Shown: piece after piece, positions 1 to 64,000 of the stretch | Numbering within the stretch: position 1 is the first letter of the stretch | Layout: each line of letters opens with the position of its first letter | NCBI GenBank assembly: GCA_964564685.1 | Contig: CAZMBC010000002.1 | Location: forward strand, 71,170 to 135,169 | Length of the DNA: 64,000 nucleotides | Reading direction: 5' to 3' | DNA from: an uncultured Christensenella sp. | GTDB taxonomy: Bacteria > Bacillota > Clostridia > Christensenellales > UBA1242 | Position numbers and translations under genes: made by a program | The notes under the pieces: generated by a model | Seen by the model: the letters and a program-made list of their open reading frames with translations, nothing else | Databases searched by the model: none | What the model was told of the DNA's origin: nothing

Positions 1-2
1 CA

Positions 3-179
3 AGAATTGCAAAGAAAAAGAGATTTGAACTTGAGCCTATGACCGAAAGCGATGCCGAAGCTCAAATGGAAGCGCTTGGTCATACATTCTTTGTGTTCCT
101 AAATGCAAAAACAGGTTTAGTTAGCGTGTTATATAAAAGAAACGATGCTAATTTAGGCATGATAGAAATAACTTATTAA
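3..179 (+). CDS. hpf: 3' end of ribosome hibernation promoting factor (long HPF, C-terminal domain), partial
   Basis: Manual translation of frame 3: RIAKKKRFELEPMTESDAEAQMEALGHTFFVFLNAKTGLVSVLYKRNDANLGMIEITY*, typical of the long-HPF C-terminal domain. Confidence 0.85.
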   Translation, partial: RIAKKKRFELEPMTESDAEAQMEALGHTFFVFLNAKTGLVSVLYKRNDANLGMIEITY

Positions 180-187
180 CAATAAAT

Positions 188-222
188 AAACACCTAAAGA
201 AAAATAGTTTAGGTGTTTTTTT
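188..222 (+). terminator. Rho-independent terminator after hpf
   Basis: AAACACCTAAA-N9-TTTAGGTGTTT followed by a T-run. Confidence 0.8.
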
Positions 223-277
223 GTTGTAAAAAAACAAAAAATATTGTATCATAAATACAATAAGGAGATGTGGGCAG

Positions 278-949
278 GTGATTGAAGCTAAAAATTTGTT
301 TTTATCGTACACAAAAGACTACTTTACTTTGTATGATATAAATATTAAAATTAACTCAGGCGAAAAAGTTGTTCTGTGTGGAAAATCTGAAAGCGGTAAA
401 AGTAGTTTGTTAAGGGTAATTACTGGTTTGGAAAAGCCGTTTTCGGGTAGTGTAACAATAAAAGGAATTCCTTCGGATAAAATTGATTATCAAAAAGATA
501 TTTCTCTTGCATACTTGCCAAGTTTTCCGCTTTTTATGGAAAATAAAACTGTAAAACAAAACTTGGAATATACACTTAAAATACGCAAAACTAACAAGCA
601 GATTATTGATGTTAAGATTTCCAATATTATTAGAAGTTTTGATCTTGAAACAATCTTGGATATGAAACTAAAAAATCTTTCATATTTCAATCGTTTAAAA
701 GTTGCGCTTGCAAGATTTGCACTAAGAAACATTGAAGTTTTTATTATTGATGATGTTTTTGTGGAACTAAACGAAACTGAAAGCAAAAAAATCATTGGTT
801 TTATAAATGATTTAGTAACTGTTAATAGCGCAACCTTGTTTATTGCAACAAGCAATGATAAATATAACAAATTGCTTGGCGAACGCGTAATTAACATCGA
901 AAACGGCAGTATTGTTAACTATAATTTAGGAGAAAATAATGAAAAGTAG
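278..949 (+). CDS. ABC-type ATP-binding protein, FtsE-like, with degenerate catalytic motifs
   Basis: Walker A-like GKSESGKS; signature LSYFN; Walker B IIDD; H-loop ATSND; C-terminal ERVINIENGSIV resembles FtsE. Confidence 0.7.
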   Translation: MIEAKNLFLSYTKDYFTLYDINIKINSGEKVVLCGKSESGKSSLLRVITGLEKPFSGSVTIKGIPSDKIDYQKDISLAYLPSFPLFMENKTVKQNLEYTLKIRKTNKQIIDVKISNIIRSFDLETILDMKLKNLSYFNRLKVALARFALRNIEVFIIDDVFVELNETESKKIIGFINDLVTVNSATLFIATSNDKYNKLLGERVINIENGSIVNYNLGENNEK

Positions 950-1292
950 TGCAGAAGAAATTAAATTAATGTGTTTGGATTTGTTTACGAGTAAAACAAT
1001 TTTTAACAACTGCAGTGTAGATTTTATTAACAGATACAAACAATTATATTGCAATCAAGTGGTTTTATCTGTACTTAATGACCATGAACTTGTTCAAACA
1101 GCTCAATTGTTTTTAGATAACAACCTTAATATTTCTATTGCAAGCAAACAAGGTTACATGCATCGCAATACGTTAATATATCGTTTGGATAAAATTAAAA
1201 AGATAATCGGGTTGGATATTAGAAATTTTAACGAGGCTGTAGTTTTTGAAAATCTTGTGTTGTTTTACGATATGTTTGCAAAACATAATTAA
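939..1292 (+). CDS. PucR/CdaR-family C-terminal HTH-only protein
   Basis: TAQLFLDNNLNISIASKQGYMHRNTLIYRLDKIKKIIGLD matches the PucR C-terminal HTH; only 117 aa. Confidence 0.8.
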   Translation: MKSSAEEIKLMCLDLFTSKTIFNNCSVDFINRYKQLYCNQVVLSVLNDHELVQTAQLFLDNNLNISIASKQGYMHRNTLIYRLDKIKKIIGLDIRNFNEAVVFENLVLFYDMFAKHN

Positions 1293-1299
1293 AAATATA

Positions 1300-1328
1300 A
1301 ATCACCTTTAAAATTAGGTGATTTTTTT
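1300..1328. terminator. Probable bidirectional terminator between convergent genes
   Basis: AATCACCT-N8-AGGTGATT, with a T-run downstream and an A-rich tract upstream. Confidence 0.7.
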
Positions 1329-1737
1329 ATTCTACTTTTTTAAAACTATCAATAGCTGGCATGTTTGAATTTATACTCATGCTTTTTATATCACTTTCTT
1401 TAACTGTTTTAGTATTTGCAATAACGCTAAATATATCTGCAAGGTCAGAGTTTTCTTTTCCCATTAATCCCATTAGCATACTTATTAAATCACCTTGAGA
1501 AATGGGGGTGTTGCTGTTCATTTTTTTTATTAATGGCAATATTTTATGTATATCTATAGTGTTTGCAGAGTGCTCACATTTGTCATTGCCGTCACTTTGA
1601 ATATTAACATTTTTGCTACTTTCTTTTTTTTCAGCAGTGCGTTCTTGCCACTGCTTTTTCATTTGCTCTTGCCCAAGTTTTGTATATTGTGTGGGAAATT
1701 GTCCATAAGGATATTCGTTTGAAAGTGTGTTTTGCAT
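1327..1737 (-). CDS. Hypothetical protein, possibly sporulation-associated
   Basis: 136-aa ORF divergent from the S8 protease operon; no recognised motif. Confidence 0.6.
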   Translation of the reverse strand: MQNTLSNEYPYGQFPTQYTKLGQEQMKKQWQERTAEKKESSKNVNIQSDGNDKCEHSANTIDIHKILPLIKKMNSNTPISQGDLISMLMGLMGKENSDLADIFSVIANTKTVKESDIKSMSINSNMPAIDSFKKVE

Positions 1738-1768
1738 TGGTATCTAACCCCCAAAAAACTAAAATCTA

Positions 1769-1797
1769 AACATTATTATATATGATTTCATATAATA
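1769..1797 (+). promoter_or_regulatory. Sigma-K-type promoter candidate
   Basis: AACA-N16-CATATAATA matches the sigma-K consensus mACm-N16-CATA---TA; followed by RBS AGGAG. Confidence 0.5.
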
Positions 1798-1824
1798 AAT
1801 TAGTTAATGATAGGAGTAAAAACA

Positions 1825-2121
1825 ATGAATAAGTTTAGTGAACATATAAAAAAATCCGTACAAGAAAATAAGCAAGAAGTACATAATGATTATGTTGATT
1901 TGGATAATGTTAACATAGATGAATATGAAAGCTTAATAGATAAATATAGTACATATTCTAAAGAGGAATTAATGAAAGAATTTTTAATGGAAAGTCGCAG
2001 ATTAAAAGAGCGTGGCGGTTTGGAAGATGAACAAATTAGTAATATAGAAAAAGTATTAAAACCACATTTAAATACAGAACAACAAAATATGTTTGATAGC
2101 TTGATATCGGAAATAAAATAA
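1825..2121 (+). CDS. Hypothetical acidic helical protein
   Basis: RBS TAGGAG precedes the ATG at 1825; stop overlaps the next start (TAATG). Confidence 0.65.
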   Translation: MNKFSEHIKKSVQENKQEVHNDYVDLDNVNIDEYESLIDKYSTYSKEELMKEFLMESRRLKERGGLEDEQISNIEKVLKPHLNTEQQNMFDSLISEIK

Positions 2122-3305
2122 TGAAAGGGAAAATTGATTTAAACTTATTAAAAGGCGTATCCACGCTAAATATAAGAGATAAAATTGAGTGTATTGTTTA
2201 TGCTCAAAACTATTTTCTTGCAAAAAATTATTTAGAAAACAACTTTAAAAATCAGTACTCTGAGTTTCCTTTTATAAAGGCTTTTAAAATTAATTTAAAT
2301 ACTACAAATTTGTTTAAAATAGCAAAATTAAATATAGTAAAATATATTTCTAGCAGTGCGTTAGTTACTGCAATGATGCAAACAAGTAAGCAAATTATGA
2401 GGATAGAAAATATTAAACAAAAGCCCTCTAATTTTTCTATTGCAATAATTGATACAGGGATATATCCACATATTGATTTTTTAGTTCCTAGCAATAAAAT
2501 TGTATTGTTTAAAGACTTTATTAATAAAAAAACAACAATTTATGATGACAATGGTCATGGGACATTTGTTGCGGGCGTAGTGTGCGGTAGTGGTGTAATC
2601 TGTGGCAAAAAGTACCAAGGTGTTGACAAAAAAAGCAATTTAATAATTTTGAAAGCACTTGATAAAAATGGCGAAACTAGTGCAAGTACAATATTAAATG
2701 CAATGCAATGGGTTTACGATAATAAGGAAAAATACAATATTAAAATTGTTAATATGAGCTTTGGTAGTTTGCCATTAGGAGCAAATGACCCGTTAATTGT
2801 TGGGGCTGAAGTACTGTGGAATAATGGTATAGTTGTTGTGGGTGCATGTGGCAATAGTGGACCTGAAGAAGAAAGTGTAAAATCACCTGGTGCTAGTACA
2901 AAAATAATTACAGTTGGTGCTTTAAATGATAATAGATTTAAAGAAATTAGTGATGACGGAAAAGAGGTTTATAAATTTGATATAAGCAAATTTGAGGTAG
3001 CAAATTTTTCTAGCAGAGGGCCAATCTATAACAATTACAAACCAGACCTTTTAGCTCCGGGTGTAGAGATAACTGGGCCTTGTAATTTTGGACTTAATAA
3101 AGAATTTTATGGCAAAATGTCGGGTACAAGTGTTGCAACACCCATGATAACTGGAGTGTGTAGTTTAATACTAAAAGAGCATCCAAGATTATCTCCTAAT
3201 GGTGTAAAAAAATTACTTATAGATAACTGTACTCCAATAACGGGTGATAGAAATAGTGAAGGGTTTGGATGGTTTAATGGAAGTTTGTTTTTAAATAAAA
3301 AATAA
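2121..3305 (+). CDS. Subtilisin-family (S8) serine protease, AprX-like, no obvious signal peptide
   Basis: Catalytic triad motifs IAIIDTG, DNGHGTFVAG, SGTSVATP; oxyanion CGNSG. Confidence 0.92.
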   Translation: MKGKIDLNLLKGVSTLNIRDKIECIVYAQNYFLAKNYLENNFKNQYSEFPFIKAFKINLNTTNLFKIAKLNIVKYISSSALVTAMMQTSKQIMRIENIKQKPSNFSIAIIDTGIYPHIDFLVPSNKIVLFKDFINKKTTIYDDNGHGTFVAGVVCGSGVICGKKYQGVDKKSNLIILKALDKNGETSASTILNAMQWVYDNKEKYNIKIVNMSFGSLPLGANDPLIVGAEVLWNNGIVVVGACGNSGPEEESVKSPGASTKIITVGALNDNRFKEISDDGKEVYKFDISKFEVANFSSRGPIYNNYKPDLLAPGVEITGPCNFGLNKEFYGKMSGTSVATPMITGVCSLILKEHPRLSPNGVKKLLIDNCTPITGDRNSEGFGWFNGSLFLNKK

Positions 3306-3328
3306 GTGAACTTTGTCACTTATTTTTT

Positions 3329-4450
3329 TTAAAGTTTAGTTATTTCGTTAATTGCCTTAATACATTTTTTAATTTCCCATTTTTTGTTAAAAGGTGAAAT
3401 TGAAATTCTGACCATCCCGCGTGAAAGTGTGTTGTAGTATTCATGAAGTTTTGGAGCGCAATGCAAACCACTTCGAGTGCAAATATTATATCGTTCGCTT
3501 AATAAGTCGCTAACCTCGGAACTTGTTTTGCCTTTTATGTTAAAGGATACAATGCCACTATTGGCGTTAAAAGAATACAAATTTATATTTTTATTATTTT
3601 TTAATTCAAAAAGCAATTGTCTTGTAAGTTTGAAAACTTTGTTGTTCAGTTTGTTAAAATGTTTGTTTACATATTCAAGCCCTTTGCCCAACCCTAATAT
3701 GCACGGCATGCTAGGTGTTCCACTCTCAAGTCCCTCGGGGCTTTCAGTTGGTTGCTCAAGTTTTTCGCTGTAAGTCCCTGTGCCACCAAACACTATTGGT
3801 TTTGGAGTAACCCTGTTTGATATTAAAACCCCCACACCTTGTGGAGCGTAATATCCTTTGTGGCCGGCAAGCGCAAGCAAGTTTATGTTACAATCCTGCA
3901 TATTGATTTTAATATGCCCGCCACTTTGGGCGCAATCAACCAAGTAAAGCAGGTTGTGCTTTTTACATACTGAACCAATTTTATCAATAGGATTTGTTGC
4001 GCCAGTAACATTGCTTGTGTGAATGCAACAAACCATATATGTGTTTTTGGTTATTGCTTTTTCAATGTCTTCTGGTCTTATGGTATTCATAACAGGCTTA
4101 ACTAATGTGTAGGAAATGTTGTATTCCTGCTTTAAATATTCCAGGGTACGTAAAACAGAATTATGCTCCAAAATGGTTGCAACAATGTGGCCGTTTGGTT
4201 TTGCACATCCTCGTAAGGCTAAATTAAGAGCCATTGTACAACTTCCTGTAAAAACAACATTTTCAGGTTGTGTATTATACTCTTGCGCAAAAGCGGTTCT
4301 TATTTTTAATATTTCAATACTTCCTTTAATTGCAAGATTATAGCCAGCTCGGCTAGAATTTACTGAAAGTGAAGTTAAGCCTTTTTTGCATGCTTTTATT
4401 ACGCAACGTGGTTTGCGATGTGTAGTGGAGGAGTTATCAAGATAAATCAT
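3329..4450 (-). CDS. Cysteine desulfurase family (class V PLP aminotransferase)
   Basis: MIYLDNSSTT, EHNS, DCAQS, LAGHKG (PLP lysine), RSGLHCAP (catalytic Cys). Confidence 0.9.
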   Translation of the reverse strand: MIYLDNSSTTHRKPRCVIKACKKGLTSLSVNSSRAGYNLAIKGSIEILKIRTAFAQEYNTQPENVVFTGSCTMALNLALRGCAKPNGHIVATILEHNSVLRTLEYLKQEYNISYTLVKPVMNTIRPEDIEKAITKNTYMVCCIHTSNVTGATNPIDKIGSVCKKHNLLYLVDCAQSGGHIKINMQDCNINLLALAGHKGYYAPQGVGVLISNRVTPKPIVFGGTGTYSEKLEQPTESPEGLESGTPSMPCILGLGKGLEYVNKHFNKLNNKVFKLTRQLLFELKNNKNINLYSFNANSGIVSFNIKGKTSSEVSDLLSERYNICTRSGLHCAPKLHEYYNTLSRGMVRISISPFNKKWEIKKCIKAINEITKL

Positions 4451-4515
4451 ATAAAAATTCCTTATTTAACAAATTATTTTTTGGCATAATATTATGAAGT
4501 AGTGAGGTTAGAAAA

Positions 4516-4776
4516 ATGAATAAAAAGGTATTTGCATTATTTCAAAATAGAACACAGGCTTTAACATTTTCTCGAAACCTAAATCGTTTAGGCATAAAAA
4601 CCAGAATAGTTAACAGCCCGCGTGAACTATCCACATCCTGTGGACTTTCGGTGCAATTTGATTACAAGAACCTGCAAAAAGCGCGCCAAAGTTTAAATAT
4701 GTTTCCTGCACAGTCCCTTGTAGGTTTTTATATAACCTCGGGCACAGGTGGTATTAATAGATATATCAAGGTGTAA
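4516..4776 (+). CDS. DUF3343-like small protein
   Basis: PRELSTSCGLSV motif; family commonly neighbours this desulfurase group. Confidence 0.7.
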   Translation: MNKKVFALFQNRTQALTFSRNLNRLGIKTRIVNSPRELSTSCGLSVQFDYKNLQKARQSLNMFPAQSLVGFYITSGTGGINRYIKV

Positions 4777-4837
4777 AATTACAAAAATATATGAAAATTA
4801 TATTCTAAAATGTTAATTTATTGCATGCGATAATAGT

Positions 4838-4865
4838 TTGCTTTAGGGGTATAATGTGTTATAAT
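4838..4865 (+). promoter_or_regulatory. Sigma-A promoter for nth-obgE-yhbY
   Basis: TTGCTT-N16-TATAAT with extended TG. Confidence 0.55.
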
Positions 4866-4878
4866 ATACTCAATTACT

Positions 4879-5505
4879 ATGGATAAAAATAAAATACTAC
4901 AAAAACTTTCCGAGGTTATAGCTTCGCCAGTTTGTGAACTTAATTTTAATAATAACTACGAGTTGCTTATTGCCGTAATTTTAAGTGCGCAATGTACTGA
5001 TAAACGGGTTAATATGATAACTCCGCAACTTTTTAAAAAATATCCTACGCCTCAATCACTGGCTAATGCAAATTTGGAAGAAGTTAAACAAATAATAAAA
5101 CCCTGTGGATTTTATAACAATAAAAGCGTTAGTATAATTTCTGCATGCAAGGACTTGGTGGACAAGTTTGATGGCGTTGTTCCTAGTGAATATGACGACC
5201 TGCTATCATTAAGGGGTGTTGGCAGAAAAACAGCTAATGTTGTGCGAGCGGTTGGGTTTAAAATTCCGTCCATAGCGGTAGATACGCATGTGTTTAGAGT
5301 TAGCAACAGGCTGGGGATTGCAAAAGCAAAAACACCAAACGAGTGTGAGCAAAAATTAATGAAAGCATTTGACCCTAAATTATGGATTGATTTGCATCAT
5401 ACGGTTTTGCTGTTCGGAAGATATTTTTGCACTGCACGAAATCCTAAGTGCAGTTCGTGTGTGGTTAAGGAAGATTGTGAATATTACAACAAAAGGAGAA
5501 AATGA
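4879..5505 (+). CDS. nth: Endonuclease III
   Basis: LLIAVILSAQCTD, HhH motif LRGVGRKTA, AVDTHV, 4Fe-4S motif C-X6-C-X2-C-X5-C. Confidence 0.96.
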   Translation: MDKNKILQKLSEVIASPVCELNFNNNYELLIAVILSAQCTDKRVNMITPQLFKKYPTPQSLANANLEEVKQIIKPCGFYNNKSVSIISACKDLVDKFDGVVPSEYDDLLSLRGVGRKTANVVRAVGFKIPSIAVDTHVFRVSNRLGIAKAKTPNECEQKLMKAFDPKLWIDLHHTVLLFGRYFCTARNPKCSSCVVKEDCEYYNKRRK

Positions 5506-6770
5506 TGTTTTTAGATAAGGTTACTATTTTTTGTAAAGCGGGAGATGGTGGAAACGGAAAAGTTTCGTTCAGACGCGAGAAATATGTTCCAAATGGTGGG
5601 CCCGATGGCGGTGACGGCGGTAAAGGTGGCGACATTGTGTTTAAAGTTACAAACAAAGTGTCGAACCTAGGTGAATTCCGTTTTAAAAAGCATTTTAGAG
5701 CAGAGAATGGCGAGGATGGAGGAAGCAATAATCGTTTTGGCAAATACGGACAAGACCTTGTTATATACGTTCCACAAGGCACAGTTATAAAAAATGCCAC
5801 AAACGATAAATTGCTTGCGGACTTGTTGGAACTTAATGACGAGTGCGTGCTATTAAAAGGCGGCATTGGTGGCAGAGGGAATGCAAAATTTGCAACCCCA
5901 ACTAGACAGGCACCAAAGTATAGCGAATTGGGCGTTAAAACACAGGAGTTTGAAATTAAATTGGAACTTAAAACAATTGCAGACGTGGGTGTAGTTGGAT
6001 TTCCAAATGTAGGAAAAAGCACACTTTTGGCAAGTGTTTCGAATGCAAAACCCAAAATTGCAAACTATCACTTTACAACACTTGCGCCTAACATTGGTGT
6101 GGTAAAGGTGTTTGATAAATCCTTTGTTATGGCAGATATTCCAGGTTTGATTTCGGGCGCAAGTGAAGGCGTGGGATTAGGACTTGATTTCTTGCGTCAT
6201 ATTGAGCGTACAAGATTGCTTATTCATGTAGTGGATATTTCTGCAAGTGAGGGAAGAAATCCTTATGAGGATTATTTGGCAATTAATAGAGAACTTAAAA
6301 ATTATAGCGATAAAGTTGGCGATATTCCACAAATTGTTGCGCTTAACAAAATAGACTTGGTTACTGACCAATCCTTGGTAGAGGATTTTATTAAAAAACT
6401 ACCAAAAGGTATACAATGTTACAAGATTAGTGCTGGTGCATATATTGGTTTAAATGAACTATTGGAGGGCATTGTTAAAAAGTTGGAGAGCTTACCTAAA
6501 GTAGAACGTATGGAAGTTGAGGAGTACAACATTGATAAGGTTAAAGAACGCACGTTCCAAGTAATTAAATTGGATGGCTCTACCTACGAGGTTAAGGGAA
6601 ACATTATAGACGAAATTTTGCGTAGGGTCGTTTTAGATGATTATACCTCTAATGCGTATTTCCAAAAACAACTTAAAGAAGAGGGTATAATTGAGGCCTT
6701 AAAACAAAAAGGTTTAAAAGATGGCGACACGGTTAGAATTGACGGCTATGAATTTACTTACGAAGATTAA
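5502..6770 (+). CDS. obgE: GTPase ObgE/CgtA
   Basis: Gly-rich Obg fold (GDGGNG, GGPDGGDGG), GFPNVGKST, DIPG, NKID, C-terminal OCT domain. Confidence 0.97.
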   Translation: MMFLDKVTIFCKAGDGGNGKVSFRREKYVPNGGPDGGDGGKGGDIVFKVTNKVSNLGEFRFKKHFRAENGEDGGSNNRFGKYGQDLVIYVPQGTVIKNATNDKLLADLLELNDECVLLKGGIGGRGNAKFATPTRQAPKYSELGVKTQEFEIKLELKTIADVGVVGFPNVGKSTLLASVSNAKPKIANYHFTTLAPNIGVVKVFDKSFVMADIPGLISGASEGVGLGLDFLRHIERTRLLIHVVDISASEGRNPYEDYLAINRELKNYSDKVGDIPQIVALNKIDLVTDQSLVEDFIKKLPKGIQCYKISAGAYIGLNELLEGIVKKLESLPKVERMEVEEYNIDKVKERTFQVIKLDGSTYEVKGNIIDEILRRVVLDDYTSNAYFQKQLKEEGIIEALKQKGLKDGDTVRIDGYEFTYED

Positions 6771-6782
6771 AAAGGAGAAATT

Positions 6783-7103
6783 ATGTTAACAAAAAGTCAA
6801 AGACTTGCTTTGCGTTCGTTGGGGCAAAAACTACCCGACTTGGTGCATATTGGGAAAAGCGGGCTTACTGAAAGCGTGCTTGCGCAAATAAATGACAATC
6901 TTAACGCGTACGAACTTGTTAAGATTAAAGTACAAACAAACTCACCCGAAGATATTATGGAACTTGGCGAAAAAATTGAAGATGCTTGTGGTTGTGAAAT
7001 TGTAACTATTATTGGCAGTAAAATACTGCTTTATAGGGTTAGTGACCACAAAGTAAACAAAAATATTGCGTTGGTGCGAGAAGCCCTTTCTAAAAGCAAA
7101 TAA
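6783..7103 (+). CDS. yhbY: CRM-domain RNA-binding protein YhbY
   Basis: MLTKSQRLALR, HIGKSG, ELVKIKV, IGSKILLYR. Confidence 0.9.
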   Translation: MLTKSQRLALRSLGQKLPDLVHIGKSGLTESVLAQINDNLNAYELVKIKVQTNSPEDIMELGEKIEDACGCEIVTIIGSKILLYRVSDHKVNKNIALVREALSKSK

Positions 7104-7104
7104 C

Positions 7105-7133
7105 AAAAAAGCTCGATATTTTCGAGCTTTTTT
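7105..7133. terminator. Bidirectional terminator
   Basis: AAAAAAGCTCGA-loop-TCGAGCTTTTTT. Confidence 0.85.
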
Positions 7134-7149
7134 GTGAAATGTCATTTTT

Positions 7150-7962
7150 TTAGAAAATGTCCTTTTTTTCTATTGATTTGCTTCCACTACTAAACATGCA
7201 GTATAACGCAAATGCAAACAATATGCTTGCCATAATAACATAGTATAGGTTATAACGAGTAAAAAGTGACGCAAACAGCAAGGTTATGCCACTAAAAAAG
7301 TAGCCTTTTGTTTTTGCTTTGCTAAAGGCGATTTTTTTAATTTCGCTATATTTTAATTTTTCCACATTTTTAAGTTCAATTGAAAAGTTTGGATAAGTAT
7401 TATGTGGTTGTAAAAGCAATTTAAATGTTTGTGCCTCGTCAAAAATCGTAAACTGGACATCTCTTACACTCTGTGCAATTTGCGTACACTCATCGCAAGC
7501 TTGTTTGCATGTTATAATAACCTTACTAAGTTGTAATTGTTTGGCTAAAATATAGGCTTTTATAATGTCCTTTGTTTCTAGAGTGGTTGATGCGTATATT
7601 GGTAAAAATAGTGTGCGATTGTTTGCGTTTGTAACCACAATATTGTCTTTTATTATTTCCACAGCATAATCTTTGTTAAGCAAATTAACAAAAAAGTTTT
7701 GCGTGCTTAATTCGTCCCCAAATAAAAATTGATATGAACATTCTTCCATTAGTTTTTTCTCTGCAGATTTTAATTTAAGGGAACTTTGTTTTTTGTTAGA
7801 GAAATATGCAATTATAAGCCCAAAGAATAAACTAATTAACACCGCTAAAAGTACTGCCACCCATAAGGGAGAAAAATAAAAGTTTGTCCAAACAAATGCG
7901 ATGGCAAAAAGTGTTATATATTTAAAAACAATATTCAAAAATTTACTTAAACTGGTTTGCAT
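7150..7962 (-). CDS. Membrane protein with N- and C-terminal TM pairs around a soluble domain
   Basis: Hydrophobic stretches at both ends of a 270-aa ORF. Confidence 0.7.
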   Translation of the reverse strand: MQTSLSKFLNIVFKYITLFAIAFVWTNFYFSPLWVAVLLAVLISLFFGLIIAYFSNKKQSSLKLKSAEKKLMEECSYQFLFGDELSTQNFFVNLLNKDYAVEIIKDNIVVTNANNRTLFLPIYASTTLETKDIIKAYILAKQLQLSKVIITCKQACDECTQIAQSVRDVQFTIFDEAQTFKLLLQPHNTYPNFSIELKNVEKLKYSEIKKIAFSKAKTKGYFFSGITLLFASLFTRYNLYYVIMASILFAFALYCMFSSGSKSIEKKDIF

Positions 7963-8065
7963 ATTTAATTATTGATAAATATTTAATGTAATATAACACT
8001 TCTTTGGTTTGAAAAATTGTTTTATTTTGTTATAATATGAAAAGTTTTTGGAGTTAAAGGTATTA

Positions 8066-8953
8066 ATGGAACTTAAGATTGTAGATTTTTTTATGAGTTT
8101 GTCTAATCCAATTTTAGATGTGCTTTTTACTTTTACAAATTTTTTAGGTGAAGAAGGCTTTTTCTTTTTTGCCTTTATTGTTATATACTGGATGTCTAGC
8201 AAGGAACGCGCATTTAGATTTGGTAGCATATATTTGGTTTCTGTGGGTGTTAATACGGGGCTAAAACATATATTTGCGCGTCCGAGACCACATAATTTAC
8301 AAGGGCATGGATATTCATTTCCAAGTGGACACTCGCAGGGCTATAGCGTAAATGCCACACAAATTTATTTAGAATGTAAACGCAATAACTTTCCCAAATC
8401 CAAAAAATGGCGTGTGGAAATTTTGATGGAGCTTATCATTACTGGTATTTTGGTGGGAATTGGCAGAATGTATTTTGGCAGACACTTCCTTTCAGATGTG
8501 ATAGCAGGCTTAACTTTTGGTATTATCGTTGCGCTTTTAATGGAGATTATTTATAATTTTGTTTCTTTAAAATGGAAGATAAATGCTACCAAACTGATTT
8601 TTTCGATTTTGCCAATAACTATTGTGGCTTATTTCTGCATAACATTTACGGGGTTAATAAGTAGTCGCTCTATTTATATGCTTTATTCCGTAACTGGGTT
8701 TGTGTTTGGTGTTACTTTGGGTTATTTTGCAGATAAATTTCTATTCCAAACCAAAATAGAAGGGAATTTTTTAAACCGCTTAAAAAAAGTTCTGTTAGGA
8801 ACAATGATGATGGGCTTTTTGTATTTTTTAATTAAATCGGAAATAACTAATATTTATTGGGTGCCTTTTGCCTATATGATATGGGGACTTTTTGGTGTTG
8901 GAATAATGCCATTTGTTTTAAATAAAACATTTGTTGTAAAAGGGGAAGTTTAG
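8066..8953 (+). CDS. PAP2-family membrane phosphatase
   Basis: KHIFARPRP, SFPSGH, GRMYFGRHFLSDV; ATG at 8066 preferred over TTG at 8048. Confidence 0.88.
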   Translation: MELKIVDFFMSLSNPILDVLFTFTNFLGEEGFFFFAFIVIYWMSSKERAFRFGSIYLVSVGVNTGLKHIFARPRPHNLQGHGYSFPSGHSQGYSVNATQIYLECKRNNFPKSKKWRVEILMELIITGILVGIGRMYFGRHFLSDVIAGLTFGIIVALLMEIIYNFVSLKWKINATKLIFSILPITIVAYFCITFTGLISSRSIYMLYSVTGFVFGVTLGYFADKFLFQTKIEGNFLNRLKKVLLGTMMMGFLYFLIKSEITNIYWVPFAYMIWGLFGVGIMPFVLNKTFVVKGEV

Positions 8954-10233
8954 TGTTTATACAAAGTATTATTGATAAAAAAAGAAGTGGCCTTGTGCTT
9001 TCTAAAGACGAAATTGATTTTGCTATTTCGGGCTATGTTAATGGTGAGGTTTTAGATGAGCAAATGAGTGCGCTACTTATGGCAATAATGATTAACGGGA
9101 TGAATATTAAGGAAATATATAACCTTACAAAGGCCATGCAGAATAGTGGCAAAACTTACACTTTTCCGTTTGAGGTGGCAGATAAGCATTCTAGTGGCGG
9201 GGTCAGCGATTCAACAACGCTTATTTTACTTCCAACATTAAGCGCCTTAAATGTTAAAGTTGCAAAAATGAGTGGCAAGTCGCTAGGCTTTACGGGCGGA
9301 ACAATTGATAAAGTTGCGATGTTTAAAGGCTTTAACACAGAGCTTAACCAAACGGAGTTTAAAACCGCTTTAAACAATGTGGGTGGTGCGCTTATTAGTC
9401 AAAGTGAAGAGATTGCACTAGCGGATAAAAAAATATATGCCTTGCGCGATAGGTGCGCGTGTGTGGAAAGCATTCCGTTAATTGCATCATCCATTATGAG
9501 CAAAAAATTGGCATCCGGTGGCAATACTATTCTTTTAGATGTTAAGTGCGGAAAGGGTGCTTTTATGAAGGATAGGCATTCTGCAATTAAACTTGCCAAA
9601 ACTATGGTTAAAATTGGCAAAATGGACGGAAAAAACATCCGAGCTGTGGTTAGTAATATGAACACACCTTTAAGTGCTGGTATAGGATGTGCACAGGAGG
9701 TTTACTGTGTAATAAAGGCGCTAAATAGAGAGGATAGTGACCTATTGGAGCTAAGTAAAATCCTTTCTGCACATTTATATTCCATGTGCGAATGTGTTGA
9801 TTATACTTCAGCATACAACGAGGTTTGTAGAACGATAAACAGCGGAAAGACAAAGAACAAACTTATGCAAATTGTTAAAAATCAGGGTGGAGAGTTAGTT
9901 AATTTTGAAAATCCTGAACAATTGCTTTATTCAAAAGTTATAACACCAGTTATTAATGATACTAAAAGCGGATATATATCTAAAATTGATGCGCTTGTGA
10001 TGGCAAAAGTGCAAAAATATCTGCAAGAATCCGCCCCTGAAAGATACAAGTGCTTATGCGGAATTATGCTTAGTATAGGTGTGGGACAACGTGTAGAGCG
10101 GGGGCAGGAGTTAGCAAAACTATATTCAGCAAATGAGGTTGCACCTGAAATTCTTGACTTGTTTTTAAGTGGAATTACTGTTTCGGGTAAGCCCGTACGA
10201 AAAGAAAAATTAATTTTAAAGGTTATTAAATAA
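8953..10233 (+). CDS. pdp: Pyrimidine-nucleoside/thymidine phosphorylase
   Basis: DKHSSGGVSD, KMSGKSLGFTGGTIDK, YALRD, SIMSKKLA. Confidence 0.9.
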   Translation: MFIQSIIDKKRSGLVLSKDEIDFAISGYVNGEVLDEQMSALLMAIMINGMNIKEIYNLTKAMQNSGKTYTFPFEVADKHSSGGVSDSTTLILLPTLSALNVKVAKMSGKSLGFTGGTIDKVAMFKGFNTELNQTEFKTALNNVGGALISQSEEIALADKKIYALRDRCACVESIPLIASSIMSKKLASGGNTILLDVKCGKGAFMKDRHSAIKLAKTMVKIGKMDGKNIRAVVSNMNTPLSAGIGCAQEVYCVIKALNREDSDLLELSKILSAHLYSMCECVDYTSAYNEVCRTINSGKTKNKLMQIVKNQGGELVNFENPEQLLYSKVITPVINDTKSGYISKIDALVMAKVQKYLQESAPERYKCLCGIMLSIGVGQRVERGQELAKLYSANEVAPEILDLFLSGITVSGKPVRKEKLILKVIK

Positions 10234-10250
10234 CCAAATTTGAGGATGAT

Positions 10251-10679
10251 ATGACACAGCAATGCATTGTTAATAATATTAATGAAACAAAAAAGCTGGC
10301 TAAAAAGTTTGCAAAAACCTTAGTTGGCGGAACGCGCATACTTTTAAATGGCGATTTGGGTGCAGGTAAAACTACATTTGCTCGCTTTTTGGCAAAGGCG
10401 CTAGGTGTTAAGGATGAGGTTACTTCACCAACTTTTACTATTATGAAAGAATATCAGGGAAAGCGCTATAAGTTGTTTCATTTCGACATGTATCGTTTAA
10501 GTGGTGGAAGTGAGGCAAGTGAGTTTGGATTTGAGGACTACATTTACAATGTGGATTACAATGCGATTGTAATTATAGAATGGAGTGAGCGTGTTCAGGA
10601 TGTTATAAAGGGCGATTTTATTACTATTAATATTGAGAGTCTGGGTGATACTAAAAGGAAAATTACTATCGAAAGATAG
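10251..10679 (+). CDS. tsaE: t6A biosynthesis ATPase TsaE
   Basis: GDLGAGKTTF, TSPTF, HFDMYRL, IEW. Confidence 0.96.
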   Translation: MTQQCIVNNINETKKLAKKFAKTLVGGTRILLNGDLGAGKTTFARFLAKALGVKDEVTSPTFTIMKEYQGKRYKLFHFDMYRLSGGSEASEFGFEDYIYNVDYNAIVIIEWSERVQDVIKGDFITINIESLGDTKRKITIER

Positions 10680-10697
10680 CATGATACGAGGGATAAT

Positions 10698-11333
10698 ATG
10701 AATATTTTAGGAATAGATACAACAAAAAAACAAGCGCTTATTTTTGGCGTTTTAAACGATAACAAAGTTGTTCACGAGTTGCAGTCTTATGAAAAGCATA
10801 GCGAACACTTGCTTGAGCATATTGAAGAGGTTTTAAGTAATAATGGACTTAAAGTTAAAGATATTGATGTGTTTGCCAACATTAGCGGGCCAGGTTCGTT
10901 TACGGGTATAAGAATAGGTTTAACCACAATCAAGGCGCTTAATTTTCCTTTTAATAAAAAAATAATTAACATAAGTGTTTTTGACGCGTTAAAAAATGTG
11001 ATTAAAAACGGATTACTACTTTTGGAGTGTACAAGCACCAGCGTATATTTTTGCGAATTTTTATCTGGCAAAGTTAAAAAATATGGCGTTTGGAATTTAA
11101 CAGATATTCTAGAAAATGTTGAAGAGCAAGAGATATTTGTATTAAAGCAGGAACAAATACAATTATCTAATTCATATAAAGTTAATGTAATTGAAAATTA
11201 TTCTGAACACGTGTTACAGGCTATTGTTAATGAGGTTGGTTCGGGTAATTTTTGCGACAATTGTGTTCCATTTTACATCGCGCTTTCGCAGGCAGAAAAA
11301 AACTTGTTAGCTAAGGAAAAGTCCAATGATTAG
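10698..11333 (+). CDS. tsaB: t6A biosynthesis protein TsaB
   Basis: MNILGIDT, HSEHL, GPGSFTGIRIG. Confidence 0.93.
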   Translation: MNILGIDTTKKQALIFGVLNDNKVVHELQSYEKHSEHLLEHIEEVLSNNGLKVKDIDVFANISGPGSFTGIRIGLTTIKALNFPFNKKIINISVFDALKNVIKNGLLLLECTSTSVYFCEFLSGKVKKYGVWNLTDILENVEEQEIFVLKQEQIQLSNSYKVNVIENYSEHVLQAIVNEVGSGNFCDNCVPFYIALSQAEKNLLAKEKSND

Positions 11334-11760
11334 AAAAGCAACCACGCAAGATGCGGAAAAAATTTTTGAGTTAGAAAAAAAATTGTTTATGGATTTTTAT
11401 TCATTGCAAACAATAACGAGTGACATTGCAAATAAAAACAACATTTACTTTGTTTACGAGTTGGCTGGCGACCTCATTGGTTATGCACTAGTTAGTTATA
11501 TATTTGAAGAGGGTAACCTTGCTAAAATAGCTGTTGACCCTGCTTTTCAAAGACGGGGAATTGCCAGCGAGCTTTATATGGCCTGCGAAAAGGAATGTAA
11601 AAAAAAGGGTGTTTCAAAACTCTATTTAGAGGTTAGTGAAAAAAACGAGCCCGCAATTTCACTTTACAAAAAACTTGGATTTACAAAGGAATGGGTTAGG
11701 TCAAAATATTATTCTGACCTTTCTGATGCTATTATTTTAGAAAAGAAAATACAAGGTTAG
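11326..11760 (+). CDS. rimI: RimI-like GNAT acetyltransferase
   Basis: IAVDPAFQRRGIA, LEVSEKN, AISLYKKLGF, RSKYY; position after tsaB. Confidence 0.88.
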   Translation: MIRKATTQDAEKIFELEKKLFMDFYSLQTITSDIANKNNIYFVYELAGDLIGYALVSYIFEEGNLAKIAVDPAFQRRGIASELYMACEKECKKKGVSKLYLEVSEKNEPAISLYKKLGFTKEWVRSKYYSDLSDAIILEKKIQG

Positions 11761-11766
11761 AAATTT

Positions 11767-12492
11767 GTGCTTAATTATCCTTTAAATTACAAAATTATTG
11801 GCAAAGGACAAAAAACTGTTCTTTTTTTGCACGGCTATGGCGGAAGCATTGATAGCTTTTTGCCCGTTGCACAAACACTTGCCAAAACACATAAGTTGAT
11901 TTTGGTGGATATGTATGGCTTTGGGAAAACTGCTTATCCTAATCGCGTTATGGATACATATGATTATGCGCTTTCAATTTATTTACTGCTTCAGCAACTT
12001 AACATAAACGAAGTTAGTATTGTTTCACATTCGTTTGGAGGAAGATTGGCGCTAGTGCTGTCTAGTATGTTCAATCTTAATATAAGCAAAATGGTGCTAG
12101 TGGGCTGTGCAGGATTAAAACCTCATCGAGGAATAAGTTATTATTACAAAGTTCTGAAATATAAACTATATAAAAAATTTGAAAAATTTAAACTTGTTAA
12201 GCCAAAAACTCTAAATAAATTTGGAAGTGAGGAATATAGAAAATTAAACGCATTACAAAAACGCAGTTATGTAAAAATTGTTAATCAAAATTTATTTTAT
12301 TTACTTAAATATATTAAAACCAATACGTTGTTGGTGTGGGGAACTAATGATAAAAGTACACCTATTTATATGGCTAAAACTTTAAAGAAGCATATAAAAA
12401 ATAGTGGGATTGTACTATATCAAAATAGTTCCCATTTTTGTTATTTAGAAAATTTTGTTAATTTTTGCGCAGTTTTGCATAGTTTTTTATAA
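11767..12492 (+). CDS. Alpha/beta hydrolase
   Basis: FLHGYGG, nucleophile SHSFGG, VWGTND, C-terminal SHF. Confidence 0.88.
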   Translation: MLNYPLNYKIIGKGQKTVLFLHGYGGSIDSFLPVAQTLAKTHKLILVDMYGFGKTAYPNRVMDTYDYALSIYLLLQQLNINEVSIVSHSFGGRLALVLSSMFNLNISKMVLVGCAGLKPHRGISYYYKVLKYKLYKKFEKFKLVKPKTLNKFGSEEYRKLNALQKRSYVKIVNQNLFYLLKYIKTNTLLVWGTNDKSTPIYMAKTLKKHIKNSGIVLYQNSSHFCYLENFVNFCAVLHSFL

Positions 12493-12507
12493 CTTTTTGA
12501 GGTTAAA

Positions 12508-14082
12508 ATGTTTTATTTTTATATTCCTTTTAGTTTAACGCTTGTTATGTTTAGTTATATATTTATAACTACAATATTGCATTGTTATCAACTAGAGGCG
12601 TATAATATTAAGGCTACAACTAAAAATATTGTTAAGCAATTTAAAGTGGGTGATATAATTGTTTATATTACTGCTGCGTTATTATTTTACTTATTGTTTT
12701 TTGCTATAGATAATTTTGTTTTTAAAGTTGTTTGGATAAGTTTGTTTAACTTTTTATTTTTTGTGTATTTAATAAGTTTTTTACCGGAGGATACTGGTGT
12801 TAAACTTCCACTTAAGTTTACAAAGCGAGTAATAAGGTTTTTGGTAATTTATTTTGTGCTTTTATTGGCTTGTTATATCTTGCTTGGATTTTGTATGCCA
12901 AGCGCAATAATTTACAATTCGCTTTTTAATTTAATTCCTATCATTGGCGTGATTGTATTTTATTTGTCACACTTTATTGCAATTCCAATCGAAAAGTGTA
13001 TATACTTGTTCTACTTAAACAAAAGCAAGTCGTTGCTTAACAAACGTGGTGATTTAATTAAAATTGGCATTACGGGAAGTTTTGGCAAAACCTCAACAAA
13101 GTTTATGTTGCAAACTATTTTAAGCGAGAAATATAGTGTTTTGGCAACGCCTAATAGTTTTAACACTCCAATGGGTATTTCTAAAACGGTTTTGACTGAT
13201 TTAAAAAATAATCATCAGATTTTTATAATGGAAATGGGTGCAAATAGAGTTGGCGACATAAAGTATTTATGCAGGGCATTTAAGCCTCAAATAGGCATGC
13301 TAACCAGCATTGGGAAGTGTCACCTTGAAACATTTAAAACTCCACAAAATATCATCTCTACAAAGTGCGAACTGCCTGAAAATCTGTACGATTCAAAACT
13401 TATGGTTTTTAACGGCAATGATAAAAACATTGTTAAATACGCAAATAAATATAGAGGTAACAAAATAATTATTGCTGATGATGGTGAGTTGTATGCTGAA
13501 AATATTGTTACAAGCGTAAAAGGCACTAGTTTTGATGTGTATTACAAGCAAGAGTACTTTTTAACAGCCAAAACAAAATTAATTGGAGAACATAATGTAA
13601 ACAATATATTACTTTGTGTTGGTGTTGCAATATTTTTGGGACTATCTAAACAACAAATTATTAGGGGAATATGTAAAATAGAAAGCACAAAAAACCGTTT
13701 GGAACTGATAACAAACAGCAAGGGCGTGACATTTTTAAATGATTCGTATAACAGTAATCCTAATGGATGTGAAGTAGCTCTTAAAACATTAGCACTATTT
13801 AATGGTAAAAACAAAATAGTTATTACGCCCGGAATGGTTGAATTGGGGGATGACCAATATAAAGAGAATTATAAATTTGGAAAACAAATTAGCAAGGTCG
13901 CTAATAAGGTTTATATTGTTAACAATGTGAATAAGGAAGCACTTTGCAACGGTTTGTTTGATGGTAATTTTGATTTTAATAACCTTGTTAAAGTTTCTAG
14001 TTTTAATAAAATTGATTTTGCGAAATTTACTAATGATGATGTTATTTTAATAGAAAACGATTTACCAGATAATTACAAATAA
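12508..14082 (+). CDS. murF: MurF ligase with N-terminal multi-TM extension
   Basis: GITGSFGKTSTK, SFNTPMG, IMEMGA, NDSYNSNP, ITPGMVELG; the first ~170 aa are hydrophobic. Confidence 0.88.
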   Translation: MFYFYIPFSLTLVMFSYIFITTILHCYQLEAYNIKATTKNIVKQFKVGDIIVYITAALLFYLLFFAIDNFVFKVVWISLFNFLFFVYLISFLPEDTGVKLPLKFTKRVIRFLVIYFVLLLACYILLGFCMPSAIIYNSLFNLIPIIGVIVFYLSHFIAIPIEKCIYLFYLNKSKSLLNKRGDLIKIGITGSFGKTSTKFMLQTILSEKYSVLATPNSFNTPMGISKTVLTDLKNNHQIFIMEMGANRVGDIKYLCRAFKPQIGMLTSIGKCHLETFKTPQNIISTKCELPENLYDSKLMVFNGNDKNIVKYANKYRGNKIIIADDGELYAENIVTSVKGTSFDVYYKQEYFLTAKTKLIGEHNVNNILLCVGVAIFLGLSKQQIIRGICKIESTKNRLELITNSKGVTFLNDSYNSNPNGCEVALKTLALFNGKNKIVITPGMVELGDDQYKENYKFGKQISKVANKVYIVNNVNKEALCNGLFDGNFDFNNLVKVSSFNKIDFAKFTNDDVILIENDLPDNYK

Positions 14083-14092
14083 TGGGGGAAGC

Positions 14093-15235
14093 ATGAAAAA
14101 AAATATACTAGTAATTTTTGGCGGTAAAAGTTGTGAACATGATATTTCAATTATCTCTGCTATGCAAGTCGTCAAAAGCATGGATGAATATTTATACAAT
14201 ATTTTACCGATATACATAACTAAAGAGGGCAAATTTTGTTTTGTGAAAAACTTTAAAAAATTAAATTTGGCAACCGAAAAAATAAATACAAAAAAACAGG
14301 TCGCCCTTGTTGGAGGCAGTAATTACTTACATAAAAAAAATTTGTTTGCCAGCTTTAAAAAATGGAAAAAAATTGATAGCGCAATAATTGTTATGCATGG
14401 CAAAAATGGTGAGGACGGAACGCTATCTGCACTTTTAAATTTGTGTGAAATTCCATACACGGCAAGTGACATTACGCCCAGTGCATTGTGTTTAGATAAA
14501 AGCATGTTTAAGGGTTATTTAAAAAGCTGTGATTTGCCTGTTATTGACGGCATAAGTATAACTGAAAAAGAGTTTTTTTCTGATACAAAAAAAGTTTTGG
14601 AAATGGTTGAAAAAGAAGTTGGTTTGCCATGCATAATCAAACCATCGAATTTAGGAAGTAGTATTGGGATTAAAGTTTGTAGTAAAAAGCATGATTTGGC
14701 AAATTTTATAGAAAATGCTTTGAAATTTGATAAAAAAGTGCTAATTGAAGAATATTTAAGCAATATTAAAGAAATTAATGTTGCTATTTTTAATAAAAAT
14801 GACGAACTAATTGTGTCTAATTTGGAACAGCCGATTTCATCGGATGATATACTTTCGTTTAACAATAAATATATAAATAGCAGTGAAAAGGGCGGGGATT
14901 TTCTAAAGAAAAAAGCAACACCTAAAATTCCTAAAAAAATTGCACAGGAAATTATTGATATTGCAAAAAAATGCTATATATGTTGTGGATTTAAGGGGGT
15001 TGTTAGATTTGATTTTATTTTGGATGAAAATAATAATGTTTTTATAAACGAAGCAAACTCTATACCTGGGTCGTTGGCGCATTATTTGTTTAAAGATAAA
15101 GGAATAGATTTTACATCATTGTTAAATATGCTTATTGAACAATCAGTTGTTGATTATGAAAAAGAAAATAGGCTTATAAACTATTTTGAAAGTAGTGTAT
15201 TAAAAGGAATTAATTTTAATAAATTTAATAAATAA
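14093..15235 (+). CDS. ddl: D-alanine--D-alanine ligase
   Basis: FGGKSCEHDIS, MHGKNGEDG, GSSIG, omega-loop KY, NEANSIPG. Confidence 0.92.
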   Translation: MKKNILVIFGGKSCEHDISIISAMQVVKSMDEYLYNILPIYITKEGKFCFVKNFKKLNLATEKINTKKQVALVGGSNYLHKKNLFASFKKWKKIDSAIIVMHGKNGEDGTLSALLNLCEIPYTASDITPSALCLDKSMFKGYLKSCDLPVIDGISITEKEFFSDTKKVLEMVEKEVGLPCIIKPSNLGSSIGIKVCSKKHDLANFIENALKFDKKVLIEEYLSNIKEINVAIFNKNDELIVSNLEQPISSDDILSFNNKYINSSEKGGDFLKKKATPKIPKKIAQEIIDIAKKCYICCGFKGVVRFDFILDENNNVFINEANSIPGSLAHYLFKDKGIDFTSLLNMLIEQSVVDYEKENRLINYFESSVLKGINFNKFNK

Positions 15236-15283
15236 ATTTGTAATTTGTGTATTAATAAAAATACAAAATATGGAATTAATATA

Positions 15284-15320
15284 CAAAAATTACTTGCTAG
15301 TTAATGGCAAGTAATTTTTG
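15284..15320. terminator. 14-bp perfect inverted repeat overlapping the stop of the HTH gene; probable terminator between convergent genes
   Basis: CAAAAATTACTTGC-N9-GCAAGTAATTTTTG. Confidence 0.65.
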
Positions 15321-15617
15321 TTGTATTGATTTTTGCAATTCTTTGTTTTTTATGTGGCTTGTAACGGTTATTAACGTCATTTTCTCTTGAACAGTAAAAA
15401 ACATATTGTTAAGTTTAAAAGTGTTGTAAATTGAAATTCCACCACCTTTGCCACATTTTGTTTCAATTGGAATCCCGCAGGAATCAAGAATAAACGTGTA
15501 GCGATAGATTGTACGAGTTGAAACGCAAAATTTGCTGGCAAGCTCGTTTGCTGAAACTGTGCCACGATGGAGCAGTGTTAGTATTATGCCCAAAAGAATA
15601 TCTAATTTTAATTTCAT
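15297..15617 (-). CDS. YafY/YobV-like winged HTH protein lacking WYL/WCX domains
   Basis: VSANELASKFCVSTRTIYRY...GIPIETKCGKGGGI matches the YafY N-terminus; ends at 106 aa; RBS GAGGTGG. Confidence 0.8.
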   Translation of the reverse strand: MKLKLDILLGIILTLLHRGTVSANELASKFCVSTRTIYRYTFILDSCGIPIETKCGKGGGISIYNTFKLNNMFFTVQEKMTLITVTSHIKNKELQKSIQQKLLAIN

Positions 15618-15646
15618 TTTCTATCCACCTCTTCAATGATGGCAAT

Positions 15647-15686
15647 AGTATAACACAAATTTTTATATTAATCAAACAAATGTTCG
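15647..15686 (-). promoter_or_regulatory. Sigma-A promoter with a LexA-type SOS box overlapping the -35
   Basis: Minus strand: TTGATT-N17-TATACT (extended TG); CGAAC-ATTT-GTTTG at 15686-15673. Confidence 0.65.
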
Positions 15687-15699
15687 ATAAAATATGCTT

Positions 15700-16740
15700 T
15701 TATTTTGAATATCTTAATAATTCTTTTAAAATGATATCAGTGCCATTTGAAAAGGTGTATCTGTTCATGTTGTGTTTAAGTTCACTTGAAGTTTGCTTTA
15801 GGTAATTTATTTCATTAATTAAATTTTGTTCCGTTAAATCTTCTTGGTACAATACATGCGCAAAACCATTCTTATGAAAATAGTTTGCATTTAAGATTTG
15901 GTCTCCACGCGAATTCGATTTTGGAAGAGGAATAAGCAGCATGGGTTTTTTAAGGGTTAAAAACTCAAAAATTGCGTTGCTTCCACTGCGAGAAACCACA
16001 TAATCAGCTAGGGCCAATAAATCCTCAATGTGTGTGCTGTATTCAATCTGAAAGTAATTTTGATGTTTTAAAGTGGTGTAATTTTTACCGGTAATATGTA
16101 TAACATTATTGGATTTGCATAGCTTAGGTACGCATTTGTAAACAATTTCATTAATTGCTTTAGCTCCTAAGCTTCCGCCAACAAATAAAACGCACGGCAA
16201 ATTATTGTTAATTTTTAATTCAGATTTTGCTTTATTTTTGTTTCCTGAAAATATTTCTGCACGAATTGGTGGGCCTGACAATTTCCCTTTTTTATATTTT
16301 TTAGCTGTGTCATCAAATGAAAAAAACATTGTATTTGCTTTTTTGTATATTATTTTGTTTGCAAGTCCCATGGTGTAGTCGCTTTCATGTGCGTACACTG
16401 GAATGTTTTTGCTTGCTAAAACTACCGGCACGCTAACATAACCACCCTTAGAAAAAATGACATTTGGGGAAATTTCTTTTAAAATTTTTTTACATTGCTT
16501 AATACTTTTTGCAAGCTTAAAAGGAATAGCTAGGTTTTTAAGCGTTAAACTGCGAACTAATTTTACGCTAGATATTTCGTGATATTTTACATAGGGATAA
16601 TTTGCAAGTAGTTTTTTTTCTAAGCCGTCCGTACCAATATAGTGAATCTCATCAAAATTTTGTTTTAATGTTGGAAGTAGGGCTATGTTTGGCATAATAT
16701 GGCCTGCTGTTCCGCCACCGCATAATACAATTTTACTCAT
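15700..16740 (-). CDS. murG: Lipid II GlcNAc transferase MurG
   Basis: GGGTAGHIMP, GGYVS, HESD, GGSLGA, RSGSN, DQILNA. Confidence 0.95.
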   Translation of the reverse strand: MSKIVLCGGGTAGHIMPNIALLPTLKQNFDEIHYIGTDGLEKKLLANYPYVKYHEISSVKLVRSLTLKNLAIPFKLAKSIKQCKKILKEISPNVIFSKGGYVSVPVVLASKNIPVYAHESDYTMGLANKIIYKKANTMFFSFDDTAKKYKKGKLSGPPIRAEIFSGNKNKAKSELKINNNLPCVLFVGGSLGAKAINEIVYKCVPKLCKSNNVIHITGKNYTTLKHQNYFQIEYSTHIEDLLALADYVVSRSGSNAIFEFLTLKKPMLLIPLPKSNSRGDQILNANYFHKNGFAHVLYQEDLTEQNLINEINYLKQTSSELKHNMNRYTFSNGTDIILKELLRYSK

Positions 16741-16939
16741 GTTGCCTCCTTAAAATTATTCTATGTTTTTTGTACTAATAATATTTTATTTTTTGCAAAA
16801 CTATAACTATAGAACATTACACCGTTTATAAAAAACATAACTGAAATTATTATTGGAGTGAGTAAGTTTTTATTTATAAACATACACCAAAAAGAATAAA
16901 TATTCATAAAAATTACTTTTTGTAACTTTTTATTTTAAT

Positions 16940-16969
16940 TTTACATAATTTGTTCGATTATGGTATAAT
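16940..16969 (+). promoter_or_regulatory. Sigma-A promoter for parEC
   Basis: TTTACA-N18-TATAAT with extended TG. Confidence 0.5.
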
Positions 16970-17002
16970 CAAAGGGAAAATGTGACTAATGGAAGGTGAA
17001 TT

Positions 17003-18955
17003 TTGAGTAGTACGTATAATAGTAAAAATATAGTCGTTTTAGAAGGATTAGATGCTGTGCGCCTGCGCCCAGGAATGTATATTGGCACAACAGGCGAAAA
17101 AGGATTGCATCACCTGCTGTGGGAGATAGTTGACAACGCTATTGACGAGGTTGCAAATGGTTTTGGTAATGCAATTAAGGTGACCTTACACACGGATAAT
17201 TCAATTACTGTTGAGGATAACGGTCGCGGTATACCTGTAGATAAGCACCCAACACTTAAAGTTAGCGGTGTAGAGGTTGTTTTTACACAATTACATGCTG
17301 GCGGAAAATTTGATAATAGCAACTATGCGTATTCTGGCGGACTACATGGTGTAGGTGCAAGCGTTACAAATGCGTTATCTGAATGGCTTAAGGTAGAAGT
17401 TCATAAGGACGGCGGTAAATACTGTATGGAATTTGGTGCGGTTGAAAAGGGTAAAAAAGTAATTGGTGGCGTGCCAAAAACTCCGCTAAAACTTGTTGGA
17501 AAAACTGATTTGCATGGAACTATAATAACTTTTAAACCTGACTCTAGGATATTTAAGGACGCTCATTTTGATATTAATACCATTGGAAAAAGGCTAAAAG
17601 AATTGGCATTTTTAAATAAAGGCGTGCTAATAACACTTGTAAACGAAAATGTTGTTATTGATGGTGTTTTTAAAACCTATGTGTATAATTATACGCAAGG
17701 ATTAAAGGATTACATGAATTACCTGAACAAAGGGAATGGCACTCTTTACAGTGAGCCTATATATTTTGAGGGCGAAAGTGACCTTGTGAAATTGTGCGCA
17801 TGCATACAACATACGGATGGTTATAATGAAAATATTTTTAGTTATGTAAACAACATTCCAACAGTAGAAGGAGGAACGCATGAAACTGGTTTAAAAACTG
17901 CAATTACAAGAGTGTTTAACGAAGCAGGTAGAGCCTTGGGTTTGATTAAGGAGAAAGAAAACAACCTTTTGGGTGAGGACTTTAGAGAAGGTATAACTAT
18001 TTTGCTTGCTATAAAGATGAAAAATGTTCAGTTTGAAGGGCAAACAAAAACTAAACTTGGAAACCCAGAGGCGAAAGCAGAAGTTGAAAATATAGCATAT
18101 GAGCAATTAACAAAATTTTGTGAAAATGTTAAGGCTAGTAAACAGATTATTACTGAGATAATTACAAAAGGAAAAAGCGCTGCAAAAGCGCGTGAGGCGG
18201 CAAAGCATGCCAAGGAGGCTTCGCGCAGAGCAGACAAAGCAGAAACATATAGCCTTGTGGGTAAGCTTGCAAGCTGTTCGGGTAAAAATCCGCTAATTAA
18301 TGAGGTGTTTATTGTAGAAGGAGACAGTGCAGGCGGAAGTGCAAAACAAGCGCGTGACAGAGCTTTTCAAGCAATTTTGCCTTTAAGGGGAAAACCGCTT
18401 AATGTAGAAAAAAAGCGTTTAAACCAGATACTAGATAACGAAGAAATTAGAACAATAATAAGCGCCTTGGGTACTGGACTTGGTAACAACTTTAACATAA
18501 ACAACCTTAAATATGATAAAGTAATTATTTTGGCTGATGCCGACCAAGACGGTGCACATATAAGGGCAATACTATTAACTTTCTTTTATAGATACATGCG
18601 GGAGCTTATCAGTGATGGGCATGTGTATGTTGGCATTGCACCATTGTATAAGGTATATAATAAGAATAAAGTTAGATATGTTTATGATGAAAATGACTAC
18701 GACAAAATAACGAAAGAAGTGGGCGCAGGCTATTCTGTTCAAAGATATAAAGGCTTGGGTGAAATGACTGCAGAACAACTTTGGGAAACCACTATGGATC
18801 CAGAAAAACGTGTACTTCTTCAAATAACACTAGATGATGTGGCAGAAGCAGAAAAAATGGTTACAACACTTATGGGCGATAATATTGAAGCGCGTAAGAA
18901 ATTTATAATAGAAAATGCAAACTTTAATAAGGTTTCAAATTACGAAAAGAAATAA
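17003..18955 (+). CDS. parE: Type IIA topoisomerase B subunit, most likely ParE
   Basis: EGLDAVRLRPGMYIG, SGGLHGVGAS (Ala as in ParE), EGDSAGG, PLRGK, DADQDG, RYKGLGEM. Confidence 0.8.
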   Translation: MSSTYNSKNIVVLEGLDAVRLRPGMYIGTTGEKGLHHLLWEIVDNAIDEVANGFGNAIKVTLHTDNSITVEDNGRGIPVDKHPTLKVSGVEVVFTQLHAGGKFDNSNYAYSGGLHGVGASVTNALSEWLKVEVHKDGGKYCMEFGAVEKGKKVIGGVPKTPLKLVGKTDLHGTIITFKPDSRIFKDAHFDINTIGKRLKELAFLNKGVLITLVNENVVIDGVFKTYVYNYTQGLKDYMNYLNKGNGTLYSEPIYFEGESDLVKLCACIQHTDGYNENIFSYVNNIPTVEGGTHETGLKTAITRVFNEAGRALGLIKEKENNLLGEDFREGITILLAIKMKNVQFEGQTKTKLGNPEAKAEVENIAYEQLTKFCENVKASKQIITEIITKGKSAAKAREAAKHAKEASRRADKAETYSLVGKLASCSGKNPLINEVFIVEGDSAGGSAKQARDRAFQAILPLRGKPLNVEKKRLNQILDNEEIRTIISALGTGLGNNFNINNLKYDKVIILADADQDGAHIRAILLTFFYRYMRELISDGHVYVGIAPLYKVYNKNKVRYVYDENDYDKITKEVGAGYSVQRYKGLGEMTAEQLWETTMDPEKRVLLQITLDDVAEAEKMVTTLMGDNIEARKKFIIENANFNKVSNYEKK

Positions 18956-18965
18956 AGAGGGTTAG

Positions 18966-21410
18966 ATGGCTAAAAGTAAAAATGTAAGCAAAGAGGATTT
19001 TTCTTCAACAAAAGTTGTTTCAAAAGCACTTGAACAGGTTATGCAGGAAAGTATGTTGCCATATAGCGAGTTTGTTATTATGGACAGGGCGCTGCCAAGG
19101 GTGGAGGACGGCTTAAAACCTGTTCAGCGTAGAGTGCTTTATAGTATGTTAGAGGTGGGCGTTTTACCAGATAGACCTTTTAGAAAAAGTGCTCGTATTG
19201 TTGGTGACTGTATGGGTAAATATCACCCTCATGGTGACCGCAGCATTTATGATACAATGGTTAGGATGGCACAGGACTTTAATATGGGCGAGGTTTTGGT
19301 AAATGGTCACGGAAACTTTGGCTCTGTGGATGGCGACAGCGCTGCTGCTATGAGGTACACTGAGGCAAAACTTGCACCCATTTCTCTTGAGCTTTTGCGC
19401 GATATTGAAAAAAATACCGTAACATGGAGCTATAACTTTGATGACTCTTGTAAAGAACCGGATATGCTTCCGGGCAGATTCCCTAACTTGCTTGTTAATG
19501 GTGGTTCGGGTATTGCCGTTGGGCTTGCAACGAACATTCCTACTCACAACCTAAAAGAAGCATGTAATTTGGTGGGTGCGTTTATAGACAATCCTAAAAT
19601 GACTGTGGATGAAATGATGCAGATTATGCCTGGTCCCGACTTTCCTACAGGCGGATATCTGCTATCTTCAAGCGAGATTAAACAGGCATACGAAACGGGT
19701 AAAGGCAAACTTATTTTAAGAGCAAAGTTGCATATTGAAAATGGTGATGGCGATAAGAAAAGCATTGTTATTACAGAGATTCCTTATCAGGTTAACAAGG
19801 CAACCTTGCTTCAAAAAATTGCTAAATTAAAAGAAACTGACGATACAGGATTGCTTGCTAGTGTGGGCGATATAGTGGACGAGAGTGACCGTTCAGGTAT
19901 GAGAGCAGTTATTAAACTTAAAAAGGATGCAAAAGTAAACAACATTATTAACTTATTATATAAAAGCACTGATTTGCAAACTTCGTTTAATGTTAATATG
20001 GTTGCAATTGCAGATGGCAAGCCAAAATTGCTTTCTCTTCCTGAAATTTTGCAATATTATGTGAATTATCAGCAAAAAGTTATATATAATCGCACAAAAT
20101 ATGACCTGGAGGTTGCGCTTAAAAAAGAGCATATACTAGAGGGGTTGCTGATAGCAATTCAAAATATTGATGAGGTTGTAAGGATTATTAAAAACAGTAA
20201 AAACACAACCGAAGCGAAAATAACTTTAATTGAGCGCTTTACATTAACAGATGTTCAGGCGCAGGCTATTTTAGATATGCGTTTGGCAAGGCTAACAAAT
20301 TTGGAAGTTGACAAACTTGTTACAGAATTAAACCGCTTAAAGGATTTGATTAAACGCTACACAGAAATATTAAAAAGCCCAAGAATGCAAATGAAATTAG
20401 TTAAAAAAGAAGTTCTAGAAATTTCTAAAAACTATGGTGGCGCAAGAAAAAGCACATTTGTTGATGTTGATGATGACATTCCAGAGCAAGAAATGGTGGA
20501 AAAAGAGGAAGAAAATCCTGAAGTACATCTTGTATATACTCCACTAAACACAATTAAAACTGTAACCGTAAAAAGCTACAACCTATCCAGCAAGGAATTA
20601 AGTGCAAATCCTACTTTGGCCGAAGTTCCTGAAATTTCAGTTAAAACTAACAAAAACAAAATTGTGTATGCATTTACTAACCTTGGAAATAGTATAAAAC
20701 TTGATGTAAGCAAAATCAATCAAGCGCGTCTAAAGGATAAGGGTGCAAATCTTTCGGCATATTGCAAGTCGCTTGAAATGGACGAAAAAGTAGTTAACAT
20801 TTTAGAGTTAAATGAGGAACAAAGTGAAAGCACGCTTGTGTTTGTATCTTCTAGCGGTATGGTTAAAACAACAAAAGTGGGCGAGTACTTTGCAAGCAAG
20901 CAATACATAACCGCGACCAAACTTAAAGATAACGAAAGACTGATTTATGTAGATTTTAATAACGATAAACAAAATTTAGCGCTGTTTACCAAAAATGGCT
21001 ATGCTGTAGTAGTTGAAAAGAAGGATATTGCACCAAGTGGCAGGGTTAGTTTGGGTGTTAAAGGCATTAATTTGGATGCTAATGACGAGGTAGTTTCGGC
21101 AATGCAAGCAAGCAAAACAGATGCTTTTGTTATACTTTACAACAATGGATACGCTAAAACTATTAAATATACAGAAGTACCAGTTATGGCCCGCAACAAA
21201 AAGGGAACAAAGGTGGTTAAAGCTAACGAACAAATTCTGCTTGCAGATGTGTTTAAACCTAATGTACACTATGTGTTTGAAAACAATGCAAAAGGGCTTT
21301 CCTTAGTAAAGAACACTAACGCGCCAGTGGCTACAGCAACTTCTATTGGCAAAAAATTAAGTAAAATTGATAATGTTGTTACAGCATATAAATATGTAAT
21401 AAACGATTAA
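18966..21410 (+). CDS. parC: Type IIA topoisomerase A subunit, most likely ParC
   Basis: DGLKPVQRR, YHPHGD, AAMRYTE (catalytic Tyr); no canonical GyrA box recognised in the CTD. Confidence 0.8.
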   Translation: MAKSKNVSKEDFSSTKVVSKALEQVMQESMLPYSEFVIMDRALPRVEDGLKPVQRRVLYSMLEVGVLPDRPFRKSARIVGDCMGKYHPHGDRSIYDTMVRMAQDFNMGEVLVNGHGNFGSVDGDSAAAMRYTEAKLAPISLELLRDIEKNTVTWSYNFDDSCKEPDMLPGRFPNLLVNGGSGIAVGLATNIPTHNLKEACNLVGAFIDNPKMTVDEMMQIMPGPDFPTGGYLLSSSEIKQAYETGKGKLILRAKLHIENGDGDKKSIVITEIPYQVNKATLLQKIAKLKETDDTGLLASVGDIVDESDRSGMRAVIKLKKDAKVNNIINLLYKSTDLQTSFNVNMVAIADGKPKLLSLPEILQYYVNYQQKVIYNRTKYDLEVALKKEHILEGLLIAIQNIDEVVRIIKNSKNTTEAKITLIERFTLTDVQAQAILDMRLARLTNLEVDKLVTELNRLKDLIKRYTEILKSPRMQMKLVKKEVLEISKNYGGARKSTFVDVDDDIPEQEMVEKEEENPEVHLVYTPLNTIKTVTVKSYNLSSKELSANPTLAEVPEISVKTNKNKIVYAFTNLGNSIKLDVSKINQARLKDKGANLSAYCKSLEMDEKVVNILELNEEQSESTLVFVSSSGMVKTTKVGEYFASKQYITATKLKDNERLIYVDFNNDKQNLALFTKNGYAVVVEKKDIAPSGRVSLGVKGINLDANDEVVSAMQASKTDAFVILYNNGYAKTIKYTEVPVMARNKKGTKVVKANEQILLADVFKPNVHYVFENNAKGLSLVKNTNAPVATATSIGKKLSKIDNVVTAYKYVIND

Positions 21411-21427
21411 CAACTAAATATAAAAAC

Positions 21428-21461
21428 AAATACCCTATTTATCTAAATGGGGTATTTTTTT
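21428..21461 (+). terminator. Rho-independent terminator after parC
   Basis: AAATACCCTATTT-ATCT-AAATGGGGTATTT plus T-run. Confidence 0.75.
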
Positions 21462-21519
21462 GTTGCCTTATAAATATAAATACCATATACAAAGAGTACA
21501 AAATTTTGTTGTTTTATAA

Positions 21520-21526
21520 TTCGACA
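21520..21526 (-). promoter_or_regulatory. Spo0A box candidate upstream of the deacetylase gene
   Basis: TTCGACA is the reverse complement of consensus TGTCGAA; intergenic; a 7-mer can occur by chance. Confidence 0.4.
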
Positions 21527-21610
21527 AAAGGATACTTGTATCGGCAAAAAGATAAATTGGATGGCCTTTGAGGGCTGATTGGATTGATATAAAATAAAGG
21601 AGTAACAAAA

Positions 21611-22378
21611 ATGAAATTTGTTGTGCTTAAAAAAAATGTTGTAAAAATGCTTTTGGCGCTTGCACTTGTGTGCGTGTGCCTTTCGGTAAATTTTGTGGGA
21701 AATTCGCTAGCTGTGGTCTACTTTAACAAAGTGCCACGACTTGTACCCATTTATAATGTTGAAACAGAGGAAAGGCAGGTTGCAATAACCTTTGATTCTG
21801 CATGGGGCGCGGATAAAACGCTGGGCATTTTGGAATTGCTTAAGGAATATAATGTAAACGCGACTTTCTTTTTGGTGGGCTTTTGGGTAGATAAATATCC
21901 AGATATGGTTAAAGCGATTAACGACCAAGGCGTAGAAATTGGCACGCACAGCAACACGCATCCCGACTTTGTTAAGTTAAGTGGCGAGCAAATGCGTTTG
22001 GAACTTACCACCTCTATGGAAAAAATTAAGGCGATAACGGGCAAGGATGTAAAGTTGTTTAGAGCACCATATGGTTCGTATAACAACACCGTGCTAAATA
22101 CTGCCGAGGGCTTGGGGCTAAAAACCATCCAGTGGGATGTGGATACGCTTGATTGGAAAGGATTGAGTGCTAGCGCCATTTTAGATAGAGTGATGAGCAA
22201 GGTTAAAAATGGGTCAATTATCCTATGCCACAATAATTCTGACAATATTATAGACGCGCTTTCTTTAATGCTTAATAGGTTAACAACAGCTGGTTACAAA
22301 ATAACAAGTGTGGGCGATTTGATTATGCAAGATAATTATTACATCGATCACGCGGGTGTTCAAAGAAAAAACAATTGA
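21611..22378 (+). CDS. Polysaccharide deacetylase, PdaB-like sporulation family
   Basis: N-terminal TM; TFD, ATFFLVG, GTHSNTH, LFRAPYG, WDVDTLDW, ILCH. Confidence 0.88.
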   Translation: MKFVVLKKNVVKMLLALALVCVCLSVNFVGNSLAVVYFNKVPRLVPIYNVETEERQVAITFDSAWGADKTLGILELLKEYNVNATFFLVGFWVDKYPDMVKAINDQGVEIGTHSNTHPDFVKLSGEQMRLELTTSMEKIKAITGKDVKLFRAPYGSYNNTVLNTAEGLGLKTIQWDVDTLDWKGLSASAILDRVMSKVKNGSIILCHNNSDNIIDALSLMLNRLTTAGYKITSVGDLIMQDNYYIDHAGVQRKNN

Positions 22379-22394
22379 AAAACGGAGGTTAAAT

Positions 22395-23087
22395 ATGAAT
22401 TTTGAACAGATGAATAACAACAAAGTTACGCTATCGGGAGAGGTGATATCAGAACCAACATTTAGCCATGAAATGTATGGGGAGGGGTTTTACGAGTTTA
22501 ATCTGAAGGTTATGAGACTTTCTAACTCGTTTGACATTATTCCTATTACAGTAAGCGAAAGGCTGATGACTGAGGCAAAACTTGAAGTGGGTAAAAAAAT
22601 AAGTGGAATTGGACAATTTAGAAGCTACAACAAAATGGAAGACAACAAAAGTAGGCTTATGCTAACTATGTTTTTGCGAGAATTTCAACCTTATGAGGAG
22701 GGTGGCGACCATAATCATATTGAAATAACCGGTTATGTGTGCAAAGAACCAATTTACAGAACCACTCCATTTAAACGCGAAATTTGTGACCTACTTTTGG
22801 CGGTTAATAGAAATTACAACAAAAGCGACTATTTACCGTGTATTGCTTGGGGAAGAAATGCGCGTTATGTAAAAACATTTAATGTGGGCGACCGTGTAAA
22901 GGTGTCCGGAAGAGTGCAAAGTAGAGAGTATCAAAAGAAACTGGAAAATGACGAAGTAATTACAAGAATTGCGTTTGAAGTTTCACTTTCAAAGGTTGTA
23001 TTGGATAACAATGATATTGTTATGGCAGAAAAAGTTAAAAGCAGCATGGGGGAAATTGAAAACTATTACTCAAAATCTTCTTCATAA
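22395..23087 (+). CDS. Tandem OB-fold ssDNA-binding protein (SSB/PriB-like)
   Basis: Two OB repeats (NKVTLSGEV..., NHIEITGYV...CIAWGRNA...SGRVQSREY); RBS GGAGG before ATG 22395. Confidence 0.85.
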   Translation: MNFEQMNNNKVTLSGEVISEPTFSHEMYGEGFYEFNLKVMRLSNSFDIIPITVSERLMTEAKLEVGKKISGIGQFRSYNKMEDNKSRLMLTMFLREFQPYEEGGDHNHIEITGYVCKEPIYRTTPFKREICDLLLAVNRNYNKSDYLPCIAWGRNARYVKTFNVGDRVKVSGRVQSREYQKKLENDEVITRIAFEVSLSKVVLDNNDIVMAEKVKSSMGEIENYYSKSSS

Positions 23088-23088
23088 T

Positions 23089-23119
23089 AAAAAAATCCAT
23101 ATAAAATATGGATTTTTTT
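23089..23119. terminator. Bidirectional terminator
   Basis: AAAAAAATCCATAT-AAA-ATATGGATTTTTTT. Confidence 0.8.
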
Positions 23120-25861
23120 TTATTTATTTGAGTTATTCGTTTTGCGATTGCGATTAGATTTGTTTTTTAAACTATCACCGCTCATAAGTTTAGCGTCATC
23201 TTCGTCATTTTGGGGTTGTTTCTTTTTATACGTTATATAGAAAGCAATAACAGCAACTAAAAGTAGAATTGATATGCAGAACATTATAATAGTTACTACA
23301 AAACCACTGGAAAGCCCGTCCATTTTAATATATTGTGTTTTTACATATCCCTCGTGTTGGTTGTGCTCAGAATCTATAAACGAAACAAGAGTATAAGCAT
23401 GATTTTTGTCGTAATCCTTAACATAAATTTTTTGACCATTTTGTAGTGGAATGCGCTCAACATCTTCTGCGTCACTAGCTGTATCGTACATATAAGCAAA
23501 TTCACTATGGTCCAAAATTCTTATAGTGGCATTAGTTTCTAGTTTGCCCGATGAAACAATACTTTTGGTTACATCACCATTATATACATAGCCGTAGCGG
23601 TTACCAAGTTTAACAATATAATAAAAGGAATCTTGTCCCTCTAAACAGCCGTTATAAATGCCTACTGCGGTAAATACTGACCCTATGTCAATAGTATCGG
23701 AAACAATATTACTTGCAATAGTAGGGTATTTGTAAATGCTAACATCTTTGTTGTTTGCGCGTAGTTTATATTCTTGTACTGTATAGCTAGTTGGCTCTAT
23801 AGCTATTTGTGTAGGAGTAACATAACCAATCTCAAGTTTGTTATTCATAATATACCCAATACGCACAAATTCTGTGGCTTGAGTGATGTGCTCTTGTAAA
23901 ACAAGTGCAACAATGTTTGAGTTGCCAGTGTAAACAAAGTCCCCTTTAAAGTTAACTGTACTATAAATAAATGAGTTTTGCGTAATTGTGCCATAAGATA
24001 ATACATTTTCCCAACAGGTTATACTGTTTATAATTTCATATTGGTGTGGAAAATCACTTAAACCCTTACTGAATTGCAAATCAGTTATTGTTTGCAAGCA
24101 ACTTTTTCCGGTGTTAAATGCGTAAATTGTGCCCGTTGCTGGGTTTAGACTAAAGGTGCTGCAAGTGCATTTTGTATCAAGCGTATCAAAGGTTGGGGTA
24201 GATGTTAATGCGCTTTTGATAATGTTGTTGTTTACAAGCGCAAATACATTGTTTGAATAGTCTATTTCAAAAGTATCCACATTTTCAGTAAAGGATAAAC
24301 TAACAATTGAATCAACAACGCCATAGTTACTGGCAGGAGAGTTATCTTCGTTAACTAATAAGCGATATATAGTATTATCAACACTTATATATATCATGTT
24401 GTCTATTTCCGAATATCTAATAACCGAATTAAGATTGGCGGTTGCGCCCGTAATTTCAGTTATAATTGGTTCAGATGTGTACTCGGTGTATACTAATATC
24501 TCGTTTGTAGCATAATTTAGTGCATATAACTTTCCGCTGTTGTCCATGCAAAGGCTGTTAACCTGTTTTGGAACTTCTATGCTGTTAAATAAAGTGTTGT
24601 TGTATAGGCCATTGCTATAACTTAATCCATTTATATTTTGTTTTAAGCCATCCTGACTTTCGCTTAGGTAAATAAGGTTATTATTGTTATCTAGTATCAA
24701 GTTGCTTGGAGTATATACATTGTTTATTGCTGTTATTTGTGTTTCGTTAGCTCTGTTAATTATCTGCAAGCGGTTGTTATTATAATCGCTGACAAAAATA
24801 TACTTATCATTTTTAAGTGCAATAGAGTTTACGCCATCAAATCTACCAACGCTGTTGCCTTTGCCGGCTAGCATAACACTTGAAGCAGATAATCCAATAG
24901 AAGCGTCATCCTCATCTACATATAGCATGGAAGATTGGATGTTATTATGTGTTTGGTTATAGCTGTATACAACATTGTTTGAGCTATCTAAAATTATAGG
25001 ATTTCCATAATCGTTTTTATTTGCTATTTGGTTAAAGCCAGAGTCAAATAAATATAAATTATTGTTATCACATGCAAGGAAATAGTAGGATTGTCCATTA
25101 AATTGCAAGGTATCTAAACTATTTAAATTAAATTCCTCATTCTTTAAAAACTCGCTTGTGGTATGGTTGTTTTCTATTGTATCACCGGTAAAAATGTAGT
25201 TTCTAATAACTTCATCATTACCGTAAGTAAATACATAATCATTGCTAATGGCAATTTGTTGTATGGTGTAATTTATGCTAATACTTTTACTGGTGTAATC
25301 ACTATAGTCAGTAACATCTGTAAATTGAGTTATATAAATAATATTTTCCGTTTGGCCATAAACATTGGATATGCTAGCAACATAATAATTTGTACCGTCA
25401 AAACATATGTCATAGGGTGTATTAATGGTGTTTGTTATACCTGAAACTGAAGAAACATAAAGGTCGTTTACATATACAGGTGTTTCGTTGGTGTTAACTG
25501 CATATATTTTAACCTTAAGCTTTTCATGTACAAGCAAATAGCCGTTTACAAACTTAACCGAATGTACTTCGTTTGAAAAAGTAAGCAAGTGTGTTAGTTG
25601 TTGATTGTTAAAGTTATAACCATACAGTTTGTAATCAGAGGTGTCAGTTAGAACAAAGTACATTTGTGATGTGGTTGCAAAGCAAAAACTCTTCATTCCT
25701 GTAAGGTCAACATAATCCATAATTCCGTCTGGTAAAATTGTTTCATAAACCGCGTTTGAAACCGGCGATTCGTCTTCTGCCATAACAGAGTGGGTGGCAG
25801 GAAATAGTGTTGCAATTGCTAATATAACTAATGTAATTAAACCAAATTTAAACTTTTTCAT
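23120..25861 (-). CDS. Large exported, C-terminally membrane-anchored protein (beta-propeller/NHL-like repeats plus SH3-like domains)
   Basis: Signal peptide; NHL-like GRFDGVNSIAL...IFVSDYNNNRLQI; SH3-like ends GYVYNGDV, EGYVKTQYI; C-terminal TM plus basic tail; RBS before ATG 25861. Confidence 0.75.
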   Translation of the reverse strand: MKKFKFGLITLVILAIATLFPATHSVMAEDESPVSNAVYETILPDGIMDYVDLTGMKSFCFATTSQMYFVLTDTSDYKLYGYNFNNQQLTHLLTFSNEVHSVKFVNGYLLVHEKLKVKIYAVNTNETPVYVNDLYVSSVSGITNTINTPYDICFDGTNYYVASISNVYGQTENIIYITQFTDVTDYSDYTSKSISINYTIQQIAISNDYVFTYGNDEVIRNYIFTGDTIENNHTTSEFLKNEEFNLNSLDTLQFNGQSYYFLACDNNNLYLFDSGFNQIANKNDYGNPIILDSSNNVVYSYNQTHNNIQSSMLYVDEDDASIGLSASSVMLAGKGNSVGRFDGVNSIALKNDKYIFVSDYNNNRLQIINRANETQITAINNVYTPSNLILDNNNNLIYLSESQDGLKQNINGLSYSNGLYNNTLFNSIEVPKQVNSLCMDNSGKLYALNYATNEILVYTEYTSEPIITEITGATANLNSVIRYSEIDNMIYISVDNTIYRLLVNEDNSPASNYGVVDSIVSLSFTENVDTFEIDYSNNVFALVNNNIIKSALTSTPTFDTLDTKCTCSTFSLNPATGTIYAFNTGKSCLQTITDLQFSKGLSDFPHQYEIINSITCWENVLSYGTITQNSFIYSTVNFKGDFVYTGNSNIVALVLQEHITQATEFVRIGYIMNNKLEIGYVTPTQIAIEPTSYTVQEYKLRANNKDVSIYKYPTIASNIVSDTIDIGSVFTAVGIYNGCLEGQDSFYYIVKLGNRYGYVYNGDVTKSIVSSGKLETNATIRILDHSEFAYMYDTASDAEDVERIPLQNGQKIYVKDYDKNHAYTLVSFIDSEHNQHEGYVKTQYIKMDGLSSGFVVTIIMFCISILLLVAVIAFYITYKKKQPQNDEDDAKLMSGDSLKNKSNRNRKTNNSNK

Positions 25862-26073
25862 AATTCCTCTTTTTATCATATGCAATTATTATAGATATAA
25901 TATTTTTATATGTATTATAACAAAATAGTTTATAAAACGGCAACGAATAACCAATTATTTATAAAAATAATTATTGAAAATAAAAGTAAATTTTAAAACT
26001 AGGCATATTTTAAATTTTTTTTAAACAACTTTTAAACTATGACAGACAGTTGTCAAAATAAGTGATATATAAT

Positions 26074-26087
26074 CGAACAAACGTTCT
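26074..26087. promoter_or_regulatory. LexA (DinR/Cheo) SOS box
   Basis: CGAAC-AAAC-GTTCT is a perfect GAAC-N4-GTTC, directly after TATAAT at 26068-26073. Confidence 0.7.
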
Positions 26088-26155
26088 AAAAAATTAGAAC
26101 AAAAACATATTTTGTACAAAAATAATATTTTTTTACAAAAATTTGGCATAAGCCT

Positions 26156-26184
26156 TTGACTTTTAATATTTACAAAAATATAAT
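26156..26184 (+). promoter_or_regulatory. Near-consensus sigma-A promoter for the activator-like gene
   Basis: TTGACT-N17-TATAAT; RBS AGGAGG before ATG 26213. Confidence 0.7.
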
Positions 26185-26212
26185 AGGGTAAAAGTAGCAT
26201 TTAGGAGGGAAA

Positions 26213-26764
26213 ATGGAAATACTATGTAAAACAATTTTATCGGTGTATAAATATCTTGGGGCGATATCGGGGGCGATAGATAATTTGGTTATTAAAAAGA
26301 GTGTAAACTCTTCGTTTTATAACAATGGAAGGTTTAGTAGTGCATATGACTGTGCAAACGAGATTATGGAATTAACTGACCGCAAAGTTAACTTAATTAA
26401 CCTAAAGGTATTAACCGAGGATTGCTTAATGGAGCTTCAGCCATTGGAGCGTAAGGTGCTTTCGCTTTTATTTTTGGATAATGTAAAGCGCGAAAGTATA
26501 TGTGAGGTGCTGGAAATTTCTACGCGCACATTTTTTAGAAAAAGAAACGAAGGGATTGTTGCTTTTGAAAAATCTTTGTGTAGGCGGGGATATAACAAAG
26601 AAAAAATATTAGCCATGTTCGAAAAAGAAAAATGGCTAATTAATTTATACAAAAAAAATGGCGGAGTTATAGGACAAAATAGCCCGCTGTTCTATTCAAA
26701 TAGCAACGATTTTAGATTTATTAATAATATCATGAAAGGCTATGTTATGGCAAATGCAAACTAA
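26213..26764 (+). CDS. RinA/ArpU/Xpf-like transcriptional activator (sigma region-4-type HTH)
   Basis: LQPLERKVLSLLFLDNVKRESICEVLEISTRTFFRKRNEG resembles the C-terminal HTH of phage late activators; position ahead of packaging genes. Confidence 0.6.
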   Translation: MEILCKTILSVYKYLGAISGAIDNLVIKKSVNSSFYNNGRFSSAYDCANEIMELTDRKVNLINLKVLTEDCLMELQPLERKVLSLLFLDNVKRESICEVLEISTRTFFRKRNEGIVAFEKSLCRRGYNKEKILAMFEKEKWLINLYKKNGGVIGQNSPLFYSNSNDFRFINNIMKGYVMANAN

Positions 26765-27513
26765 AGTCGTTCGTCAATTTCGGTTATATCATATTTTTGT
26801 GATTGTTTTATAGTTTTTTTGGGTTTTGGTTTACGATAAAGTAAAAATATTATCACAAAAGTAGGCAAGCTTAAAATTACAATTGTTAGCGCAGTTTCAC
26901 CATCACTTAATGGGTTGATTATAGAGTCGTAATCGTCACTTGTGTAGGATAGTTGTTCTGCATTTGGGAATATAGTGTTTATAAATGAAATGTATTCATT
27001 ATAAATGTAGCCTTTTGTGCCTAAATATTCCACATAGTACCATATGTTGTCATCAAAGTCGCCAATTTGTTCGCCGTATGTCATGCCAATAAAGGTAAGA
27101 CCGCTATAATTGCTGGGCACAATCGAAATAGTATTGTTTTCCTTTGTTGGCGTTTCGCGCAGATAGCAATTTTTGTTATATGTGGTAAGCTTTATATTGT
27201 TTGGGTAAGGTGTTTCTGGAGCTCCATTCACTTTTTTAACCTTATCTTTTTCAATATATCCGCTTGTTCCATTATAATTTACTTTATACAAGCTTTCGTT
27301 ATATGATGAAAGGATTTCTACATAATATGTGTTTTCAGCAACGCATATTATGTTTTTTATAGCCTGATTAACCTCAGGTGTGCGATATAAGTATGCCCCC
27401 TTAAAGGTAACCTGTGCCCATGTGCCATCTTTTGCAAAGGCTACTGATATTGGATTAGTACATATGGATAGGTAAATCACAAAACAAACTATACCATAAA
27501 CAAATTTTTTCAT
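26761..27513 (-). CDS. Exported two-SH3-like-domain protein with C-terminal TM anchor
   Basis: Signal peptide; LYKVNYNGTSGYIEK and WYYVEYLGTKGYIY SH3b-like motifs; TM followed by RKPKPKK. Confidence 0.75.
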   Translation of the reverse strand: MKKFVYGIVCFVIYLSICTNPISVAFAKDGTWAQVTFKGAYLYRTPEVNQAIKNIICVAENTYYVEILSSYNESLYKVNYNGTSGYIEKDKVKKVNGAPETPYPNNIKLTTYNKNCYLRETPTKENNTISIVPSNYSGLTFIGMTYGEQIGDFDDNIWYYVEYLGTKGYIYNEYISFINTIFPNAEQLSYTSDDYDSIINPLSDGETALTIVILSLPTFVIIFLLYRKPKPKKTIKQSQKYDITEIDERL

Positions 27514-27587
27514 ACTTTAATTATAAATTAAAAGTTAAAATTTATAACGTAAAAAATGTGTCTTATATTGCTTAAAAAAGGAGGGTT

Positions 27588-29042
27588 TTGGCAAACGGGA
27601 TAGATATGAGAAAAAAAGAGATAGAACGGCGTTTGGAACAGGTGGAAAAGCAGATTAGATACAAAAAAGAAAATTGTCGTTTAGAAACCTATAACACGGG
27701 TAACAAGGTGCATTTAAAACAACTTATGTTCCACAAATGTCAAAAAAGAAACAGGTGGGTTTTTGGCGGAAACCGAAGCGGAAAAACCGAGTGTGGCGCG
27801 GTGGAAACAATTTGGTTGGCGCGAGGGATACACCCGTTTAGACCAAACAAACCTGACATAAGCTGTTGGGTGGTCTCGCTTTCTACACAGGTACAAAGAG
27901 ATGTGGCTCAAAGCAAAATTTTATATTACTTAAACAAAGATTGGATAGTGGATATTATTATGCTTTCGGGTAAAAAATCCTCTGCAAAAATGGGCGTAAT
28001 AGATACCATATTAATTAAAAATGTATTTGGCGGAGTAAGTAAAATTGGCTTTAAAAGTGTTGACCAAGGTCGCGAAAAATTTCAAGGAACGTCGCTTGAC
28101 TTTGTGTGGTTTGACGAAGAACCGCCCTACGATATTTATACCGAATGTAAAATGCGTGTTATTGATAAGGATGGAGAAATATTTGGAACAATGACACCAC
28201 TTAAGGGACTGACATGGGTGTATCACACAATATATTTAAACGAAAGCAACTCACCTGAAAACTGGTACATCCAAATGGAGTGGAACGACAATCCGTTCTT
28301 AAGCAAAAAAGACTTAAAGGAACTAGAAAATTCTTTAAGCGAGGAGGAATTAAATGAACGAAAACTTGGTTTATTTTCTGGCCATAGCGGGCTTGTTTAT
28401 AGCGAATTTAATGAATGTGTTAATGTTATAGAACCTTTTAATGTGCCCAAAGAATGGTACGACAAAATATCAATTGACCCTGGTTTTAAAAACCCTTTGA
28501 GCGCACACTGGTATGCGGTGGATTTTGATGGCAATGTGTATGTGATTGCCGAGCATTACGAAAAAGATAAAACTATTGAATATCACGCCCAAAAAATTTT
28601 GGAAATTTGCGATCGCTTGGGCTGGCACCGTAATTATAGTGGAAAGGTGGAGGCACTTATTGATAGCGCGGCAAATCAGCGTACTTTGGCAAGTGTGAAA
28701 AGTGTATCCGAACTATTTTTTGAACTAGATATTGCTGTTAACCCTAATGTTAATAAGGACTTGTTTACAGGAATTCAGCGTGTTAAAAGTTATTTTAAAA
28801 ACGCGCAAGGCAAGTCACGACTTTTTATATTTAAAAATTGTCCAAATCTTATTAGAGAAATTAAAGGCTACTTTTGGAACAAGGATGATGTGCCTTTTAA
28901 AAAGGATGACCATGCTTTAGATGAGCTAAGGTATTACATAATGTCAAGACCAGAAAACGCCCCTAAAAAACCCGAAAAAACTGCTGTTCAAAAAGATAAA
29001 GAACGACTATATAAAGCAATAAAATATTCTAACAGATATTAG
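27588..29042 (+). CDS. Terminase large subunit
   Basis: Walker A GGNRSGKT, Walker B VWFDEE, coupling motif TMTP, RNase H-like nuclease SIDPG...DSA...DHALDELRY. Confidence 0.93.
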   Translation: MANGIDMRKKEIERRLEQVEKQIRYKKENCRLETYNTGNKVHLKQLMFHKCQKRNRWVFGGNRSGKTECGAVETIWLARGIHPFRPNKPDISCWVVSLSTQVQRDVAQSKILYYLNKDWIVDIIMLSGKKSSAKMGVIDTILIKNVFGGVSKIGFKSVDQGREKFQGTSLDFVWFDEEPPYDIYTECKMRVIDKDGEIFGTMTPLKGLTWVYHTIYLNESNSPENWYIQMEWNDNPFLSKKDLKELENSLSEEELNERKLGLFSGHSGLVYSEFNECVNVIEPFNVPKEWYDKISIDPGFKNPLSAHWYAVDFDGNVYVIAEHYEKDKTIEYHAQKILEICDRLGWHRNYSGKVEALIDSAANQRTLASVKSVSELFFELDIAVNPNVNKDLFTGIQRVKSYFKNAQGKSRLFIFKNCPNLIREIKGYFWNKDDVPFKKDDHALDELRYYIMSRPENAPKKPEKTAVQKDKERLYKAIKYSNRY

Positions 29043-29049
29043 GTGGCAA

Positions 29050-29355
29050 ATGAAAAAAAAGTTAAAAAAATTGAATGAAGCGCTGTACAAAAAGGCGCTA
29101 GGTTATACTGCGGAGGAAATTAGTGAAGAGTATAGTTTGGTGGATAATGAGCTTGTGCTTTCCAAGCGCAAACTTAACACAAAAAACTATCCACCCGACC
29201 TTAACGCCTTGCAGTTTCTTTTGGGCGAACTAGAGGGTAAAGAAGAAAATGTGTACGAAAACTTTAGTTTAGAGGAGCTTGAGCAAGAGCGAAAGCGCTT
29301 GCGTGAACTGCTAGATAAAGGTGCAACCTCTGCGGGATTTAATCAAACTGAATAA
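29050..29355 (+). CDS. Terminase small subunit-like protein with no N-terminal HTH
   Basis: EALYKKALGY...KNYPPDLNALQFLL resembles the oligomerisation core of HTH-type phage TerS; the motif starts at about residue 10. Confidence 0.55.
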   Translation: MKKKLKKLNEALYKKALGYTAEEISEEYSLVDNELVLSKRKLNTKNYPPDLNALQFLLGELEGKEENVYENFSLEELEQERKRLRELLDKGATSAGFNQTE

Positions 29356-29364
29356 GGAGAAAAT

Positions 29365-29577
29365 ATGAAAATTGAGGAAATAACCTACAAGATATGTTGT
29401 GATATGCCTGGATGTGAAAACTTGGCAAAATACAGCCTGTTTAACACTAAGTCCAAAGGTGATGCATGCATTAACATGTGTGCAGATTGTGTAAGACAAC
29501 TATACGAAAACATAGGGGCGTTTTTGGTGCCCAAAAGTCCAAAAAATATATTAAACAACAATACAAAAAAGAGGTAA
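29365..29577 (+). CDS. Small Cys-rich, putative Zn-binding protein
   Basis: CDMPGC...CADC; good RBS AAGGAG. Confidence 0.6.
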   Translation: MKIEEITYKICCDMPGCENLAKYSLFNTKSKGDACINMCADCVRQLYENIGAFLVPKSPKNILNNNTKKR

Positions 29578-29579
29578 TT

Positions 29580-31457
29580 ATGACAGAATTAAACAATGAA
29601 TTATCAAATGATAAAATGCTTGTTCATGAGGTGTTAGAAGATTTTAAACAGCGCCAAATAAACAAACGCGCATTTGAAAGCACTTGGCAGTTAAACATCA
29701 ACTTTTTGCTAGGAAATCAGTATTGCTTTTTAAATGGAAAAAATGACCTTATAGATGAGAAAAAACAGTTTTTTTGGCAGGAGCGAGAAGTGTTTAACCA
29801 CATTGCACCAATTGTGGATTTGCGTATGTCCAAGCTGGCAAAAATTCGTCCTGCACTAACAATCGTGCCTTTTAGTGATGACCCAAAGGATATTGCTTGT
29901 GCAAAGGTAAGCAAAAATCTTATTAAGTCAATTTCATATGATTTAAATCTAAATAGCATTATTGCAAAAGCAACCATGTGGAGTGAAATTACTGGCACAT
30001 CTTTTTACAAAGTAAGTTGGAATGCGCAAAAAGGTCGTTTGGTTTCTTATGACGAAAATGGAGCACCTGTTTATGAGGGCGAAGCAGAAATAACAGCCGT
30101 ATCGCCATTTGAAATTTATCCCGACAGCAACACATATAGTCAGGTGGATGATTGCAAAAGCATTATTCACGCAAGGGCTTATCAGGTAGATGAAATTAAA
30201 AATATTTGGGGAGTAGATGTAAAGGGTGATGACATTGATGTGTTCTCGCTTGAAAGTATTACAAATCTTGGTGGGTTAGGATATCAGGCTAGCGCTACAA
30301 GTGTAGGCAAAAAAATGCAGAAAAACCATGCAGTTGTTATTGAACGCTATGAAGCCCCTAGTGTTGAATTCCCTAATGGGCGATTGGTTATTGTGGCGGG
30401 TGAGCGCCTTATACATGTTGGCGAATTGCCATACGAAAACCAACTTAACTCAAAACGCGGTTTCCCGTTTATAAAACAATGCTGCTTGCCAGTTCCAAAT
30501 TCGTTTTGGGGAACAAGTATCATAGAACGCTGTATACCCGTTCAGCGCGCATACAATGCAGTTAAAAATCGTAAACACGAATTTTTAAACCGTATTTCAA
30601 TGGGAGTTTTGGCTGTTGAGGATGGTTCGGTTGATATTGAAAATTTGGAAGACGAAGGATTGTGTCCTGGCAAAATTTTGGTGTATAGACAAGGTGCTAC
30701 ACAACCTAAAATGCTTGCTTCCGAAACCATCCCTGCTTCGTTCGAAAACGAGGAAGATAGGCTACTAGAGGAGTTTTTAAACATAAGCGGGGTAAGTGAT
30801 ATGCTAACCAATCACACAATCAGAACGGGAAATATAAGTGGTGTTGCACTTCAGTTGCTTATGGAACAAGACGAGGAGCGTATTTTAACAAGTGCGGACG
30901 AAATAAAGTCTGGCGTTAAAGAAATTGCAAAACACATATTGCGACTTTATAAGCAATTTGCAGTTATTCCGCATACTTCACGCTTGGTGGGTGAAAATGG
31001 TGGAATTGAGATGTTCTATTGGAAAAATTCGGACATCACAAGTGAAGATGTTGTATTTGAAACTGAGAACGAACTAACGCAAACAGTCACACAAAAACGT
31101 TCCTTTATTTACGACCTTTTAAACACAGGTTTGCTACAAGACGAAAGTGGAAAAATGACAAATTCTACCAAACAAAAAGTGCTTGAACAGCTAGGATTTG
31201 GTATTTGGGATAATACGCAGGATTTGCGTAGTTTGCAAACAAATAGAGCAAATGATGAAAATTACAACTTGATTAAAACACATGAAATTAATGCGCCAAT
31301 GGAAATTGATGACCATAATATTCACATAAACGAGCACGTATGTTTTATGTTAGGAAAAGAGTTTGAAAAGGCGGTCAAGCACAATCCTGACATTCAACAA
31401 ACTATGCTAGCTCATATTCGCGAACATAAAAAATGCAACAATCAAAATCATGAATAA
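29580..31457 (+). CDS. Phage portal protein (P22/T7-like size)
   Basis: ~625 aa, follows terminase; FNHIAPIVD, FWGTSIIE, ISGVAL motifs; RBS GAGGT before ATG 29580. Confidence 0.82.
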   Translation: MTELNNELSNDKMLVHEVLEDFKQRQINKRAFESTWQLNINFLLGNQYCFLNGKNDLIDEKKQFFWQEREVFNHIAPIVDLRMSKLAKIRPALTIVPFSDDPKDIACAKVSKNLIKSISYDLNLNSIIAKATMWSEITGTSFYKVSWNAQKGRLVSYDENGAPVYEGEAEITAVSPFEIYPDSNTYSQVDDCKSIIHARAYQVDEIKNIWGVDVKGDDIDVFSLESITNLGGLGYQASATSVGKKMQKNHAVVIERYEAPSVEFPNGRLVIVAGERLIHVGELPYENQLNSKRGFPFIKQCCLPVPNSFWGTSIIERCIPVQRAYNAVKNRKHEFLNRISMGVLAVEDGSVDIENLEDEGLCPGKILVYRQGATQPKMLASETIPASFENEEDRLLEEFLNISGVSDMLTNHTIRTGNISGVALQLLMEQDEERILTSADEIKSGVKEIAKHILRLYKQFAVIPHTSRLVGENGGIEMFYWKNSDITSEDVVFETENELTQTVTQKRSFIYDLLNTGLLQDESGKMTNSTKQKVLEQLGFGIWDNTQDLRSLQTNRANDENYNLIKTHEINAPMEIDDHNIHINEHVCFMLGKEFEKAVKHNPDIQQTMLAHIREHKKCNNQNHE

Positions 31458-31469
31458 AAAGAGGATAAG

Positions 31470-32108
31470 ATGGAAGAAATACAAAAATTAAATGGAGAAC
31501 AACCACAAGACAACGGCTCTACTGCAACGGCAGAATTTGACGAAATAGCATCGGCGTCAGAAGGCTCTCCATTAGGTAAATTTAAAGATGCCAACAGCCT
31601 GCTTAACGCGTATAACAACTTGCAAAGCGAGTTTACAAAAAAGTGCCAAAAGTTAAGCGAGTTGGAAAAGCTTGGGATGCGTGATAATGCTTCTGAAGAT
31701 GTTTCGGAAACACCATGCTATCTTAAGGAAGATTGGCATAGCACTTTGGCGGAGTTTTTAAACACCCATAAAAGTGCAAAGGTGTTTGTAAACGAAATTG
31801 CAGAGGAAATTAGTAAAGATAAGGTTTTGGCATGTGGCAAAAACCCCTTGAATATTGCTTATGCAAAAGTTTTGGACAAACACTACAAAACAAATGAGGA
31901 ACTGTTTAAAGATGACAAATTTTTGAATGAATATCTTAAAAACAACCCTCAAATTGTTAACGACATTGTTAAAAAATATTTAGCTGAACTGCCAAAAACT
32001 CCACGAGTTATGGCGGAAACACGAGGATGCGCAACTACGCTTACGCCAGCAGTTCAACCTAAAGATTTAAATGAGGCAATGAGTATGGCACAACTTTTAT
32101 TTAAATAA
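31470..32108 (+). CDS. Capsid scaffolding protein
   Basis: Acidic N-terminus, LLNAYNNLQSEFTKKCQKLSELEK coiled coil, C-terminal helix; lies between portal and capsid. Confidence 0.7.
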   Translation: MEEIQKLNGEQPQDNGSTATAEFDEIASASEGSPLGKFKDANSLLNAYNNLQSEFTKKCQKLSELEKLGMRDNASEDVSETPCYLKEDWHSTLAEFLNTHKSAKVFVNEIAEEISKDKVLACGKNPLNIAYAKVLDKHYKTNEELFKDDKFLNEYLKNNPQIVNDIVKKYLAELPKTPRVMAETRGCATTLTPAVQPKDLNEAMSMAQLLFK

Positions 32109-32124
32109 TTTATAAGGAGAAAAT

Positions 32125-33315
32125 ATGGTAACATTAGACACCGCAGATAAAGCGTTAAAAACAGTATATTTGGGCGTTATTTCCAACCAACTAAATGTAA
32201 ATACAAACCCTTTATTTGCAAAAATTAAACAATCTTCTACCTATGTAACAGGTAAGGAAGTAAGAAAAGTTGCACCTTTTGGTATCAATGGCGGTATTGG
32301 TGCAGGTGCAGAAGATGGACCGCTTCCTTTAGCAGGCGGAAACAACTATGTTCAATTTGTTAGCCAACTTAAAAACTTGTATGGAACAATTGAAATTTCG
32401 GATAAGGCAATACGAGCAAGCCAAAACAACGCTGGCGCATTCGTAAATCTTTTAAATGCTGAAATGGAAGGCCTTATCAAAGCAAGCGCTTATAACTTTA
32501 GCAGAATGCTTTATGGAAACGGCTCGGGCTTTTTAGCAGAATTAACATCTGCAGCATCAAGTAGTTCAGCACAAAGTGAAGTTGTAACAGTTGATAGTGT
32601 TCAGAACTTAATTGAAGGTATGACAGTTGATGTTATAGACTCTACAGATAATAGCAAATTGTATGGTGGTTTAAGAATTGTTTCTATTAACAAAACCAAT
32701 AAACAAGTAACATTAAACAAAAAAATCTATGTAGCAGATGTGTCAGATGGCGGTTTTAAACTTACTGTTCAAAACTCTCTTATGAACGAGATTACAGGTA
32801 TTGAAGCGTTGTTTGACCCAACAGTATCTACTTTGTACGGAGTTTCTAAATCAAGCAATCCTTGGTTAACCCCTTATACAAAAACAAACGCAGGAGCAAT
32901 TAGCGACGCGTTAATTCAAACAGCAATTGACGAGTTAGACGAAAATGTTGGTAGTGATATTGACTTTATTTCTTGTTCAAGTGCAGTTAAACGTGCTTAC
33001 CAAACCTATTTAAGCACATATCGCAGAAATATTGATACAATGGAGCTTAATGGTGGTTTTAGAGCAATAAGCTATGGTGGAATTCCTATCATGAGCGATC
33101 GCTTTGTTGGTGGCCAAAATATGTTGCTTTTAAATACCAAAGAGTTTACATTGCATCAGCTTTGCGATTGGCAATGGTTGGAAGGTGATGACGGTTCCGT
33201 TCTAAAACAAAAAGCAGGCTACCCAGCATATACCGCAACCCTTGTAAAATATGCCGAATTAATTTGCGATAAACCATCTGGTCAAGGCAAAATAAGTGGC
33301 ATTACTATTTCTTAA
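32125..33315 (+). CDS. Major capsid protein (HK97 fold)
   Basis: 396 aa; KNLYGTIEISDKAI, RMLYGNGSG, SYGGIPIMSDRF, LVKYAELICDKP; position after scaffold. Confidence 0.85.
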   Translation: MVTLDTADKALKTVYLGVISNQLNVNTNPLFAKIKQSSTYVTGKEVRKVAPFGINGGIGAGAEDGPLPLAGGNNYVQFVSQLKNLYGTIEISDKAIRASQNNAGAFVNLLNAEMEGLIKASAYNFSRMLYGNGSGFLAELTSAASSSSAQSEVVTVDSVQNLIEGMTVDVIDSTDNSKLYGGLRIVSINKTNKQVTLNKKIYVADVSDGGFKLTVQNSLMNEITGIEALFDPTVSTLYGVSKSSNPWLTPYTKTNAGAISDALIQTAIDELDENVGSDIDFISCSSAVKRAYQTYLSTYRRNIDTMELNGGFRAISYGGIPIMSDRFVGGQNMLLLNTKEFTLHQLCDWQWLEGDDGSVLKQKAGYPAYTATLVKYAELICDKPSGQGKISGITIS

Positions 33316-33330
33316 TAGAAAACAATATAT

Positions 33331-33360
33331 GGGGTAAGTTTATTCTTGCCCCTTTATTTT
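33331..33360 (+). terminator. Intra-operon terminator or stabilising hairpin after the capsid gene
   Basis: GGGGTAAG-TTTATT-CTTGCCCC-TTTATTTT. Confidence 0.65.
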
Positions 33361-33373
33361 TAAAGGAGGAGTT

Positions 33374-33754
33374 ATGAAAATTCTAATACAAAACGATATG
33401 TTTAATATCGCTAAACGATTAAAAAATATAGACAGTGATTATTTTGTTTTGTTTAATACAAAAAACAAAAAATTCGAGTTGCACAACTCTGCACAGGGTA
33501 AAAGCACCTATTGCTTAACTTTTCCTTTTGACACACTGGATGCGCGTGCTATTGAGCACACCTTTAAAACTAGTGTACGAAACTCCAGTAAGATTTTTTT
33601 TGAGATTGAAGAAACAAATAATAAAATTGAAACAGCGCAAAACGAAAAAATTTTAGACGAATGTAAATGTATTTTTAAGGATATATACAATTATTCTAAC
33701 GCCCACACAAAAGATTTTGATGTGGAAGATATATATAAAAACAAATGGATTTAA
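33374..33754 (+). CDS. Phage-module hypothetical protein
   Basis: 126 aa, strong RBS AAGGAGGAG, inside the morphogenesis operon. Confidence 0.65.
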   Translation: MKILIQNDMFNIAKRLKNIDSDYFVLFNTKNKKFELHNSAQGKSTYCLTFPFDTLDARAIEHTFKTSVRNSSKIFFEIEETNNKIETAQNEKILDECKCIFKDIYNYSNAHTKDFDVEDIYKNKWI

Positions 33755-33768
33755 AAAAAGGAGAAAAT

Positions 33769-34329
33769 ATGACTGTAAAACAAATAATAACGGATGTTGC
33801 ATACTTACTGGATGATAACCGATTGCTTACTGCAATTAATACAGATAATTTTGCTGGACACTTACAAAATGAACAAAACCTTTTAGTAAAATGTGTAAAT
33901 TTTGTCAATAACATTATAGCAACTGACTACTTTCCCCTTATTTCTAGCAAAAAACTGCTAACAAATGTAAATACTGTGCCATTTTCAGACATAACAAAAT
34001 CAACTATTTTTGACATCTTGCAAGTAAAAGACGATTACGGATATGTTACGCCGTTTAAGGTTACTAATGAAGGAGTAGAAACTGTTAAAGGCAATATCAC
34101 AATTAAGTATGCATATTTGCCAGAAGATGTAACTTACGATTCAAGTATAACAGCTTATCCTATTAAAATTAACACACGTATTTTTGCCTACGGAGTTGCA
34201 AGTGAATACTTGTTTATAAAAGGCAATTACGATGATGGTGAAATCTGGGAAGAACGTTTTAAAAATGCAATGAAAGCCTTGCAAAGAACACGAAAAAATG
34301 TTGTTATGCCTAAAAGAAGGTGGAAATAA
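33769..34329 (+). CDS. Putative head-tail adaptor (T7 gp11/P22 gp4-like role)
   Basis: ~186 aa; C-terminal YGVASEYL...WEERFKNAM helical pattern; position after capsid; RBS before ATG 33769. Confidence 0.55.
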   Translation: MTVKQIITDVAYLLDDNRLLTAINTDNFAGHLQNEQNLLVKCVNFVNNIIATDYFPLISSKKLLTNVNTVPFSDITKSTIFDILQVKDDYGYVTPFKVTNEGVETVKGNITIKYAYLPEDVTYDSSITAYPIKINTRIFAYGVASEYLFIKGNYDDGEIWEERFKNAMKALQRTRKNVVMPKRRWK

Positions 34330-35825
34330 TGATTGGCAAGGAAGGTGGTAAAAAATTAAAATACAAGCTTTTTAACTATGCAAATTTTGAAGCAGGAATT
34401 AATACTGACATTGACGAGAATATTATTCCTATGAATGTTTCTACAAATTCATACAATTTTTCATATAAAAATGGTGCGCTAACCACTGGAATGGGTGTTG
34501 GCGACCTTAAAATACGATATGACTTAACTGACGAAGAAAAAATAAGGGGTATAAGATATCCTGAAGATGTGGAACTTTTAACAATATGGAACTATGAAAA
34601 TTATTTTTCTGAAACTGAAACGCTTAGTAGATGGTTAATATTTTATGGTTCGGATAAACGCATTTACATGCATTACATGTATATTAATAGCGGAACTATT
34701 TTGCCACTATCTTCAACTTTGCAGGTAGAAAGCGTACCTAAATTTATGTTTTATCGTATTAATGGTGACCCTTATTATATTTTTATAACCAAGGATGCTG
34801 GCATGCAAGCTTACAATATGAGAAATCAGGCATTGCGAACTATAACAAATATTCCTACTATTAATAGTTATTGCATACATAATAACAGACTGTATGTAAC
34901 AGATGTGGACCATAAAAATCAGGTTTGGTATTCGCATGAAGATGACCCAACAAATTGGGCTATTAACAGTGATGATTCAGGAAGCATTGAATTTAAAGAT
35001 AGACGAGGAAATTGCTTAAAGGTTGTTGCATTTGAAGACTATGTATATGTGTTTAGAGAGTATGGCATTTCAAAAATTACCGCACACAAACAGCAAAGTG
35101 AACCACAAACCGAAAATATGTTTTTATCTAGTAATAGCATAAAAGGTGATACCGTTTGCGTATGCGGAGATAAGATATTGTTTATGACTACTGACGGCTT
35201 ATATTCATTTAACGGCAATACAGTTTCTAAAATTGAGGTAAAAGTAGAAAGTTTGCTGCGAAAAATTACCAAGTATTTATGTGCAGAATATCATAATAAT
35301 GCCTATTATTTGGCATGTAAAATTAACTTTGATGATAACAATTTAATTGGGTGTGAGAAAAATGGAGACTATACCACAAACGCATTATTGAAATTTGATT
35401 TAACAACAAATGAGCTGTCAATTTTAAGAGGCGTTGATATAACTTTTATGAATGCAATTAAGGAAATTAACCAAAACTTTTTAGCAGTTGTGATTAAAGA
35501 AAATGATGTTCATAAAATTGGTGTTATAGACGAATCTGGTAAAGTTTTTAATAATAATTTAGCGAAGTACTGGAAGTCGGGCTGTTGGGATTTTGATATG
35601 CCAAACAAGAAAAAATTATTTAAAAAGTTTTATATAAATTGCGAAAAAGATGCTACCATCACTTTTATTGTTGATGGACAAAAATATGTGTATGAAATTT
35701 TAGGTTCAGAAGATACTATTACTCTGTCGCCAAATTTAAGAGGATATAATTTATCGGTAGAAATATCTGCAAGTGATCCCGAAACAAAAATTTCTGCACC
35801 AAAAATTATGGTAGGTTATCTATGA
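34329..35825 (+). CDS. Putative tail nozzle/stabilisation protein (P22 gp10/T7 gp12-like beta-propeller)
   Basis: ~498 aa, beta-rich; HNNRLY, VWYSHEDDPTNW, YWKSGCWDFDMPNKKKLFKK; TAATG coupling to the adaptor. Confidence 0.6.
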   Translation: MIGKEGGKKLKYKLFNYANFEAGINTDIDENIIPMNVSTNSYNFSYKNGALTTGMGVGDLKIRYDLTDEEKIRGIRYPEDVELLTIWNYENYFSETETLSRWLIFYGSDKRIYMHYMYINSGTILPLSSTLQVESVPKFMFYRINGDPYYIFITKDAGMQAYNMRNQALRTITNIPTINSYCIHNNRLYVTDVDHKNQVWYSHEDDPTNWAINSDDSGSIEFKDRRGNCLKVVAFEDYVYVFREYGISKITAHKQQSEPQTENMFLSSNSIKGDTVCVCGDKILFMTTDGLYSFNGNTVSKIEVKVESLLRKITKYLCAEYHNNAYYLACKINFDDNNLIGCEKNGDYTTNALLKFDLTTNELSILRGVDITFMNAIKEINQNFLAVVIKENDVHKIGVIDESGKVFNNNLAKYWKSGCWDFDMPNKKKLFKKFYINCEKDATITFIVDGQKYVYEILGSEDTITLSPNLRGYNLSVEISASDPETKISAPKIMVGYL

Positions 35826-37024
35826 TTAGCGGTAAAGATTATGCTTCAATTGCCTATACAAAAAGCGTAAAACTAGAGAAGGATAAAATCATCCAAGATA
35901 ATTATTTATATGCTCAAAAAATTCAAAGATTTAATCTACCAAAAAGAAGTTTTTATCAAAGTTATTCTAAAGGTTTTTTACTACAGTGTGAAGAAGGTAG
36001 CTGTGCAAATATTCAAATTTTTGGTGAACTTGATAATGAAGTAACGCTAGAGTTATTAATAAATGATGTGCTTATATTATCACAAACAGGTGCAAAATTT
36101 AACATCATAGATAACGTTACTGTCAGTAATTTATGTAATATTGTCATTAAACTTACATCTGATACATCTAGAAAAATTTTAAATTTTGTGCTGAAAATTA
36201 ATGCAAAATTTAAAAATGGTGTAAAAAGTGATAAAAGAACGATAAAGGGCACAAGAAATTTTTTACTAGTTTTAAACAAACTAGATGGTGACATGTATTA
36301 TGATAAGTATGTTGATTTTGATTCATTTAAAAATGGAATAAAAACTAAATGTGGACTATTGCCATATGCAAATATAATTGATACTGATTATTGTATTGAT
36401 CCAACTAATGCTAATGCAGTTAAGCAAGAATGTTTTTTGTTAAAATCTGGTAGTGAATTGGATGTAAAAATTGGTGACTTGGTAAGTAATATATGTAATG
36501 TTAAAGTTGATGTTGCTTGTATCAGTTTTTTAAAAAGCTCAACTGATGCTTTGGTGCAAGTTATTTATAGCATAGATAATGTTATTACTGTTTGTGTTGT
36601 GAAATGTGATGGGACAATTGTTAATACTTACACAATAACACCAAGTGTTAAATCGCCAATTAAGTTAATCGGATCAATTGTTAACTCTTGCTCAAGCTAT
36701 GTTAATGGGTTTTATTTTCTTACAGCAAACAATGAAGTTTATTTGTGTGTTAGAAGTACAGACACAGGTGAATTTTGTACGCCATTTAAATGTGGCATGG
36801 GTGAGGATAGCATGGCTTTTATGGGTGAGAATAAACTATATCTGTTTACATATATGAATAACTGCTTAGACTTGCAAGTTTTTTCTGTAACAACAGATGA
36901 TGTATGCCAGGATATAACTCGCTATGGCGTTTATAAATATTACAATTGTCAGGAAGGCTTTGTTTATGATGGCAACATTTATGTAATTTGTGATGACATA
37001 GTTACGCAGGTGGAAATTGAATAG
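35822..37024 (+). CDS. Beta-rich, Cys-rich hypothetical protein, candidate tail appendage or receptor-binding protein
   Basis: 400 aa, ATGA overlap with the upstream gene; visibly AT-rich. Confidence 0.5.
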   Translation: MISGKDYASIAYTKSVKLEKDKIIQDNYLYAQKIQRFNLPKRSFYQSYSKGFLLQCEEGSCANIQIFGELDNEVTLELLINDVLILSQTGAKFNIIDNVTVSNLCNIVIKLTSDTSRKILNFVLKINAKFKNGVKSDKRTIKGTRNFLLVLNKLDGDMYYDKYVDFDSFKNGIKTKCGLLPYANIIDTDYCIDPTNANAVKQECFLLKSGSELDVKIGDLVSNICNVKVDVACISFLKSSTDALVQVIYSIDNVITVCVVKCDGTIVNTYTITPSVKSPIKLIGSIVNSCSSYVNGFYFLTANNEVYLCVRSTDTGEFCTPFKCGMGEDSMAFMGENKLYLFTYMNNCLDLQVFSVTTDDVCQDITRYGVYKYYNCQEGFVYDGNIYVICDDIVTQVEIE

Positions 37025-37868
37025 TATTGTTAAAGAAAATATTTTGCGGCAATATAAAAACTTTGTGGCAAGCTTTAACCATAAACAATTTTTAAAAAAT
37101 GGAGGAGGAAATATGCTTTCTAATTTAATTGATGAGCAAACATATAATGATGCACTTAATCTTGCTAAACAAAGTGAGGTAAGTGCAGATGTGCTTAATT
37201 TGGTTTCTGAAATACAAAACCTTGACAGCGCTTGCGAGGTAAAAGAACCAATTTTGCAAGTGGCAGAAAGTGAAGATATGACGGTCAGCAATGTTACTAC
37301 CGAGCCAACTGAGGAAACTCTTATGGAGATGAAGTGGCTTGAAGGCGCTTTGGAACTTAAAAACAAAACAATGCTTGAAAAAAATGAGTACAAGCGCTTT
37401 GAAGAGATTAATGCTAACATGACAAGAGAGTTAAATGGCATATATGTTGAAACAGAAACGCTTAAGAAAGCGCGTCAAGATGCACTAAACTCTTTTGATA
37501 TAGCTAAAGTGGTGGAAATTGATGAAAAGTTAAAAAAACTGAATGGACTGTACAGCGAGAAGCTAAAAGAAGCAGATGAACACAAAAAGCAAATTGTTAA
37601 CTATGAAAAAGAGTACGAAGAAAAATATAAAGAACTTGAGAACAGTTTGCAAAATACAAATTTTAATACGGACAAGGTTACTATTAACAAAGAGCACTTT
37701 GGAAACAAAGTTTTAAACGATTATAAAAGTAATAAAACGCTAGAACTTGTTAAAGGTTTTTTAAGCAACTACTCTAAAGAAACAGCAAAGCAAATTTTGC
37801 AAAATACCCCTGCGCTTATTGAGAGTTTGGGCGGAAAATATGCAGATTTGCTAAAAGAGTATGAATAA
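37017..37868 (+). CDS. Coiled-coil hypothetical protein, candidate internal virion/ejection protein
   Basis: E/K-rich helical sequence; position after tail genes. Confidence 0.5.
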   Translation: MNSIVKENILRQYKNFVASFNHKQFLKNGGGNMLSNLIDEQTYNDALNLAKQSEVSADVLNLVSEIQNLDSACEVKEPILQVAESEDMTVSNVTTEPTEETLMEMKWLEGALELKNKTMLEKNEYKRFEEINANMTRELNGIYVETETLKKARQDALNSFDIAKVVEIDEKLKKLNGLYSEKLKEADEHKKQIVNYEKEYEEKYKELENSLQNTNFNTDKVTINKEHFGNKVLNDYKSNKTLELVKGFLSNYSKETAKQILQNTPALIESLGGKYADLLKEYE

Positions 37869-38116
37869 TGTGGGAAAAAATATTTAACTTGGCAATTTCA
37901 AATGGAATATGGGCGGTCCTTTTTTTAGCATTGTTGGTATTTCAGCTAAAAGATAGCAGAACGCGCGAACAAAAATATCAGAAAACTATAGAAAACTTGT
38001 CGACCTCGTTGGAAGTGGTTAAGGATGTTAAGGAAGATGTAAGCGAAATTAAGGCGCATCTTAACATGGTTTCGCCAAAATCCGATGTTAAAACGGAGGT
38101 TGCGGATGAAAAATAG
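37868..38116 (+). CDS. BhlA/UviB-family holin-like protein
   Basis: LAISNGIWAVLFLALLVFQLKDSRTREQKYQKTIENL is the BhlA/UviB pattern. Confidence 0.8.
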   Translation: MWEKIFNLAISNGIWAVLFLALLVFQLKDSRTREQKYQKTIENLSTSLEVVKDVKEDVSEIKAHLNMVSPKSDVKTEVADEK

Positions 38117-38684
38117 ATTTAAGACTTATGGGTTTTGGATGTCGCTTTCTAGTGCAATTATAATTTTAATACAAAGTGTGGCATCGCTTTTTGGCTACGA
38201 ATTTCAAACTACATTAATAGAAAACATAATTATGGCAGTGTGTGGTGTATTGGTTGTGTTGGGTATTGTTAATAAGCCCGCGCAAACCGAGCCACTACAG
38301 AATGAAGAAACAACACAAGATAATTCTGGTGCGTCTGATGAAGTTAAGGAAACCTTTGAAGAAAACTTGATGTTTAAAACAACTGATGTAGAAATGCAAA
38401 CATGTTTGTTTAATGACAAAAATGAAGAACAAAGTACAATTCCAGATATGTTGGAAACTGTTGAAAACATAGCTAAAAGTGTAGTTTTGAACAATGAGTT
38501 GCAAGTTTTTAAAAAAGAACCTGAGGCCATTTCTGTTGTGGATAATGATAATAGTAAAAGTGAGACAAATCTAAAACAATCAGCACAAAATAATTGTTTT
38601 GAAAATGTATCTTCTAATAGCGATAATGATATTATGATTGCCGAGCGAGTTCGCGTAAGCGATTCTGACGAAAATTTTCACTAG
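38106..38684 (+). CDS. Phage holin-like protein (two TMs) with long acidic C-terminal tail
   Basis: NRFKTYGFWMSL...LVVLGIVNKP resembles phiLC3-type holins; ~130-aa acidic low-complexity tail; RBS GGAGG before ATG 38106. Confidence 0.6.
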   Translation: MKNRFKTYGFWMSLSSAIIILIQSVASLFGYEFQTTLIENIIMAVCGVLVVLGIVNKPAQTEPLQNEETTQDNSGASDEVKETFEENLMFKTTDVEMQTCLFNDKNEEQSTIPDMLETVENIAKSVVLNNELQVFKKEPEAISVVDNDNSKSETNLKQSAQNNCFENVSSNSDNDIMIAERVRVSDSDENFH

Positions 38685-38734
38685 TTGCAATTAAAAAAAA
38701 GCCATAAGGCATGGCGATTACTTTAATATGGTTT

Positions 38735-38765
38735 AAAAAGCACAGCAAAAATGCTGTGCTTTTTT
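38735..38765 (+). terminator. Terminator closing the phage-derived operon
   Basis: AAAAAGCACAGCA-AAAA-TGCTGTGCTTTTTT. Confidence 0.85.
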
Positions 38766-38864
38766 GTTTGTATTAGTGCCATTTGTTGGATTAAATTAAT
38801 TAAAAGCAGTTTAAATAATTGCCAAAAAGTGAAATATGATTTATACTACAAAAAGAGGTGTTTT

Positions 38865-39815
38865 ATGCTTTACAAGAATACATTTAAACTCATGTTTTCT
38901 AATGCAAGTTTGATTTGGAAACTTTTAATATACTTTATTGTAGCCTTGGCTTTTGTTCTTGGCCTTATGTTTGTTGTTAGTTTGCCAATTTATGAGGTGC
39001 TAGTTGCGGAAGGTTTTTTTGAGGCTATTTCGGATACTTATTTTGACTTTATTACATCATTAAATCTTAAGGTTTTGTTTGAAAATATTTCGCTTCTTTC
39101 CACAATGTTTGTACAAATTATCATTGGCAACTTTACTAAACTTGTTGTGCCTATAATAGCATTCTTATTTGTTTCGATTATTTTAGGTGGTTTTGTATTT
39201 AACTTATATCAGATGCCAACAGCAGGTGTGCTAAACATATATATGAACAGCAATGTTAAGCAAGGTTTTATGACTAACTTTTTTGGCACAATTAAGCGCA
39301 ATTTAGCGTTTGGCGGAATGTATTTAATAACGCTTTTACCGCTTGATTTAGGGATATTTGCATTATTAGTTTATGCATTAAGATTGTTTAAGTTAAACGG
39401 AATAATCCTTGTACTTGCGCCATTTATTTTAATAGTTGGTTTTACGCTTTTGCAATCACTTAAACTAACACTAACCTGCGGATGGGTGCCCGCTATGGTC
39501 ACAAAAAACAAAGGTGTAATTACGGGCCTAAAAGGCAATTTTATTGTTGCAAAGCGTCGTTTTTGGCAAACTTTCGGAAATGCTTTTGTACTTGTTGTAA
39601 CGCTTATATTTATTAACGTATTTGGATGCCTTTGTAGTTTTGGTGTTGCGCTTATTATAACAATTCCTTTATCCTTTTTGCTAACCAGCATTTTTGGAAT
39701 GGTTGCGTATTATATGTCGATTGGTCAAAGGTTTTATGTTGACCCATACAATGTTATTGCTCCCAAAACAATGGAATATACAGAAAAACTTCGTACTCAA
39801 AAATACACGATTTAA
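38865..39815 (+). CDS. Multi-pass membrane protein of unknown function
   Basis: About six hydrophobic segments; RBS GAGGTG before ATG 38865. Confidence 0.75.
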   Translation: MLYKNTFKLMFSNASLIWKLLIYFIVALAFVLGLMFVVSLPIYEVLVAEGFFEAISDTYFDFITSLNLKVLFENISLLSTMFVQIIIGNFTKLVVPIIAFLFVSIILGGFVFNLYQMPTAGVLNIYMNSNVKQGFMTNFFGTIKRNLAFGGMYLITLLPLDLGIFALLVYALRLFKLNGIILVLAPFILIVGFTLLQSLKLTLTCGWVPAMVTKNKGVITGLKGNFIVAKRRFWQTFGNAFVLVVTLIFINVFGCLCSFGVALIITIPLSFLLTSIFGMVAYYMSIGQRFYVDPYNVIAPKTMEYTEKLRTQKYTI

Positions 39816-39838
39816 AGTAACCGATTGGTTACTTTTTT
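39814..39838 (+). terminator. Rho-independent terminator
   Basis: AAAGTAACC-GATT-GGTTACTTTTTT. Confidence 0.8.
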
Positions 39839-40118
39839 GTATGAGCGAATTGTAAGAAAATGGCGAAAGTTGATTTTAAAATTAATTCCAACTGTAATAA
39901 TTATAAAAATACTTGATTATTTTTGTTGTTTGGTGTAATATATATTCAGCATACATTAATAGGTTTTTGTTTGTGAGTTTAAAAAAACCTGTTTATATTA
40001 AAACTTTTTTGAAATGTCAAACTGGCCCAATTTGACATTCATTACATTTTTTATGCGTATTAAACCACTTGGTTTAGTAAATTTTTTGTGAGAAATTTTT
40101 ATTAATTAAGGAGAAAGT

Positions 40119-41786
40119 ATGAACAACAGAACACAAAATTTAAAACTATCGTTTTTAGGTGGCGTGGGGGAAGTTGGAAAAAACCTTATGGCGTTGGAGT
40201 GTCAGAACGACATTTTGATTGTGGATGTAGGACTTGCATTTCCAAGTGACGACATGATGGGGGTTGACCTTGTTATTCCTGACTTTACCTACCTACAAAA
40301 CAATAGACAAAAAATAAGAGGGGTTATTTTAACCCATGGTCACGAGGACCACATTGGCGCATTGCCATATTTACTACAAGATTTAAAAGTGCCTGTTTAT
40401 GGCAGTAAACTAACATGCGCTTTGGTGGAAAACAAACTAAAAGAGCACCGCAAAATATCTTGCAAACCAAACATTGTTAAAAATAACCAAACTATAAAAC
40501 TTGGTTGTTTTACAATTGAGTTTATTAAGGTTACACACTCGGTTAGCGGTTCATTTTCGCTTGCCATAACAACTCCGGTGGGTGTATGGTTCCACACTGG
40601 TGATTTTAAAATGGACTTTACTCCAATTGATGGCGAGCCTATGAACCTTGTGCGCTTGGCAGAGTTAAGCAAAAAAGGCATTTTGTTGCTAACAGCAGAT
40701 TCTACAAATGCCGAACGACCAGGTTATAGCATGAGCGAGAAAAATGTTGGAATAACGCTAGATGGTTTGTTTGCAAAAAATCGCTCGAAAAGAATAATTG
40801 TTGCAACATTTGCATCTAATATACACCGTATACAGCAAATTTTGAATTTGTGCGAAAAGTATGGAAGAAAGGTTATTTTTACGGGAAGAAGTATGCTAAA
40901 TGTATGCGAAACTGCTAGTAAAATTGGTGAACTTAAGTTTAACCGTGAGCTATTAGGTGACGCGAACAATGTTGATAAGATGGCAGACGAAAATACGCTA
41001 ATTTTGTGTACAGGTAGTCAAGGTGAGCCAAATAGTGCACTATCACGCATGGCTGATGGACAATTTCCTAAAATAGAGATTAATTCCAACGATTATGTAA
41101 TTTTTTCGGCATCATCGATTCCTGGAAATGAAGCAAATATTAATAATGTTATAAACGCATTATACAAAAAAGGTGCAGAAGTTATTTACGAACGCCTTGC
41201 CGATGTTCATGTATCCGGACACGCTTATCAAGAGGAACTTAAAATTATTCATTCGCTATTAAAACCTAAATTCTTTGTGCCTTGCCATGGTGAATTCCGC
41301 CATCTACAGGCTCATGCAAAACTTGCGGAATCTTTGGGAATGAACCCCCGCAACATTTGTATTCCGGACCTTGGTGATACAATTACAATTACAAAAAGCT
41401 CAATAAAAAAATCTGGAACTGTTCAAGCGGGAATAAAACTTGTGGATGGGTTAGAGGTTAGTGAGGCTGGTGGTGCAGTTCAGCGCGACAGAGCAACACT
41501 TGCAACCGAGGGCATATGTATTCCTATTATAACAATTTCGGCCTCAAATGGTAGCCTGACCAGCAAACCTGATATCATCTCTCGTGGATTTATTTATTAC
41601 AAAGGTAATGAGGATATTATTGAAGAAGCAAAGGATTTGCTTATAAACACAGTTATTTCTGCTGATTTTAAATCTCATGATTGGGCTAGCATAAAACAAA
41701 GCATTAAAAAAGTGTTAACAAACTATTTTTATAAAAAAATTAAGCGCAGACCAATGGTTGAGCCTATTATAATAGAAACTAGATAG
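40119..41786 (+). CDS. rnj: Ribonuclease J
   Basis: GGVGEVGKN, THGHEDHIG, HTGDFK, TGSQGEP, HVSGH, PCHGEFRH. Confidence 0.96.
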   Translation: MNNRTQNLKLSFLGGVGEVGKNLMALECQNDILIVDVGLAFPSDDMMGVDLVIPDFTYLQNNRQKIRGVILTHGHEDHIGALPYLLQDLKVPVYGSKLTCALVENKLKEHRKISCKPNIVKNNQTIKLGCFTIEFIKVTHSVSGSFSLAITTPVGVWFHTGDFKMDFTPIDGEPMNLVRLAELSKKGILLLTADSTNAERPGYSMSEKNVGITLDGLFAKNRSKRIIVATFASNIHRIQQILNLCEKYGRKVIFTGRSMLNVCETASKIGELKFNRELLGDANNVDKMADENTLILCTGSQGEPNSALSRMADGQFPKIEINSNDYVIFSASSIPGNEANINNVINALYKKGAEVIYERLADVHVSGHAYQEELKIIHSLLKPKFFVPCHGEFRHLQAHAKLAESLGMNPRNICIPDLGDTITITKSSIKKSGTVQAGIKLVDGLEVSEAGGAVQRDRATLATEGICIPIITISASNGSLTSKPDIISRGFIYYKGNEDIIEEAKDLLINTVISADFKSHDWASIKQSIKKVLTNYFYKKIKRRPMVEPIIIETR

Positions 41787-41804
41787 CGCGATATTAAGGA
41801 ATTT

Positions 41805-42386
41805 ATGGAAAATATTATTTTATATGCTAAAGAAAATCATATCCCAATTATACGTCCAAAAAGTTTGGAAATTTTAATACAAACCCTAGAAAAGTGCACT
41901 CCTAAACGCGTACTTGAAATTGGCACGGCAATAGGCTATTCGGGCATAAATATTTTGAAAAACACAAATGCACATCTTACTACAGTGGAATTAAATCCGG
42001 TTTTATTTAAGGTGGCAGAGGATAACTTTAAACGCTTTAATTATAGTGATAGGGTTACAATGTTTAATATGGATGCAATGCAACTTATTTGTGAGCTTAA
42101 GAAGCGGGGTGAAAGGTTTGATTTTATTTTCTTGGATGGTCCAAAAGGCCAATATGTTAAGTATCTACCTAGTTTAACAGATTTATTGACAGATGGTGGG
42201 GTTATGTTTTCTGACAATGTGTTGTTTAAGGGAATGGTTAAATCGGATGAATACCCACCACACAAATATCGCACCATTGTGGTTAACTTAAGGGAATTTT
42301 TAAAACAGATTAATGTTACACCATTAAAAAGCACATTGTTACAAATTGAGGATGGCATAGCAATAACACAAAAAGAGGAAAAATAA
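41805..42386 (+). CDS. trmR: O-methyltransferase, TrmR/YrrM-like
   Basis: LEIGTAIGYS, DFIFLDGPKGQY, DNVLFKG; precedes a U32 gene as in the yrrM-yrrO arrangement. Confidence 0.75.
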   Translation: MENIILYAKENHIPIIRPKSLEILIQTLEKCTPKRVLEIGTAIGYSGINILKNTNAHLTTVELNPVLFKVAEDNFKRFNYSDRVTMFNMDAMQLICELKKRGERFDFIFLDGPKGQYVKYLPSLTDLLTDGGVMFSDNVLFKGMVKSDEYPPHKYRTIVVNLREFLKQINVTPLKSTLLQIEDGIAITQKEEK

Positions 42387-43642
42387 TGGAATTATTAGCA
42401 CCTGCGGGTAATTTTGAAAAACTTAAGACTGCATTTTATTATGGTGCAGACGCTTGTTATATAGGCGGAAAGCAGTTTGGCTTAAGAGCATTAAGCGATA
42501 ATTTTGACTATGATGAACTAAAACAAGCATGTGAATATGCTCACAATTTAGGCAAAAAAATTTATGTAACCGTTAATATTTTGGCGCATAATGGTGATTT
42601 TGATGGTTTAAAAGAATATGTTGAGTATCTGCAAGAGATTGAGGTGGATGGTGTTATTGTAAGTGACATTGGTGTAATGAATTTTGTTAAAACTTACGCG
42701 CCAAAATTGGAACTTCATGTTTCTACTCAGGCAAATATTACCAACAAATTTTCTGCAAAAACCTTTTGTGATTATGGAGCAAAGCGCTTGGTGCTTGCCC
42801 GTGAACTTTCACTTAAAGAAATTAAGGAAATACGCGCGTTTATTCCAAGTGATGTAGAGTTGGAGGTTTTTGTGCATGGCGCTATGTGTATTTCATATTC
42901 GGGTAGATGTTTGCTTTCTAACTATTTTACTGGCAGAGATAGTAATCGCGGGGCGTGTGTTCAAGCATGTAGGTGGGAATATTACTTAACCGAAAAATCC
43001 CGCGCAGATAAATGCAACGGTTGCGCGCAATCTTATGAAATTCAAGAAGATAGCCACGGCACATACATTCTTAACAGCAAGGATTTAAATATGATAGAAC
43101 ACTTGAAAGAACTGGCAGACGCCGGCGTTGCTTCAATTAAAATAGAGGGCAGAATGAAAAGCCCATACTATGTTGCTACAGTAGTTAACGCATACAGGCG
43201 CGCATTAAACTATCTTTATGAATGCAACAAAACAGGCGCGGAGTATTGTGTGCCTGCTGACTTGGTGGCAGAATTAGAAAAGGCAAGCCACCGCCGTTAT
43301 ACTACTGGCTTTTATTTTGGCGCAGATGATAAGGAGTACACCCAAACCAGCATGCCTGTTCAAACACATGAGTTTATGGCGTATATTCTTGAGGATATGA
43401 AAGACGGCAAAGTGCTTGTTGAAATGCGCAATCGTTTTAAGGTGGGAGATGTGCTAGAAGTACTTTCGCCAACAGATGTGTTTAATAAAACCATAACAAT
43501 AACTAAAATGCAAAACGAAAAAGGCGAGGATGTTTTGGATGCGTCACTTGTTCAGCAAAAACTTTACATTTACACAAACTTGCCTTTAAATCAAGGCGAT
43601 ATACTTCGCAAGGAAACTACAACTAAAAATAATCTAAACTAA
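42386..43642 (+). CDS. trhP: U32-family protein (tRNA hydroxylation, TrhP/YrrO-like)
   Basis: MELLAPAG, HVSTQAN, FVHGAMC...GRC...C..AC, KIEGRMKS. Confidence 0.75.
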   Translation: MELLAPAGNFEKLKTAFYYGADACYIGGKQFGLRALSDNFDYDELKQACEYAHNLGKKIYVTVNILAHNGDFDGLKEYVEYLQEIEVDGVIVSDIGVMNFVKTYAPKLELHVSTQANITNKFSAKTFCDYGAKRLVLARELSLKEIKEIRAFIPSDVELEVFVHGAMCISYSGRCLLSNYFTGRDSNRGACVQACRWEYYLTEKSRADKCNGCAQSYEIQEDSHGTYILNSKDLNMIEHLKELADAGVASIKIEGRMKSPYYVATVVNAYRRALNYLYECNKTGAEYCVPADLVAELEKASHRRYTTGFYFGADDKEYTQTSMPVQTHEFMAYILEDMKDGKVLVEMRNRFKVGDVLEVLSPTDVFNKTITITKMQNEKGEDVLDASLVQQKLYIYTNLPLNQGDILRKETTTKNNLN

Positions 43643-43716
43643 ATTTAAAATAAATTCTTTATATATTATATTTTTAAAACGAATAACGTTTAGCTATTAG
43701 TTTTTTTGTTGTACAA

Positions 43717-43745
43717 GCAAAATTCGACAATTTTTAACATATACC
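43717..43745 (+). promoter_or_regulatory. Sigma-E-type promoter candidate with an internal Spo0A box
   Basis: GCAAAAT-N14-CATATACC; TTCGACA (reverse 0A box) at 43723-43729. Confidence 0.45.
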
Positions 43746-43764
43746 TATTTAAAGCGAGGGTATA

Positions 43765-44463
43765 ATGGTTATTGAGAGTTTTGCTTTATTTTTACAAAAG
43801 GTTATGCTGTTTTCAGCGTATGTAAACAACAATTCGTCTTTTCCAAAACCACTTACTGCCAAACAAGAGGCAGAATATTTAGAAAAATTTAGGCATGGTG
43901 ACCAGCATGCCAAAGAGGTGCTTATTCAGCATAACTTAAGGCTGGTGGCGCATATTGTTAAAAAATATAACGGCAGTGAAGAGGCAGATGACCTTATAAG
44001 TGCAGGTAGTTTGGGGCTAATTAAAGCCATAAATACATACAAAACGGGACACGGAACGCAGTTTTCTACATATGCGGCAAAGTGTATTGAAAATGAGATA
44101 TTAATGTTGTTGCGCGTTAATAAAAAACATAAAAACACTGTTTCGATAGAGGATGTTTTAAGCGCTGATAGTGAGGACAATGAAATTTCGATAATAGACC
44201 TTGCTGTGTCGCCTGATAATAATGTTGAGGAAGAGGTGGCAAACCTTGTGGTTGCACAAAAACTAGAGGGCATGTTAAAAAAACACCTTACAAAGCGCGA
44301 GTATGAAATTATTTGCATGCGCTATGGGCTTAACAATACACCTGTGCTAACCCAACAAGAGGTTGCTAAAAAACTTAACATAAGCCGTTCTTATATTTCG
44401 CGGTTAGAAAAAAAATCTCTTGAAACATTACAAAAGGTAATGAACAAAAATGATTATTTGTAG
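43765..44463 (+). CDS. sigK: Sporulation sigma factor pro-sigma-K, uninterrupted
   Basis: Hydrophobic pro-sequence then SFPKPL, HNLRLVAHIVKKY, ENEILM, TQQEVAKKLNISRSYISRLEKK. Confidence 0.88.
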   Translation: MVIESFALFLQKVMLFSAYVNNNSSFPKPLTAKQEAEYLEKFRHGDQHAKEVLIQHNLRLVAHIVKKYNGSEEADDLISAGSLGLIKAINTYKTGHGTQFSTYAAKCIENEILMLLRVNKKHKNTVSIEDVLSADSEDNEISIIDLAVSPDNNVEEEVANLVVAQKLEGMLKKHLTKREYEIICMRYGLNNTPVLTQQEVAKKLNISRSYISRLEKKSLETLQKVMNKNDYL

Positions 44464-44506
44464 CGGATTAGTATTTACTTTTTGGCATTTCGTGATATAA
44501 TATTTA

Positions 44507-44839
44507 TATTAGATAGACATTTGGTTGCGAGGTCCAACGACCTTGAGGAAAGTCGGAGCATCACAGAGCAGGGTGGCAGTTAACGACTGCTGGGGGCGAC
44601 CCCAAGGATAGTGCAACAGAAATATACCGCCAAGCAATTGGTAAGGGTGGAAAGGTGGGGTAAGAGCCCACCCAGACCTGTGGTAACATAGGTTTGCTGT
44701 AAACCCCACTTGATGCAAGATAAAGGAACGATATAAACTTGCTCGGCAGTTCCTTGTTACATCGCTAGAGCCAGCGGGCGACTACTGGTCGAGATAGATA
44801 ACCAATTAATACAGAACTCCGCTTACGGCTATTCTAATA
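44507..44839 (+). ncRNA. rnpB: RNase P RNA, bacterial type A
   Basis: GAGGAAAGTC, AGTGCAACAGAAA, GGTAAGAGCCCACC, ACAGAACTCCGCTTA; ends pair (TATTAG/CTAATA); extended -10 promoter just upstream. Confidence 0.93.
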
Positions 44840-44841
44840 AT

Positions 44842-44871
44842 AAAAAACCACTCAATTTTGAGTGGTTTTTT
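44842..44871. terminator. Bidirectional terminator
   Basis: AAAAAACCACTCA-loop-TGAGTGGTTTTTT. Confidence 0.85.
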
Positions 44872-45715
44872 ACTTAACAATTTTATTTATATTGTTAATT
44901 TCTTTTATATATTTCTGAACTTTTGTGTTCGTTGTTTTTGATCGTGGATATGTGTTAGTCAAAAGAATAGATTTTTTTTCATTACCCGCAACATTATTAA
45001 TTTCATTATTTCCAGCCTGAATAACTTTTTCAATTTCCGCCTTATTTGAGTTTAGTGCTTTTGCAGAGTGTGGTTTACAAACCATATTCGTTATTTCCGT
45101 GCGGTTAAGTTTTTTGGTTAGGTTGCAAATATTATCCACAACTTGTAACTTTCTGTTTAAGGCAAATATCTCTCCTTTTAACCTTGCTTGCTGTTCCATA
45201 TACTGTTCATCTTTACGGCAATACATATTTGCTTTTATTGCGCTATTAACCTGCTCAATAGGATTTAAGATATTAACCCAAAGCATGCAGTTTCTATATT
45301 CGTGCATATGCTTATCTACAATTGCATTTGGGAAATATGTAACATAACCTTTGTTAATGTTTTTTCCATTGTCAAGTTCGCTTATAAGTTCTAAAACATC
45401 TTCAGAAGAAAAGGTTGTTTTGGGATATTCGAACTTTATAGTTGAGTATTGCAAGTTAACGCTCTTGGGCATGGAATTGTTGTTATCTAAAATTCTACTT
45501 ACGCGTCTAATTTCTTTCATGTCTTTGCTTTCATTTGCGAAAATATTTAAAAGTGAGGGTAAACTAATCTTCATTTCTAAACAACTTACTTTTTCGTATT
45601 CGCCAAATTCGCTTATTTTTGGATATTCAGTTATTCCATCAGGCTCTAGTCCAAGGTTAATAAGCATGCCAATCACTTCGTTAATATTATAAATTTTTCC
45701 GTTAAAATCTTCCAT
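44870..45715 (-). CDS. Hypothetical protein with C-terminal coiled coil
   Basis: Open frame with RBS AGGGGG before ATG 45715; no recognised motifs. Confidence 0.6.
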   Translation of the reverse strand: MEDFNGKIYNINEVIGMLINLGLEPDGITEYPKISEFGEYEKVSCLEMKISLPSLLNIFANESKDMKEIRRVSRILDNNNSMPKSVNLQYSTIKFEYPKTTFSSEDVLELISELDNGKNINKGYVTYFPNAIVDKHMHEYRNCMLWVNILNPIEQVNSAIKANMYCRKDEQYMEQQARLKGEIFALNRKLQVVDNICNLTKKLNRTEITNMVCKPHSAKALNSNKAEIEKVIQAGNNEINNVAGNEKKSILLTNTYPRSKTTNTKVQKYIKEINNINKIVK

Positions 45716-45897
45716 AAAATTTACCCCCTTTTTATTTTTGCAACGCAATTATAACAAAAAATTTTTTATAATGCAATAGTTATTTTCAAAAAATAATAAA
45801 AAATAAAAAAGTAAATAACCCTTTATTTTTAAACTAACTTATTGTATAATAATATGAAGAAAAACTATTTAATATAACGAAAACATAAGGAACCATT

Positions 45898-47205
45898 ATG
45901 GCAAAAAATAACTTTGATGAAAATTTAACCATGTTTGAGGATATAAAAAAATACGCGCCTTTAGCAGATAGAATGCGTCCAAGCAAAATTGAGGACTTTG
46001 TAGGGCAGGAACATTTAATATATCCTAACTCGTTTTTGGTTCGTGCAATAAAAGCCAACTCTTTTGGCAGTTGTATTTTTTGGGGTCCTCCGGGCGTAGG
46101 CAAAACTACTATTGCAAATATTATAGCTCACTCATGCAACGGCATTTTTAAAAGGTTAAACGCCGTTAGTTCTGGTGTGGGAGATGCAAAGGAAATAATA
46201 GCCCAGGCCAAAACCAACCTTCAGTTGTATGGTACAAAAACCTATTTGCTTTTAGATGAGTGCCACCGCTGGAGTAAAGCGCAAAGTGATTGTGTGCTGG
46301 AAGCAATAGAAAATGGCGCTATAATATTTATTGGTTCTACAACAGAAAACCCGTATATTAGCATGACAAGGGCGATTGTGAGTAGATGCAACATCTTTGA
46401 ATTTAAACCGCTTAACGAAAATGACATTGTAAACGCGTTACGCAATGCTGTTGTGGATAAAGAACGTGGGTATGGCAACCTTCCAGTAACACTAACTGAC
46501 GAAGCAGCAAAACATATAGCGTGGGCAGTTGGGGGAGATATGCGTTCGGCATACAACGCCCTAGAACTAGCCGTAAAAACCACACCTGCAAACACAAGTG
46601 GTAAAATAGAAATTACAAAAGAAGTAGCAGTTGATTGCGTACAAAAACGCGCTACAGCGTTAGATGAAAACACGTCATATGATATTTTAAGCGCGTTTTG
46701 TAAAAGCTTAAGGGGTAGCGATACTGATGCTGCTTTGTTCTATTGCCAAAAACTGCTAAATAGTGGTTATGACCCTTTGATTATTGCAAGGCGACTAATT
46801 GCGCATGCTAGCGAAGATGTTGGCATGGCGGATAGTAACGCGTTGTTACTTGCCATTTCGGCGCTAATCAGTTGTGAAAAATTGGGTTTGCCGGAGTGTA
46901 ACCTTGCCTTATGCCATGCAATTATTTACTTATGTGAGGCTGAAAAAAGCAACTCTGTGTACTTGGCAATGAGCCGTGCTTCAGCTGATGTGGTTAAGCA
47001 TCCTGAAGCTGTTGTGCCTAATAACCTTAAAAATCATCCAGCGGGCTACAACGATAAGTCTGGTACTTATAAATATCCGCACGATTTTGGTGGATATGTT
47101 AAACAACAATATCTGCCAAAAGCTGTAAAAGATGCAGAATACTACATTCCAAGTAATAATGGTCGAGAGAAAGGTCTTGTTAAGAAAAAGACACGCAACA
47201 ATTAA
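45898..47205 (+). CDS. rarA: Replication-associated recombination protein RarA/MgsA
   Basis: PLADRMRP, WGPPGVGKTT, LDECHRWSKAQ, GSTTENP, KSLRGSD, ASEDVG, YKYPHD. Confidence 0.94.
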   Translation: MAKNNFDENLTMFEDIKKYAPLADRMRPSKIEDFVGQEHLIYPNSFLVRAIKANSFGSCIFWGPPGVGKTTIANIIAHSCNGIFKRLNAVSSGVGDAKEIIAQAKTNLQLYGTKTYLLLDECHRWSKAQSDCVLEAIENGAIIFIGSTTENPYISMTRAIVSRCNIFEFKPLNENDIVNALRNAVVDKERGYGNLPVTLTDEAAKHIAWAVGGDMRSAYNALELAVKTTPANTSGKIEITKEVAVDCVQKRATALDENTSYDILSAFCKSLRGSDTDAALFYCQKLLNSGYDPLIIARRLIAHASEDVGMADSNALLLAISALISCEKLGLPECNLALCHAIIYLCEAEKSNSVYLAMSRASADVVKHPEAVVPNNLKNHPAGYNDKSGTYKYPHDFGGYVKQQYLPKAVKDAEYYIPSNNGREKGLVKKKTRNN

Positions 47206-47231
47206 AAATACATAATTTTAAACGAAGTTAC

Positions 47232-47267
47232 AAAAAAAGAGCACTAATTACTATGGTGCTCATTTTT
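47232..47267. terminator. Bidirectional terminator candidate
   Basis: AAAAAAAGAGCAC-loop-GTGCTCATTTTT between convergent genes. Confidence 0.6.
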
Positions 47268-47282
47268 ATTGTTTATAACCTT

Positions 47283-48146
47283 TTAAATTTCTGGTTTAAA
47301 GTTTTCAAAAATAATGCTATCGCAGTACTTTGCAACCTTTAAATATTCTTCTTGACTTTTAACATTGTATGCTAAAATGCCTAGTGGTTTAACTTTGTTA
47401 ATTTTTTTACATGGTAAATCTTTAGCATTGTAACAAACATAGTCTGTATGTGCAACATTATTTGCATACTTTAGCTTTTGTAAGTGCTTGGTTTTGATAC
47501 CCGCATATTGTTTTATTCTAAATTTTCCACTTCTTATAATCCTAGGAAGCCATGGCGCTTGCTCGTAAAACCAACCTAGTGAGTATGGGTTAATACTCAT
47601 AACTGCAACATTATCAAATAAATTAAACTTTTTGATGTATGTTTCAATGTCGTTTAAAACCTTTTGTTCAGTGTCACCAACTAATCCCTCGTTCATAACC
47701 TCTATAATAACAGGAACACGACCTTTTATGTGATTAAGCGCTTCGCTTAGTGTAGGAATAAATTCGTCAGAGTCTAAAATTTTGTTGGCTTTAACATCAT
47801 TTAAGGTTAGATTTGCTACATATCCGCTAATCTTATTGCTGTTAGCAAGTGTTTTATCTTTAATACAAATAATCTCTCCGTCACTTAATGCGTGAACCGG
47901 GATAAGGATAGGGTAGCCCATCTCTATCGCATTTTCGTAAGCACCTAAAGTATTTGCGGGATGACCCTCGGTTTCGAATCCGTGTTTGGAAATGTAACTA
48001 TCAATCAACCAATAATGTTTTATAACATCTATGTATTCATCCGACTGCCTTAAAGTTTCATATTCGCCATTTTTAACTAAATTGATAATGTTCTTTTTGT
48101 GATTTGTATATTCCTGAGCCTGCTCGGCTTCTATATTTTTAACCAT
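47283..48146 (-). CDS. Glycerophosphodiester phosphodiesterase-fold protein with degenerate active site
   Basis: ANTLGAYENAIEMGY, IPTLSEAL, IIEV match the GDPD scaffold; HRG, ExD and HD motifs are substituted. Confidence 0.75.
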   Translation of the reverse strand: MVKNIEAEQAQEYTNHKKNIINLVKNGEYETLRQSDEYIDVIKHYWLIDSYISKHGFETEGHPANTLGAYENAIEMGYPILIPVHALSDGEIICIKDKTLANSNKISGYVANLTLNDVKANKILDSDEFIPTLSEALNHIKGRVPVIIEVMNEGLVGDTEQKVLNDIETYIKKFNLFDNVAVMSINPYSLGWFYEQAPWLPRIIRSGKFRIKQYAGIKTKHLQKLKYANNVAHTDYVCYNAKDLPCKKINKVKPLGILAYNVKSQEEYLKVAKYCDSIIFENFKPEI

Positions 48147-48410
48147 AATAACCCTTTGCAATATTCGTTATAAAATAAGTATATGTTGCACGCAACAAAT
48201 ATAAAATTTAAATTCAAAAAATTCAAATAAACTATCGCTAAATATAAACAAGAAAAAAAGTATGTTTTAGCAAAAAAATAGTATAAGTTTTACTTTATAA
48301 TATATTGTTTCTGACATAAAGTCAAATAAAATTACGCATTTAATTGTTTAAACCCCTTTGAATATAGGCGGTTTTATGATATAATGTGCGTAGTTTAATT
48401 GGAGAAAATA

Positions 48411-50213
48411 ATGGACAAAGAACTTATAAGAAATTTTTGTATAGTAGCACATATTGACCATGGGAAAAGCACATTAGCAGATAGACTTTTGGAAATAACT
48501 AACACTGTGGCAAAGCGCGACCTAACCAATCAACTGCTTGATAGTATGGATATTGAGCGTGAAAGGGGAATAACTATAAAACTAACCCCATCCACTATGA
48601 AATATAACTACAATGGAAAGCAATATACCCTAAATTTAATAGATACACCAGGGCATGTTGACTTTACTTATGAGGTGTCGCGTTCGTTGGCGGCATGTGA
48701 GGGCGCAATACTAATTGTGGATGCTACACAGGGTGTAGAGGCGCAGACACTAGCAAATGTTTATTTGGCGCTAGAAAACGACCTTGAAATTTTGCCCGTT
48801 ATAAATAAAATTGATTTGCCTAGTGCGGATGTTGAAAATGCACGTAAGGAAATTGAGGATATTATTGGCATTCCAGCGGATGTTGCACCCGCAGTTAGTG
48901 CAAAAGAGGGCACAAATGTTGAGGAAGTTCTAAAACAAATTATCGAGTGTATTCCAGCACCAAAGGGCGATGCAAATGCGCCCCTTAAAGCACTTATTTT
49001 TGATAGTTATTACGATAATTTTAAAGGTGCTGTATGCCTTGTTAGAATAGTGGACGGAACGGTAAGAAAGGGCGATAGGATTAAATTCTTTGCAACTGGC
49101 AAGGAATTTGATGTAACCGAAGTGGGCATATTTGAGCCCAAAGCTACTGAACAACAAGAACTTATGGCAGGTGACGTTGGATATATTTCGGCTTCAATTA
49201 AAAATGTAAGCGAAACAAAGGTGGGAGATACAATTACGCTTGCAAACAATCCTGCAAAACAACCATTAGAGGGTTATAAAGAAGTTAAGCCCGTTGTGTT
49301 TAGTGGTGTTTTCTGTACTGATGGCAGTCATTATAATGATTTGAAAGATGCACTTGAAAAACTTAAGTTAAATGACGCCTCGTTAGAGTATGTGCCAGAG
49401 GTTTCGCAAGCACTAGGTTTTGGCTTTAGATGTGGCTTTTTGGGACTATTACACATGGAAATCATACAGGAACGCCTTGAAAGGGAATTTGATTTGGACC
49501 TTATAACCACCGCTCCTTCGGTTAGTTATAGGGTGCATAAAACCAACGGCGAGGTACTAGAAATTAGTAACCCATCAAACTTGCCACCAGCCCAATCAAT
49601 TGCCTATATGGAAGAGCCGATGGTTAAGGTTAATATTTTTACCCCTCCAGAGTATGTTGGCGCGCTTATGGAATTAAGCCAGGATAAACGCGGGGAATAT
49701 ATAAACCTAGAATATCTAGATTCAAGTCGATGTCAGTTAATTTACAAAATTCCGCTTAACGAAATTATGTTTGATTATTTCGATTCGTTAAAATCCTGCT
49801 CAAGAGGATACGCTAGCATGGATTACGAGATGGTGGGTTATGAAAAAAGCGAGCTTGTAAAACTTGATGTAATGTTAAATGGCGAGGTTTGTGACGCTTT
49901 AAGTTTAATAGTTCATAAGGACAAGGCATATGGCCGAGGAAGGGCGATTGCTGAAAAACTTAAAGAGGTTATTCCAAGGCAGATGTTTGAAATTCCTATT
50001 CAGGCCTCAATTGGCGGAAAAGTAATTGCGCGCGAAACGGTTAAAGCTTTTCGCAAGGATGTTTTGGCAAAGTGTTATGGTGGTGATATAACCCGTAAAC
50101 GCAAATTGCTTGAAAAACAAAAGCGCGGCAAAAAGAAAATGCGACAAATTGGCTCGGTAGAAATTCCAAGCGACGCATTTATGTCTATCCTTAAAGTTGG
50201 TGATAAAAAGTAA
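48411..50213 (+). CDS. lepA: Elongation factor 4
   Basis: [55 protein letters not shown]; RBS before ATG 48411. Confidence 0.98.
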
Positions 50214-50227
50214 AAGGAACATAAAAC

Positions 50228-51370
50228 ATGAAAGAATTAGGGTTATATATTCATATTCCATTTTGTGCAAGCAAGTGCAAGTATTGTTCTTTTAATTCCT
50301 ATGCATGCAAAGATGATTTACAACAAGAGTACATTAAGGCACTTGTAAAAGAAATTGAGTATTACAAAACCAAGTTTGCGGGCAGAGAAGTTACTACAGT
50401 GTTTATAGGTGGCGGAACACCATCCCACCTAGTTAAAGGTGGAATAAGCACAATTTTATCTAGAGTAAAATCCTATTTTAAACTTGCCAAAAACTGCGAA
50501 ATTACTATTGAAGCCAACCCCAATTCTGTAAACTATCAAAAGGCACTTGAGTGGCGCTCGGCGGGGGTTAATCGTGTTAGTATAGGATTTCAGACCGCAA
50601 AAAAATCCCTACTAAAAAAGATTGGAAGAATTCACACAAAAAAAGACCTTGAAACTGCAATAAATCACTTGCGCAGTGTTGGATTTCAAAATATCAATGT
50701 TGATTTAATGATAGGGCTTCCTACTCAAAGGCAAAAAGATGTTAAGATGGCGCTTAATTATGTTACAAAAATGGGTGTCACACATGTTTCAGCATATACA
50801 CTTATATTAGAAGAGGGTACACCACTTTACGATAGCGTGCAAAAGGGCGAGATTAAAGTCCCCAAGGAAGAAAGGGTGCTTGCAATGTATGATTATCTTA
50901 AAAAATATCTACATAAGCGTGGCTTTAACAGATATGAAGTCAGCAATTTTGCTCAAGTTGGATATGAGTGTAAGCACAATCTTAATTGCTGGAGCATGCA
51001 AGAATATGTGGGTTTTGGCGCAGGTGCACATAGTTATGTGGGCAAAATGCGATATTCTAATCTAGAAGATCCAAGTGAGTATATTGAACATATTAATAAA
51101 AATGGCATTGCGGTTGAAACAATGGAAAAGTTAACTGCAAAAGAAGAATTTGAAGAGTATGTTATGCTGGGTTTGCGCAAGTCGAAAGGCATAAATTTAA
51201 AAGATTTAAGCAAATTGTATAATGTAGACCTGCGCATAAAAAAAGCGGATATAATCAGTAAATATTTGGATATGGATTTAATAAAAGTGAATAAAAACCA
51301 GCTTTATGTAACAGACAAGGGATTTAATGTATTAAATCGCATTATATTAGATTTAGTTTACGAAAGCTAA
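50228..51370 (+). CDS. hemW: Radical SAM heme chaperone HemW (HemN-like)
   Basis: YIHIPFCASKCKYC, GGGTPS, YEVSNF, HNLNCW; position between lepA and hrcA. Confidence 0.9.
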   Translation: MKELGLYIHIPFCASKCKYCSFNSYACKDDLQQEYIKALVKEIEYYKTKFAGREVTTVFIGGGTPSHLVKGGISTILSRVKSYFKLAKNCEITIEANPNSVNYQKALEWRSAGVNRVSIGFQTAKKSLLKKIGRIHTKKDLETAINHLRSVGFQNINVDLMIGLPTQRQKDVKMALNYVTKMGVTHVSAYTLILEEGTPLYDSVQKGEIKVPKEERVLAMYDYLKKYLHKRGFNRYEVSNFAQVGYECKHNLNCWSMQEYVGFGAGAHSYVGKMRYSNLEDPSEYIEHINKNGIAVETMEKLTAKEEFEEYVMLGLRKSKGINLKDLSKLYNVDLRIKKADIISKYLDMDLIKVNKNQLYVTDKGFNVLNRIILDLVYES

Positions 51371-51392
51371 TCAGTTTTTATGTTTTTAAAAT

Positions 51393-51418
51393 AAAACGCC
51401 TTTCTATAAGGTGTTTTT
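51393..51418 (+). terminator. Terminator after hemW
   Basis: AAAACGCCTT-TCTAT-AAGGTGTTTT. Confidence 0.65.
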
Positions 51419-51512
51419 ATTTTTAATATAACTATATTTATTAAATTAATGCTCGGTGCATATTTATGAACAAAAATTTTACAAAATTTTTAAAAATTTG
51501 TGGCATAAATTG

Positions 51513-51541
51513 TTGACATTGGAATATAATAGGACTAGAAT
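51513..51541 (+). promoter_or_regulatory. Sigma-A promoter of the hrcA-dnaK operon
   Basis: TTGACA-N17-TAGAAT. Confidence 0.8.
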
Positions 51542-51545
51542 ATGG

Positions 51546-51572
51546 TTAGCACTCAATAAAAGAGAGTGCTAA
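51546..51572. promoter_or_regulatory. CIRCE element (HrcA operator)
   Basis: Perfect TTAGCACTC-N9-GAGTGCTAA. Confidence 0.97.
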
Positions 51573-51610
51573 CAAAACACTAATGTAAGCGCTAAAAGGA
51601 GCGTGTTTGT

Positions 51611-52675
51611 TTGAGTAATAATGATACTTTTAAACTTAATGACCGCAAACGGCAACTGGTTTTGGGTGTGGTGGAAAGTTATATAGAAAATGCCTTGCCA
51701 GTAACTAGTGAAAGAGTGCAAAGTAATTTATTTAACAGCTTATCAAGTGCAACATTGCGAAATGAGCTAAGTGCCTTGGAGGAGATGGGTTATTTAAAAC
51801 AACTGCACACATCTTCGGGTAGAGTGCCAACAACAAAGGCATATAGGTATTTTGTAAATCATCTTATCGAAAATCAAAATTTTGATGTAGACGTAATGGA
51901 GCAGGTTGGACAGCGTTTTAAGGAGCGTTCGGGCTTCTTGTTGCAAACAATTGATGATGTTGCAAAAAAAATTGGTGAAATTATAGAGTATCCCGTGTTT
52001 ATAAAAACATCTGGCTATGAGGAGTTGGTTGTAAAAGGTATTAATATTATTCCGTTAATTACCGGGCAGGCTCTAATGCTGATCCAAACAAATGAGGGTA
52101 TTATTAACAACACTTTTAACCTAAAACCTTATATTACCGAAGAGCATTGTAAAGACGCTAGCAAATTTCTATCTACAAATCTTTGCAATAAAAAAGTGGC
52201 TGATATTCTTGAAAATTTTGATGTTTACAACAACATGTTTAAAAAGCAAATCAACTATTTTAATGATTTGTTTACATCTCTTACAGAAATGCTTAAGTTA
52301 TATGTAACAAAAGGGACATCAAGTGTTGTTAGGGGTAACACAACAAAACTGTTAGAAAAACCTGAACTAAAAGATGTGAACAGTGTTAAAAAGTTTTTAA
52401 ACATAGTAGAAAACGAAGATAGCATTAAAGAAATTATTGAAAACATTGATGAACATTCAAACAATATTGTGTTTTCTATTGGTGAAGAAAATCAAAGCGA
52501 AGAATTTAACAACTATAGCATTGTTAAAGCAAACTATACGCTTCCAAATGGCATAACAGCTAGCATAGGTGTGTTAGGACCAGAGCGAATGGATTACGCA
52601 AAAATAGCCTCGGCACTAAAATTTATAGTGGACGAAATGAACAATATACACAAAGGAGATAAGGATGGCAAATAA
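51611..52675 (+). CDS. hrcA: Heat-inducible repressor HrcA
   Basis: SSATLRNEL, HTSSGRVPT, GVLGPERMDY; CIRCE upstream. Confidence 0.95.
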   Translation: MSNNDTFKLNDRKRQLVLGVVESYIENALPVTSERVQSNLFNSLSSATLRNELSALEEMGYLKQLHTSSGRVPTTKAYRYFVNHLIENQNFDVDVMEQVGQRFKERSGFLLQTIDDVAKKIGEIIEYPVFIKTSGYEELVVKGINIIPLITGQALMLIQTNEGIINNTFNLKPYITEEHCKDASKFLSTNLCNKKVADILENFDVYNNMFKKQINYFNDLFTSLTEMLKLYVTKGTSSVVRGNTTKLLEKPELKDVNSVKKFLNIVENEDSIKEIIENIDEHSNNIVFSIGEENQSEEFNNYSIVKANYTLPNGITASIGVLGPERMDYAKIASALKFIVDEMNNIHKGDKDGK

Positions 52676-53177
52676 AAAAGAACACGCAAATGTTGAACAT
52701 GAATGCAAATGCAAACAACATGCCCCGCATGATGAAAGTGCCTGTGAATGCAATAAAAATAGCAAAGAGCAGGAATATTTGGAACTTGCGCAACGTCTAA
52801 AAGCAGAATTTGAAAACTACAAAAAACGAAATAGTGACATTTCTGCAATAAGCTATAACAATGGAGTAGCAACCACAGTTACAAAGATGCTTCCTTGTAT
52901 TGATGCGTTTAAACAAGCAAAAAGCAACATTACTGACGAAAGCGTTTTGCAAGGATTAGATATGGTTTTAAATAGCATGCTAAATGCTTTTAAAGAATTG
53001 GGCGTAACAAAAATTGAGGCACTAGGAAAAACTTTTGACCCTTATTTGCACAATGCGGTACTTACGGGTAATGACCCAAATTTAGAAAACAATGTTGTGT
53101 TGGAAGAATATCAAGACGGCTTTATGCTAGGCGATAAGGTTATTAGACATAGCGTAGTGAAAATAAACAAGTTATAA
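52665..53177 (+). CDS. grpE: Nucleotide exchange factor GrpE
   Basis: RLKAEFENYKKR, FDPYLHNAV, GFMLGDKVIR. Confidence 0.94.
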   Translation: MANKKEHANVEHECKCKQHAPHDESACECNKNSKEQEYLELAQRLKAEFENYKKRNSDISAISYNNGVATTVTKMLPCIDAFKQAKSNITDESVLQGLDMVLNSMLNAFKELGVTKIEALGKTFDPYLHNAVLTGNDPNLENNVVLEEYQDGFMLGDKVIRHSVVKINKL

Positions 53178-55022
<1,845 letters not shown>

Positions 55023-55034
55023 AAGTAGATAAAT

Positions 55035-56147
55035 ATGGCAAAAAATTATTATGAAACTTTAGGGGTAGATAAAAACGCTAGTGATGAGGAAATTAAAAGC
55101 GCCTATAGAAAATTAGCAAAAAAATATCACCCTGATCTTAATAAAGATAATCCTGATGCAAGCGAAAAGTTTAAAGAAATTAACGAAGCATATGAATGCT
55201 TAAGCGACAAACAAAAGCGTAGCAATTATGACCAATTTGGTTCGGCAACCGGCCCTAACCCTAATGATTTCTTTGGTGGGGCTGGTGGCTTTGATGGCTT
55301 TGGTATGGACGATTTGTTTAACATCTTTGGAAACTTTGGTGGCAGAACAAGGTCAACAAATGCAGGCATAAGAGGAGAAGATTTGCAGGTGCAAATTAAT
55401 CTTTCCTTTATAGACGCTGTTTTTGGTTGTAAAAAAGATATTAACATTACACGTGTTGAAACTTGTTCTAAATGTAATGGAACAGGTGCTAAAGACGGAA
55501 AAGCTTACAGCACTTGCTCGGAGTGTAATGGCACAGGAATTGCGCGCTACACTGAAAACACCATGTTTGGCCGCGTTGTTCGCACTGGACCATGTAGGGC
55601 ATGTAACGGTACAGGCAAGTTAATCCGAGAAAAATGCACAGAATGCTCTGGCAGTGGTAGTAAGCGTGTTAATTCCACAATTTCAGTTAATATTCCAGCA
55701 GGAATTGACGACGGGCAAGTTCTTACTATGCGAGGAAAAGGAAACGCTGGCGCACGTGGTGGAGCAAATGGAGACCTGCATATTATTGTTAAGGTGGAAA
55801 AACACAAGATTTTACAGCGAGATGGCTATGATTTGTATTTAAAACTTTATGTTCCGTTCTACACCTTGCTTTTGGGTGGTGAAGTAACTATTCCGCTTGC
55901 AAAAGGAACAACAACACTAAAAATTCCAGAACTTACACAAAGTAACACTGTTTTTAAACTTAAAGGCAAAGGAATTCAAAACCTTAATTCTTCGGCGTTT
56001 GGAAACCTTGTTGTTACAGTTGTTTCCGAAAGTCCAAAGTCACTTTCTAAAGACGAGAAGAAATTACTTAACGAAGTTAAGGATAAGTTAAAAGATTCTG
56101 ACTTTGCACGCTATAAATCTTACAAAAAAGATATGGAAAATTTATAA
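55035..56147 (+). CDS. dnaJ: Chaperone DnaJ
   Basis: J domain HPD, G/F region, four CxxCxGxG repeats. Confidence 0.98.
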
Positions 56148-56150
56148 AAT

Positions 56151-56176
56151 AAATCGCCACATGATGGCGATTTTTT
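56151..56176 (+). terminator. Terminator after dnaJ
   Basis: AAATCGCCA-CATGA-TGGCGATTTTTT. Confidence 0.8.
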
Positions 56177-56222
56177 ATTTAAATCTATTTAACATAATCT
56201 AAATTTGTGTTAATATAGTTGT

Positions 56223-56951
56223 ATGAAAAGATTTTACATATATAAAAATGAATTTAATATTAATAACATTGTGTTAAGTGGGGTGGAGCATAATCACTTA
56301 AAAAATGTTTTGAGGCTTGAAGTTGGCCAACATGTAATTATAGTGTGTGCTGATGGTTATGATTACGAGTGCGAAATTAACGATATTGCCAAAAATCACA
56401 CTAGATTAACGCTTGTTAATAAGTGTAGAAACGTATTTGATAGCGCACAGGATGTTACATTTTATCAGGCACTAACTAAATCGGACAATATGAACCTAAT
56501 TGTGCAAAAACTAACCGAACTTGGAGTTAAGACATTTATTCCATTTGAAAGCCGATACACAACAGCAAAAGATAAGCTTGGAAAGGCGGATAAATTACAA
56601 AATATTTCTAATCAAAGTATAAAACAGTGTAAACGTTCAACGCCTATGCAAGTACGCGAAACTCATACTTTTAAACAAATGGTATCAGAACTTAAAAATT
56701 ATGACATTGTAATTTTTGCAAACGAGTGTGAAAAGTCCACACCGCTTTCTAGGTTAAATATAACTTCTGGCAAAAAGGTGGCGCTAATTGTGGGAAGCGA
56801 GGGTGGTTTTGACGAAAACGAAATAGCAGAAATACAATCGGCTGGTGGCACAAGCGTAACGCTTGGTAAACGCATTTTACGTGCAGAAACAAGCGCAATA
56901 GCCCTAGCGAGTGTGGTTATGTATTTAATGGGAGAGTGGACTTATGACTAA
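56223..56951 (+). CDS. rsmE: 16S rRNA m3U1498 methyltransferase
   Basis: HLKNVLRL, QKLTELGV, GSEGGF, LGKRILRAETSA. Confidence 0.93.
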   Translation: MKRFYIYKNEFNINNIVLSGVEHNHLKNVLRLEVGQHVIIVCADGYDYECEINDIAKNHTRLTLVNKCRNVFDSAQDVTFYQALTKSDNMNLIVQKLTELGVKTFIPFESRYTTAKDKLGKADKLQNISNQSIKQCKRSTPMQVRETHTFKQMVSELKNYDIVIFANECEKSTPLSRLNITSGKKVALIVGSEGGFDENEIAEIQSAGGTSVTLGKRILRAETSAIALASVVMYLMGEWTYD

Positions 56952-58191
56952 GACATTCCATATTAGTACACTTGGATGCAAGCTTAATAAATACGAAAGT
57001 GATTGTATGGCAAACCTACTTATAAAAAATGGTTATAAATTAATAACTGATTTTTTACCTGCAGACATATACATCATTAACACATGTGCGGTTACGGCAG
57101 AGTCTGAAAAAAAGAGTAGACAATATATTGCCAAGTGCTTAAAGTTGAATCCAAATGCCAAAATAATAATTTGCGGTTGTGCTAGCGAAAACAACTTAAA
57201 ACAGTTTGAGGGTAAAGCAAATGTATTTTCGATTATCGGCAATGCAGGAAAATCAAACATATTAAATGTGGTGGAAACACCTATAAAGAAAGTATATGAA
57301 CAGCCTTGCGAATATGAAAGCATTGGTGAGCCGTTCGTAACACAAACAAGAGGGTATTTAAAGGTGCAGGATGGCTGTAATAACTTTTGTTCATATTGTC
57401 TTATTCCTTACTTACGTGGTCGCAGTCGAAGCCGTAATTTAAAAGAATGTGTTGCCGAGGCGTTAAAATTAAGTGTAACATGCAAAGAAATTGTAATAAC
57501 AGGAATTGATTTAAGCTCTTTTAAACCATCATTAGCAGAACTACTGAATGCTCTAAAAGATGTTCCTGCGCGTTTAAGACTAGGTAGTTTGGAGGTTAAT
57601 GTTGTAACCGAGCAATTAATGCAAACACTATCCAGCATGCCAAGTTTTTGCCCACAGTTTCACTTAAGTTTACAAAGCGGTGACAATCAAGTTTTAAAAC
57701 GAATGAATAGGCACTACACAGCAGAAGAGTATTATGATAAGGTGCAACTAATAAGGCAGTACTTTCCATTGGCAAACATAACAACGGATGTGATAGTGGG
57801 GTTTGCTGAAGAAACTGAACAAGAGTTTGAAAACACCAAGCGCTTTATTCAAAAGGTTGGGTTTGGTGGGCTGCATGCCTTTCCTTATAGCAAGCGCGAG
57901 GGCACACTTGCAAGCAAGATTTATAAAAACGACTTGCCAAAGGATGTAAAAAATCATCGTGTTAAACAGTTGGAGGCCTTGGCTAAAGAGTGTTTTATAA
58001 ATTATATTAACGCGCTTAAGAGTCAAACATTCACAGTGTTAACTGAGGATGAAGAAAATGGCTTTGTTGTTGGATATACTGAAAACTATATTAAAGTTTA
58101 TTTGGATATAAATACGCCTAAAAATCAGCTTGTGCCAGTTAGATTAGGCGAGTTAATTTTGGATGGTGTAAAAGGAGAAATAATTAAATGA
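56944..58191 (+). CDS. mtaB: tRNA methylthiotransferase MtaB
   Basis: TLGCKLN, NTCAVT, QDGCNNFCSYC, HLSLQSG, TTDVIVGF; position after rsmE. Confidence 0.9.
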   Translation: MTKTFHISTLGCKLNKYESDCMANLLIKNGYKLITDFLPADIYIINTCAVTAESEKKSRQYIAKCLKLNPNAKIIICGCASENNLKQFEGKANVFSIIGNAGKSNILNVVETPIKKVYEQPCEYESIGEPFVTQTRGYLKVQDGCNNFCSYCLIPYLRGRSRSRNLKECVAEALKLSVTCKEIVITGIDLSSFKPSLAELLNALKDVPARLRLGSLEVNVVTEQLMQTLSSMPSFCPQFHLSLQSGDNQVLKRMNRHYTAEEYYDKVQLIRQYFPLANITTDVIVGFAEETEQEFENTKRFIQKVGFGGLHAFPYSKREGTLASKIYKNDLPKDVKNHRVKQLEALAKECFINYINALKSQTFTVLTEDEENGFVVGYTENYIKVYLDINTPKNQLVPVRLGELILDGVKGEIIK

Positions 58192-58598
58192 TAGCAAACG
58201 ATAATTGTATTTTTTGTAAAATTGTAAAAGGTGAAATTCCTTGTTATAAAGTATATGAGGACGACAAGTGTCTTGCGTTTTTAGATATTAGTAACGATAC
58301 ATTTGGCCACACATTGGTTGTTCCCAAAATTCACAAAGAAAATCTTGTGAAGTGTGATACCTACACACTTAATGCGCTAATTTCAGCCGTAAAAAAAATA
58401 AGTGAGCATTATATAAAAAATTGCGGAATTGATGGCGTTAATGTGTTTAATAACTGCAACGCATGTGCTGGGCAAACAATTATGCATTTGCACTTTCATA
58501 TAATTCCTCGCACAACTAACGATAATGTGGTGTTTGGCCCTATAAAAAGTGATAATAAGGCACAGTTAACAGACGTTTTGGAAAAACTTAAAATGTAG
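58188..58598 (+). CDS. HIT-family nucleotide hydrolase
   Basis: CIFCKIV, GHTLVVPK, HLHFH. Confidence 0.92.
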   Translation: MIANDNCIFCKIVKGEIPCYKVYEDDKCLAFLDISNDTFGHTLVVPKIHKENLVKCDTYTLNALISAVKKISEHYIKNCGIDGVNVFNNCNACAGQTIMHLHFHIIPRTTNDNVVFGPIKSDNKAQLTDVLEKLKM

Positions 58599-58712
58599 TA
58601 GAAATTTTTGCGTAGTTAGCCAAATTTTTAATTATTTAGCTAAAATTAATTTTATATGTTAACTGTTTTAAGAGTGAATAATAGAATAATAAAATAAAAT
58701 ACACTATATTGC

Positions 58713-58740
58713 TTGACAAAGTTATAAAATGTATTATAAT
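58713..58740 (+). promoter_or_regulatory. Sigma-A promoter for rpsU
   Basis: TTGACA-N16-TATAAT. Confidence 0.75.
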
Positions 58741-58775
58741 AATAAGCGAATTTTTAAACAAAGTGGGTGAAAAAG

Positions 58776-58958
58776 TTGAGTACAGTTAGAGTTGGTGAAA
58801 CTGAAAGCGTAGAAAGCGCTATCAAACGCTTTAAAAGAAAATGCCAAAAAGATGGCATCATTGGTGACTTGCGTAAACACGAAGCATATGAGAAACCAAG
58901 CATTAAAGCAAAGAAAAAACAAAAAGCCGCTATTAAACGCGCAAGAAAAAACAAATAG
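58776..58958 (+). CDS. rpsU: 30S ribosomal protein S21
   Basis: ESVESAIKRFKR...RKHEAYEKPS...AAIKR; TTG 58776 preferred over GTG 58767. Confidence 0.93.
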   Translation: MSTVRVGETESVESAIKRFKRKCQKDGIIGDLRKHEAYEKPSIKAKKKQKAAIKRARKNK

Positions 58959-58972
58959 TTAAACAAAAAAAC

Positions 58973-58999
58973 AAAAAGTGTCGATTTTCGACACTTTTT
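58973..58999 (+). terminator. Terminator after rpsU
   Basis: AAAAAGTGTCGA-TTT-TCGACACTTTTT. Confidence 0.85.
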
Positions 59000-59083
59000 C
59001 TTATTTTTCCCACATGCTAATTGTTATGAATTAAAGCAGGTTTTTACTATAATTAATGTAACAAATTATACAGGGGAAAGAAA

Positions 59084-59479
59084 ATGGAAAAAAAAACTAA
59101 CGAACTAAAAAATTTAGCTTTAATGGCAAAACAGCGTCTTAAAAATGGAAACTATAGTGTTGATGTAATTAAAACTATAGAAAAGGATAAAGCAAAGGCG
59201 AGCGACTACTTCTATCAGAATGCGTTGGCGCTTAAACGCGAAAAGTTTATTGCCGAATTTGTTACAATTTCAAATGAATATGACGAGGCGCTTATTAAAA
59301 AAGTTTATAAAATATTAGAAAATAATGAGTTGTTATGTAACTCAATTGGCATGTTGGTTGACGAAAATTATTTTAATACTTTAAATGAGTTTGAAAAACA
59401 ACATTACATTTTGTCTTTAAGCGAAAAGTACAACCGAATTAAAGAGGACTACTATCAAAATTCTAGCAAAATATCATAA
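59084..59479 (+). CDS. Hypothetical protein
   Basis: 131-aa ORF with RBS AGGGG; no recognised family. Confidence 0.65.
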   Translation: MEKKTNELKNLALMAKQRLKNGNYSVDVIKTIEKDKAKASDYFYQNALALKREKFIAEFVTISNEYDEALIKKVYKILENNELLCNSIGMLVDENYFNTLNEFEKQHYILSLSEKYNRIKEDYYQNSSKIS

Positions 59480-59506
59480 TAGAGCATCTAAATAAAAATA
59501 TATTTG

Positions 59507-59543
59507 TTAAATAACCTAATTAAAGTGGGTTATTTAATTTTTT
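59507..59543 (+). terminator. Terminator candidate
   Basis: TTAAATAACC-N11-GGTTATTTAA followed by a T-run. Confidence 0.55.
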
Positions 59544-59590
59544 ATTATTGCGCTAATGTGTTACAATATAAGTTAAGTAAGGATAATAAT

Positions 59591-61870
59591 ATGTATAACT
59601 TAAATGAACTTAACGAAATGCAAAAAAATATTATATTAAACAGTGACGGCGCGGTGCTTGTATCTGCAGGTGCAGGAAGTGGCAAAACGCGATTGTTAAC
59701 TCACAAGGTGGCATACTTGATTGCGGAAAAGGGCGTTTCATCCGCAAACATATTAGCAATCACTTTTACAAACAAAGCCACAAATGAGATGAAAGAGCGT
59801 ATTGCACATATGGTTGGTGATTCCTCTGTTTGGATTTCTACATTTCATGCAATGTGCGCTAAAATTTTGTGTGAAAACATTTCGCATTTAAGCGGATATA
59901 ATCAGTATTTTAGTATTTATGATGAATCTGATAAAGCAAAAGTTTTAAAGGCACTAATTAAGGAGCGTTGCAAGGATGATGACGCTACTACAAAGTCTTT
60001 AAAGGACAAAATTGAGTTTCATATATCCAATGCCAAAAATATGGGTATGGATCCTGATGAATACGAAAAAGAGATGTCATTTATGTCAGATGTGCGTGAG
60101 ATTTGTGAGTATTATCGCGTATATGAGCAAACACTAAAAGCAAACAATGCATTGGATTTTGACGACTTACTTATGAAGGCTTATAATTTGTTTAAAATAT
60201 GTCCCGAGGTGCTGTCGTATTATCAAAACAAATTCCGCTATATTTTGGTGGATGAGTTTCAGGACACAAATCTTATTCAATACAAACTTATAAAAATGTT
60301 GAGTGCCGTACATAAAAATTTGTTTGTAGTTGGTGATGAGGACCAAAGCATTTATGGGTGGCGCGGCGCATCAATTGAAAATATAAAAAATTTTGTAACT
60401 GATTTTGAAAACACTAAAGTTTACAAACTAGAACAAAACTACAGAAGTACAAAAAATATTTTGAAGCTTGCGAACACGCTTATAAAACACAACAATGAGC
60501 GCATAGATAAAACACTTTTCACCGATAATGCAGAAGGCGACCATGTAATTTTTTATCCTGCATATGACGAAAAAGAGGAGGGCGAATATGTCGCTCGTAC
60601 AATCTCAAATTTGGTTTACGCAGGTGTGAATTATAGGGATATTGCTATCTTAATGCGTATAAACTCAATAAGTCGTGTTTTTGAGGAGAAATTACTTAAC
60701 TACAACATTCCTTTTACTGTTACAGGCGGGTTTAAGTTTTTTGAAAGATTAGAAATTAAAAATCTTTTAGCATATATGTCAGTTGTGGTTAACCCACAAG
60801 ATAGCAATAGTCTTGCGCGAATTATAAACTATCCAAAGCGCGGTATTGGTGACGCTAGTTTAGAAAAAATTAAAGCACTTGCTTTTCAAAATAACCTTTC
60901 GCCAACCAACTTTATTAGGCAAATTAACGAGCTGGGATATGGCAAAGTTAATGGAAAAGTGACCGAGTTTTCATTACTTTTAAATAAGTTATTTGATTCT
61001 TATGAGGGCGACAATCTTGTAGAATTTGTTGATACAGTTATTAAAGAAAGCAGAGTTTTGGAACTGTACAACACAAATTCTGAAGAAGACGAAACCCGCA
61101 GACGCAACATAAACGAGTTTGTTGCAAGTGTATCTGACTTTTCTGCTAACAATCCTGATGCAACTATTATTGATTATTTGCAATCTGTAACCTTGCAAAC
61201 ATCTCTTAACGAGAACGACAACAATGGCAACACTGTTACAATCTCTACCGTGCATAGTTGTAAAGGCTTAGAGTTTGATTATGTATTCGTTGTGGGTGCA
61301 GAAGAAGGAATATTTCCGCTAAGTAGAAGAAATGATGAAGTGGATGTAGAGGAAGAGCGCCGACTAATGTATGTTGCAATAACGCGTGCTTGCAAAAAAC
61401 TTTACATAACGAGAGCAAAATCCCGCTTTTTGTACAACGAACGCGGAAACACACTTGAAAGTCGTTTTTTAAACGAAATGGGTTTAACCACAAAAACAAG
61501 CGCTTTAAGCCAAACTTCATATTGGCAAAAATATAATTCCGAAAACGATTGTTACTATTCAAGTGAGTATCAAAATCCTATTAAAAATGGATATGGAATG
61601 TTTGAGCGTTCAGGTGGTGGCGAAGCGGAAGAAAGTGGTTTTGCAAACAAGAACAGAAGTATTAACCCTCTAAAAACAACAATTAACTCATCCAAGGGCA
61701 AGTTTGATGCTTATGTTGTGGGTAAACGGGTTTTGCATCCTAAATTTGGTGTTGGCGAAATTATAAGCAAAGATGGAATAGGTGACAATGTGTTTGCTAC
61801 TATTAATTTTAAAACTGTGGGCAACAAAACGCTATCACTTGCATTTGCGCCTTTACAACTTTTAAAATAA
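59591..61870 (+). CDS. pcrA: ATP-dependent DNA helicase PcrA/UvrD
   Basis: AGAGSGKT, LVDEFQD, VGDEDQSIYGWRG, LEQNYRS, STVHSCKGLEF, EERRLMYVAITRA; start moved to ATG 59591. Confidence 0.95.
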   Translation: MYNLNELNEMQKNIILNSDGAVLVSAGAGSGKTRLLTHKVAYLIAEKGVSSANILAITFTNKATNEMKERIAHMVGDSSVWISTFHAMCAKILCENISHLSGYNQYFSIYDESDKAKVLKALIKERCKDDDATTKSLKDKIEFHISNAKNMGMDPDEYEKEMSFMSDVREICEYYRVYEQTLKANNALDFDDLLMKAYNLFKICPEVLSYYQNKFRYILVDEFQDTNLIQYKLIKMLSAVHKNLFVVGDEDQSIYGWRGASIENIKNFVTDFENTKVYKLEQNYRSTKNILKLANTLIKHNNERIDKTLFTDNAEGDHVIFYPAYDEKEEGEYVARTISNLVYAGVNYRDIAILMRINSISRVFEEKLLNYNIPFTVTGGFKFFERLEIKNLLAYMSVVVNPQDSNSLARIINYPKRGIGDASLEKIKALAFQNNLSPTNFIRQINELGYGKVNGKVTEFSLLLNKLFDSYEGDNLVEFVDTVIKESRVLELYNTNSEEDETRRRNINEFVASVSDFSANNPDATIIDYLQSVTLQTSLNENDNNGNTVTISTVHSCKGLEFDYVFVVGAEEGIFPLSRRNDEVDVEEERRLMYVAITRACKKLYITRAKSRFLYNERGNTLESRFLNEMGLTTKTSALSQTSYWQKYNSENDCYYSSEYQNPIKNGYGMFERSGGGEAEESGFANKNRSINPLKTTINSSKGKFDAYVVGKRVLHPKFGVGEIISKDGIGDNVFATINFKTVGNKTLSLAFAPLQLLK

Positions 61871-61895
61871 ACATAATTAGGGAAAACTAACTTAA

Positions 61896-63863
<1,968 letters not shown>

Positions 63864-63954
63864 AAATATTTTTAACCAATCAAATTAAATATGGTTGAAA
63901 ATATTATTTTAATGTGTTATAATTTTTGTAGATTAAAAAATAAGGAGCAAATTT

Positions 63955-64000
63955 ATGTTATTAGAGCCACCTATTAATGAACTTATTCACATAGCGGGTA
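63955..64000 (+). CDS. rpoZ: 5' end of probable RNA polymerase omega subunit, partial
   Basis: RBS AAGGAG, then MLLEPPINELIHIAG resembles the Firmicutes omega N-terminus; only 15 codons visible. Confidence 0.5.
   Translation, partial: MLLEPPINELIHIAG

Follow-up and report, generated by a model that had tools for sequence, protein, structure and literature searches.

The window, the 64,000-nucleotide stretch of DNA analysed here, harbors a set of phage-type structural and lysis genes that is headed by a small activator gene. The intergenic region upstream of the activator contains numerous motifs, and all those listed in the initial annotation (the palindrome, TATAAT, the LexA-type box, the inverted repeat, the three TACAAAAAT repeats and the promoter) lie where they had been placed. 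The features are as follows.

23120-25861, minus strand: divergent 921-aa beta-propeller gene, which shares its intergenic region with the activator.
26040-26055, plus strand: 16-bp palindrome TGACA-N6-TGTCA (TGACAGACAGTTGTCA), at about -40 to -25 relative to the putative P1 -10 hexamer.
26068-26073, plus strand: TATAAT, the putative -10 hexamer of P1, 0-1 nt before the box.
26074-26087, plus strand: LexA-type (Cheo/SOS) box CGAACAAACGTTCT, with its core GAAC-N4-GTTC at 26075-26086; it would cover about -6 to +8 of the putative P1.
26083-26100, plus strand: inverted repeat GTTCTAA-AAAA-TTAGAAC, with an extra GAAC half-site beside the box.
26110-26142, plus strand: two direct repeats found with a repeat tool, TTTTGTACAAAAAT (26110-26123) and TTTTTTACAAAAAT (26129-26142), 14-nt copies 19 nt apart, just upstream of P2.
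26144-26151, plus strand: TGGCATAA, an instance of the TG(A/G)CAYA element, 4-6 nt 5' of the P2 -35 hexamer.
26156-26184, plus strand: P2, TTGACT-N17-TATAAT, near-consensus sigma-A-type, with an 11/12 match the best promoter-like site of the region.
26169-26179, plus strand: third repeat copy TTTACAAAAAT, 11 nt, an exact copy of 26132-26142 inside the P2 spacer.
26213, plus strand: ATG of the activator, preceded by AGGAGG.
26213-26764, plus strand: 183-aa activator, Ltr-type, sigma-70 region-4/DUF1492 (Pfam, PHROG, AF2 model).
26761-27513, minus strand: SH3_3-domain protein of 250 aa (SH3_3 at 5.2e-09), antisense between the activator and TerL.
27514-27587, no strand assigned: divergent SH3-TerL intergenic region, including CGTAAAAAATGTGTC at 27548-27562; presumed activator-dependent late promoter.
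27588-38684, plus strand: structural and lysis module (Pfam and PHROG matches).

The module encodes TerL, a 101-aa TerS-like protein, a P22/SU10-like portal, a scaffold-like 212-aa protein, an SU10-like MCP, an adaptor, three proteins of unassigned family (501, 400 and 283 aa), a BhlA holin and a second holin, with TerL placed before the small TerS-like gene. Pfam and PHROG searches of 26.2-38.7 kb found no integrase, repressor, replication or lysogeny genes. The flanking genes are gyrB/gyrA, a deacetylase, SSB and RNase J, and the order gyrB-gyrA-deacetylase-SSB-beta-propeller-activator-SH3-TerL is conserved, with the link to gyrBA seen in 8 genomes. In these respects the initial view of a host-wired module holds: repressor, integrase and replication genes are absent, and the module is embedded in conserved housekeeping synteny. 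In the gene-order table of 80 loci the activator precedes TerL in 76, one antisense SH3 gene always lying between them, and the trio of activator(+), SH3(-) and TerL(+) is complete in 74; the SH3 gene is a conserved member of the element. Some genomes have host genes that split the module.

Purifying selection on the structural genes equals that on gyrase in strength. Relative to locus L083, on contig CBDSXJ010000001.1 of GCA_965354795.1, and at saturated pS, pN is 0.066 for TerL, 0.090 for the portal and 0.110 for the MCP; the gyrase genes have 0.051 (gyrB) and 0.085 (gyrA). Across 80 loci, each from a species-level genome, the identity of TerL is 60-71%, and the TerL tree has long branches. 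A free-phage counterpart was considered and rejected: 50,697 deposited phage records contain nothing that matches the activator and no TerL above 30% identity, and the element occurs in only 2 of 2.9 million IMG/VR contigs, of which one (L081) is the same chromosomal locus and the other (L082) carries the activator-SH3-TerL trio at the contig end. A search with the MCP returned 6,312 clusters, the best 120 of which are all at least 60% identical. The carriers of the module are uncultured gut Clostridia, represented by Christensenellales-like MAGs; the relatives of the activator form 67 protein clusters, with 118 genomic relatives in a collection holding one genome per species. The locus sequence is present in three gut-metagenome DNA sequencing runs and in 0 RNA runs. 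These comparisons indicate that the module is chromosomally fixed, phage-derived and vertically inherited. The lack of integrase, repressor and replication genes, the housekeeping flanks and the gyrase-like selection together fit a GTA-like domesticated element, which would presumably produce particles.

The activator was initially described as RinA/ArpU-like. That assignment has to be revised, as no RinA or ArpU model matched. The NCBIfam scan yielded no RinA/ArpU match at E <= 0.01, assuming that both TIGRFAM models are included in NCBIfam, and gave weak scores to sigma70-ECF (18.3 bits) and SigB/F/G (16.5 bits) models. Pfam assigns DUF1492 marginally (22.5 bits, cut-off 21.5) and Sigma70_r4_2 below its cut-off (22.1 bits, cut-off 25.7); the protein also matches phrog_36 'transcriptional regulator' (1.8e-10), and a profile search recovered region 4 of SigW and SigF at E ~1e-3. 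In the AF2 model (pLDDT 82), the sigma-4 HTH superposes on region 4 of SigL, SigE, SigF and SigD with a target-normalised TM of 0.76-0.87 and an rmsd of 1-1.8 A, and among viral structures the best fold matches are to phage proteins labelled DUF1492 or Sigma-70 r4. The 183-aa chain is extended at both ends, by a long N-terminal segment of two helices and by a C-terminal segment. The activator is a sigma-70 region-4/DUF1492 protein of the LtrA/LtrB branches of the Ltr super-family, the same super-family to which RinA and ArpU belong (PMC3753634). In the same study, terS promoters were activated by Sigma70_r4 (LtrA) and DUF1492 (LtrB) proteins, and EMSA demonstrated that ArpU and LtrC bind direct repeats located upstream of terS (PMC3753634). 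Like members of this super-family (RinA, ArpU, LtrA with Sigma70_r4, LtrB with DUF1492, and LtrC; PMC3753634, PMC3152322), the activator is a small protein heading packaging, morphogenesis and lysis genes, it combines a sigma-region-4-type HTH with a DUF1492 match, and repeats are found upstream of the terminase gene. It differs in that the antisense SH3 gene parts it from TerL. Moreover, a phage ltr gene is controlled through cI, whereas here the activator's own putative promoter carries a LexA-type box. By position and family, the activator would drive the TerL promoter and thereby 27588-38684. Among 77 loci compared upstream of TerL, (A/T)TTTGTC(T/A/G) lies 40-60 nt upstream of the gene in 33 (6x background), and TTTTGTA is enriched 6.8x over background.

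The activator itself is preceded by a promoter that is kept throughout the family. TTGAC[AT]-N16-18-TAnAAT is found in 68 of the 81 orthologous upstream regions compared, 17x the intergenic background (161 kb of other intergenic DNA); the promoter proposed initially at this site is therefore conserved family-wide. The two direct repeats are likewise retained across the family as T(G/T)TA(C)AAAA(A/T)T x2, and TTGTAAAAT occurs in 47/81 upstream regions in fixed position bins (29x intergenic background). The TG(A/G)CAYA element has 37 occurrences in one 20-nt position bin over the same 81 regions, approximately 9x the intergenic background. The word TACAAAAAT itself, found at 26115, 26134 and 26171, occurs 10 times in the whole window against 5.45 expected. 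Its third copy is restricted to the window, apart from an 8/9 match in L085, and is probably not a general operator. The region thus deserves its initial description as a multi-operator region for P2, the two repeats and TG(A/G)CAYA, all family-wide, but not for the third repeat or the inverted repeat, which are not conserved. The repeats flanking P2 and TG(A/G)CAYA are putative operators for factors that possibly include the activator itself. A sigma-54 reading of TGGCA-N-TTGAC upstream of P2 was rejected for a misfit in the GG/GC register and because many loci have TGACA there. The L022 group has long leaders, for which a riboswitch was also considered and rejected, with no Rfam family at threshold.

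The LexA-type box has a different distribution. Inside the window alone it is not beyond chance (2 matches against 0.41 expected, a number reached in 9 of 100 shuffles), and 15673 is the one further intergenic position with a box of at most one core mismatch. Its significance comes from the comparison with approximately 90 related loci, not from the window by itself. The related loci plus the window (1.34 Mb) contain 16 perfect boxes, 11 of which precede the activator start codon by 138-170 nt; the 161 kb of other intergenic DNA contain zero. Boxes at this position belong to a monophyletic clade of 18 loci, 10 of which form sub-clade 1. Thirteen loci have a perfect GAAC-N4-GTTC, two have GAAC-N4-GTTT, two have one arm mismatch and one is degenerate, so that GAAC-N4-GTT(C/T) is retained at the same position in 15/18, in genomes whose synonymous sites are saturated even between the closest two (pS 0.67-0.80). 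The spacer may be AAAC, AAAT, AGAT, ATAA or ATAT, and variants besides the CGAACAAACGTTCT of the window include CGAACAAATGTTCT, AGAACATATGTTCT and AGAACAAATGTTTG. The GAAC and GTT(C/T) arms are kept, in contrast to variable sequence in the spacer (4 nt), in the linker (12 nt) and on the flanks. All box-bearing loci belong to one clade, which argues for a single origin and for retention in 15/18, not independent gains. Conservation upstream of orthologues, the check suggested initially, thus shows the box to be a selected cis-element in the orthologous promoters. The box is absent from about 60 more distant related loci, and LexA is therefore not essential to the regulation of the element. The initial annotation had also considered that the box might regulate only the divergent gene at 23120-25861. 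Instead, the box follows the activator: it persists in sub-clade 2, whose upstream gene points the same way as the activator, and it is missing from sister lineages that have the beta-propeller gene.

LexA is most likely the protein that binds this element. In Bacillus and clostridia the validated operator of LexA is GAAC-N4-GTT(C/T), usually with an A/T-rich spacer and C/A-G/T flanks, and the box of the window, directly 3' of TATAAT, matches operators assayed in clostridia, as do the variants in its clade (PMC4234289). The box of L007 is identical to the C. difficile recA operator AGAACAAATGTTTG, which was used in SPR assays with LexA (PMC4234289), and other boxes of the clade are close to it. 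Sites with this motif that had been predicted in gut metagenomes are bound by the LexA of B. subtilis, and the LexA motif is conserved phylum-wide in Firmicutes (PMC3998124). The match is to operators of other Firmicutes; no lexA, recA or uvr gene is present in the window, in the 10 kb past its right end or in the related loci. The pcrA-ligA operon, part of the LexA regulon of B. subtilis, occupies 59.5-63.9 kb of the window and has no box.

In this clade the box is one part of a rigid unit composed of TGACA-N6-TGTCA, 12 nt, TATAAT, 0-1 nt and the box. The palindrome is present in 17 of the 18 loci, always exactly 12 nt upstream of the hexamer, and is absent from the 161 kb of other intergenic DNA and from the approximately 60 distant loci. 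Its arms are conserved around a variable N6 core, and in L004 they carry a symmetric double change (GGACA...TGTCC). The palindrome is a putative operator for a second factor. The hexamer is TATAAT in 10/10 loci of sub-clade 1 and TAAAAT, TAGAAT or AAAAAT in sub-clade 2. The distance of the composite unit to the activator is constant whether the upstream gene is divergent or co-directional, and a scan of metagenome contigs for palindrome plus box returned matches only from this element and from no other genes. These properties suggest a clade-specific promoter, P1, upstream of P2. P1 has no canonical -35; TTGTCA and TGACA lie 12 nt and 23 nt from the hexamer, spacings at which the palindrome arms were rejected as a -35. 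P1 would therefore need a factor that binds the palindrome or be a -10-only promoter, and possibly it is no promoter. A promoter on the minus strand, serving the divergent gene, is likewise unconvincing; sub-clade 2 has no divergent gene. The inverted repeat beside the box may be a weak secondary LexA site; outside the window it recurs only in L083 (GTTCTA-CAAAA-TAGAAC) and L003, and L005 and L090 have extra GTTC half-sites in direct orientation.

The reading favored here, with a probability of about 0.58, is that LexA blocks the clade-specific P1 ahead of the activator, and that damage switches on the GTA-like module through the activator. An operator conserved in a clade before the activator of a vertically inherited module suggests that these bacteria probably switch the module on upon DNA damage. 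Two tandem promoters, P1 and P2, would drive the activator gene. In undamaged cells, host LexA on the box (about -6 to +8 of P1) would block RNA polymerase. DNA damage would activate RecA and lead to self-cleavage of LexA, whereupon P1 would fire and its transcript would read through P2 into the activator gene. The activator would then induce transcription from the divergent promoters of SH3 and TerL and possibly from its own P2; particles would be made, and the holins would lyse the cell. The box lies approximately 70 nt upstream of the P2 -35, and LexA therefore could not occlude the near-consensus P2. LexA control would be marginal if P2 is constitutive. The initial proposal that host LexA has replaced the phage repressor switch is thus upheld only in part. 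The module has no repressor and the box is a selected element, but P1 is a clade-specific addition ahead of a family-wide P2 with other operators, which does not amount to a simple replacement of one repressor.

An alternative is that LexA binds the box where there is no P1, and that it blocks read-through, loops or cooperates at the palindrome and repeats to act on P2, or controls an unannotated small transcript. The missing -35 is consistent with this explanation. Read-through is possible in sub-clade 2, where the end of a long gene in the same orientation lies 300-340 nt upstream, and six loci have extra GAAC/GTTC half-sites near the box. However, every locus of sub-clade 1 has TATAAT directly 5' of the box despite diverged surroundings, which would be difficult to account for if the hexamer were not a -10. 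A small transcript receives little encouragement either, as an Rfam scan of 25500-27800 found no family and the folding of the putative P1 leader is unremarkable and not strongly structured (z = -2.1). Control by LexA in the absence of P1 is therefore considered unlikely.

It is also improbable that the box, although a real and selected operator, is bound by a non-LexA protein with GAAC-N4-GTTC specificity, possibly together with the palindrome factor, and that the input is something other than DNA damage. The box does always co-occur with the palindrome at the fixed distance of 12+6 nt, the composite unit is found nowhere else, and none of the sequences examined has an SOS gene with the same box. 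These points are set against the near-identity of the 14-mers to experimentally bound clostridial LexA operators, A/T-rich spacer included, and against the phylum-wide occurrence of the LexA motif in Firmicutes. We know of no alternative regulator with GAAC-N4-GTTC specificity. Finally, it is very improbable that the locus is an ordinary decaying prophage remnant in which the box occurs by chance or serves only the 921-aa beta-propeller gene: the box is not significant inside the window by itself and its intergenic region is common to the divergent gene, but its position is conserved in 15/18 species of the clade, it is present where the divergent gene is missing and absent in sister lineages that have it, the structural genes show gyrase-like purifying selection with TerL 60-71% identical in 80 species-level genomes, and saturated synonymous divergence with housekeeping synteny argues against recent horizontal copies of one mobile element.

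A LexA-controlled switch ahead of the activator would have parallels in several known systems. PBSX of B. subtilis, with an Xre repressor, the sigma-like factor Xpf and a late operon, is domesticated, SOS-inducible and non-replicating, and lyses cells through holins. The module resembles PBSX as a phage-like element of a Firmicute whose late genes would be under a small sigma-like positive factor. Unlike PBSX, which is myovirus-like and has Xre, the module is podovirus-like (P22/SU10-type portal, SU10-type MCP and adaptor) and has no Xre-like gene, and the putative SOS box is directly on the activator promoter. LexA also controls other phage-derived or lytic functions, including the SaPI packaging operon, colicin and pyocin systems, and uviA-bcn of C. 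perfringens. The plan of an SOS box followed by a small sigma-like or activator gene, or by a packaging operon, and then by lysis-linked release is similar. The activator families and cargo are different, however, and none of these systems is a vertically inherited capsid module in >100 species. UviA is a TcdR-family sigma factor (PMC4885068).

The closest regulatory likeness is to GIL01, a tectivirus of B. thuringiensis (PMC6182141, PMC4551915). GIL01 has no dedicated phage repressor and uses host LexA as its lysogeny repressor. LexA binds an SOS box of the Firmicutes type immediately 3' of an early promoter, the promoters P1 and P2 are in tandem, and the late genes need a separate small activator. 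Its dinBox1 is downstream of its P1 in the classic occluding position (PMC6182141), to which the position of the box here, 0-1 nt after TATAAT or TAAAAT, can be likened. In contrast to the non-replicating chromosomal module, GIL01 is a replicating linear prophage. It also encodes gp7, a co-repressor acting with LexA, and gp6, an activator that resembles LexA; no gene similar to either was recognised here, where the activator is a sigma-4/DUF1492 protein.

In gene content as described, the module is similar to FpGTA of Faecalibacterium (PMC12946183), both being compact (~10-12 kb) podovirus-like TerL-portal-scaffold-MCP clusters of gut Clostridia that are chromosomal, widely conserved and associated with holin genes; in some relatives of the present module the genes are split over several loci. 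The gene order differs, TerL here preceding the small TerS-like gene. FpGTA was described with no regulator, promoter or LexA link, and PBSX serves as a GTA-like reference in the same study (PMC12946183). GTA-like particles have only just been demonstrated in human-gut Firmicutes, in the form of FpGTA, and GTA-like packaging has been reported in gut Ruminococcaceae, Oscillospiraceae and Christensenellaceae (PMC12946183). In Christensenellaceae MAGs, fragments of ~4-6 kb are packaged, with no gene cluster identified for it (PMC12946183).

The locus is a concrete candidate switch, in which a conserved LexA-type operator, a second putative operator and an Ltr-type activator head a capsid module in >100 gut species. 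If the switch operates as proposed, an abundant uncultured gut lineage would lyse and release or transfer DNA in response to inflammation or to DNA-damaging drugs such as fluoroquinolones and metronidazole. A broader proposal, offered tentatively and as possible rather than probable, is that the module is the gene cluster behind the GTA-like packaging of Christensenellaceae, an ancient podovirus-like system in hundreds of gut Clostridia species. Its activator would be autoregulatory, and the activator promoter would have been repeatedly rewired, with LexA/SOS here and with TGAYGKCA repeat arrays and Spo0A-box-like TGTCGAA words elsewhere. The family also offers a set of natural variants in which the promoter of a single conserved element has been rewired, useful for understanding host control of domesticated viral modules. 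Upstream of TerL, loci L002-L004 have two TTTTGTA(G/A)AAA direct repeats, which resemble the repeats upstream of P2.

The LexA-type box upstream of the activator gene is under selection and belongs to the activator, a 183-aa protein at the head of a phage-derived head/short-tail/holin module (26213-38684). A reading of 25700-26900 located every motif listed in the initial annotation, each at its stated position.

Elements upstream of the activator, in window positions
26040-26055: palindrome TGACA-N6-TGTCA, TGACAGACAGTTGTCA
26068-26073: TATAAT hexamer
26074-26087: LexA-type box, CGAACAAACGTTCT, with core GAAC-N4-GTTC at 26075-26086
26083-26100: inverted repeat GTTCTAA-AAAA-TTAGAAC
26115, 26134 and 26171: three copies of the direct repeat TACAAAAAT
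26156-26184: promoter P2, TTGACT-N17-TATAAT
26213: activator ATG, preceded by AGGAGG

Extended by a repeat search, the first two TACAAAAAT copies become 14-mers, TTTTGTACAAAAAT and TTTTTTACAAAAAT, at a distance of 19 nt, and a promoter scan ranked 26156-26184 first in the region (score 11/12). By itself the box is statistically unremarkable within the window: two matches were found against 0.41 expected, a number reached in 9 of 100 shuffles. The argument is accordingly a comparative one, built on related sequences. Elsewhere in the window there is just one further intergenic LexA-like box, CAAACAAATGTTCG at 15673-15686; it has one core mismatch and lies between murG and the gene for a 106-aa HTH_11 regulator (15297-15617, minus strand).

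Activator homologues form 67 protein clusters, and a profile scan with one genome per species gave 118 genomic relatives. Loci from 80 of these, nearly all gut Clostridia or Christensenellales-type MAGs, were compared with the window (handles L001-L090 denote related loci). In the window, L001-L004, L009, L012, L013, L015, L046 and L051, the activator start codon is preceded at a distance of 138-171 nt by a perfect GAAC-N4-GTTC, and a one-mismatch box occupies the same place in L005, L007 and L011. The loci and window together (1.34 Mb) contain 16 perfect boxes, 11 of them at the activator position and four of the other five within ORFs; 161 kb of other intergenic DNA contains none. Closer relatives added later also keep the box (L083, L085 and L086, with activator identities of 75%, 67% and 60%). 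In a TerL tree all carriers group in a single monophyletic clade whose internal branches are long, and neither box nor palindrome occurs in the sister lineages; the unit was therefore gained once and retained, rather than gained many times independently.

This LexA clade comprises 18 loci: 13 have GAAC-N4-GTTC, two GAAC-N4-GTTT, two a mismatch in one arm, and one (L006) a degenerate box. Conservation upstream of orthologues, proposed earlier as a check, is seen across the clade. Tabulated in register, the 18 loci show a rigid unit: palindrome, exactly 12 variable nt, hexamer, 0-1 nt and 14-mer box. The hexamer is TATAAT throughout sub-clade 1 and TAAAAT, TAGAAT or AAAAAT in sub-clade 2. The arms are conserved, and the box spacer (AAAC, AAAT, AGAT, ATAA or ATAT), palindrome core and linker vary. 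The L004 palindrome carries a symmetric double change, GGACA...TGTCC, as expected of a dimer-bound site. A metagenome scan for the composite palindrome/box unit found two further copies, both of this same element.

The initial annotation also considered that the box might regulate only the divergent gene. This is excluded, because the upstream neighbour in sub-clade 2 is a co-directional surface-protein gene, with no divergent gene present, and because the box is absent from L008, L045 and L081, which lie outside the clade though they retain the divergent gene. That gene (23120-25861, minus strand) encodes a fast-evolving secreted beta-propeller-like protein of 913/921 aa, 46% identical to its L083 counterpart, where the housekeeping genes nearby reach 85-93%. 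Its synteny with the module holds in sub-clade 1 and also in L008, L045 and L081, and the two may be functionally linked.

The LexA operator is GAAC-N4-GTTC in B. subtilis and GAACnnnnGTT(T/C) in clostridia (PMC4234289), in agreement, at the sequence level, with the original assignment of the motif as the Firmicutes LexA operator. Conservation of the Firmicutes motif is high enough for B. subtilis LexA to bind sites that were predicted from gut metagenomes (PMC3998124). The L007 box is identical to AGAACAAATGTTTG, the C. difficile recA operator from binding assays (PMC4234289). Judged by sequence, the box would be a LexA site.

The RinA/ArpU-like label given to the activator was not borne out, as neither family model matches the protein. 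The ORF (26213-26764, plus strand) has a marginal DUF1492 match, a sub-threshold Sigma70_r4_2 match and a match to phrog_36 'transcriptional regulator', and a profile search against solved structures returned region 4 of SigW and SigF. In its AlphaFold model (pLDDT 82, pTM 0.74), a sigma-4 HTH stands between two long helices on the N-terminal side and further helices on the C-terminal side. The model superposes on -35-binding sigma-4 domains (target-normalised TM 0.76-0.87, rmsd 1-1.8 A); small phage proteins annotated as DUF1492, Sigma-70 region 4 or transcriptional activator are similar to it as well. Within the Ltr super-family, terS promoters are activated by Sigma70_r4 (LtrA) and DUF1492 (LtrB) proteins, ArpU and LtrC bind direct repeats at such promoters, and phage ltr genes are under cI control (PMC3753634).

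An ordered upstream architecture recurs across 81 regions. P2, in the form TTGAC[AT]-N16-18-TAnAAT, is present in 68 of the 81, and its -35 is preceded within a few nt by a TG(A/G)CAYA element. The T(G/T)TA(C)AAAAT repeat, in two copies, is family-wide, TTGTAAAAT occurring at 29 times the intergenic background. The "multi-operator" description is supported: P2 and the first two TACAAAAAT repeats are family-wide. The third TACAAAAAT copy and the inverted repeat GTTCTAA/TTAGAAC turn up only sporadically. Further upstream, lineages outside the LexA clade have two to four TGAYGKCA direct repeats (e.g., TGACGGCAAAGTGACGGCA) with an 11-bp period, at 29 times background and some 110-160 nt ahead of the activator start codon (L010, L014, L016, L018, L019, L024-L033, L040-L044 and L053-L077). 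The palindrome/TATAAT/box unit of the LexA clade occupies the place of these repeats. The region preceding TerL is enriched 6-7 times in a conserved TTTGTC element and in TTTTGTA words, and in L002-L004 it has two TTTTGTA(G/A)AAA repeats similar to those upstream of P2. This suggests that a single protein, most simply the activator, may bind at both places.

TGTCGAA, identical to the consensus of the Spo0A "0A box", is frequent outside the LexA clade (10 times background, with 12 occurrences in one 20-nt bin). In 17 loci (e.g., L016, L025, L030-L032, L036, L040, L059, L063 and L077; also L011 and L013) it keeps a fixed position some 160-180 nt ahead of the activator start codon, and TGTCG variants precede TerL too. 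The word could represent a Spo0A input or a piece of a TGTC-type motif bound by the element's own activator. In one sub-group (L022, L048, L062, L065, L068 and L073) the conserved promoter is located about 190-210 nt 5' of the activator start. Behind it comes a long conserved leader of higher G+C content (GTAAAACGC...GCGCAGAGG..., about 60-210 nt upstream) without a match to any Rfam family, and the opposite strand carries a tRNA gene about 400 nt upstream.

In the proposed model, two tandem promoters, P1 and P2, would drive the activator gene. The family-wide P2 would be controlled through the repeats by factors that possibly include the activator itself. The putative P1, formed by the palindrome/TATAAT/box unit, would be a clade-specific addition; because the box directly adjoins its -10, LexA would occlude P1 until RecA-stimulated self-cleavage. 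The activator would then induce both divergent promoters, those of SH3 and TerL, after which particles would assemble and holins would lyse the cell. The weak points of the model are that P1 has no -35 and that P2 is strong and beyond the reach of LexA.

Gene order of the module and its flanks
Upstream flank: murG, gyrB/gyrA-type topoisomerase genes, polysaccharide deacetylase, SSB
26213-26764, plus strand: activator
26761-27513, antisense: SH3_3 protein, 250 aa
Next, in order: TerL, 101-aa TerS-like protein, P22/SU10-type portal, scaffold-like protein, SU10-type major capsid protein, SU10-type adaptor, three proteins of unknown function
Last genes: BhlA holin and a second holin
Downstream flank: RNase J

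Gene annotation revealed no integrase, repressor or replication genes in the module, and its flanks are housekeeping genes. Of the 80 loci, 74 have the whole activator(+), SH3(-), TerL(+) trio, and contig ends truncate most of the others; synteny from gyrB to the structural genes is full in seven of the 80 and in the later-added L083. TerL identity is 60-71% in all loci, equal to gyrB/gyrA conservation; activator identity falls to 33-55%. Between the window and L083, the closest genome, synonymous sites are saturated (pS 0.67-0.80), and non-synonymous divergence is 0.066 for TerL, 0.090 for the portal and 0.110 for the major capsid protein, compared with 0.051 for gyrB and 0.085 for gyrA. A comparison with 50,697 deposited phages gave no match for the activator and, for TerL, a best match of 27-30% identity. 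Relatives occur on two of 2.9 million IMG/VR contigs, one of which, L081, is the identical chromosomal locus. Synteny, TerL conservation, low non-synonymous divergence and near-absence from viral collections together describe a vertically inherited, functional, domesticated phage-like module, as opposed to a prophage that is mobile or in decay. The capsid proteins form a very large family (6,312 clusters, the best 120 of which are all at least 60% identical). The whole module has the look of a GTA-like domesticated podovirus-type element, conserved in at least 118 species-level gut Clostridia genomes.

To our knowledge, no precedent has been described for a capsid module that is inherited vertically and headed by an Ltr-type activator whose promoter directly carries a LexA-type box. 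The components are individually all of known kind; only the combination is new. PBSX is an SOS-inducible domesticated element with a sigma-like late factor, features shared with this locus, where SOS control is putative. The proposed wiring has host LexA in place of a phage repressor in common with GIL01 (PMC6182141, PMC4551915), and a small activator heads the late operon as with the Ltr activators (PMC3753634). FpGTA is a podovirus-like GTA of gut Clostridia (PMC12946183), a type to which the module described here, as a GTA-like element, would also belong. GTA-like packaging has been reported from Christensenellaceae MAGs, with the gene cluster not identified and the regulator not described (PMC12946183); the module may be the cluster responsible. 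Regulation of gut GTA-like elements becomes directly testable at this locus.

The module has two holins, BhlA-type and Phage_holin_1 (37868-38684), and no recognisable endolysin; the sole candidates for a cell-wall function are the conserved SH3_3 protein (26761-27513, weakly EntFM-like) and a 354-aa protein (38751-39815). A terminator-like hairpin within the antisense SH3 gene (27320-27353, plus strand; 14-bp stem with only three G-C pairs, and a T-run) could end activator read-through ahead of TerL. At 27514-27528 (minus strand), TATAAT/TAAAAT lies just 6-7 nt upstream of the SH3 ATG, a position conserved in most loci, implying that the SH3 mRNA, divergent from TerL, would be leaderless or nearly so. 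The 400-aa protein at 35822-37024 is 35% identical to its L083 counterpart, versus 59-90% for neighbouring structural proteins, and more distant loci yielded no counterpart. It may be a receptor-binding or tail-fibre protein that evolves fast. In some distant genomes host ABC-transporter genes separate TerL from the portal genes; in L033 they split the module between TerL and the TerS-like/portal genes. In the distant loci L011, L013, L019, L026, L033 and others, the gene directly after TerL encodes a 750-800-aa protein that has no assigned function and, in L026, contains a GLUG motif.

Follow-up and report, generated by a model that had tools for sequence, protein, structure and literature searches.

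Known systems and their relation to the locus

In Faecalibacterium prausnitzii, the podovirus-like, GTA-like element FpGTA was described (PMC12946183, Nat Commun 2026), with 40 nm, tail-less-looking capsids shown to contain 8.4-8.9 kb of chromosomal DNA. For two Christensenellaceae genera, HGM11616 and QANA01, the same paper reports GTA-type packaging of chromosomal fragments of 4-7 kb but assigns no cluster to it; the VLP fragments measured 4.1-7.1 kb and 6.3 kb (PMC12946183), compared with an operon of 11.1 kb in the present locus. FpGTA and the present locus are both chromosomal clusters of gut Clostridia, roughly 10-11 kb long, that encode TerL, a portal, an MCP and short-tail-type proteins and have a gene in the scaffold position. 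Both contain a TerS-like protein without an obvious DNA-binding domain, both lack integrase and replication genes, and each occurs in nearly all members of its host group. The MCP of FpGTA is annotated as 'N4-gp56 family' whereas the MCP of the locus was found to be capsid_maj_Podo, the two being set apart by description and by the family match; the N4-gp56 model gave no match to the present MCP at E <= 0.1, and only NF033394 was matched. In FpGTA a Prp-like protein is encoded between the portal and the MCP, and a second operon some 125 kb distant contains the genes for fibre, RBP, holin and endolysin, whereas in the locus no Prp-like protein and no endolysin were seen and the distal proteins and holins were contained in the same operon. 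The host order is also not the same. On the MCP type, the Prp-like gene and the separate fibre/lysis operon, with FpGTA compared by description, the locus was not assigned to FpGTA. The preliminary description had called the system possibly undescribed. This holds for the particle family, which appears distinct and undescribed, but the kind is no longer unprecedented since FpGTA, likewise from gut Clostridia, was published in 2026 as a podovirus-like, GTA-like element (PMC12946183).

PBSX of Bacillus subtilis resembles the locus as a chromosomal defective phage of Bacillota without replication, with a late operon under a sigma-like positive factor (Xpf in PBSX) and with holin-based lysis; the host DNA packaged by PBSX amounts to about 13 kb. 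It differs in being myovirus-like with a contractile tail, in its length of about 28 kb, in its presence in only a few Bacillus species, and in that it kills and does not transfer. A PBSX-like defective myophage was rejected because TIGR01547, the PBSX TerL family, scored 31.8 bits against a cut-off of 105; no contractile sheath or tube families were found in the module by family searches.

RcGTA of Alphaproteobacteria shares with the locus order-wide vertical inheritance under purifying selection and a gene content confined to head, packaging and tail. Further points of likeness would be a TerS that is not sequence-specific, expression under host control and the lysis of only part of the population. 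RcGTA differs in its siphovirus-like, unrelated gene set, its Gram-negative lineage, its several dispersed loci and its CtrA/GafA regulation. The RcGTA-type head-tail cluster was not found, the portal, MCP and adaptor families being of podovirus type.

The SU10 (Kuravirus) and P22-type phages share with the locus the order TerL, portal, scaffold, MCP, adaptor, nozzle, the scaffold and nozzle of the locus being candidates. The portal passed the cut-offs of both P22_portal and SU10_portal, the MCP and adaptor gave weak full-length matches to SU10, and the top PDB profile of a 501-aa protein was an SU10 tail chain. These phages are autonomous and of 40-77 kb, whereas the locus contains a structural and lysis module only. 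Identity to the nearest cultured phages was at most 28% for MCP and 30% for TerL. In a distant contig from a bona fide phage, structural genes in the same order were accompanied by RusA and tail-fibre genes.

Structure of the operon

The window (the whole stretch of 64,000 nucleotides analysed) was found by ORF calls and family searches to contain one co-oriented operon on the + strand (27588-38764) of about 11.1 kb. The order was TerL, TerS-like, Cys-rich small protein, portal, scaffold-like, MCP, connector, adaptor, nozzle candidate, two variable distal proteins and two holins, with intergenic spacing of -32 to +58 nt, which confirms the single, tightly coupled operon first described.

TerL (27588-29042) matched Terminase_6N (E 1e-11) and was found to contain intact ATPase and nuclease motifs. 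The Walker A (GGNRSGKT), the Walker B (FVWFDEE) and the nuclease aspartates were all present and at least 90% conserved among 46 homologues, in line with the earlier reading of the motifs. The TerS-like protein of 101 aa (29050-29355) gave a weak match to phrog_309 at positions 197-243 of 319, in the C-terminal part. In the alignment it retained only the C-terminal TerS segment KKAxGY..E..EEY...KRKV.TK..PPD whereas the N-terminal DNA-binding domain was absent. This protein may act as TerS; the assignment is a weak one (E 2e-5, part of one PHROG). It was followed by a Cys-rich, zinc-ribbon-like protein of 70 aa (29365-29577), kept in 39/80 loci.

The portal of 625 aa (29580-31457) scored 50.5 bits with P22_portal and 37.6 bits with SU10_portal, both above the curated cut-offs; its true start was found to be the ATG at 29580 instead of the listed 29478. 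The protein of 212 aa at the scaffold position (31470-32108) was assigned by position only, as family searches gave zero matches, including none to Prp. The MCP (32125-33315) matched the NCBIfam family capsid_maj_Podo (E 4e-76) and fell just short of the SU10_MCP cut-off (23.6 against 24.1). A conserved protein of 126 aa (33374-33754) occupied the head-completion or connector position, followed by the presence of an adaptor-like protein of 186 aa (33769-34329, with the true start at 33769), which gave a weak, full-length match to SU10_adaptor (20.3 against a cut-off of 27). The conserved virion protein of 501 aa (34320-35825) matched phrog_3287 and is a nozzle or tail-hub candidate. The gene called nozzle in the preliminary description is thus present, but the label was drawn only from its position and a weak SU10 match (7z47_G, the best PDB profile match, E 0.059).

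The distal part contained a fast-evolving protein of 400 aa (35822-37024), a candidate for receptor binding or for a distal tail component, without a tblastn match among the 80 loci and without a family match, and a variable, DUF7934-like protein of 283 aa (37017-37868), DUF7934 being called in relatives. A BhlA-family holin (37868-38116, E 5e-17) was followed by a second holin matching Phage_holin_1 (38085-38684), which contained an unusual acidic C-terminal extension of about 100 aa, whereas its relatives are of 82-119 aa. No endolysin was found in the cluster.

Regulator, transcription signals and flanking genes

The activator-like gene upstream of the operon (26213-26764, +, 183 aa) was recovered as first described, with matches to Sigma70_r4_2, DUF1492 and phrog_36. 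It is of the late-transcription-regulator type (phrog_36) and was found in the same position in 24/80 loci by tblastn and in close relatives. It was preceded by a candidate sigma-70-like promoter, TTGACT-17-TATAAT (26156-26184, +), with 11/12 matches to the consensus, a consensus match only. A G+C-rich hairpin with a T run after the MCP gene (33331-33352, +) is a candidate attenuating terminator, and its equivalent was retained in one interrupted relative (L161). The terminator placed at 38735 is real: a strong intrinsic terminator with a 13-bp stem and a T run (38735-38764, +) ends the operon. No sporulation-type promoter was identified at the module.

The operon was flanked throughout the 64-kb window by housekeeping and sporulation genes, in agreement with the host-type flanks first noted. 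The conserved neighbours on the left were a fast-evolving surface protein of 921 aa (23120-25885, -) with a signal peptide, propeller-like repeats, an SH3-like C-terminal part and a membrane anchor, and a divergently transcribed surface protein (26761-27513, -) with a signal peptide, SH3_3 domains and a C-terminal membrane anchor. The latter was syntenic in 29/80 loci and its distances tracked those of rnj (Mantel r 0.95). The conserved neighbour on the right, between the holins and rnj, was a polytopic membrane protein of 316 aa (38866-39815, +), whose gene has a separate promoter-like site and terminator. The membrane protein described to the right of the terminator is therefore present, but starts at 38866 and not at the listed 38751.

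Mobility genes and distribution

The 64 kb yielded no gene for an integrase, an excisionase, a repressor, replication or a primase, and neither a tRNA nor att-like repeats; for integrase, att repeats and replication genes this agrees with the preliminary description. An assembly gap as the reason for the missing integrase is refuted because close relatives on contigs of 389 kb and 910 kb were found to contain the same layout. As in GTAs and viriforms in general, phage-like structural and packaging genes were thus present in the chromosome without integration and replication genes. The locus was not classed as an integrated temperate prophage or a cf-PICI satellite, since integrase, att, repressor/switch and replication/primase were not found.

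Relatives of the MCP were found in at least 589 stretches, nearly all of them Christensenellales-like gut MAGs, in a collection with one representative genome per species. In most loci with readable flanks, the left host flank contained pdaB-ssb-p921-activator-SH3 and the right host flank contained membrane protein-rnj-MTase-U32-sigK. Gene order and host flanks were identical in dozens of species, including very divergent ones. Among 10 loci picked via rnj alone, independently of the module, the module was present in 8, interrupted in 1 and absent in 1, the last being the most distant (rnj 48% identical), so that the module is not sporadic. The claim of the same locus in relatives stands across very divergent species but is not universal, because a subclade was found to have, at other loci, a version of the module that lacks TerL next to it, reflecting either split loci or a packaging-independent function.

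The module could still be mobile, either as a capsid-forming PICI-type satellite or as a temperate phage with integrase and replication genes elsewhere, repeatedly targeting the site by rnj. Many contigs with the module are labelled viral by IMG/VR, synteny can be mimicked by site-specific elements, and some lineages hold the module at other loci. However, the contigs labelled viral bear the same host flanks, the 64 kb lacked every mobility gene and repeat named above, and the real integrase element seen (in L161, the interrupted rnj-anchored locus) was a separate insertion inside the module. The module trees also tracked the host gene tree and codon usage was host-like throughout, with an RSCU correlation between module and host of 0.92-0.94 compared with 0.94 between host sets. 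Continued mobility is accordingly considered very improbable.

Co-evolution with the host and selection

The distances of the module genes correlated with those of rnj (Mantel r 0.85 for MCP, 0.89 for portal and 0.81 for TerL), the host-versus-host values being 0.82-0.94. The tree check called for in the preliminary description gave 11/16 bipartitions common to the rnj tree and the TerL+portal+MCP tree (NJ), against 0.27 on average and never more than 3 after label permutation; the host tree was of a single gene (rnj) with 19 taxa. The fixed locus and co-phylogeny expected of a vertically inherited GTA were thus found, for a single-gene, 19-taxon tree and with some loci elsewhere.

The core reading frames were open and not pseudogenised, being full length, among those not cut by contig ends, in 80/80 MCP, 44/45 TerL and 67/69 portal genes; the two portal exceptions were an artefact of an inflated 659-aa query. 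In close relatives, identity was 90/82% for TerL, 88/78% for portal and 85/81% for MCP, compared with 90/84% for rnj. At the rnj-anchored loci the MCP (50-61% identical) was more diverged than rnj (71-76%). The dN of the core genes was far below dS in close relatives, which answers the dN/dS check proposed earlier with ratios that are only rough because dS was saturated. Intact genes under purifying selection, as in GTAs, were therefore found, with approximate ratios. An inert prophage remnant that has not yet decayed might be suggested by the lack of most phage functions and of an endolysin, but this reading is effectively refuted and retains hardly any probability, since the ORFs were intact across species with RNase J differing by up to 57%, dN was far below dS and the catalytic motifs were conserved. 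Domestication and vertical inheritance, taken by themselves, are very likely. The refuting conditions of the preliminary description that lend themselves to computation all turned out in its favour.

The 400-aa distal protein was only 29-36% identical in relatives with rnj 84-90% identical, with a rough dN/dS of about 0.5-0.6. Very rapid evolution of the distal proteins, or their exchange between lineages, as in strain-level warfare, would suit a PBSX-like, bacteriocin-like killer, in which DNA-packaging particles are selected to kill or damage competitors on adsorption and not to transfer genes. PBSX is a Bacillota precedent for a DNA-packaging domesticated particle acting as killer, and the fixed locus, the lack of integrase and replication genes, the sigma-like activator and the lysis genes form the same signature as in a GTA. 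The same doubt is voiced about FpGTA (PMC12946183). Known killers (tailocins, PBSX) use contractile or long tails, however, and the strong conservation of TerL, portal and MCP implies that filled heads are important. Family searches of the cluster revealed no gene resembling a toxin or an immunity factor. A short-tailed capsid particle is not known to kill by any mechanism, which also counts against a killer. Killing is therefore considered unlikely as the function, and 'GTA-like or bacteriocin-like', the wording of the preliminary description, is still the fitting level of claim.

Proposed function

The module is proposed to be fixed in the chromosome of a large Christensenellales-like clade of gut Clostridia, retaining head, DNA packaging, short tail and lysis genes only. 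Because it was found at the same spot in hundreds of gut Clostridia species and has co-evolved with its hosts, a domesticated GTA-type particle is the most likely reading. That it is a domesticated, vertically inherited remnant of an SU10/P22-portal-type short-tailed phage with a GTA-type function is considered probable, with appreciable room for doubt. Points against it are the missing endolysin, the weak TerS assignment, the saturated dS, the TerL-less versions elsewhere, the faster divergence of MCP than of rnj at the rnj-anchored loci, and the PBSX precedent.

In part of the cells, the neighbouring sigma-r4/DUF1492 regulator would activate the one late operon, followed by the assembly of procapsids from portal, scaffold-position protein and MCP, as homology suggests. 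TerL with its truncated TerS-like partner would then fill the procapsids by the headful; since this partner is without a recognisable DNA-binding domain, the packaged DNA would be whatever is available, i.e. chromosomal. A short tail that binds related cells may be completed by the connector, the adaptor and the 501-aa hub together with the two fast-evolving distal proteins of 400 and 283 aa. Release would proceed via the two holins and a lysin encoded elsewhere or host autolysins, and the particles would most likely work as a gene transfer agent.

The link of the cluster to the published Christensenellaceae packaging events is circumstantial. As a tentative extension, somewhat more apt to fail than to hold as a whole, the cluster may be an ancient, roughly order-wide GTA of Christensenellales-like gut Clostridia, domesticated from an SU10/P22-portal-type podophage independently of FpGTA, PBSX and RcGTA. 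It would then be the machine behind the Christensenellaceae 4-7 kb packaging in human faecal VLPs, with swapping distal proteins setting the DNA-exchange partners.

The two holins without an endolysin, the sporulation-linked neighbours pdaB and sigK and the persistence of TerL-less variants with intact head genes may instead point to co-option for another host function (programmed lysis releasing DNA or public goods, a sporulation-tied role or DNA export), with particles as a by-product. This is considered quite improbable, as a complete head, packaging and tail set under purifying selection exceeds the needs of lysis alone, and adjoining sporulation genes are no proof of co-regulation; no promoter of that type was identified. 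One variant of the module, which would also suit co-option, was found two genes from ComEC.

Gene content of the operon

The phage-like module was found to occupy positions 27588-38764 of the + strand, with all genes co-oriented and neighbouring genes either overlapping or separated by at most 58 nt. The first gene encodes TerL (27588-29042) of the Terminase_6N family, in which the Walker A motif GGNRSGKT, the Walker B motif FVWFDEE and the nuclease aspartates were each at least 90% conserved in 46 homologues, in agreement with the earlier reading of its catalytic motifs as intact. TerL was followed by a 101-aa TerS-like protein (29050-29355) with a partial match to the TerS profile; the alignment spans positions 197-243 of the 319-position profile and the N-terminal DNA-binding domain is missing. 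Next, ahead of the portal gene, comes the gene of a conserved 70-aa Cys-rich protein (29365-29577), and its cysteine pattern, CC-x4-C ... C-x3-C-x2-C, looks like that of a zinc ribbon. The portal protein, whose real start is the ATG at 29580, contains 625 aa as in the relatives and scored above the P22_portal and SU10_portal cut-offs. The MCP (32125-33315) matched the NCBIfam model capsid_maj_Podo (E 4e-76), and the 212-aa protein between the portal and the MCP is a scaffold candidate by its position. A G+C-rich hairpin (33331-33352) lies directly 3′ of the MCP gene, followed by the genes of a 126-aa protein, an adaptor-like protein (real start 33769; matched weakly by SU10_adaptor, but over its full length), a virion protein of 501 aa (phrog_3287), two proteins of 400 and 283 aa, and finally two holins, of the BhlA and the Phage_holin_1 (38085-38684) families. 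The operon ends in a terminator with a 13-bp stem (38735-38764, + strand). The ORF listing and family searches thus bore out the preliminary description of a co-oriented operon with TerL, a TerS-like protein, portal, capsid, adaptor and two holins, closed by a clean terminator at 38735; no endolysin was found in the operon by the same means. An encapsulin-type compartment was ruled out by the presence of the portal and TerL.

PDB sequence and profile searches with the 501-, 400-, 283- and 101-aa proteins gave no significant match, and AlphaFold2 single-sequence models of the 501-aa (pLDDT 35.6) and 400-aa (pLDDT 40.3) proteins were too low in confidence for use. A 16-nt string of ribosome-binding site and start codon, ATAAGGAGAAAATATG, was found before the 70-aa, MCP and adaptor genes (29352-29367, 32112-32127 and 33756-33771), one copy containing one mismatch. 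The Phage_holin_1 holin contained 199 aa in the window versus 82-119 aa in relatives; the roughly 100 extra residues form an acidic, low-complexity C-terminal tail, which could reflect the loss of a stop codon or a lineage-specific extension.

Host surroundings and conservation of the locus

The remainder of the window was found to contain housekeeping genes. Upstream of the module are Obg, TsaE/TsaB, a Mur ligase, Ddl, MurG, topoisomerase subunits, PdaB and a two-OB SSB-like protein; downstream are RNase J, a methyltransferase, a U32 peptidase, SigK, RNase P RNA, MgsA, LepA, HemN, HrcA, DnaK, DnaJ, PcrA and LigA. The RNase P RNA (bacterial class A, 44509-44841, + strand, 239.8 bits) lies directly 3′ of sigK. 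Neither tRNAs nor flanking direct repeats were found within the 64 kb, nor any gene for an integrase, a recombinase, a repressor switch or replication, and the host-type flanks first described as free of integrase, att repeats, switch and replication genes were therefore confirmed across the window. A skin-like element splitting sigK was ruled out, as sigK is whole and 5 kb away.

In a tblastn survey of the window proteins against the 80 best loci, the gene order of the module was found to be conserved. Most loci with readable flanks contained pdaB, the ssb-like gene, the gene of the 921-aa surface protein (- strand), the activator-like gene and the SH3 surface-protein gene (- strand) upstream, as in the window, and the genes of the 316-aa membrane protein, RNase J (rnj), the methyltransferase and the U32 peptidase, followed by sigK, downstream. 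The layout was identical gene for gene in close relatives, whose MCPs are 81-85% identical and whose contigs reach 389 kb. An assembly artefact was ruled out, since contigs as long as 910 kb show the identical layout, and the absent mobility genes are not the product of an assembly gap.

Loci were also anchored on RNase J, to avoid the bias that selection by MCP introduces. A metagenome scan for rnj gave eight loci, with long flanks in three; the module was found upstream of rnj in three loci (rnj 54-67% identical) and was missing from one (rnj 48% identical) in which rnj, the methyltransferase, the U32 peptidase and sigK were retained. Among six further rnj homologues (71-76% identical), chosen solely for long contigs, five contained the full visible module. 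The module was thus present in three of four metagenome and five of six long-contig loci anchored on rnj; the synteny proposed at the outset was upheld, and the module was not sporadic among relatives. In the sixth long-contig locus (L161, rnj 71% identical), the module is interrupted by a separate element at 380-3289, which encodes a tyrosine integrase of 469 aa as well as a metallophosphatase. The element sits precisely after the MCP 3′ hairpin and ahead of the module gene that follows, and this insertion illustrates how a genuine mobile element appears at the module locus.

Co-evolution with the host and selection

Pairwise protein distances of rnj correlated with those of the MCP (r 0.85), portal (r 0.89) and TerL (r 0.81; Mantel p <= 0.0005) as strongly as with those of other host genes (r 0.82-0.94). 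Neighbour-joining trees of rnj and of TerL, portal and MCP combined shared 11 of 16 bipartitions over 19 taxa, versus 0.27 on average and at most 3 under label permutation, and the congruence expected under vertical descent was thus found against rnj. Full-length ORFs, counted where uncut by contig ends, were found for the MCP in 80/80, TerL in 44/45 and the portal in 67/69 loci, the two portal exceptions being an artefact of an inflated query length; pseudogenised copies, which would have spoken for decay, were not the pattern.

Identities to the two closest relatives were 90/82% for TerL, 88/78% for the portal and 85/81% for the MCP, compared with 90/84% for rnj and 83/79% for U32, and the dN/dS comparison with these two gave dN of 0.07-0.15 with dS above 1, which is saturated. 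In the rnj-anchored loci the MCP was 50-61%, the portal 57-61%, rnj 71-76%, U32 65-69% and the methyltransferase 46-51% identical; since these identities resemble those of host genes, the core module genes evolve at ordinary host-protein rates. Slower evolution of the MCP than of RNase J was rejected as an artefact of a sample selected for similar MCPs (50-61% for the MCP versus 71-76% for rnj in rnj-anchored loci). Codon usage gave values of 0.92-0.94 between module and host genes and 0.94 among the host sets themselves. Domestication and vertical inheritance of the module, both already proposed in the preliminary description, are strongly supported by synteny, tree congruence, intact ORFs and codon usage.

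Variable proteins and variants of the module

The 400-aa protein was only 29-36% identical even to its closest relatives, with dN/dS of about 0.5-0.6, and no homologue of it was detectable by tblastn in the 80 best loci; the variability of the 283-aa protein was nearly equal. Other lineages without the 400- and 283-aa proteins contained instead proteins of 700-1100 aa with Peptidase_M26_N, GLUG or InlB-B-repeat domains, whose genes lie either between those of TerL and the 101-aa protein or beyond the holins. Such variability and replacement of the distal proteins is the pattern expected for receptor-binding parts, which argues that the particles must still recognise cell surfaces. In one such lineage the surface-protein-like gene (Peptidase_M26_N, InlB B-repeat/Flg_new) was found between TerL and the 101-aa gene (L011, 3351-6325; also L007, L014, L017, L021, L022, L026, L027, L029 and L047) and may encode an alternative receptor-binding protein.

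In a subclade, the module begins at the 101-aa gene without an adjoining TerL and lies in other host contexts (L016, L025, L033, L043, L044, L064, L066, L073; L048; L076). The commonest context, conserved over eight species, contained RsmE and an ABC transporter before the module and two unknowns and ComEC after it, and single cases adjoined MurD-FtsW or AspRS.

Distribution of relatives

Among 50,697 phage records, the best identity was 28% for the MCP and 30% for TerL, so that the module resembles no cultured phage. The protein collection contained more than 6,300 MCP relatives; the best 120 all reach 60% identity or more, and many of these sit on contigs of 100-755 kb. A scan of a collection with one genome per species gave no fewer than 589 stretches that encode the MCP, and the carriers among those listed were almost all MAGs of uncultured Clostridia, Christensenellaceae or 'Christensenella' from gut or rumen. 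Six carrier MAGs (L013, L020, L023, L031, L065, L078) bear the NCBI names Spirochaetales, Acidiphilium, Corallococcus or (Ca. Fimimonas) Myxococcaceae, evident mislabels since their flanks are of Clostridia type. IMG/VR contained 65 loci of the MCP family, which wherever the flank was long enough are bordered left and right by the host genes seen in the window, so that these represent the chromosomal module locus called viral. Only very distant relatives have the appearance of a real phage, as in locus L144 (MCP 31% identical), where the structural gene order was unchanged and adjoined RusA and tail-fibre genes.

Comparison with known systems and proposed function

Very few GTAs (gene transfer agents) are, to our knowledge, known outside Alphaproteobacteria. 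From its parts list, the window operon would build a short-tailed head filled with DNA, and the holins would then release the particles. The cluster and its surroundings contain no gene by which it could be replicated or excised, and its sole TerS-like protein is a 101-aa fragment without the N-terminal DNA-binding domain; both point to packaging of GTA type over phage type. The particles may instead have a PBSX-like killer role, or the module may serve another co-opted role. Family searches placed the cluster in neither the PBSX nor the RcGTA family. A GTA function of the cluster is plausible from its gene content, and the packaging and release mechanism in full is one that we infer.

If this function is true, the cluster would be a second short-tailed GTA family of independent origin, fixed across hundreds of heritable and health-associated species among the gut Clostridia. 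Chromosomal gene flow via capsids would then be a general trait of gut Bacillota, and many 'viral' contigs in catalogues of the IMG/VR type would need host-locus labels. The conserved core with its hypervariable distal genes offers a natural system for the evolution of GTA recipient range.

In full-text searches of the literature the one relevant publication was that of FpGTA, the first podovirus-like GTA-like element, published in 2026 and for Faecalibacterium only; it contains two operons, and its capsids measure 40 nm, with 8.4-8.9 kb of DNA (PMC12946183). Its TerS, like that of RcGTA, is likewise described as without a DNA-binding domain (PMC12946183). The FpGTA capsid is annotated as 'N4-gp56 family', whereas the window MCP matched capsid_maj_Podo and not the N4-gp56 model, and FpGTA, unlike the window cluster, contains a Prp-like gene and a separate lysis/fibre operon. 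No Faecalibacterium name was found among the 50%-identity cluster representatives checked for the FpGTA capsid. The window cluster is apparently a distinct, undescribed family of the functional kind of FpGTA, set apart from it by description; the initial suggestion of a possibly undescribed particle appears to apply to the family, the short-tailed GTA-like kind having already been published (PMC12946183). GTA-type packaging without an identified cluster has been reported for the Christensenellaceae genera HGM11616 (4.1 and 7.1 kb peaks) and QANA01 (6.3 kb) (PMC12946183), sizes of 4.1-7.1 kb that are smaller than the 11.1 kb of the window operon. A GTA function would provide these unexplained packaging events with a concrete, testable gene cluster.

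Regulator, intergenic signals and neighbouring surface proteins

The activator-like gene noted ahead of the operon, beyond the divergent SH3-domain surface-protein gene, encodes 183 aa with matches to sigma-70 region 4, DUF1492 and phrog_36, and is preceded by a near-consensus sigma-70 promoter-like site. By analogy, this regulator may be the counterpart of PBSX Xpf and other late activators. In the A+T-rich background between SH3 and TerL, the promoter motif search gave subclade-specific motifs only. The short motifs TTTTGTCGCAAA and GAGTATTGACT were kept upstream of TerL in a G+C-rich subclade (L037, L050, L053 and L023, L031, L053, L054) and may be operators or promoter elements that serve the late operon. 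An Rfam search found no riboswitch near the cluster.

The two conserved left-hand surface proteins (23120-25885 and 26761-27513, both - strand) were found to share an architecture of signal peptide, SH3-like domains and C-terminal membrane anchor. They are fast-evolving, with identities of 37-46% and 64-75%, respectively, where rnj was 84-90% identical, and could be envelope proteins tied to particle adsorption. A perfect TATAAT on the - strand (27514-27530) ends 6 nt ahead of the ATG of the SH3 surface protein and was found at the same position in relatives, even G+C-rich ones (L031, L037, L050); this proximity and its retention suggest a leaderless SH3 mRNA.

Follow-up and report, generated by a model that had tools for sequence, protein, structure and literature searches.

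GTAs are hard to separate from prophages by sequence, and the few GTA small terminases that are known are of obscure ancestry. The DNA analysed here, a 64-kb stretch referred to as the window, carries a phage-like gene cluster in which a short gene resembling a terminase small subunit (TerS) follows the large terminase gene (TerL) and appears to have no DNA-recognition HTH. The locus raises the questions of where such a protein comes from, how it might take part in packaging and to what extent it identifies the cluster as a GTA rather than as a decayed prophage.

Gene content of the cluster

The gene in question, here named small101, starts with an ATG located 8 nt past the TAG stop of the 484-aa TerL. 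The initial annotation had described a 101-aa reading frame downstream of TerL with a characteristic motif at about residue 10, and the position, the ATG and the motif start (residues 10-11) were all verified. The N-terminus reads MKKKLKKLNEALYKKALGYTAEEISEEYSLVDNELVLSKRKLNTKNYPPDLNALQFLLGE..., and the motif runs ALYKKALGY...YPPDLNALQFLL from residue 11 (also written ...NEALYKKALGYTAEEISEEY...NYPPDLNALQFLLGE...). The open stretch of the frame begins at 29023, and because just nine in-frame codons separate the previous stop from the ATG, no upstream HTH is hidden by a mis-called start. Database copies of the protein are all named "hypothetical protein". The features of the cluster, all on the forward (+) strand, are as follows:

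26156-26184, +: promoter TTGACT-17-TATAAT ahead of the regulator gene (sequence)
26213-26764, +: sigma-70 region-4/DUF1492-like regulator (phrog_36, 1.8e-10; DUF1492, Sigma70_r4_2)
27588-29042, +: TerL, large terminase, 484 aa (Terminase_6N, 1.3e-11; phrog_2, 2.5e-32)
29041-29046, +: small101 ribosome-binding site, AGGTGG; overlaps the stop codon of TerL (read from the sequence)
29050-29355, +: small101, HTH-less small-terminase-like protein, 101 aa (ORF, ATG start, 101 codons)
29365-29577, +: zn70, zinc-ribbon-like, 70 aa, four Cys (CxxxxC...CxxC), basic tail VPKSPKNILN (between small101 and portal)
29580-31457, +: portal protein, P22/SU10-like (P22_portal, 1.3e-13; phrog_156, 6.8e-31)
31470-32108, +: 212-aa protein, assigned as scaffold from its place between the portal and capsid genes (conserved in the related loci; no family match)
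32125-33315, +: major capsid protein, podovirus type, 396 aa (NF033394 capsid_maj_Podo, 3.9e-76; phrog_14242, 2.8e-55)
33745-34329, +: head-tail adaptor, SU10-like, weak (PF24175, 8e-4, below the cut-off; position conserved)
38085-38684, +: holin, lysis end of the cluster (Phage_holin_1, 1e-8; phrog_297, 2.2e-12)

Walker A (GGNRSGKT), Walker B (FVWFDEE) and the nuclease aspartates are all present in the TerL translation. From 26.2 to 39.8 kb the cluster comprises the regulator, TerL, small101, portal, scaffold, capsid, adaptor, structural proteins and holin, and it is flanked by host genes (gyrBA, deacetylase, SSB and RNase J). Family scans of the window between 21.6 and 44.5 kb revealed no integrase, repressor, replication or lysogeny genes, and there is no terminator-like site between the TerL and portal genes. 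Among cultured phages, Arthrobacter phage Adat and Cellulosimicrobium phage DS1 come nearest in TerL and capsid, at less than 30% identity.

The possibility that the sigma-like DUF1492 protein is a hidden TerS was rejected: it matches phrog_36, a family of transcription regulators, and a gene on the opposite strand lies between it and TerL. Because of this regulator-family match and the intervening opposite-strand gene, it is taken to be the cluster's probable activator.

Relationship to phage small terminases

Scans of small101 against Pfam and NCBIfam assigned it to no family. In the PHROGs scan it matched phrog_309, "terminase small subunit" (E 2.2e-5), with residues 7-59 aligned to positions 197-243 of the 319-position profile. 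A profile of the 17 closest homologues collected 776 cluster representatives at E<=1e-3 (408 at E<=1e-10), and 128 of the 776 were scanned individually against PHROGs. Phrog_309 was matched by 95 of these 128 (best 1.3e-10) and phrog_23444, also a TerS family, by 22; no other family recurred. A repetitive protein of 1066 aa (P0034), with 15 weak matches, was set aside as an artefact.

Searching cultured phage genomes with tblastn gave weak matches only (E 0.05-0.3). Three of the four records matched are nevertheless annotated terminase small subunits, those of Klebsiella phage VLCpiS13d (two records, one genome) and Pseudomonas phage PfAn1, which themselves match phrog_309 at 2e-58 and 3e-43, respectively. 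When the small101 family alignment was compared by hhalign with six phage TerS (Klebsiella, Pseudomonas, CUS-3, Lactococcus 50901, a Streptococcus satellite and Enterococcus EFP1), residues 7-60 aligned with residues 68-116 at 96.2% probability (E 2.5e-9). That small101 is homologous to the core of one family of phage TerS, as the initial annotation had suggested from the motif, is therefore well supported by profile matches, individual scans of relatives, the cultured-phage matches, profile-profile alignment and the structural comparison given below. That annotation had also considered that a full TerS might be encoded elsewhere. A phage-TerS HMM run against the six-frame translation of the whole window had small101 as its sole match (E 8e-8), and no full-length TerS of the PHROG 309 family was found elsewhere in the 64 kb.

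Predicted structure

The AF2 monomer model of small101 (mean pLDDT 79.6, pTM 0.43) contains a helix at residues 2-17, a long beta-hairpin at 19-47 and two further helices at 51-65 and 74-95. The parts of the protein are as follows:

29050-29073, +: Lys-rich N-terminal tail, MKKKLKKL, net charge +5 (sequence)
29053-29100, +: predicted helix 1, residues 2-17; contains ALYKKALG, a motif common to phage TerS (AF2 model, alignment)
29104-29190, +: predicted beta-hairpin, residues 19-47; strand 1 acidic, strand 2 basic (SKRKLNTK) (AF2 model)
29191-29244, +: PPD motif and helix 2, residues 48-65 (alignment, AF2 model)
29269-29334, +: C-terminal amphipathic helix, residues 74-95, SLEELEQERKRLRELL (AF2 model, alignment)

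The hairpin region aligns with the hairpin region of phage TerS, and in the C-terminal helix L77, E80, L84 and L88 are invariant or nearly so. By analogy with RcGTA gp1, this helix is a candidate TerL-binding segment. TerS proteins are built of an N-terminal HTH, a central oligomerization helical hairpin (in some phages with an inserted beta-hairpin), a stalk and a C-terminal moiety (PMC9611059). The modelled helix/beta-hairpin/helix of small101 and its C-terminal helix fit this description of the TerS core, and to call the motif an oligomerization core is reasonable, a label that we infer from the predicted topology.

In a Foldseek search of the model against BFVD, the top matches were four entries named "Terminase small subunit" (142-234 aa, E 4e-5 to 2e-3). 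Against the PDB nothing was significant, the best E value being 0.38 (IHF/HU, MS2-coat), and an HU-like reading of small101 was dropped owing to the insignificance of the IHF/HU matches. A PDB sequence search with the small101 family profile and two phage TerS queries found no relevant match and no solved relative.

Loss of the HTH and inversion of the gene order

In phage TerS (for example ...YCLLGATDKQLAMFFDVSEQTINAWKQRHPSF...ADAKVAQALYSRALGYEHPEDDIKAVNGEIVVTPTIKRYPPDPTSMIFWLKNRQPKLWRDK...) the HTH occupies approximately residues 20-60, and the motif in common with small101 begins near residue 70. An HTH precedes this motif in Klebsiella phage VLCpiS13d, Pseudomonas phage PfAn1, CUS-3, Lactococcus phage 50901 and others. 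In the joint alignment, small101 and its relatives start at the end of the phage HTH, with about 60 N-terminal residues absent. Long forms in IMG/VR (144-198 aa, on viral contigs of 20-70 kb) match the phage-TerS profile from position 1-10 (E 1e-25 to 1e-52), whereas the small101 profile matches them only from residue ~58 onward, in some cases to the C-terminus. For example, positions 5-94 of the small101 profile fall on residues 58-146 of a 148-aa protein, and in phage TerS of 148-166 aa the profile extends through the C-terminal helix. The protein is thus collinear with a phage TerS that lacks its first ~57 residues. Both the alignment and the IMG/VR profile scan bear out the earlier proposal that the N-terminal HTH is missing in comparison with the closest phage homologues.

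The usual terS-terL order is inverted, as had likewise been proposed. Every IMG/VR long form with a detected TerL lies directly upstream of it, and every complete short form (90-110 aa) lies directly downstream of a window-type TerL, 57-68% identical to that of the window. The short forms often overlap the 3' end of TerL by 16 nt, which suggests translational coupling. They share the portal-scaffold-capsid cluster, and in two cases gyrB-gyrA are found on the same "viral" contig.

A second element has disappeared along with the HTH. In the alignment, PPD is followed by the basic motif FWLKNR(K/Q)PxxWRDK in the phage proteins, and small101 has the acidic LLGELEGKEEN in its place. The protein is net acidic except for its Lys-rich tail, and this tail and the second hairpin strand are the only obviously basic regions remaining. 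At the tail position the relatives are basic, of low complexity and variable in length, and several carry long Lys/Ala-rich, histone-tail-like extensions in place of the HTH. No HTH and no Pfam domain was found in the N- or C-terminal extensions that some relatives have, these being Lys/Ala-rich and of low complexity. It may be speculated that the basic tail and strand and the Lys/Ala-rich extensions would suit sequence-independent contact with DNA. Since the protein is net acidic outside the tail, even non-specific DNA binding by small101 is uncertain.

Distribution, conservation and selection

A one-genome-per-species scan yielded at least 250 loci with a small101 relative, of which 80 were retrieved for comparison. 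The latter are MAGs labelled Clostridia, Christensenellaceae, Christensenella, Catabacter, Borkfalkia and CAG-727, mostly Christensenellales. When the window proteins were compared with these 80 loci by tblastn, the order TerL-small gene-(zn70)-portal-scaffold-capsid-adaptor was found in essentially all of them, TerL being 57-90% and the capsid protein 42-85% identical to the window counterparts. The small gene lies downstream of the same TerL type at every related locus with a TerL detected nearby. Genes gyrB and gyrA are upstream in many loci, and in several Christensenellaceae loci directly upstream of TerL. Two long contigs with close homologues have neighbourhoods identical gene for gene: gyrA, polysaccharide deacetylase, SSB-domain protein, a secreted protein of ~920 aa (- strand), sigma-70-r4/DUF1492-like regulator, SH3 membrane protein (- strand), TerL, small gene, Cys-rich gene, portal, scaffold, capsid, further structural genes and holins.

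The orthologues of small101 (n=86) are all short, from 78 to 157 codons with a median of 98, the largest values representing over-extended start calls. The dN/dS ratio of the small gene is 0.12-0.19 where dS is unsaturated, synonymous sites being saturated in most pairs, and by this sequence measure the gene is under purifying selection. Given 86 orthologues of median 98 aa, these dN/dS values and the 776 cluster representatives, small101 is a real gene and not a chance ORF. The same data bear on an alternative view of the cluster, as a decaying prophage or satellite in which small101 would be the truncated remnant of a full TerS. Such an origin would account for a protein shorter than its phage homologues, for the unusual gene order and for the classification of some copies as viral in IMG/VR. 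It is nevertheless largely refuted and highly improbable: the gene keeps the same length class at 86 loci under purifying selection, all the structural genes around it are intact and keep their order in about 80 species genomes, and no integrase or replication genes were found. Furthermore, the cluster is fixed beside gyrBA, and the IMG/VR copies are this same chromosomal cluster, gyrB/gyrA included. Judged from sequence comparison, the cluster bears the signatures of a domesticated, vertically inherited element rather than of a decaying prophage or satellite.

The small gene is always found directly before the portal gene, or before zn70 followed by portal. In one sub-lineage (loci L021, L032, L049-51, L060, L070 and L076) it is the first gene of the portal operon, and the nearest 10 kb contain no TerL; because this sub-lineage keeps the gene before portal, the small gene is linked more closely to portal than to TerL. 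It might hence be that small101 derives from a TerS but was co-opted as a head-assembly or portal-associated factor, TerL working alone as in phi29-like systems, which have no TerS. The location downstream of TerL and invariably ahead of portal, even in loci without a nearby TerL, would agree with such a role, as would the disappearance of both the HTH and the basic WLKNR..WRDK patch; moreover, Adat and DS1 have two small genes between TerL and portal that are unrelated to small101, and no annotated TerS. Three observations make co-option unlikely: the conserved C-terminal helix is common to small101 and phage TerS, the frequent 16-nt overlap points to a stoichiometric partnership with TerL, and Pfam and PHROGs scans detected no similarity of small101 to a structural-protein family.

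Another possibility is raised by zn70, the gene that separates small101 from portal in roughly half of the related loci and is absent where the small101-portal gap is below 130 nt. This protein, or some other factor docking on the truncated TerS, could supply DNA recognition in trans, so that a split, two-part TerS would still package sequence-specifically. The conserved CxxxxC...CxxC arrangement and the basic VPKSPKNILN tail of zn70, and the tightly packed operon that it shares with small101, would be in line with this. Many loci are without zn70, however, and it can therefore be no general requirement. In addition, zn70 matched no family in Pfam, PHROGs and NCBIfam scans, its structure model is unusable (pLDDT 51.8) and nothing ties it to DNA binding. 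A two-part TerS is thus distinctly improbable.

Comparison with other small terminases

The PHROG 309-type TerS of VLCpiS13d, PfAn1, the P22-like CUS-3 and Lactococcus 50901 (gp30) share with small101 the ALYxxAxGY helix, the beta-hairpin, K-x-YPPD and the next helix, and those of Gram-positive phages also the C-terminal "EEL..RL" helix. In both cases the gene adjoins TerL. The phage proteins are, however, 141-198 aa long, with an HTH of ~60 residues and the FWLKNRxPxxWRDK motif, and are encoded directly upstream of TerL, whereas small101 has neither HTH nor basic motif and is encoded downstream. Because the alignment of small101 with full-length phage TerS holds at the level of single residues, it shows explicitly which parts were removed (HTH and basic patch) and which were retained (core and C-terminal helix), and this pattern of loss and retention offers a testable sequence signature for GTA-type terminases.

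A precedent is gp1 (rcc01682) of RcGTA from Rhodobacter capsulatus, a packaging-essential protein of 107 aa with no HTH and weak DNA binding (Sherlock et al., 2019; PMC6854486). Its C-terminal helix binds TerL (ATPase domain), and its binding to DNA is non-specific (PMC6854486). The statement of the initial annotation that the RcGTA small terminase is short and has no conventional DNA-binding domain is correct according to this source. Similarly to gp1, small101 has ~100 aa, no HTH, a putative oligomerization region at the start and a C-terminal helix, and belongs to a domesticated, vertically inherited cluster. The two differ in that gp1 has an all-helical, T4/44RR-like predicted structure and is encoded immediately upstream of TerL, while small101 has a predicted 29-residue beta-hairpin, appears to come from another TerS family and is encoded downstream; the function of gp1 is experimental and that of small101 deduced from sequence. 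Among the traits given for GTA-type small terminases (PMC6854486), small101 has the short length (~90-125 aa) and the absence of an HTH, whereas it is neither upstream of TerL nor almost entirely helical.

A canonical HTH is also absent from T4-type TerS (gp16; 44RR TerS), with which packaging starts at random, without a pac site (PMC9611059). These belong to replicating lytic phages that degrade host DNA, have a simple helical hairpin fold and show no detectable sequence relation to small101. Because T4-type phages also do without the HTH, its absence alone is no GTA diagnosis. The initial annotation had taken loss of the HTH as the most direct hint of a GTA; a GTA is indeed plausible, mainly from the genomic context, while the missing HTH by itself is not sufficient for this conclusion. 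The diagnosis comes from HTH absence combined with order-wide chromosomal conservation. The stronger evidence lies outside small101: the cluster keeps its gene order at a fixed chromosomal site throughout the order, its genes are intact, and modules for replication or integration are absent. At the level of the element, the window shows two features of a GTA, namely a phage-like structural and packaging cluster without replication, integration and lysogeny genes, and a conserved locus with vertical inheritance and purifying selection.

Proposed role in packaging

On balance it is somewhat probable that small101 is the HTH-less TerS of a domesticated podovirus-like, GTA-like element which packages DNA without reading a pac site. 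The protein descends from a phage TerS of the PHROG 309 type that lost its N-terminal HTH of ~60 residues and the WLKNR..WRDK patch and kept the helix/beta-hairpin/helix core together with the C-terminal helix. Its gene shares a transcript with that of a P22-type TerL, to which it is probably also coupled in translation, within a complete-looking podovirus-like head/packaging/lysis cluster of ~12 kb that lies close to gyrBA and is passed on vertically across Christensenellales. The core would still form a ring that engages and activates TerL, with the C-terminal amphipathic helix making the contact as in RcGTA gp1. With the pac site unreadable, packaging could begin on any cellular DNA and would end by headful cutting, and the resulting GTA-like particles would contain host DNA. 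As a minimal TerS-TerL pair, small101 and TerL would allow the start of packaging to be studied where no site is recognized.

A GTA terminase without a DNA-binding domain is already established, in RcGTA gp1 and in FpGTA; small101 is distinguished by an ancestry that is unusually clear and appears to be different, by the predicted beta-hairpin as a different fold element, by the inverted gene order and by its host clade. FpGTA of Faecalibacterium prausnitzii (Nat Commun 2026) is a podovirus-like GTA with a putative DBD-less TerS upstream of TerL (PMC12946183). Literature searches for the Christensenellales cluster found no description of it. In the FpGTA study, GTA-like packaging of host DNA was also reported for two Christensenellaceae MAGs, HGM11616 sp900761075 and QANA01 sp019420265, with read-length peaks at 4.1 and 6.3 kb, and no element was identified there (PMC12946183). 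Christensenellales are abundant in the human gut and have been seen to shed capsids with random host DNA of 4-6 kb to which no element has been assigned, and the small101 cluster is a concrete candidate for this Christensenellaceae GTA-like packaging in human stool.

A more far-reaching reading, to which we give slightly less than an even chance, is that small101 is the specificity-less TerS of an ancient, order-wide, vertically inherited podovirus-like GTA which lies beside gyrBA in Christensenellales and is the source of the host-DNA packaging in Christensenellaceae. In this case a PHROG-309-type TerS would have lost the HTH and the basic patch and moved to behind TerL. If true, gut Firmicutes would have, besides FpGTA, a second kind of GTA of independent origin. 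Both clusters are found in gut Clostridia, are podovirus-like and contain a DBD-less putative TerS, TerL, portal, scaffold, capsid and holin. Compared by annotation only, the two differ: the FpGTA TerL (RCH50852) and portal (RCH50851) have consecutive accessions, implying no annotated gene between them, whereas in the window two small genes separate TerL from portal. The FpGTA capsid protein is annotated as N4-gp56 family, whereas that of the window matches NF033394 capsid_maj_Podo.

Terminal extensions in relatives of the small terminase-like protein

Some members of the family of the HTH-less small terminase-like protein carry, in place of the HTH, low-complexity extensions of 60-150 residues which are rich in Lys and Ala and resemble histone tails. 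The extension is N-terminal in the relatives P0162, P0140 and P0103 and C-terminal in P0087 and P0116, and may be a source of sequence-independent DNA contact.

Organization of the terminase region

The small gene and the portal gene flank a further ORF:

29365-29577, + strand: zn70, a 70-aa protein

No family match was obtained for zn70. Judged from its sequence, it looks like a zinc ribbon because of the conserved pattern K-C-[DE]-x-x-G-C ... C-x-x-C and the basic tail VPKSPKNILN. It was found in approximately half of the related loci and is missing where the gap between the small gene and the portal gene is below 130 nt.

By TerL and capsid, the nearest cultured phages are Arthrobacter phage Adat and Cellulosimicrobium phage DS1, neither of which has an annotated TerS. 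Similarly to the window, both carry two small genes between TerL and the portal gene (L095:3655-4748 in Adat and L096:4013-4930 in DS1); however, these are unrelated in sequence to the small genes of the window.

In one sub-lineage (L021, L032, L049-L051, L060, L070 and L076), the small gene opens the cluster and is followed by zn70, the portal gene and so on, as exemplified by L021:9986-12322, and no TerL was found within 10 kb of the small gene. TerL must be located elsewhere in the genome or have been lost, and the cluster is thus split. In two other loci, TerL and the small gene are separated by approximately 3-4 kb of inserted DNA: L027 (TerL at approximately 5473, small gene at 10001) and L102 (small gene at 9968), where TerL was detected only as a fragment (5659-6189). 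Upstream of the cluster in L021 there are ABC-transporter genes on the opposite strand.

Flanking genes and signals

Upstream of TerL, the window contains:

23120-25885, - strand: secreted protein of 921 aa, anchored at its C-terminus; its NHL/beta-propeller-like matches are weak
26156-26764: sigma-70 region-4/DUF1492-like regulator and its promoter
26761-27513, strand opposite to the regulator and TerL: conserved SH3-domain membrane protein

The loci nearest to the window share the 921-aa protein (24-46% identity), likewise encoded just ahead of the cluster. A near-consensus promoter (TTGACT-17-TATAAT, 26156-26184) lies in front of the regulator, and no sigma-70-type promoter of comparable strength was found ahead of TerL. 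The SH3-domain gene stands between the regulator and TerL. This layout is also seen in the related loci L001, L002, L004, L013, L052, L059, L083 and L084.

Two features lie further downstream:

33331-33352, + strand: GC-rich hairpin followed by a T-run, immediately 3' of the capsid gene
38751-39815, + strand: 354-aa protein after the holin

The position directly 3' of the capsid gene is typical of attenuators in phage late operons. The 354-aa protein, encoded where an endolysin would be expected, matched no lysin family and is kept in related loci with 23-74% identity.
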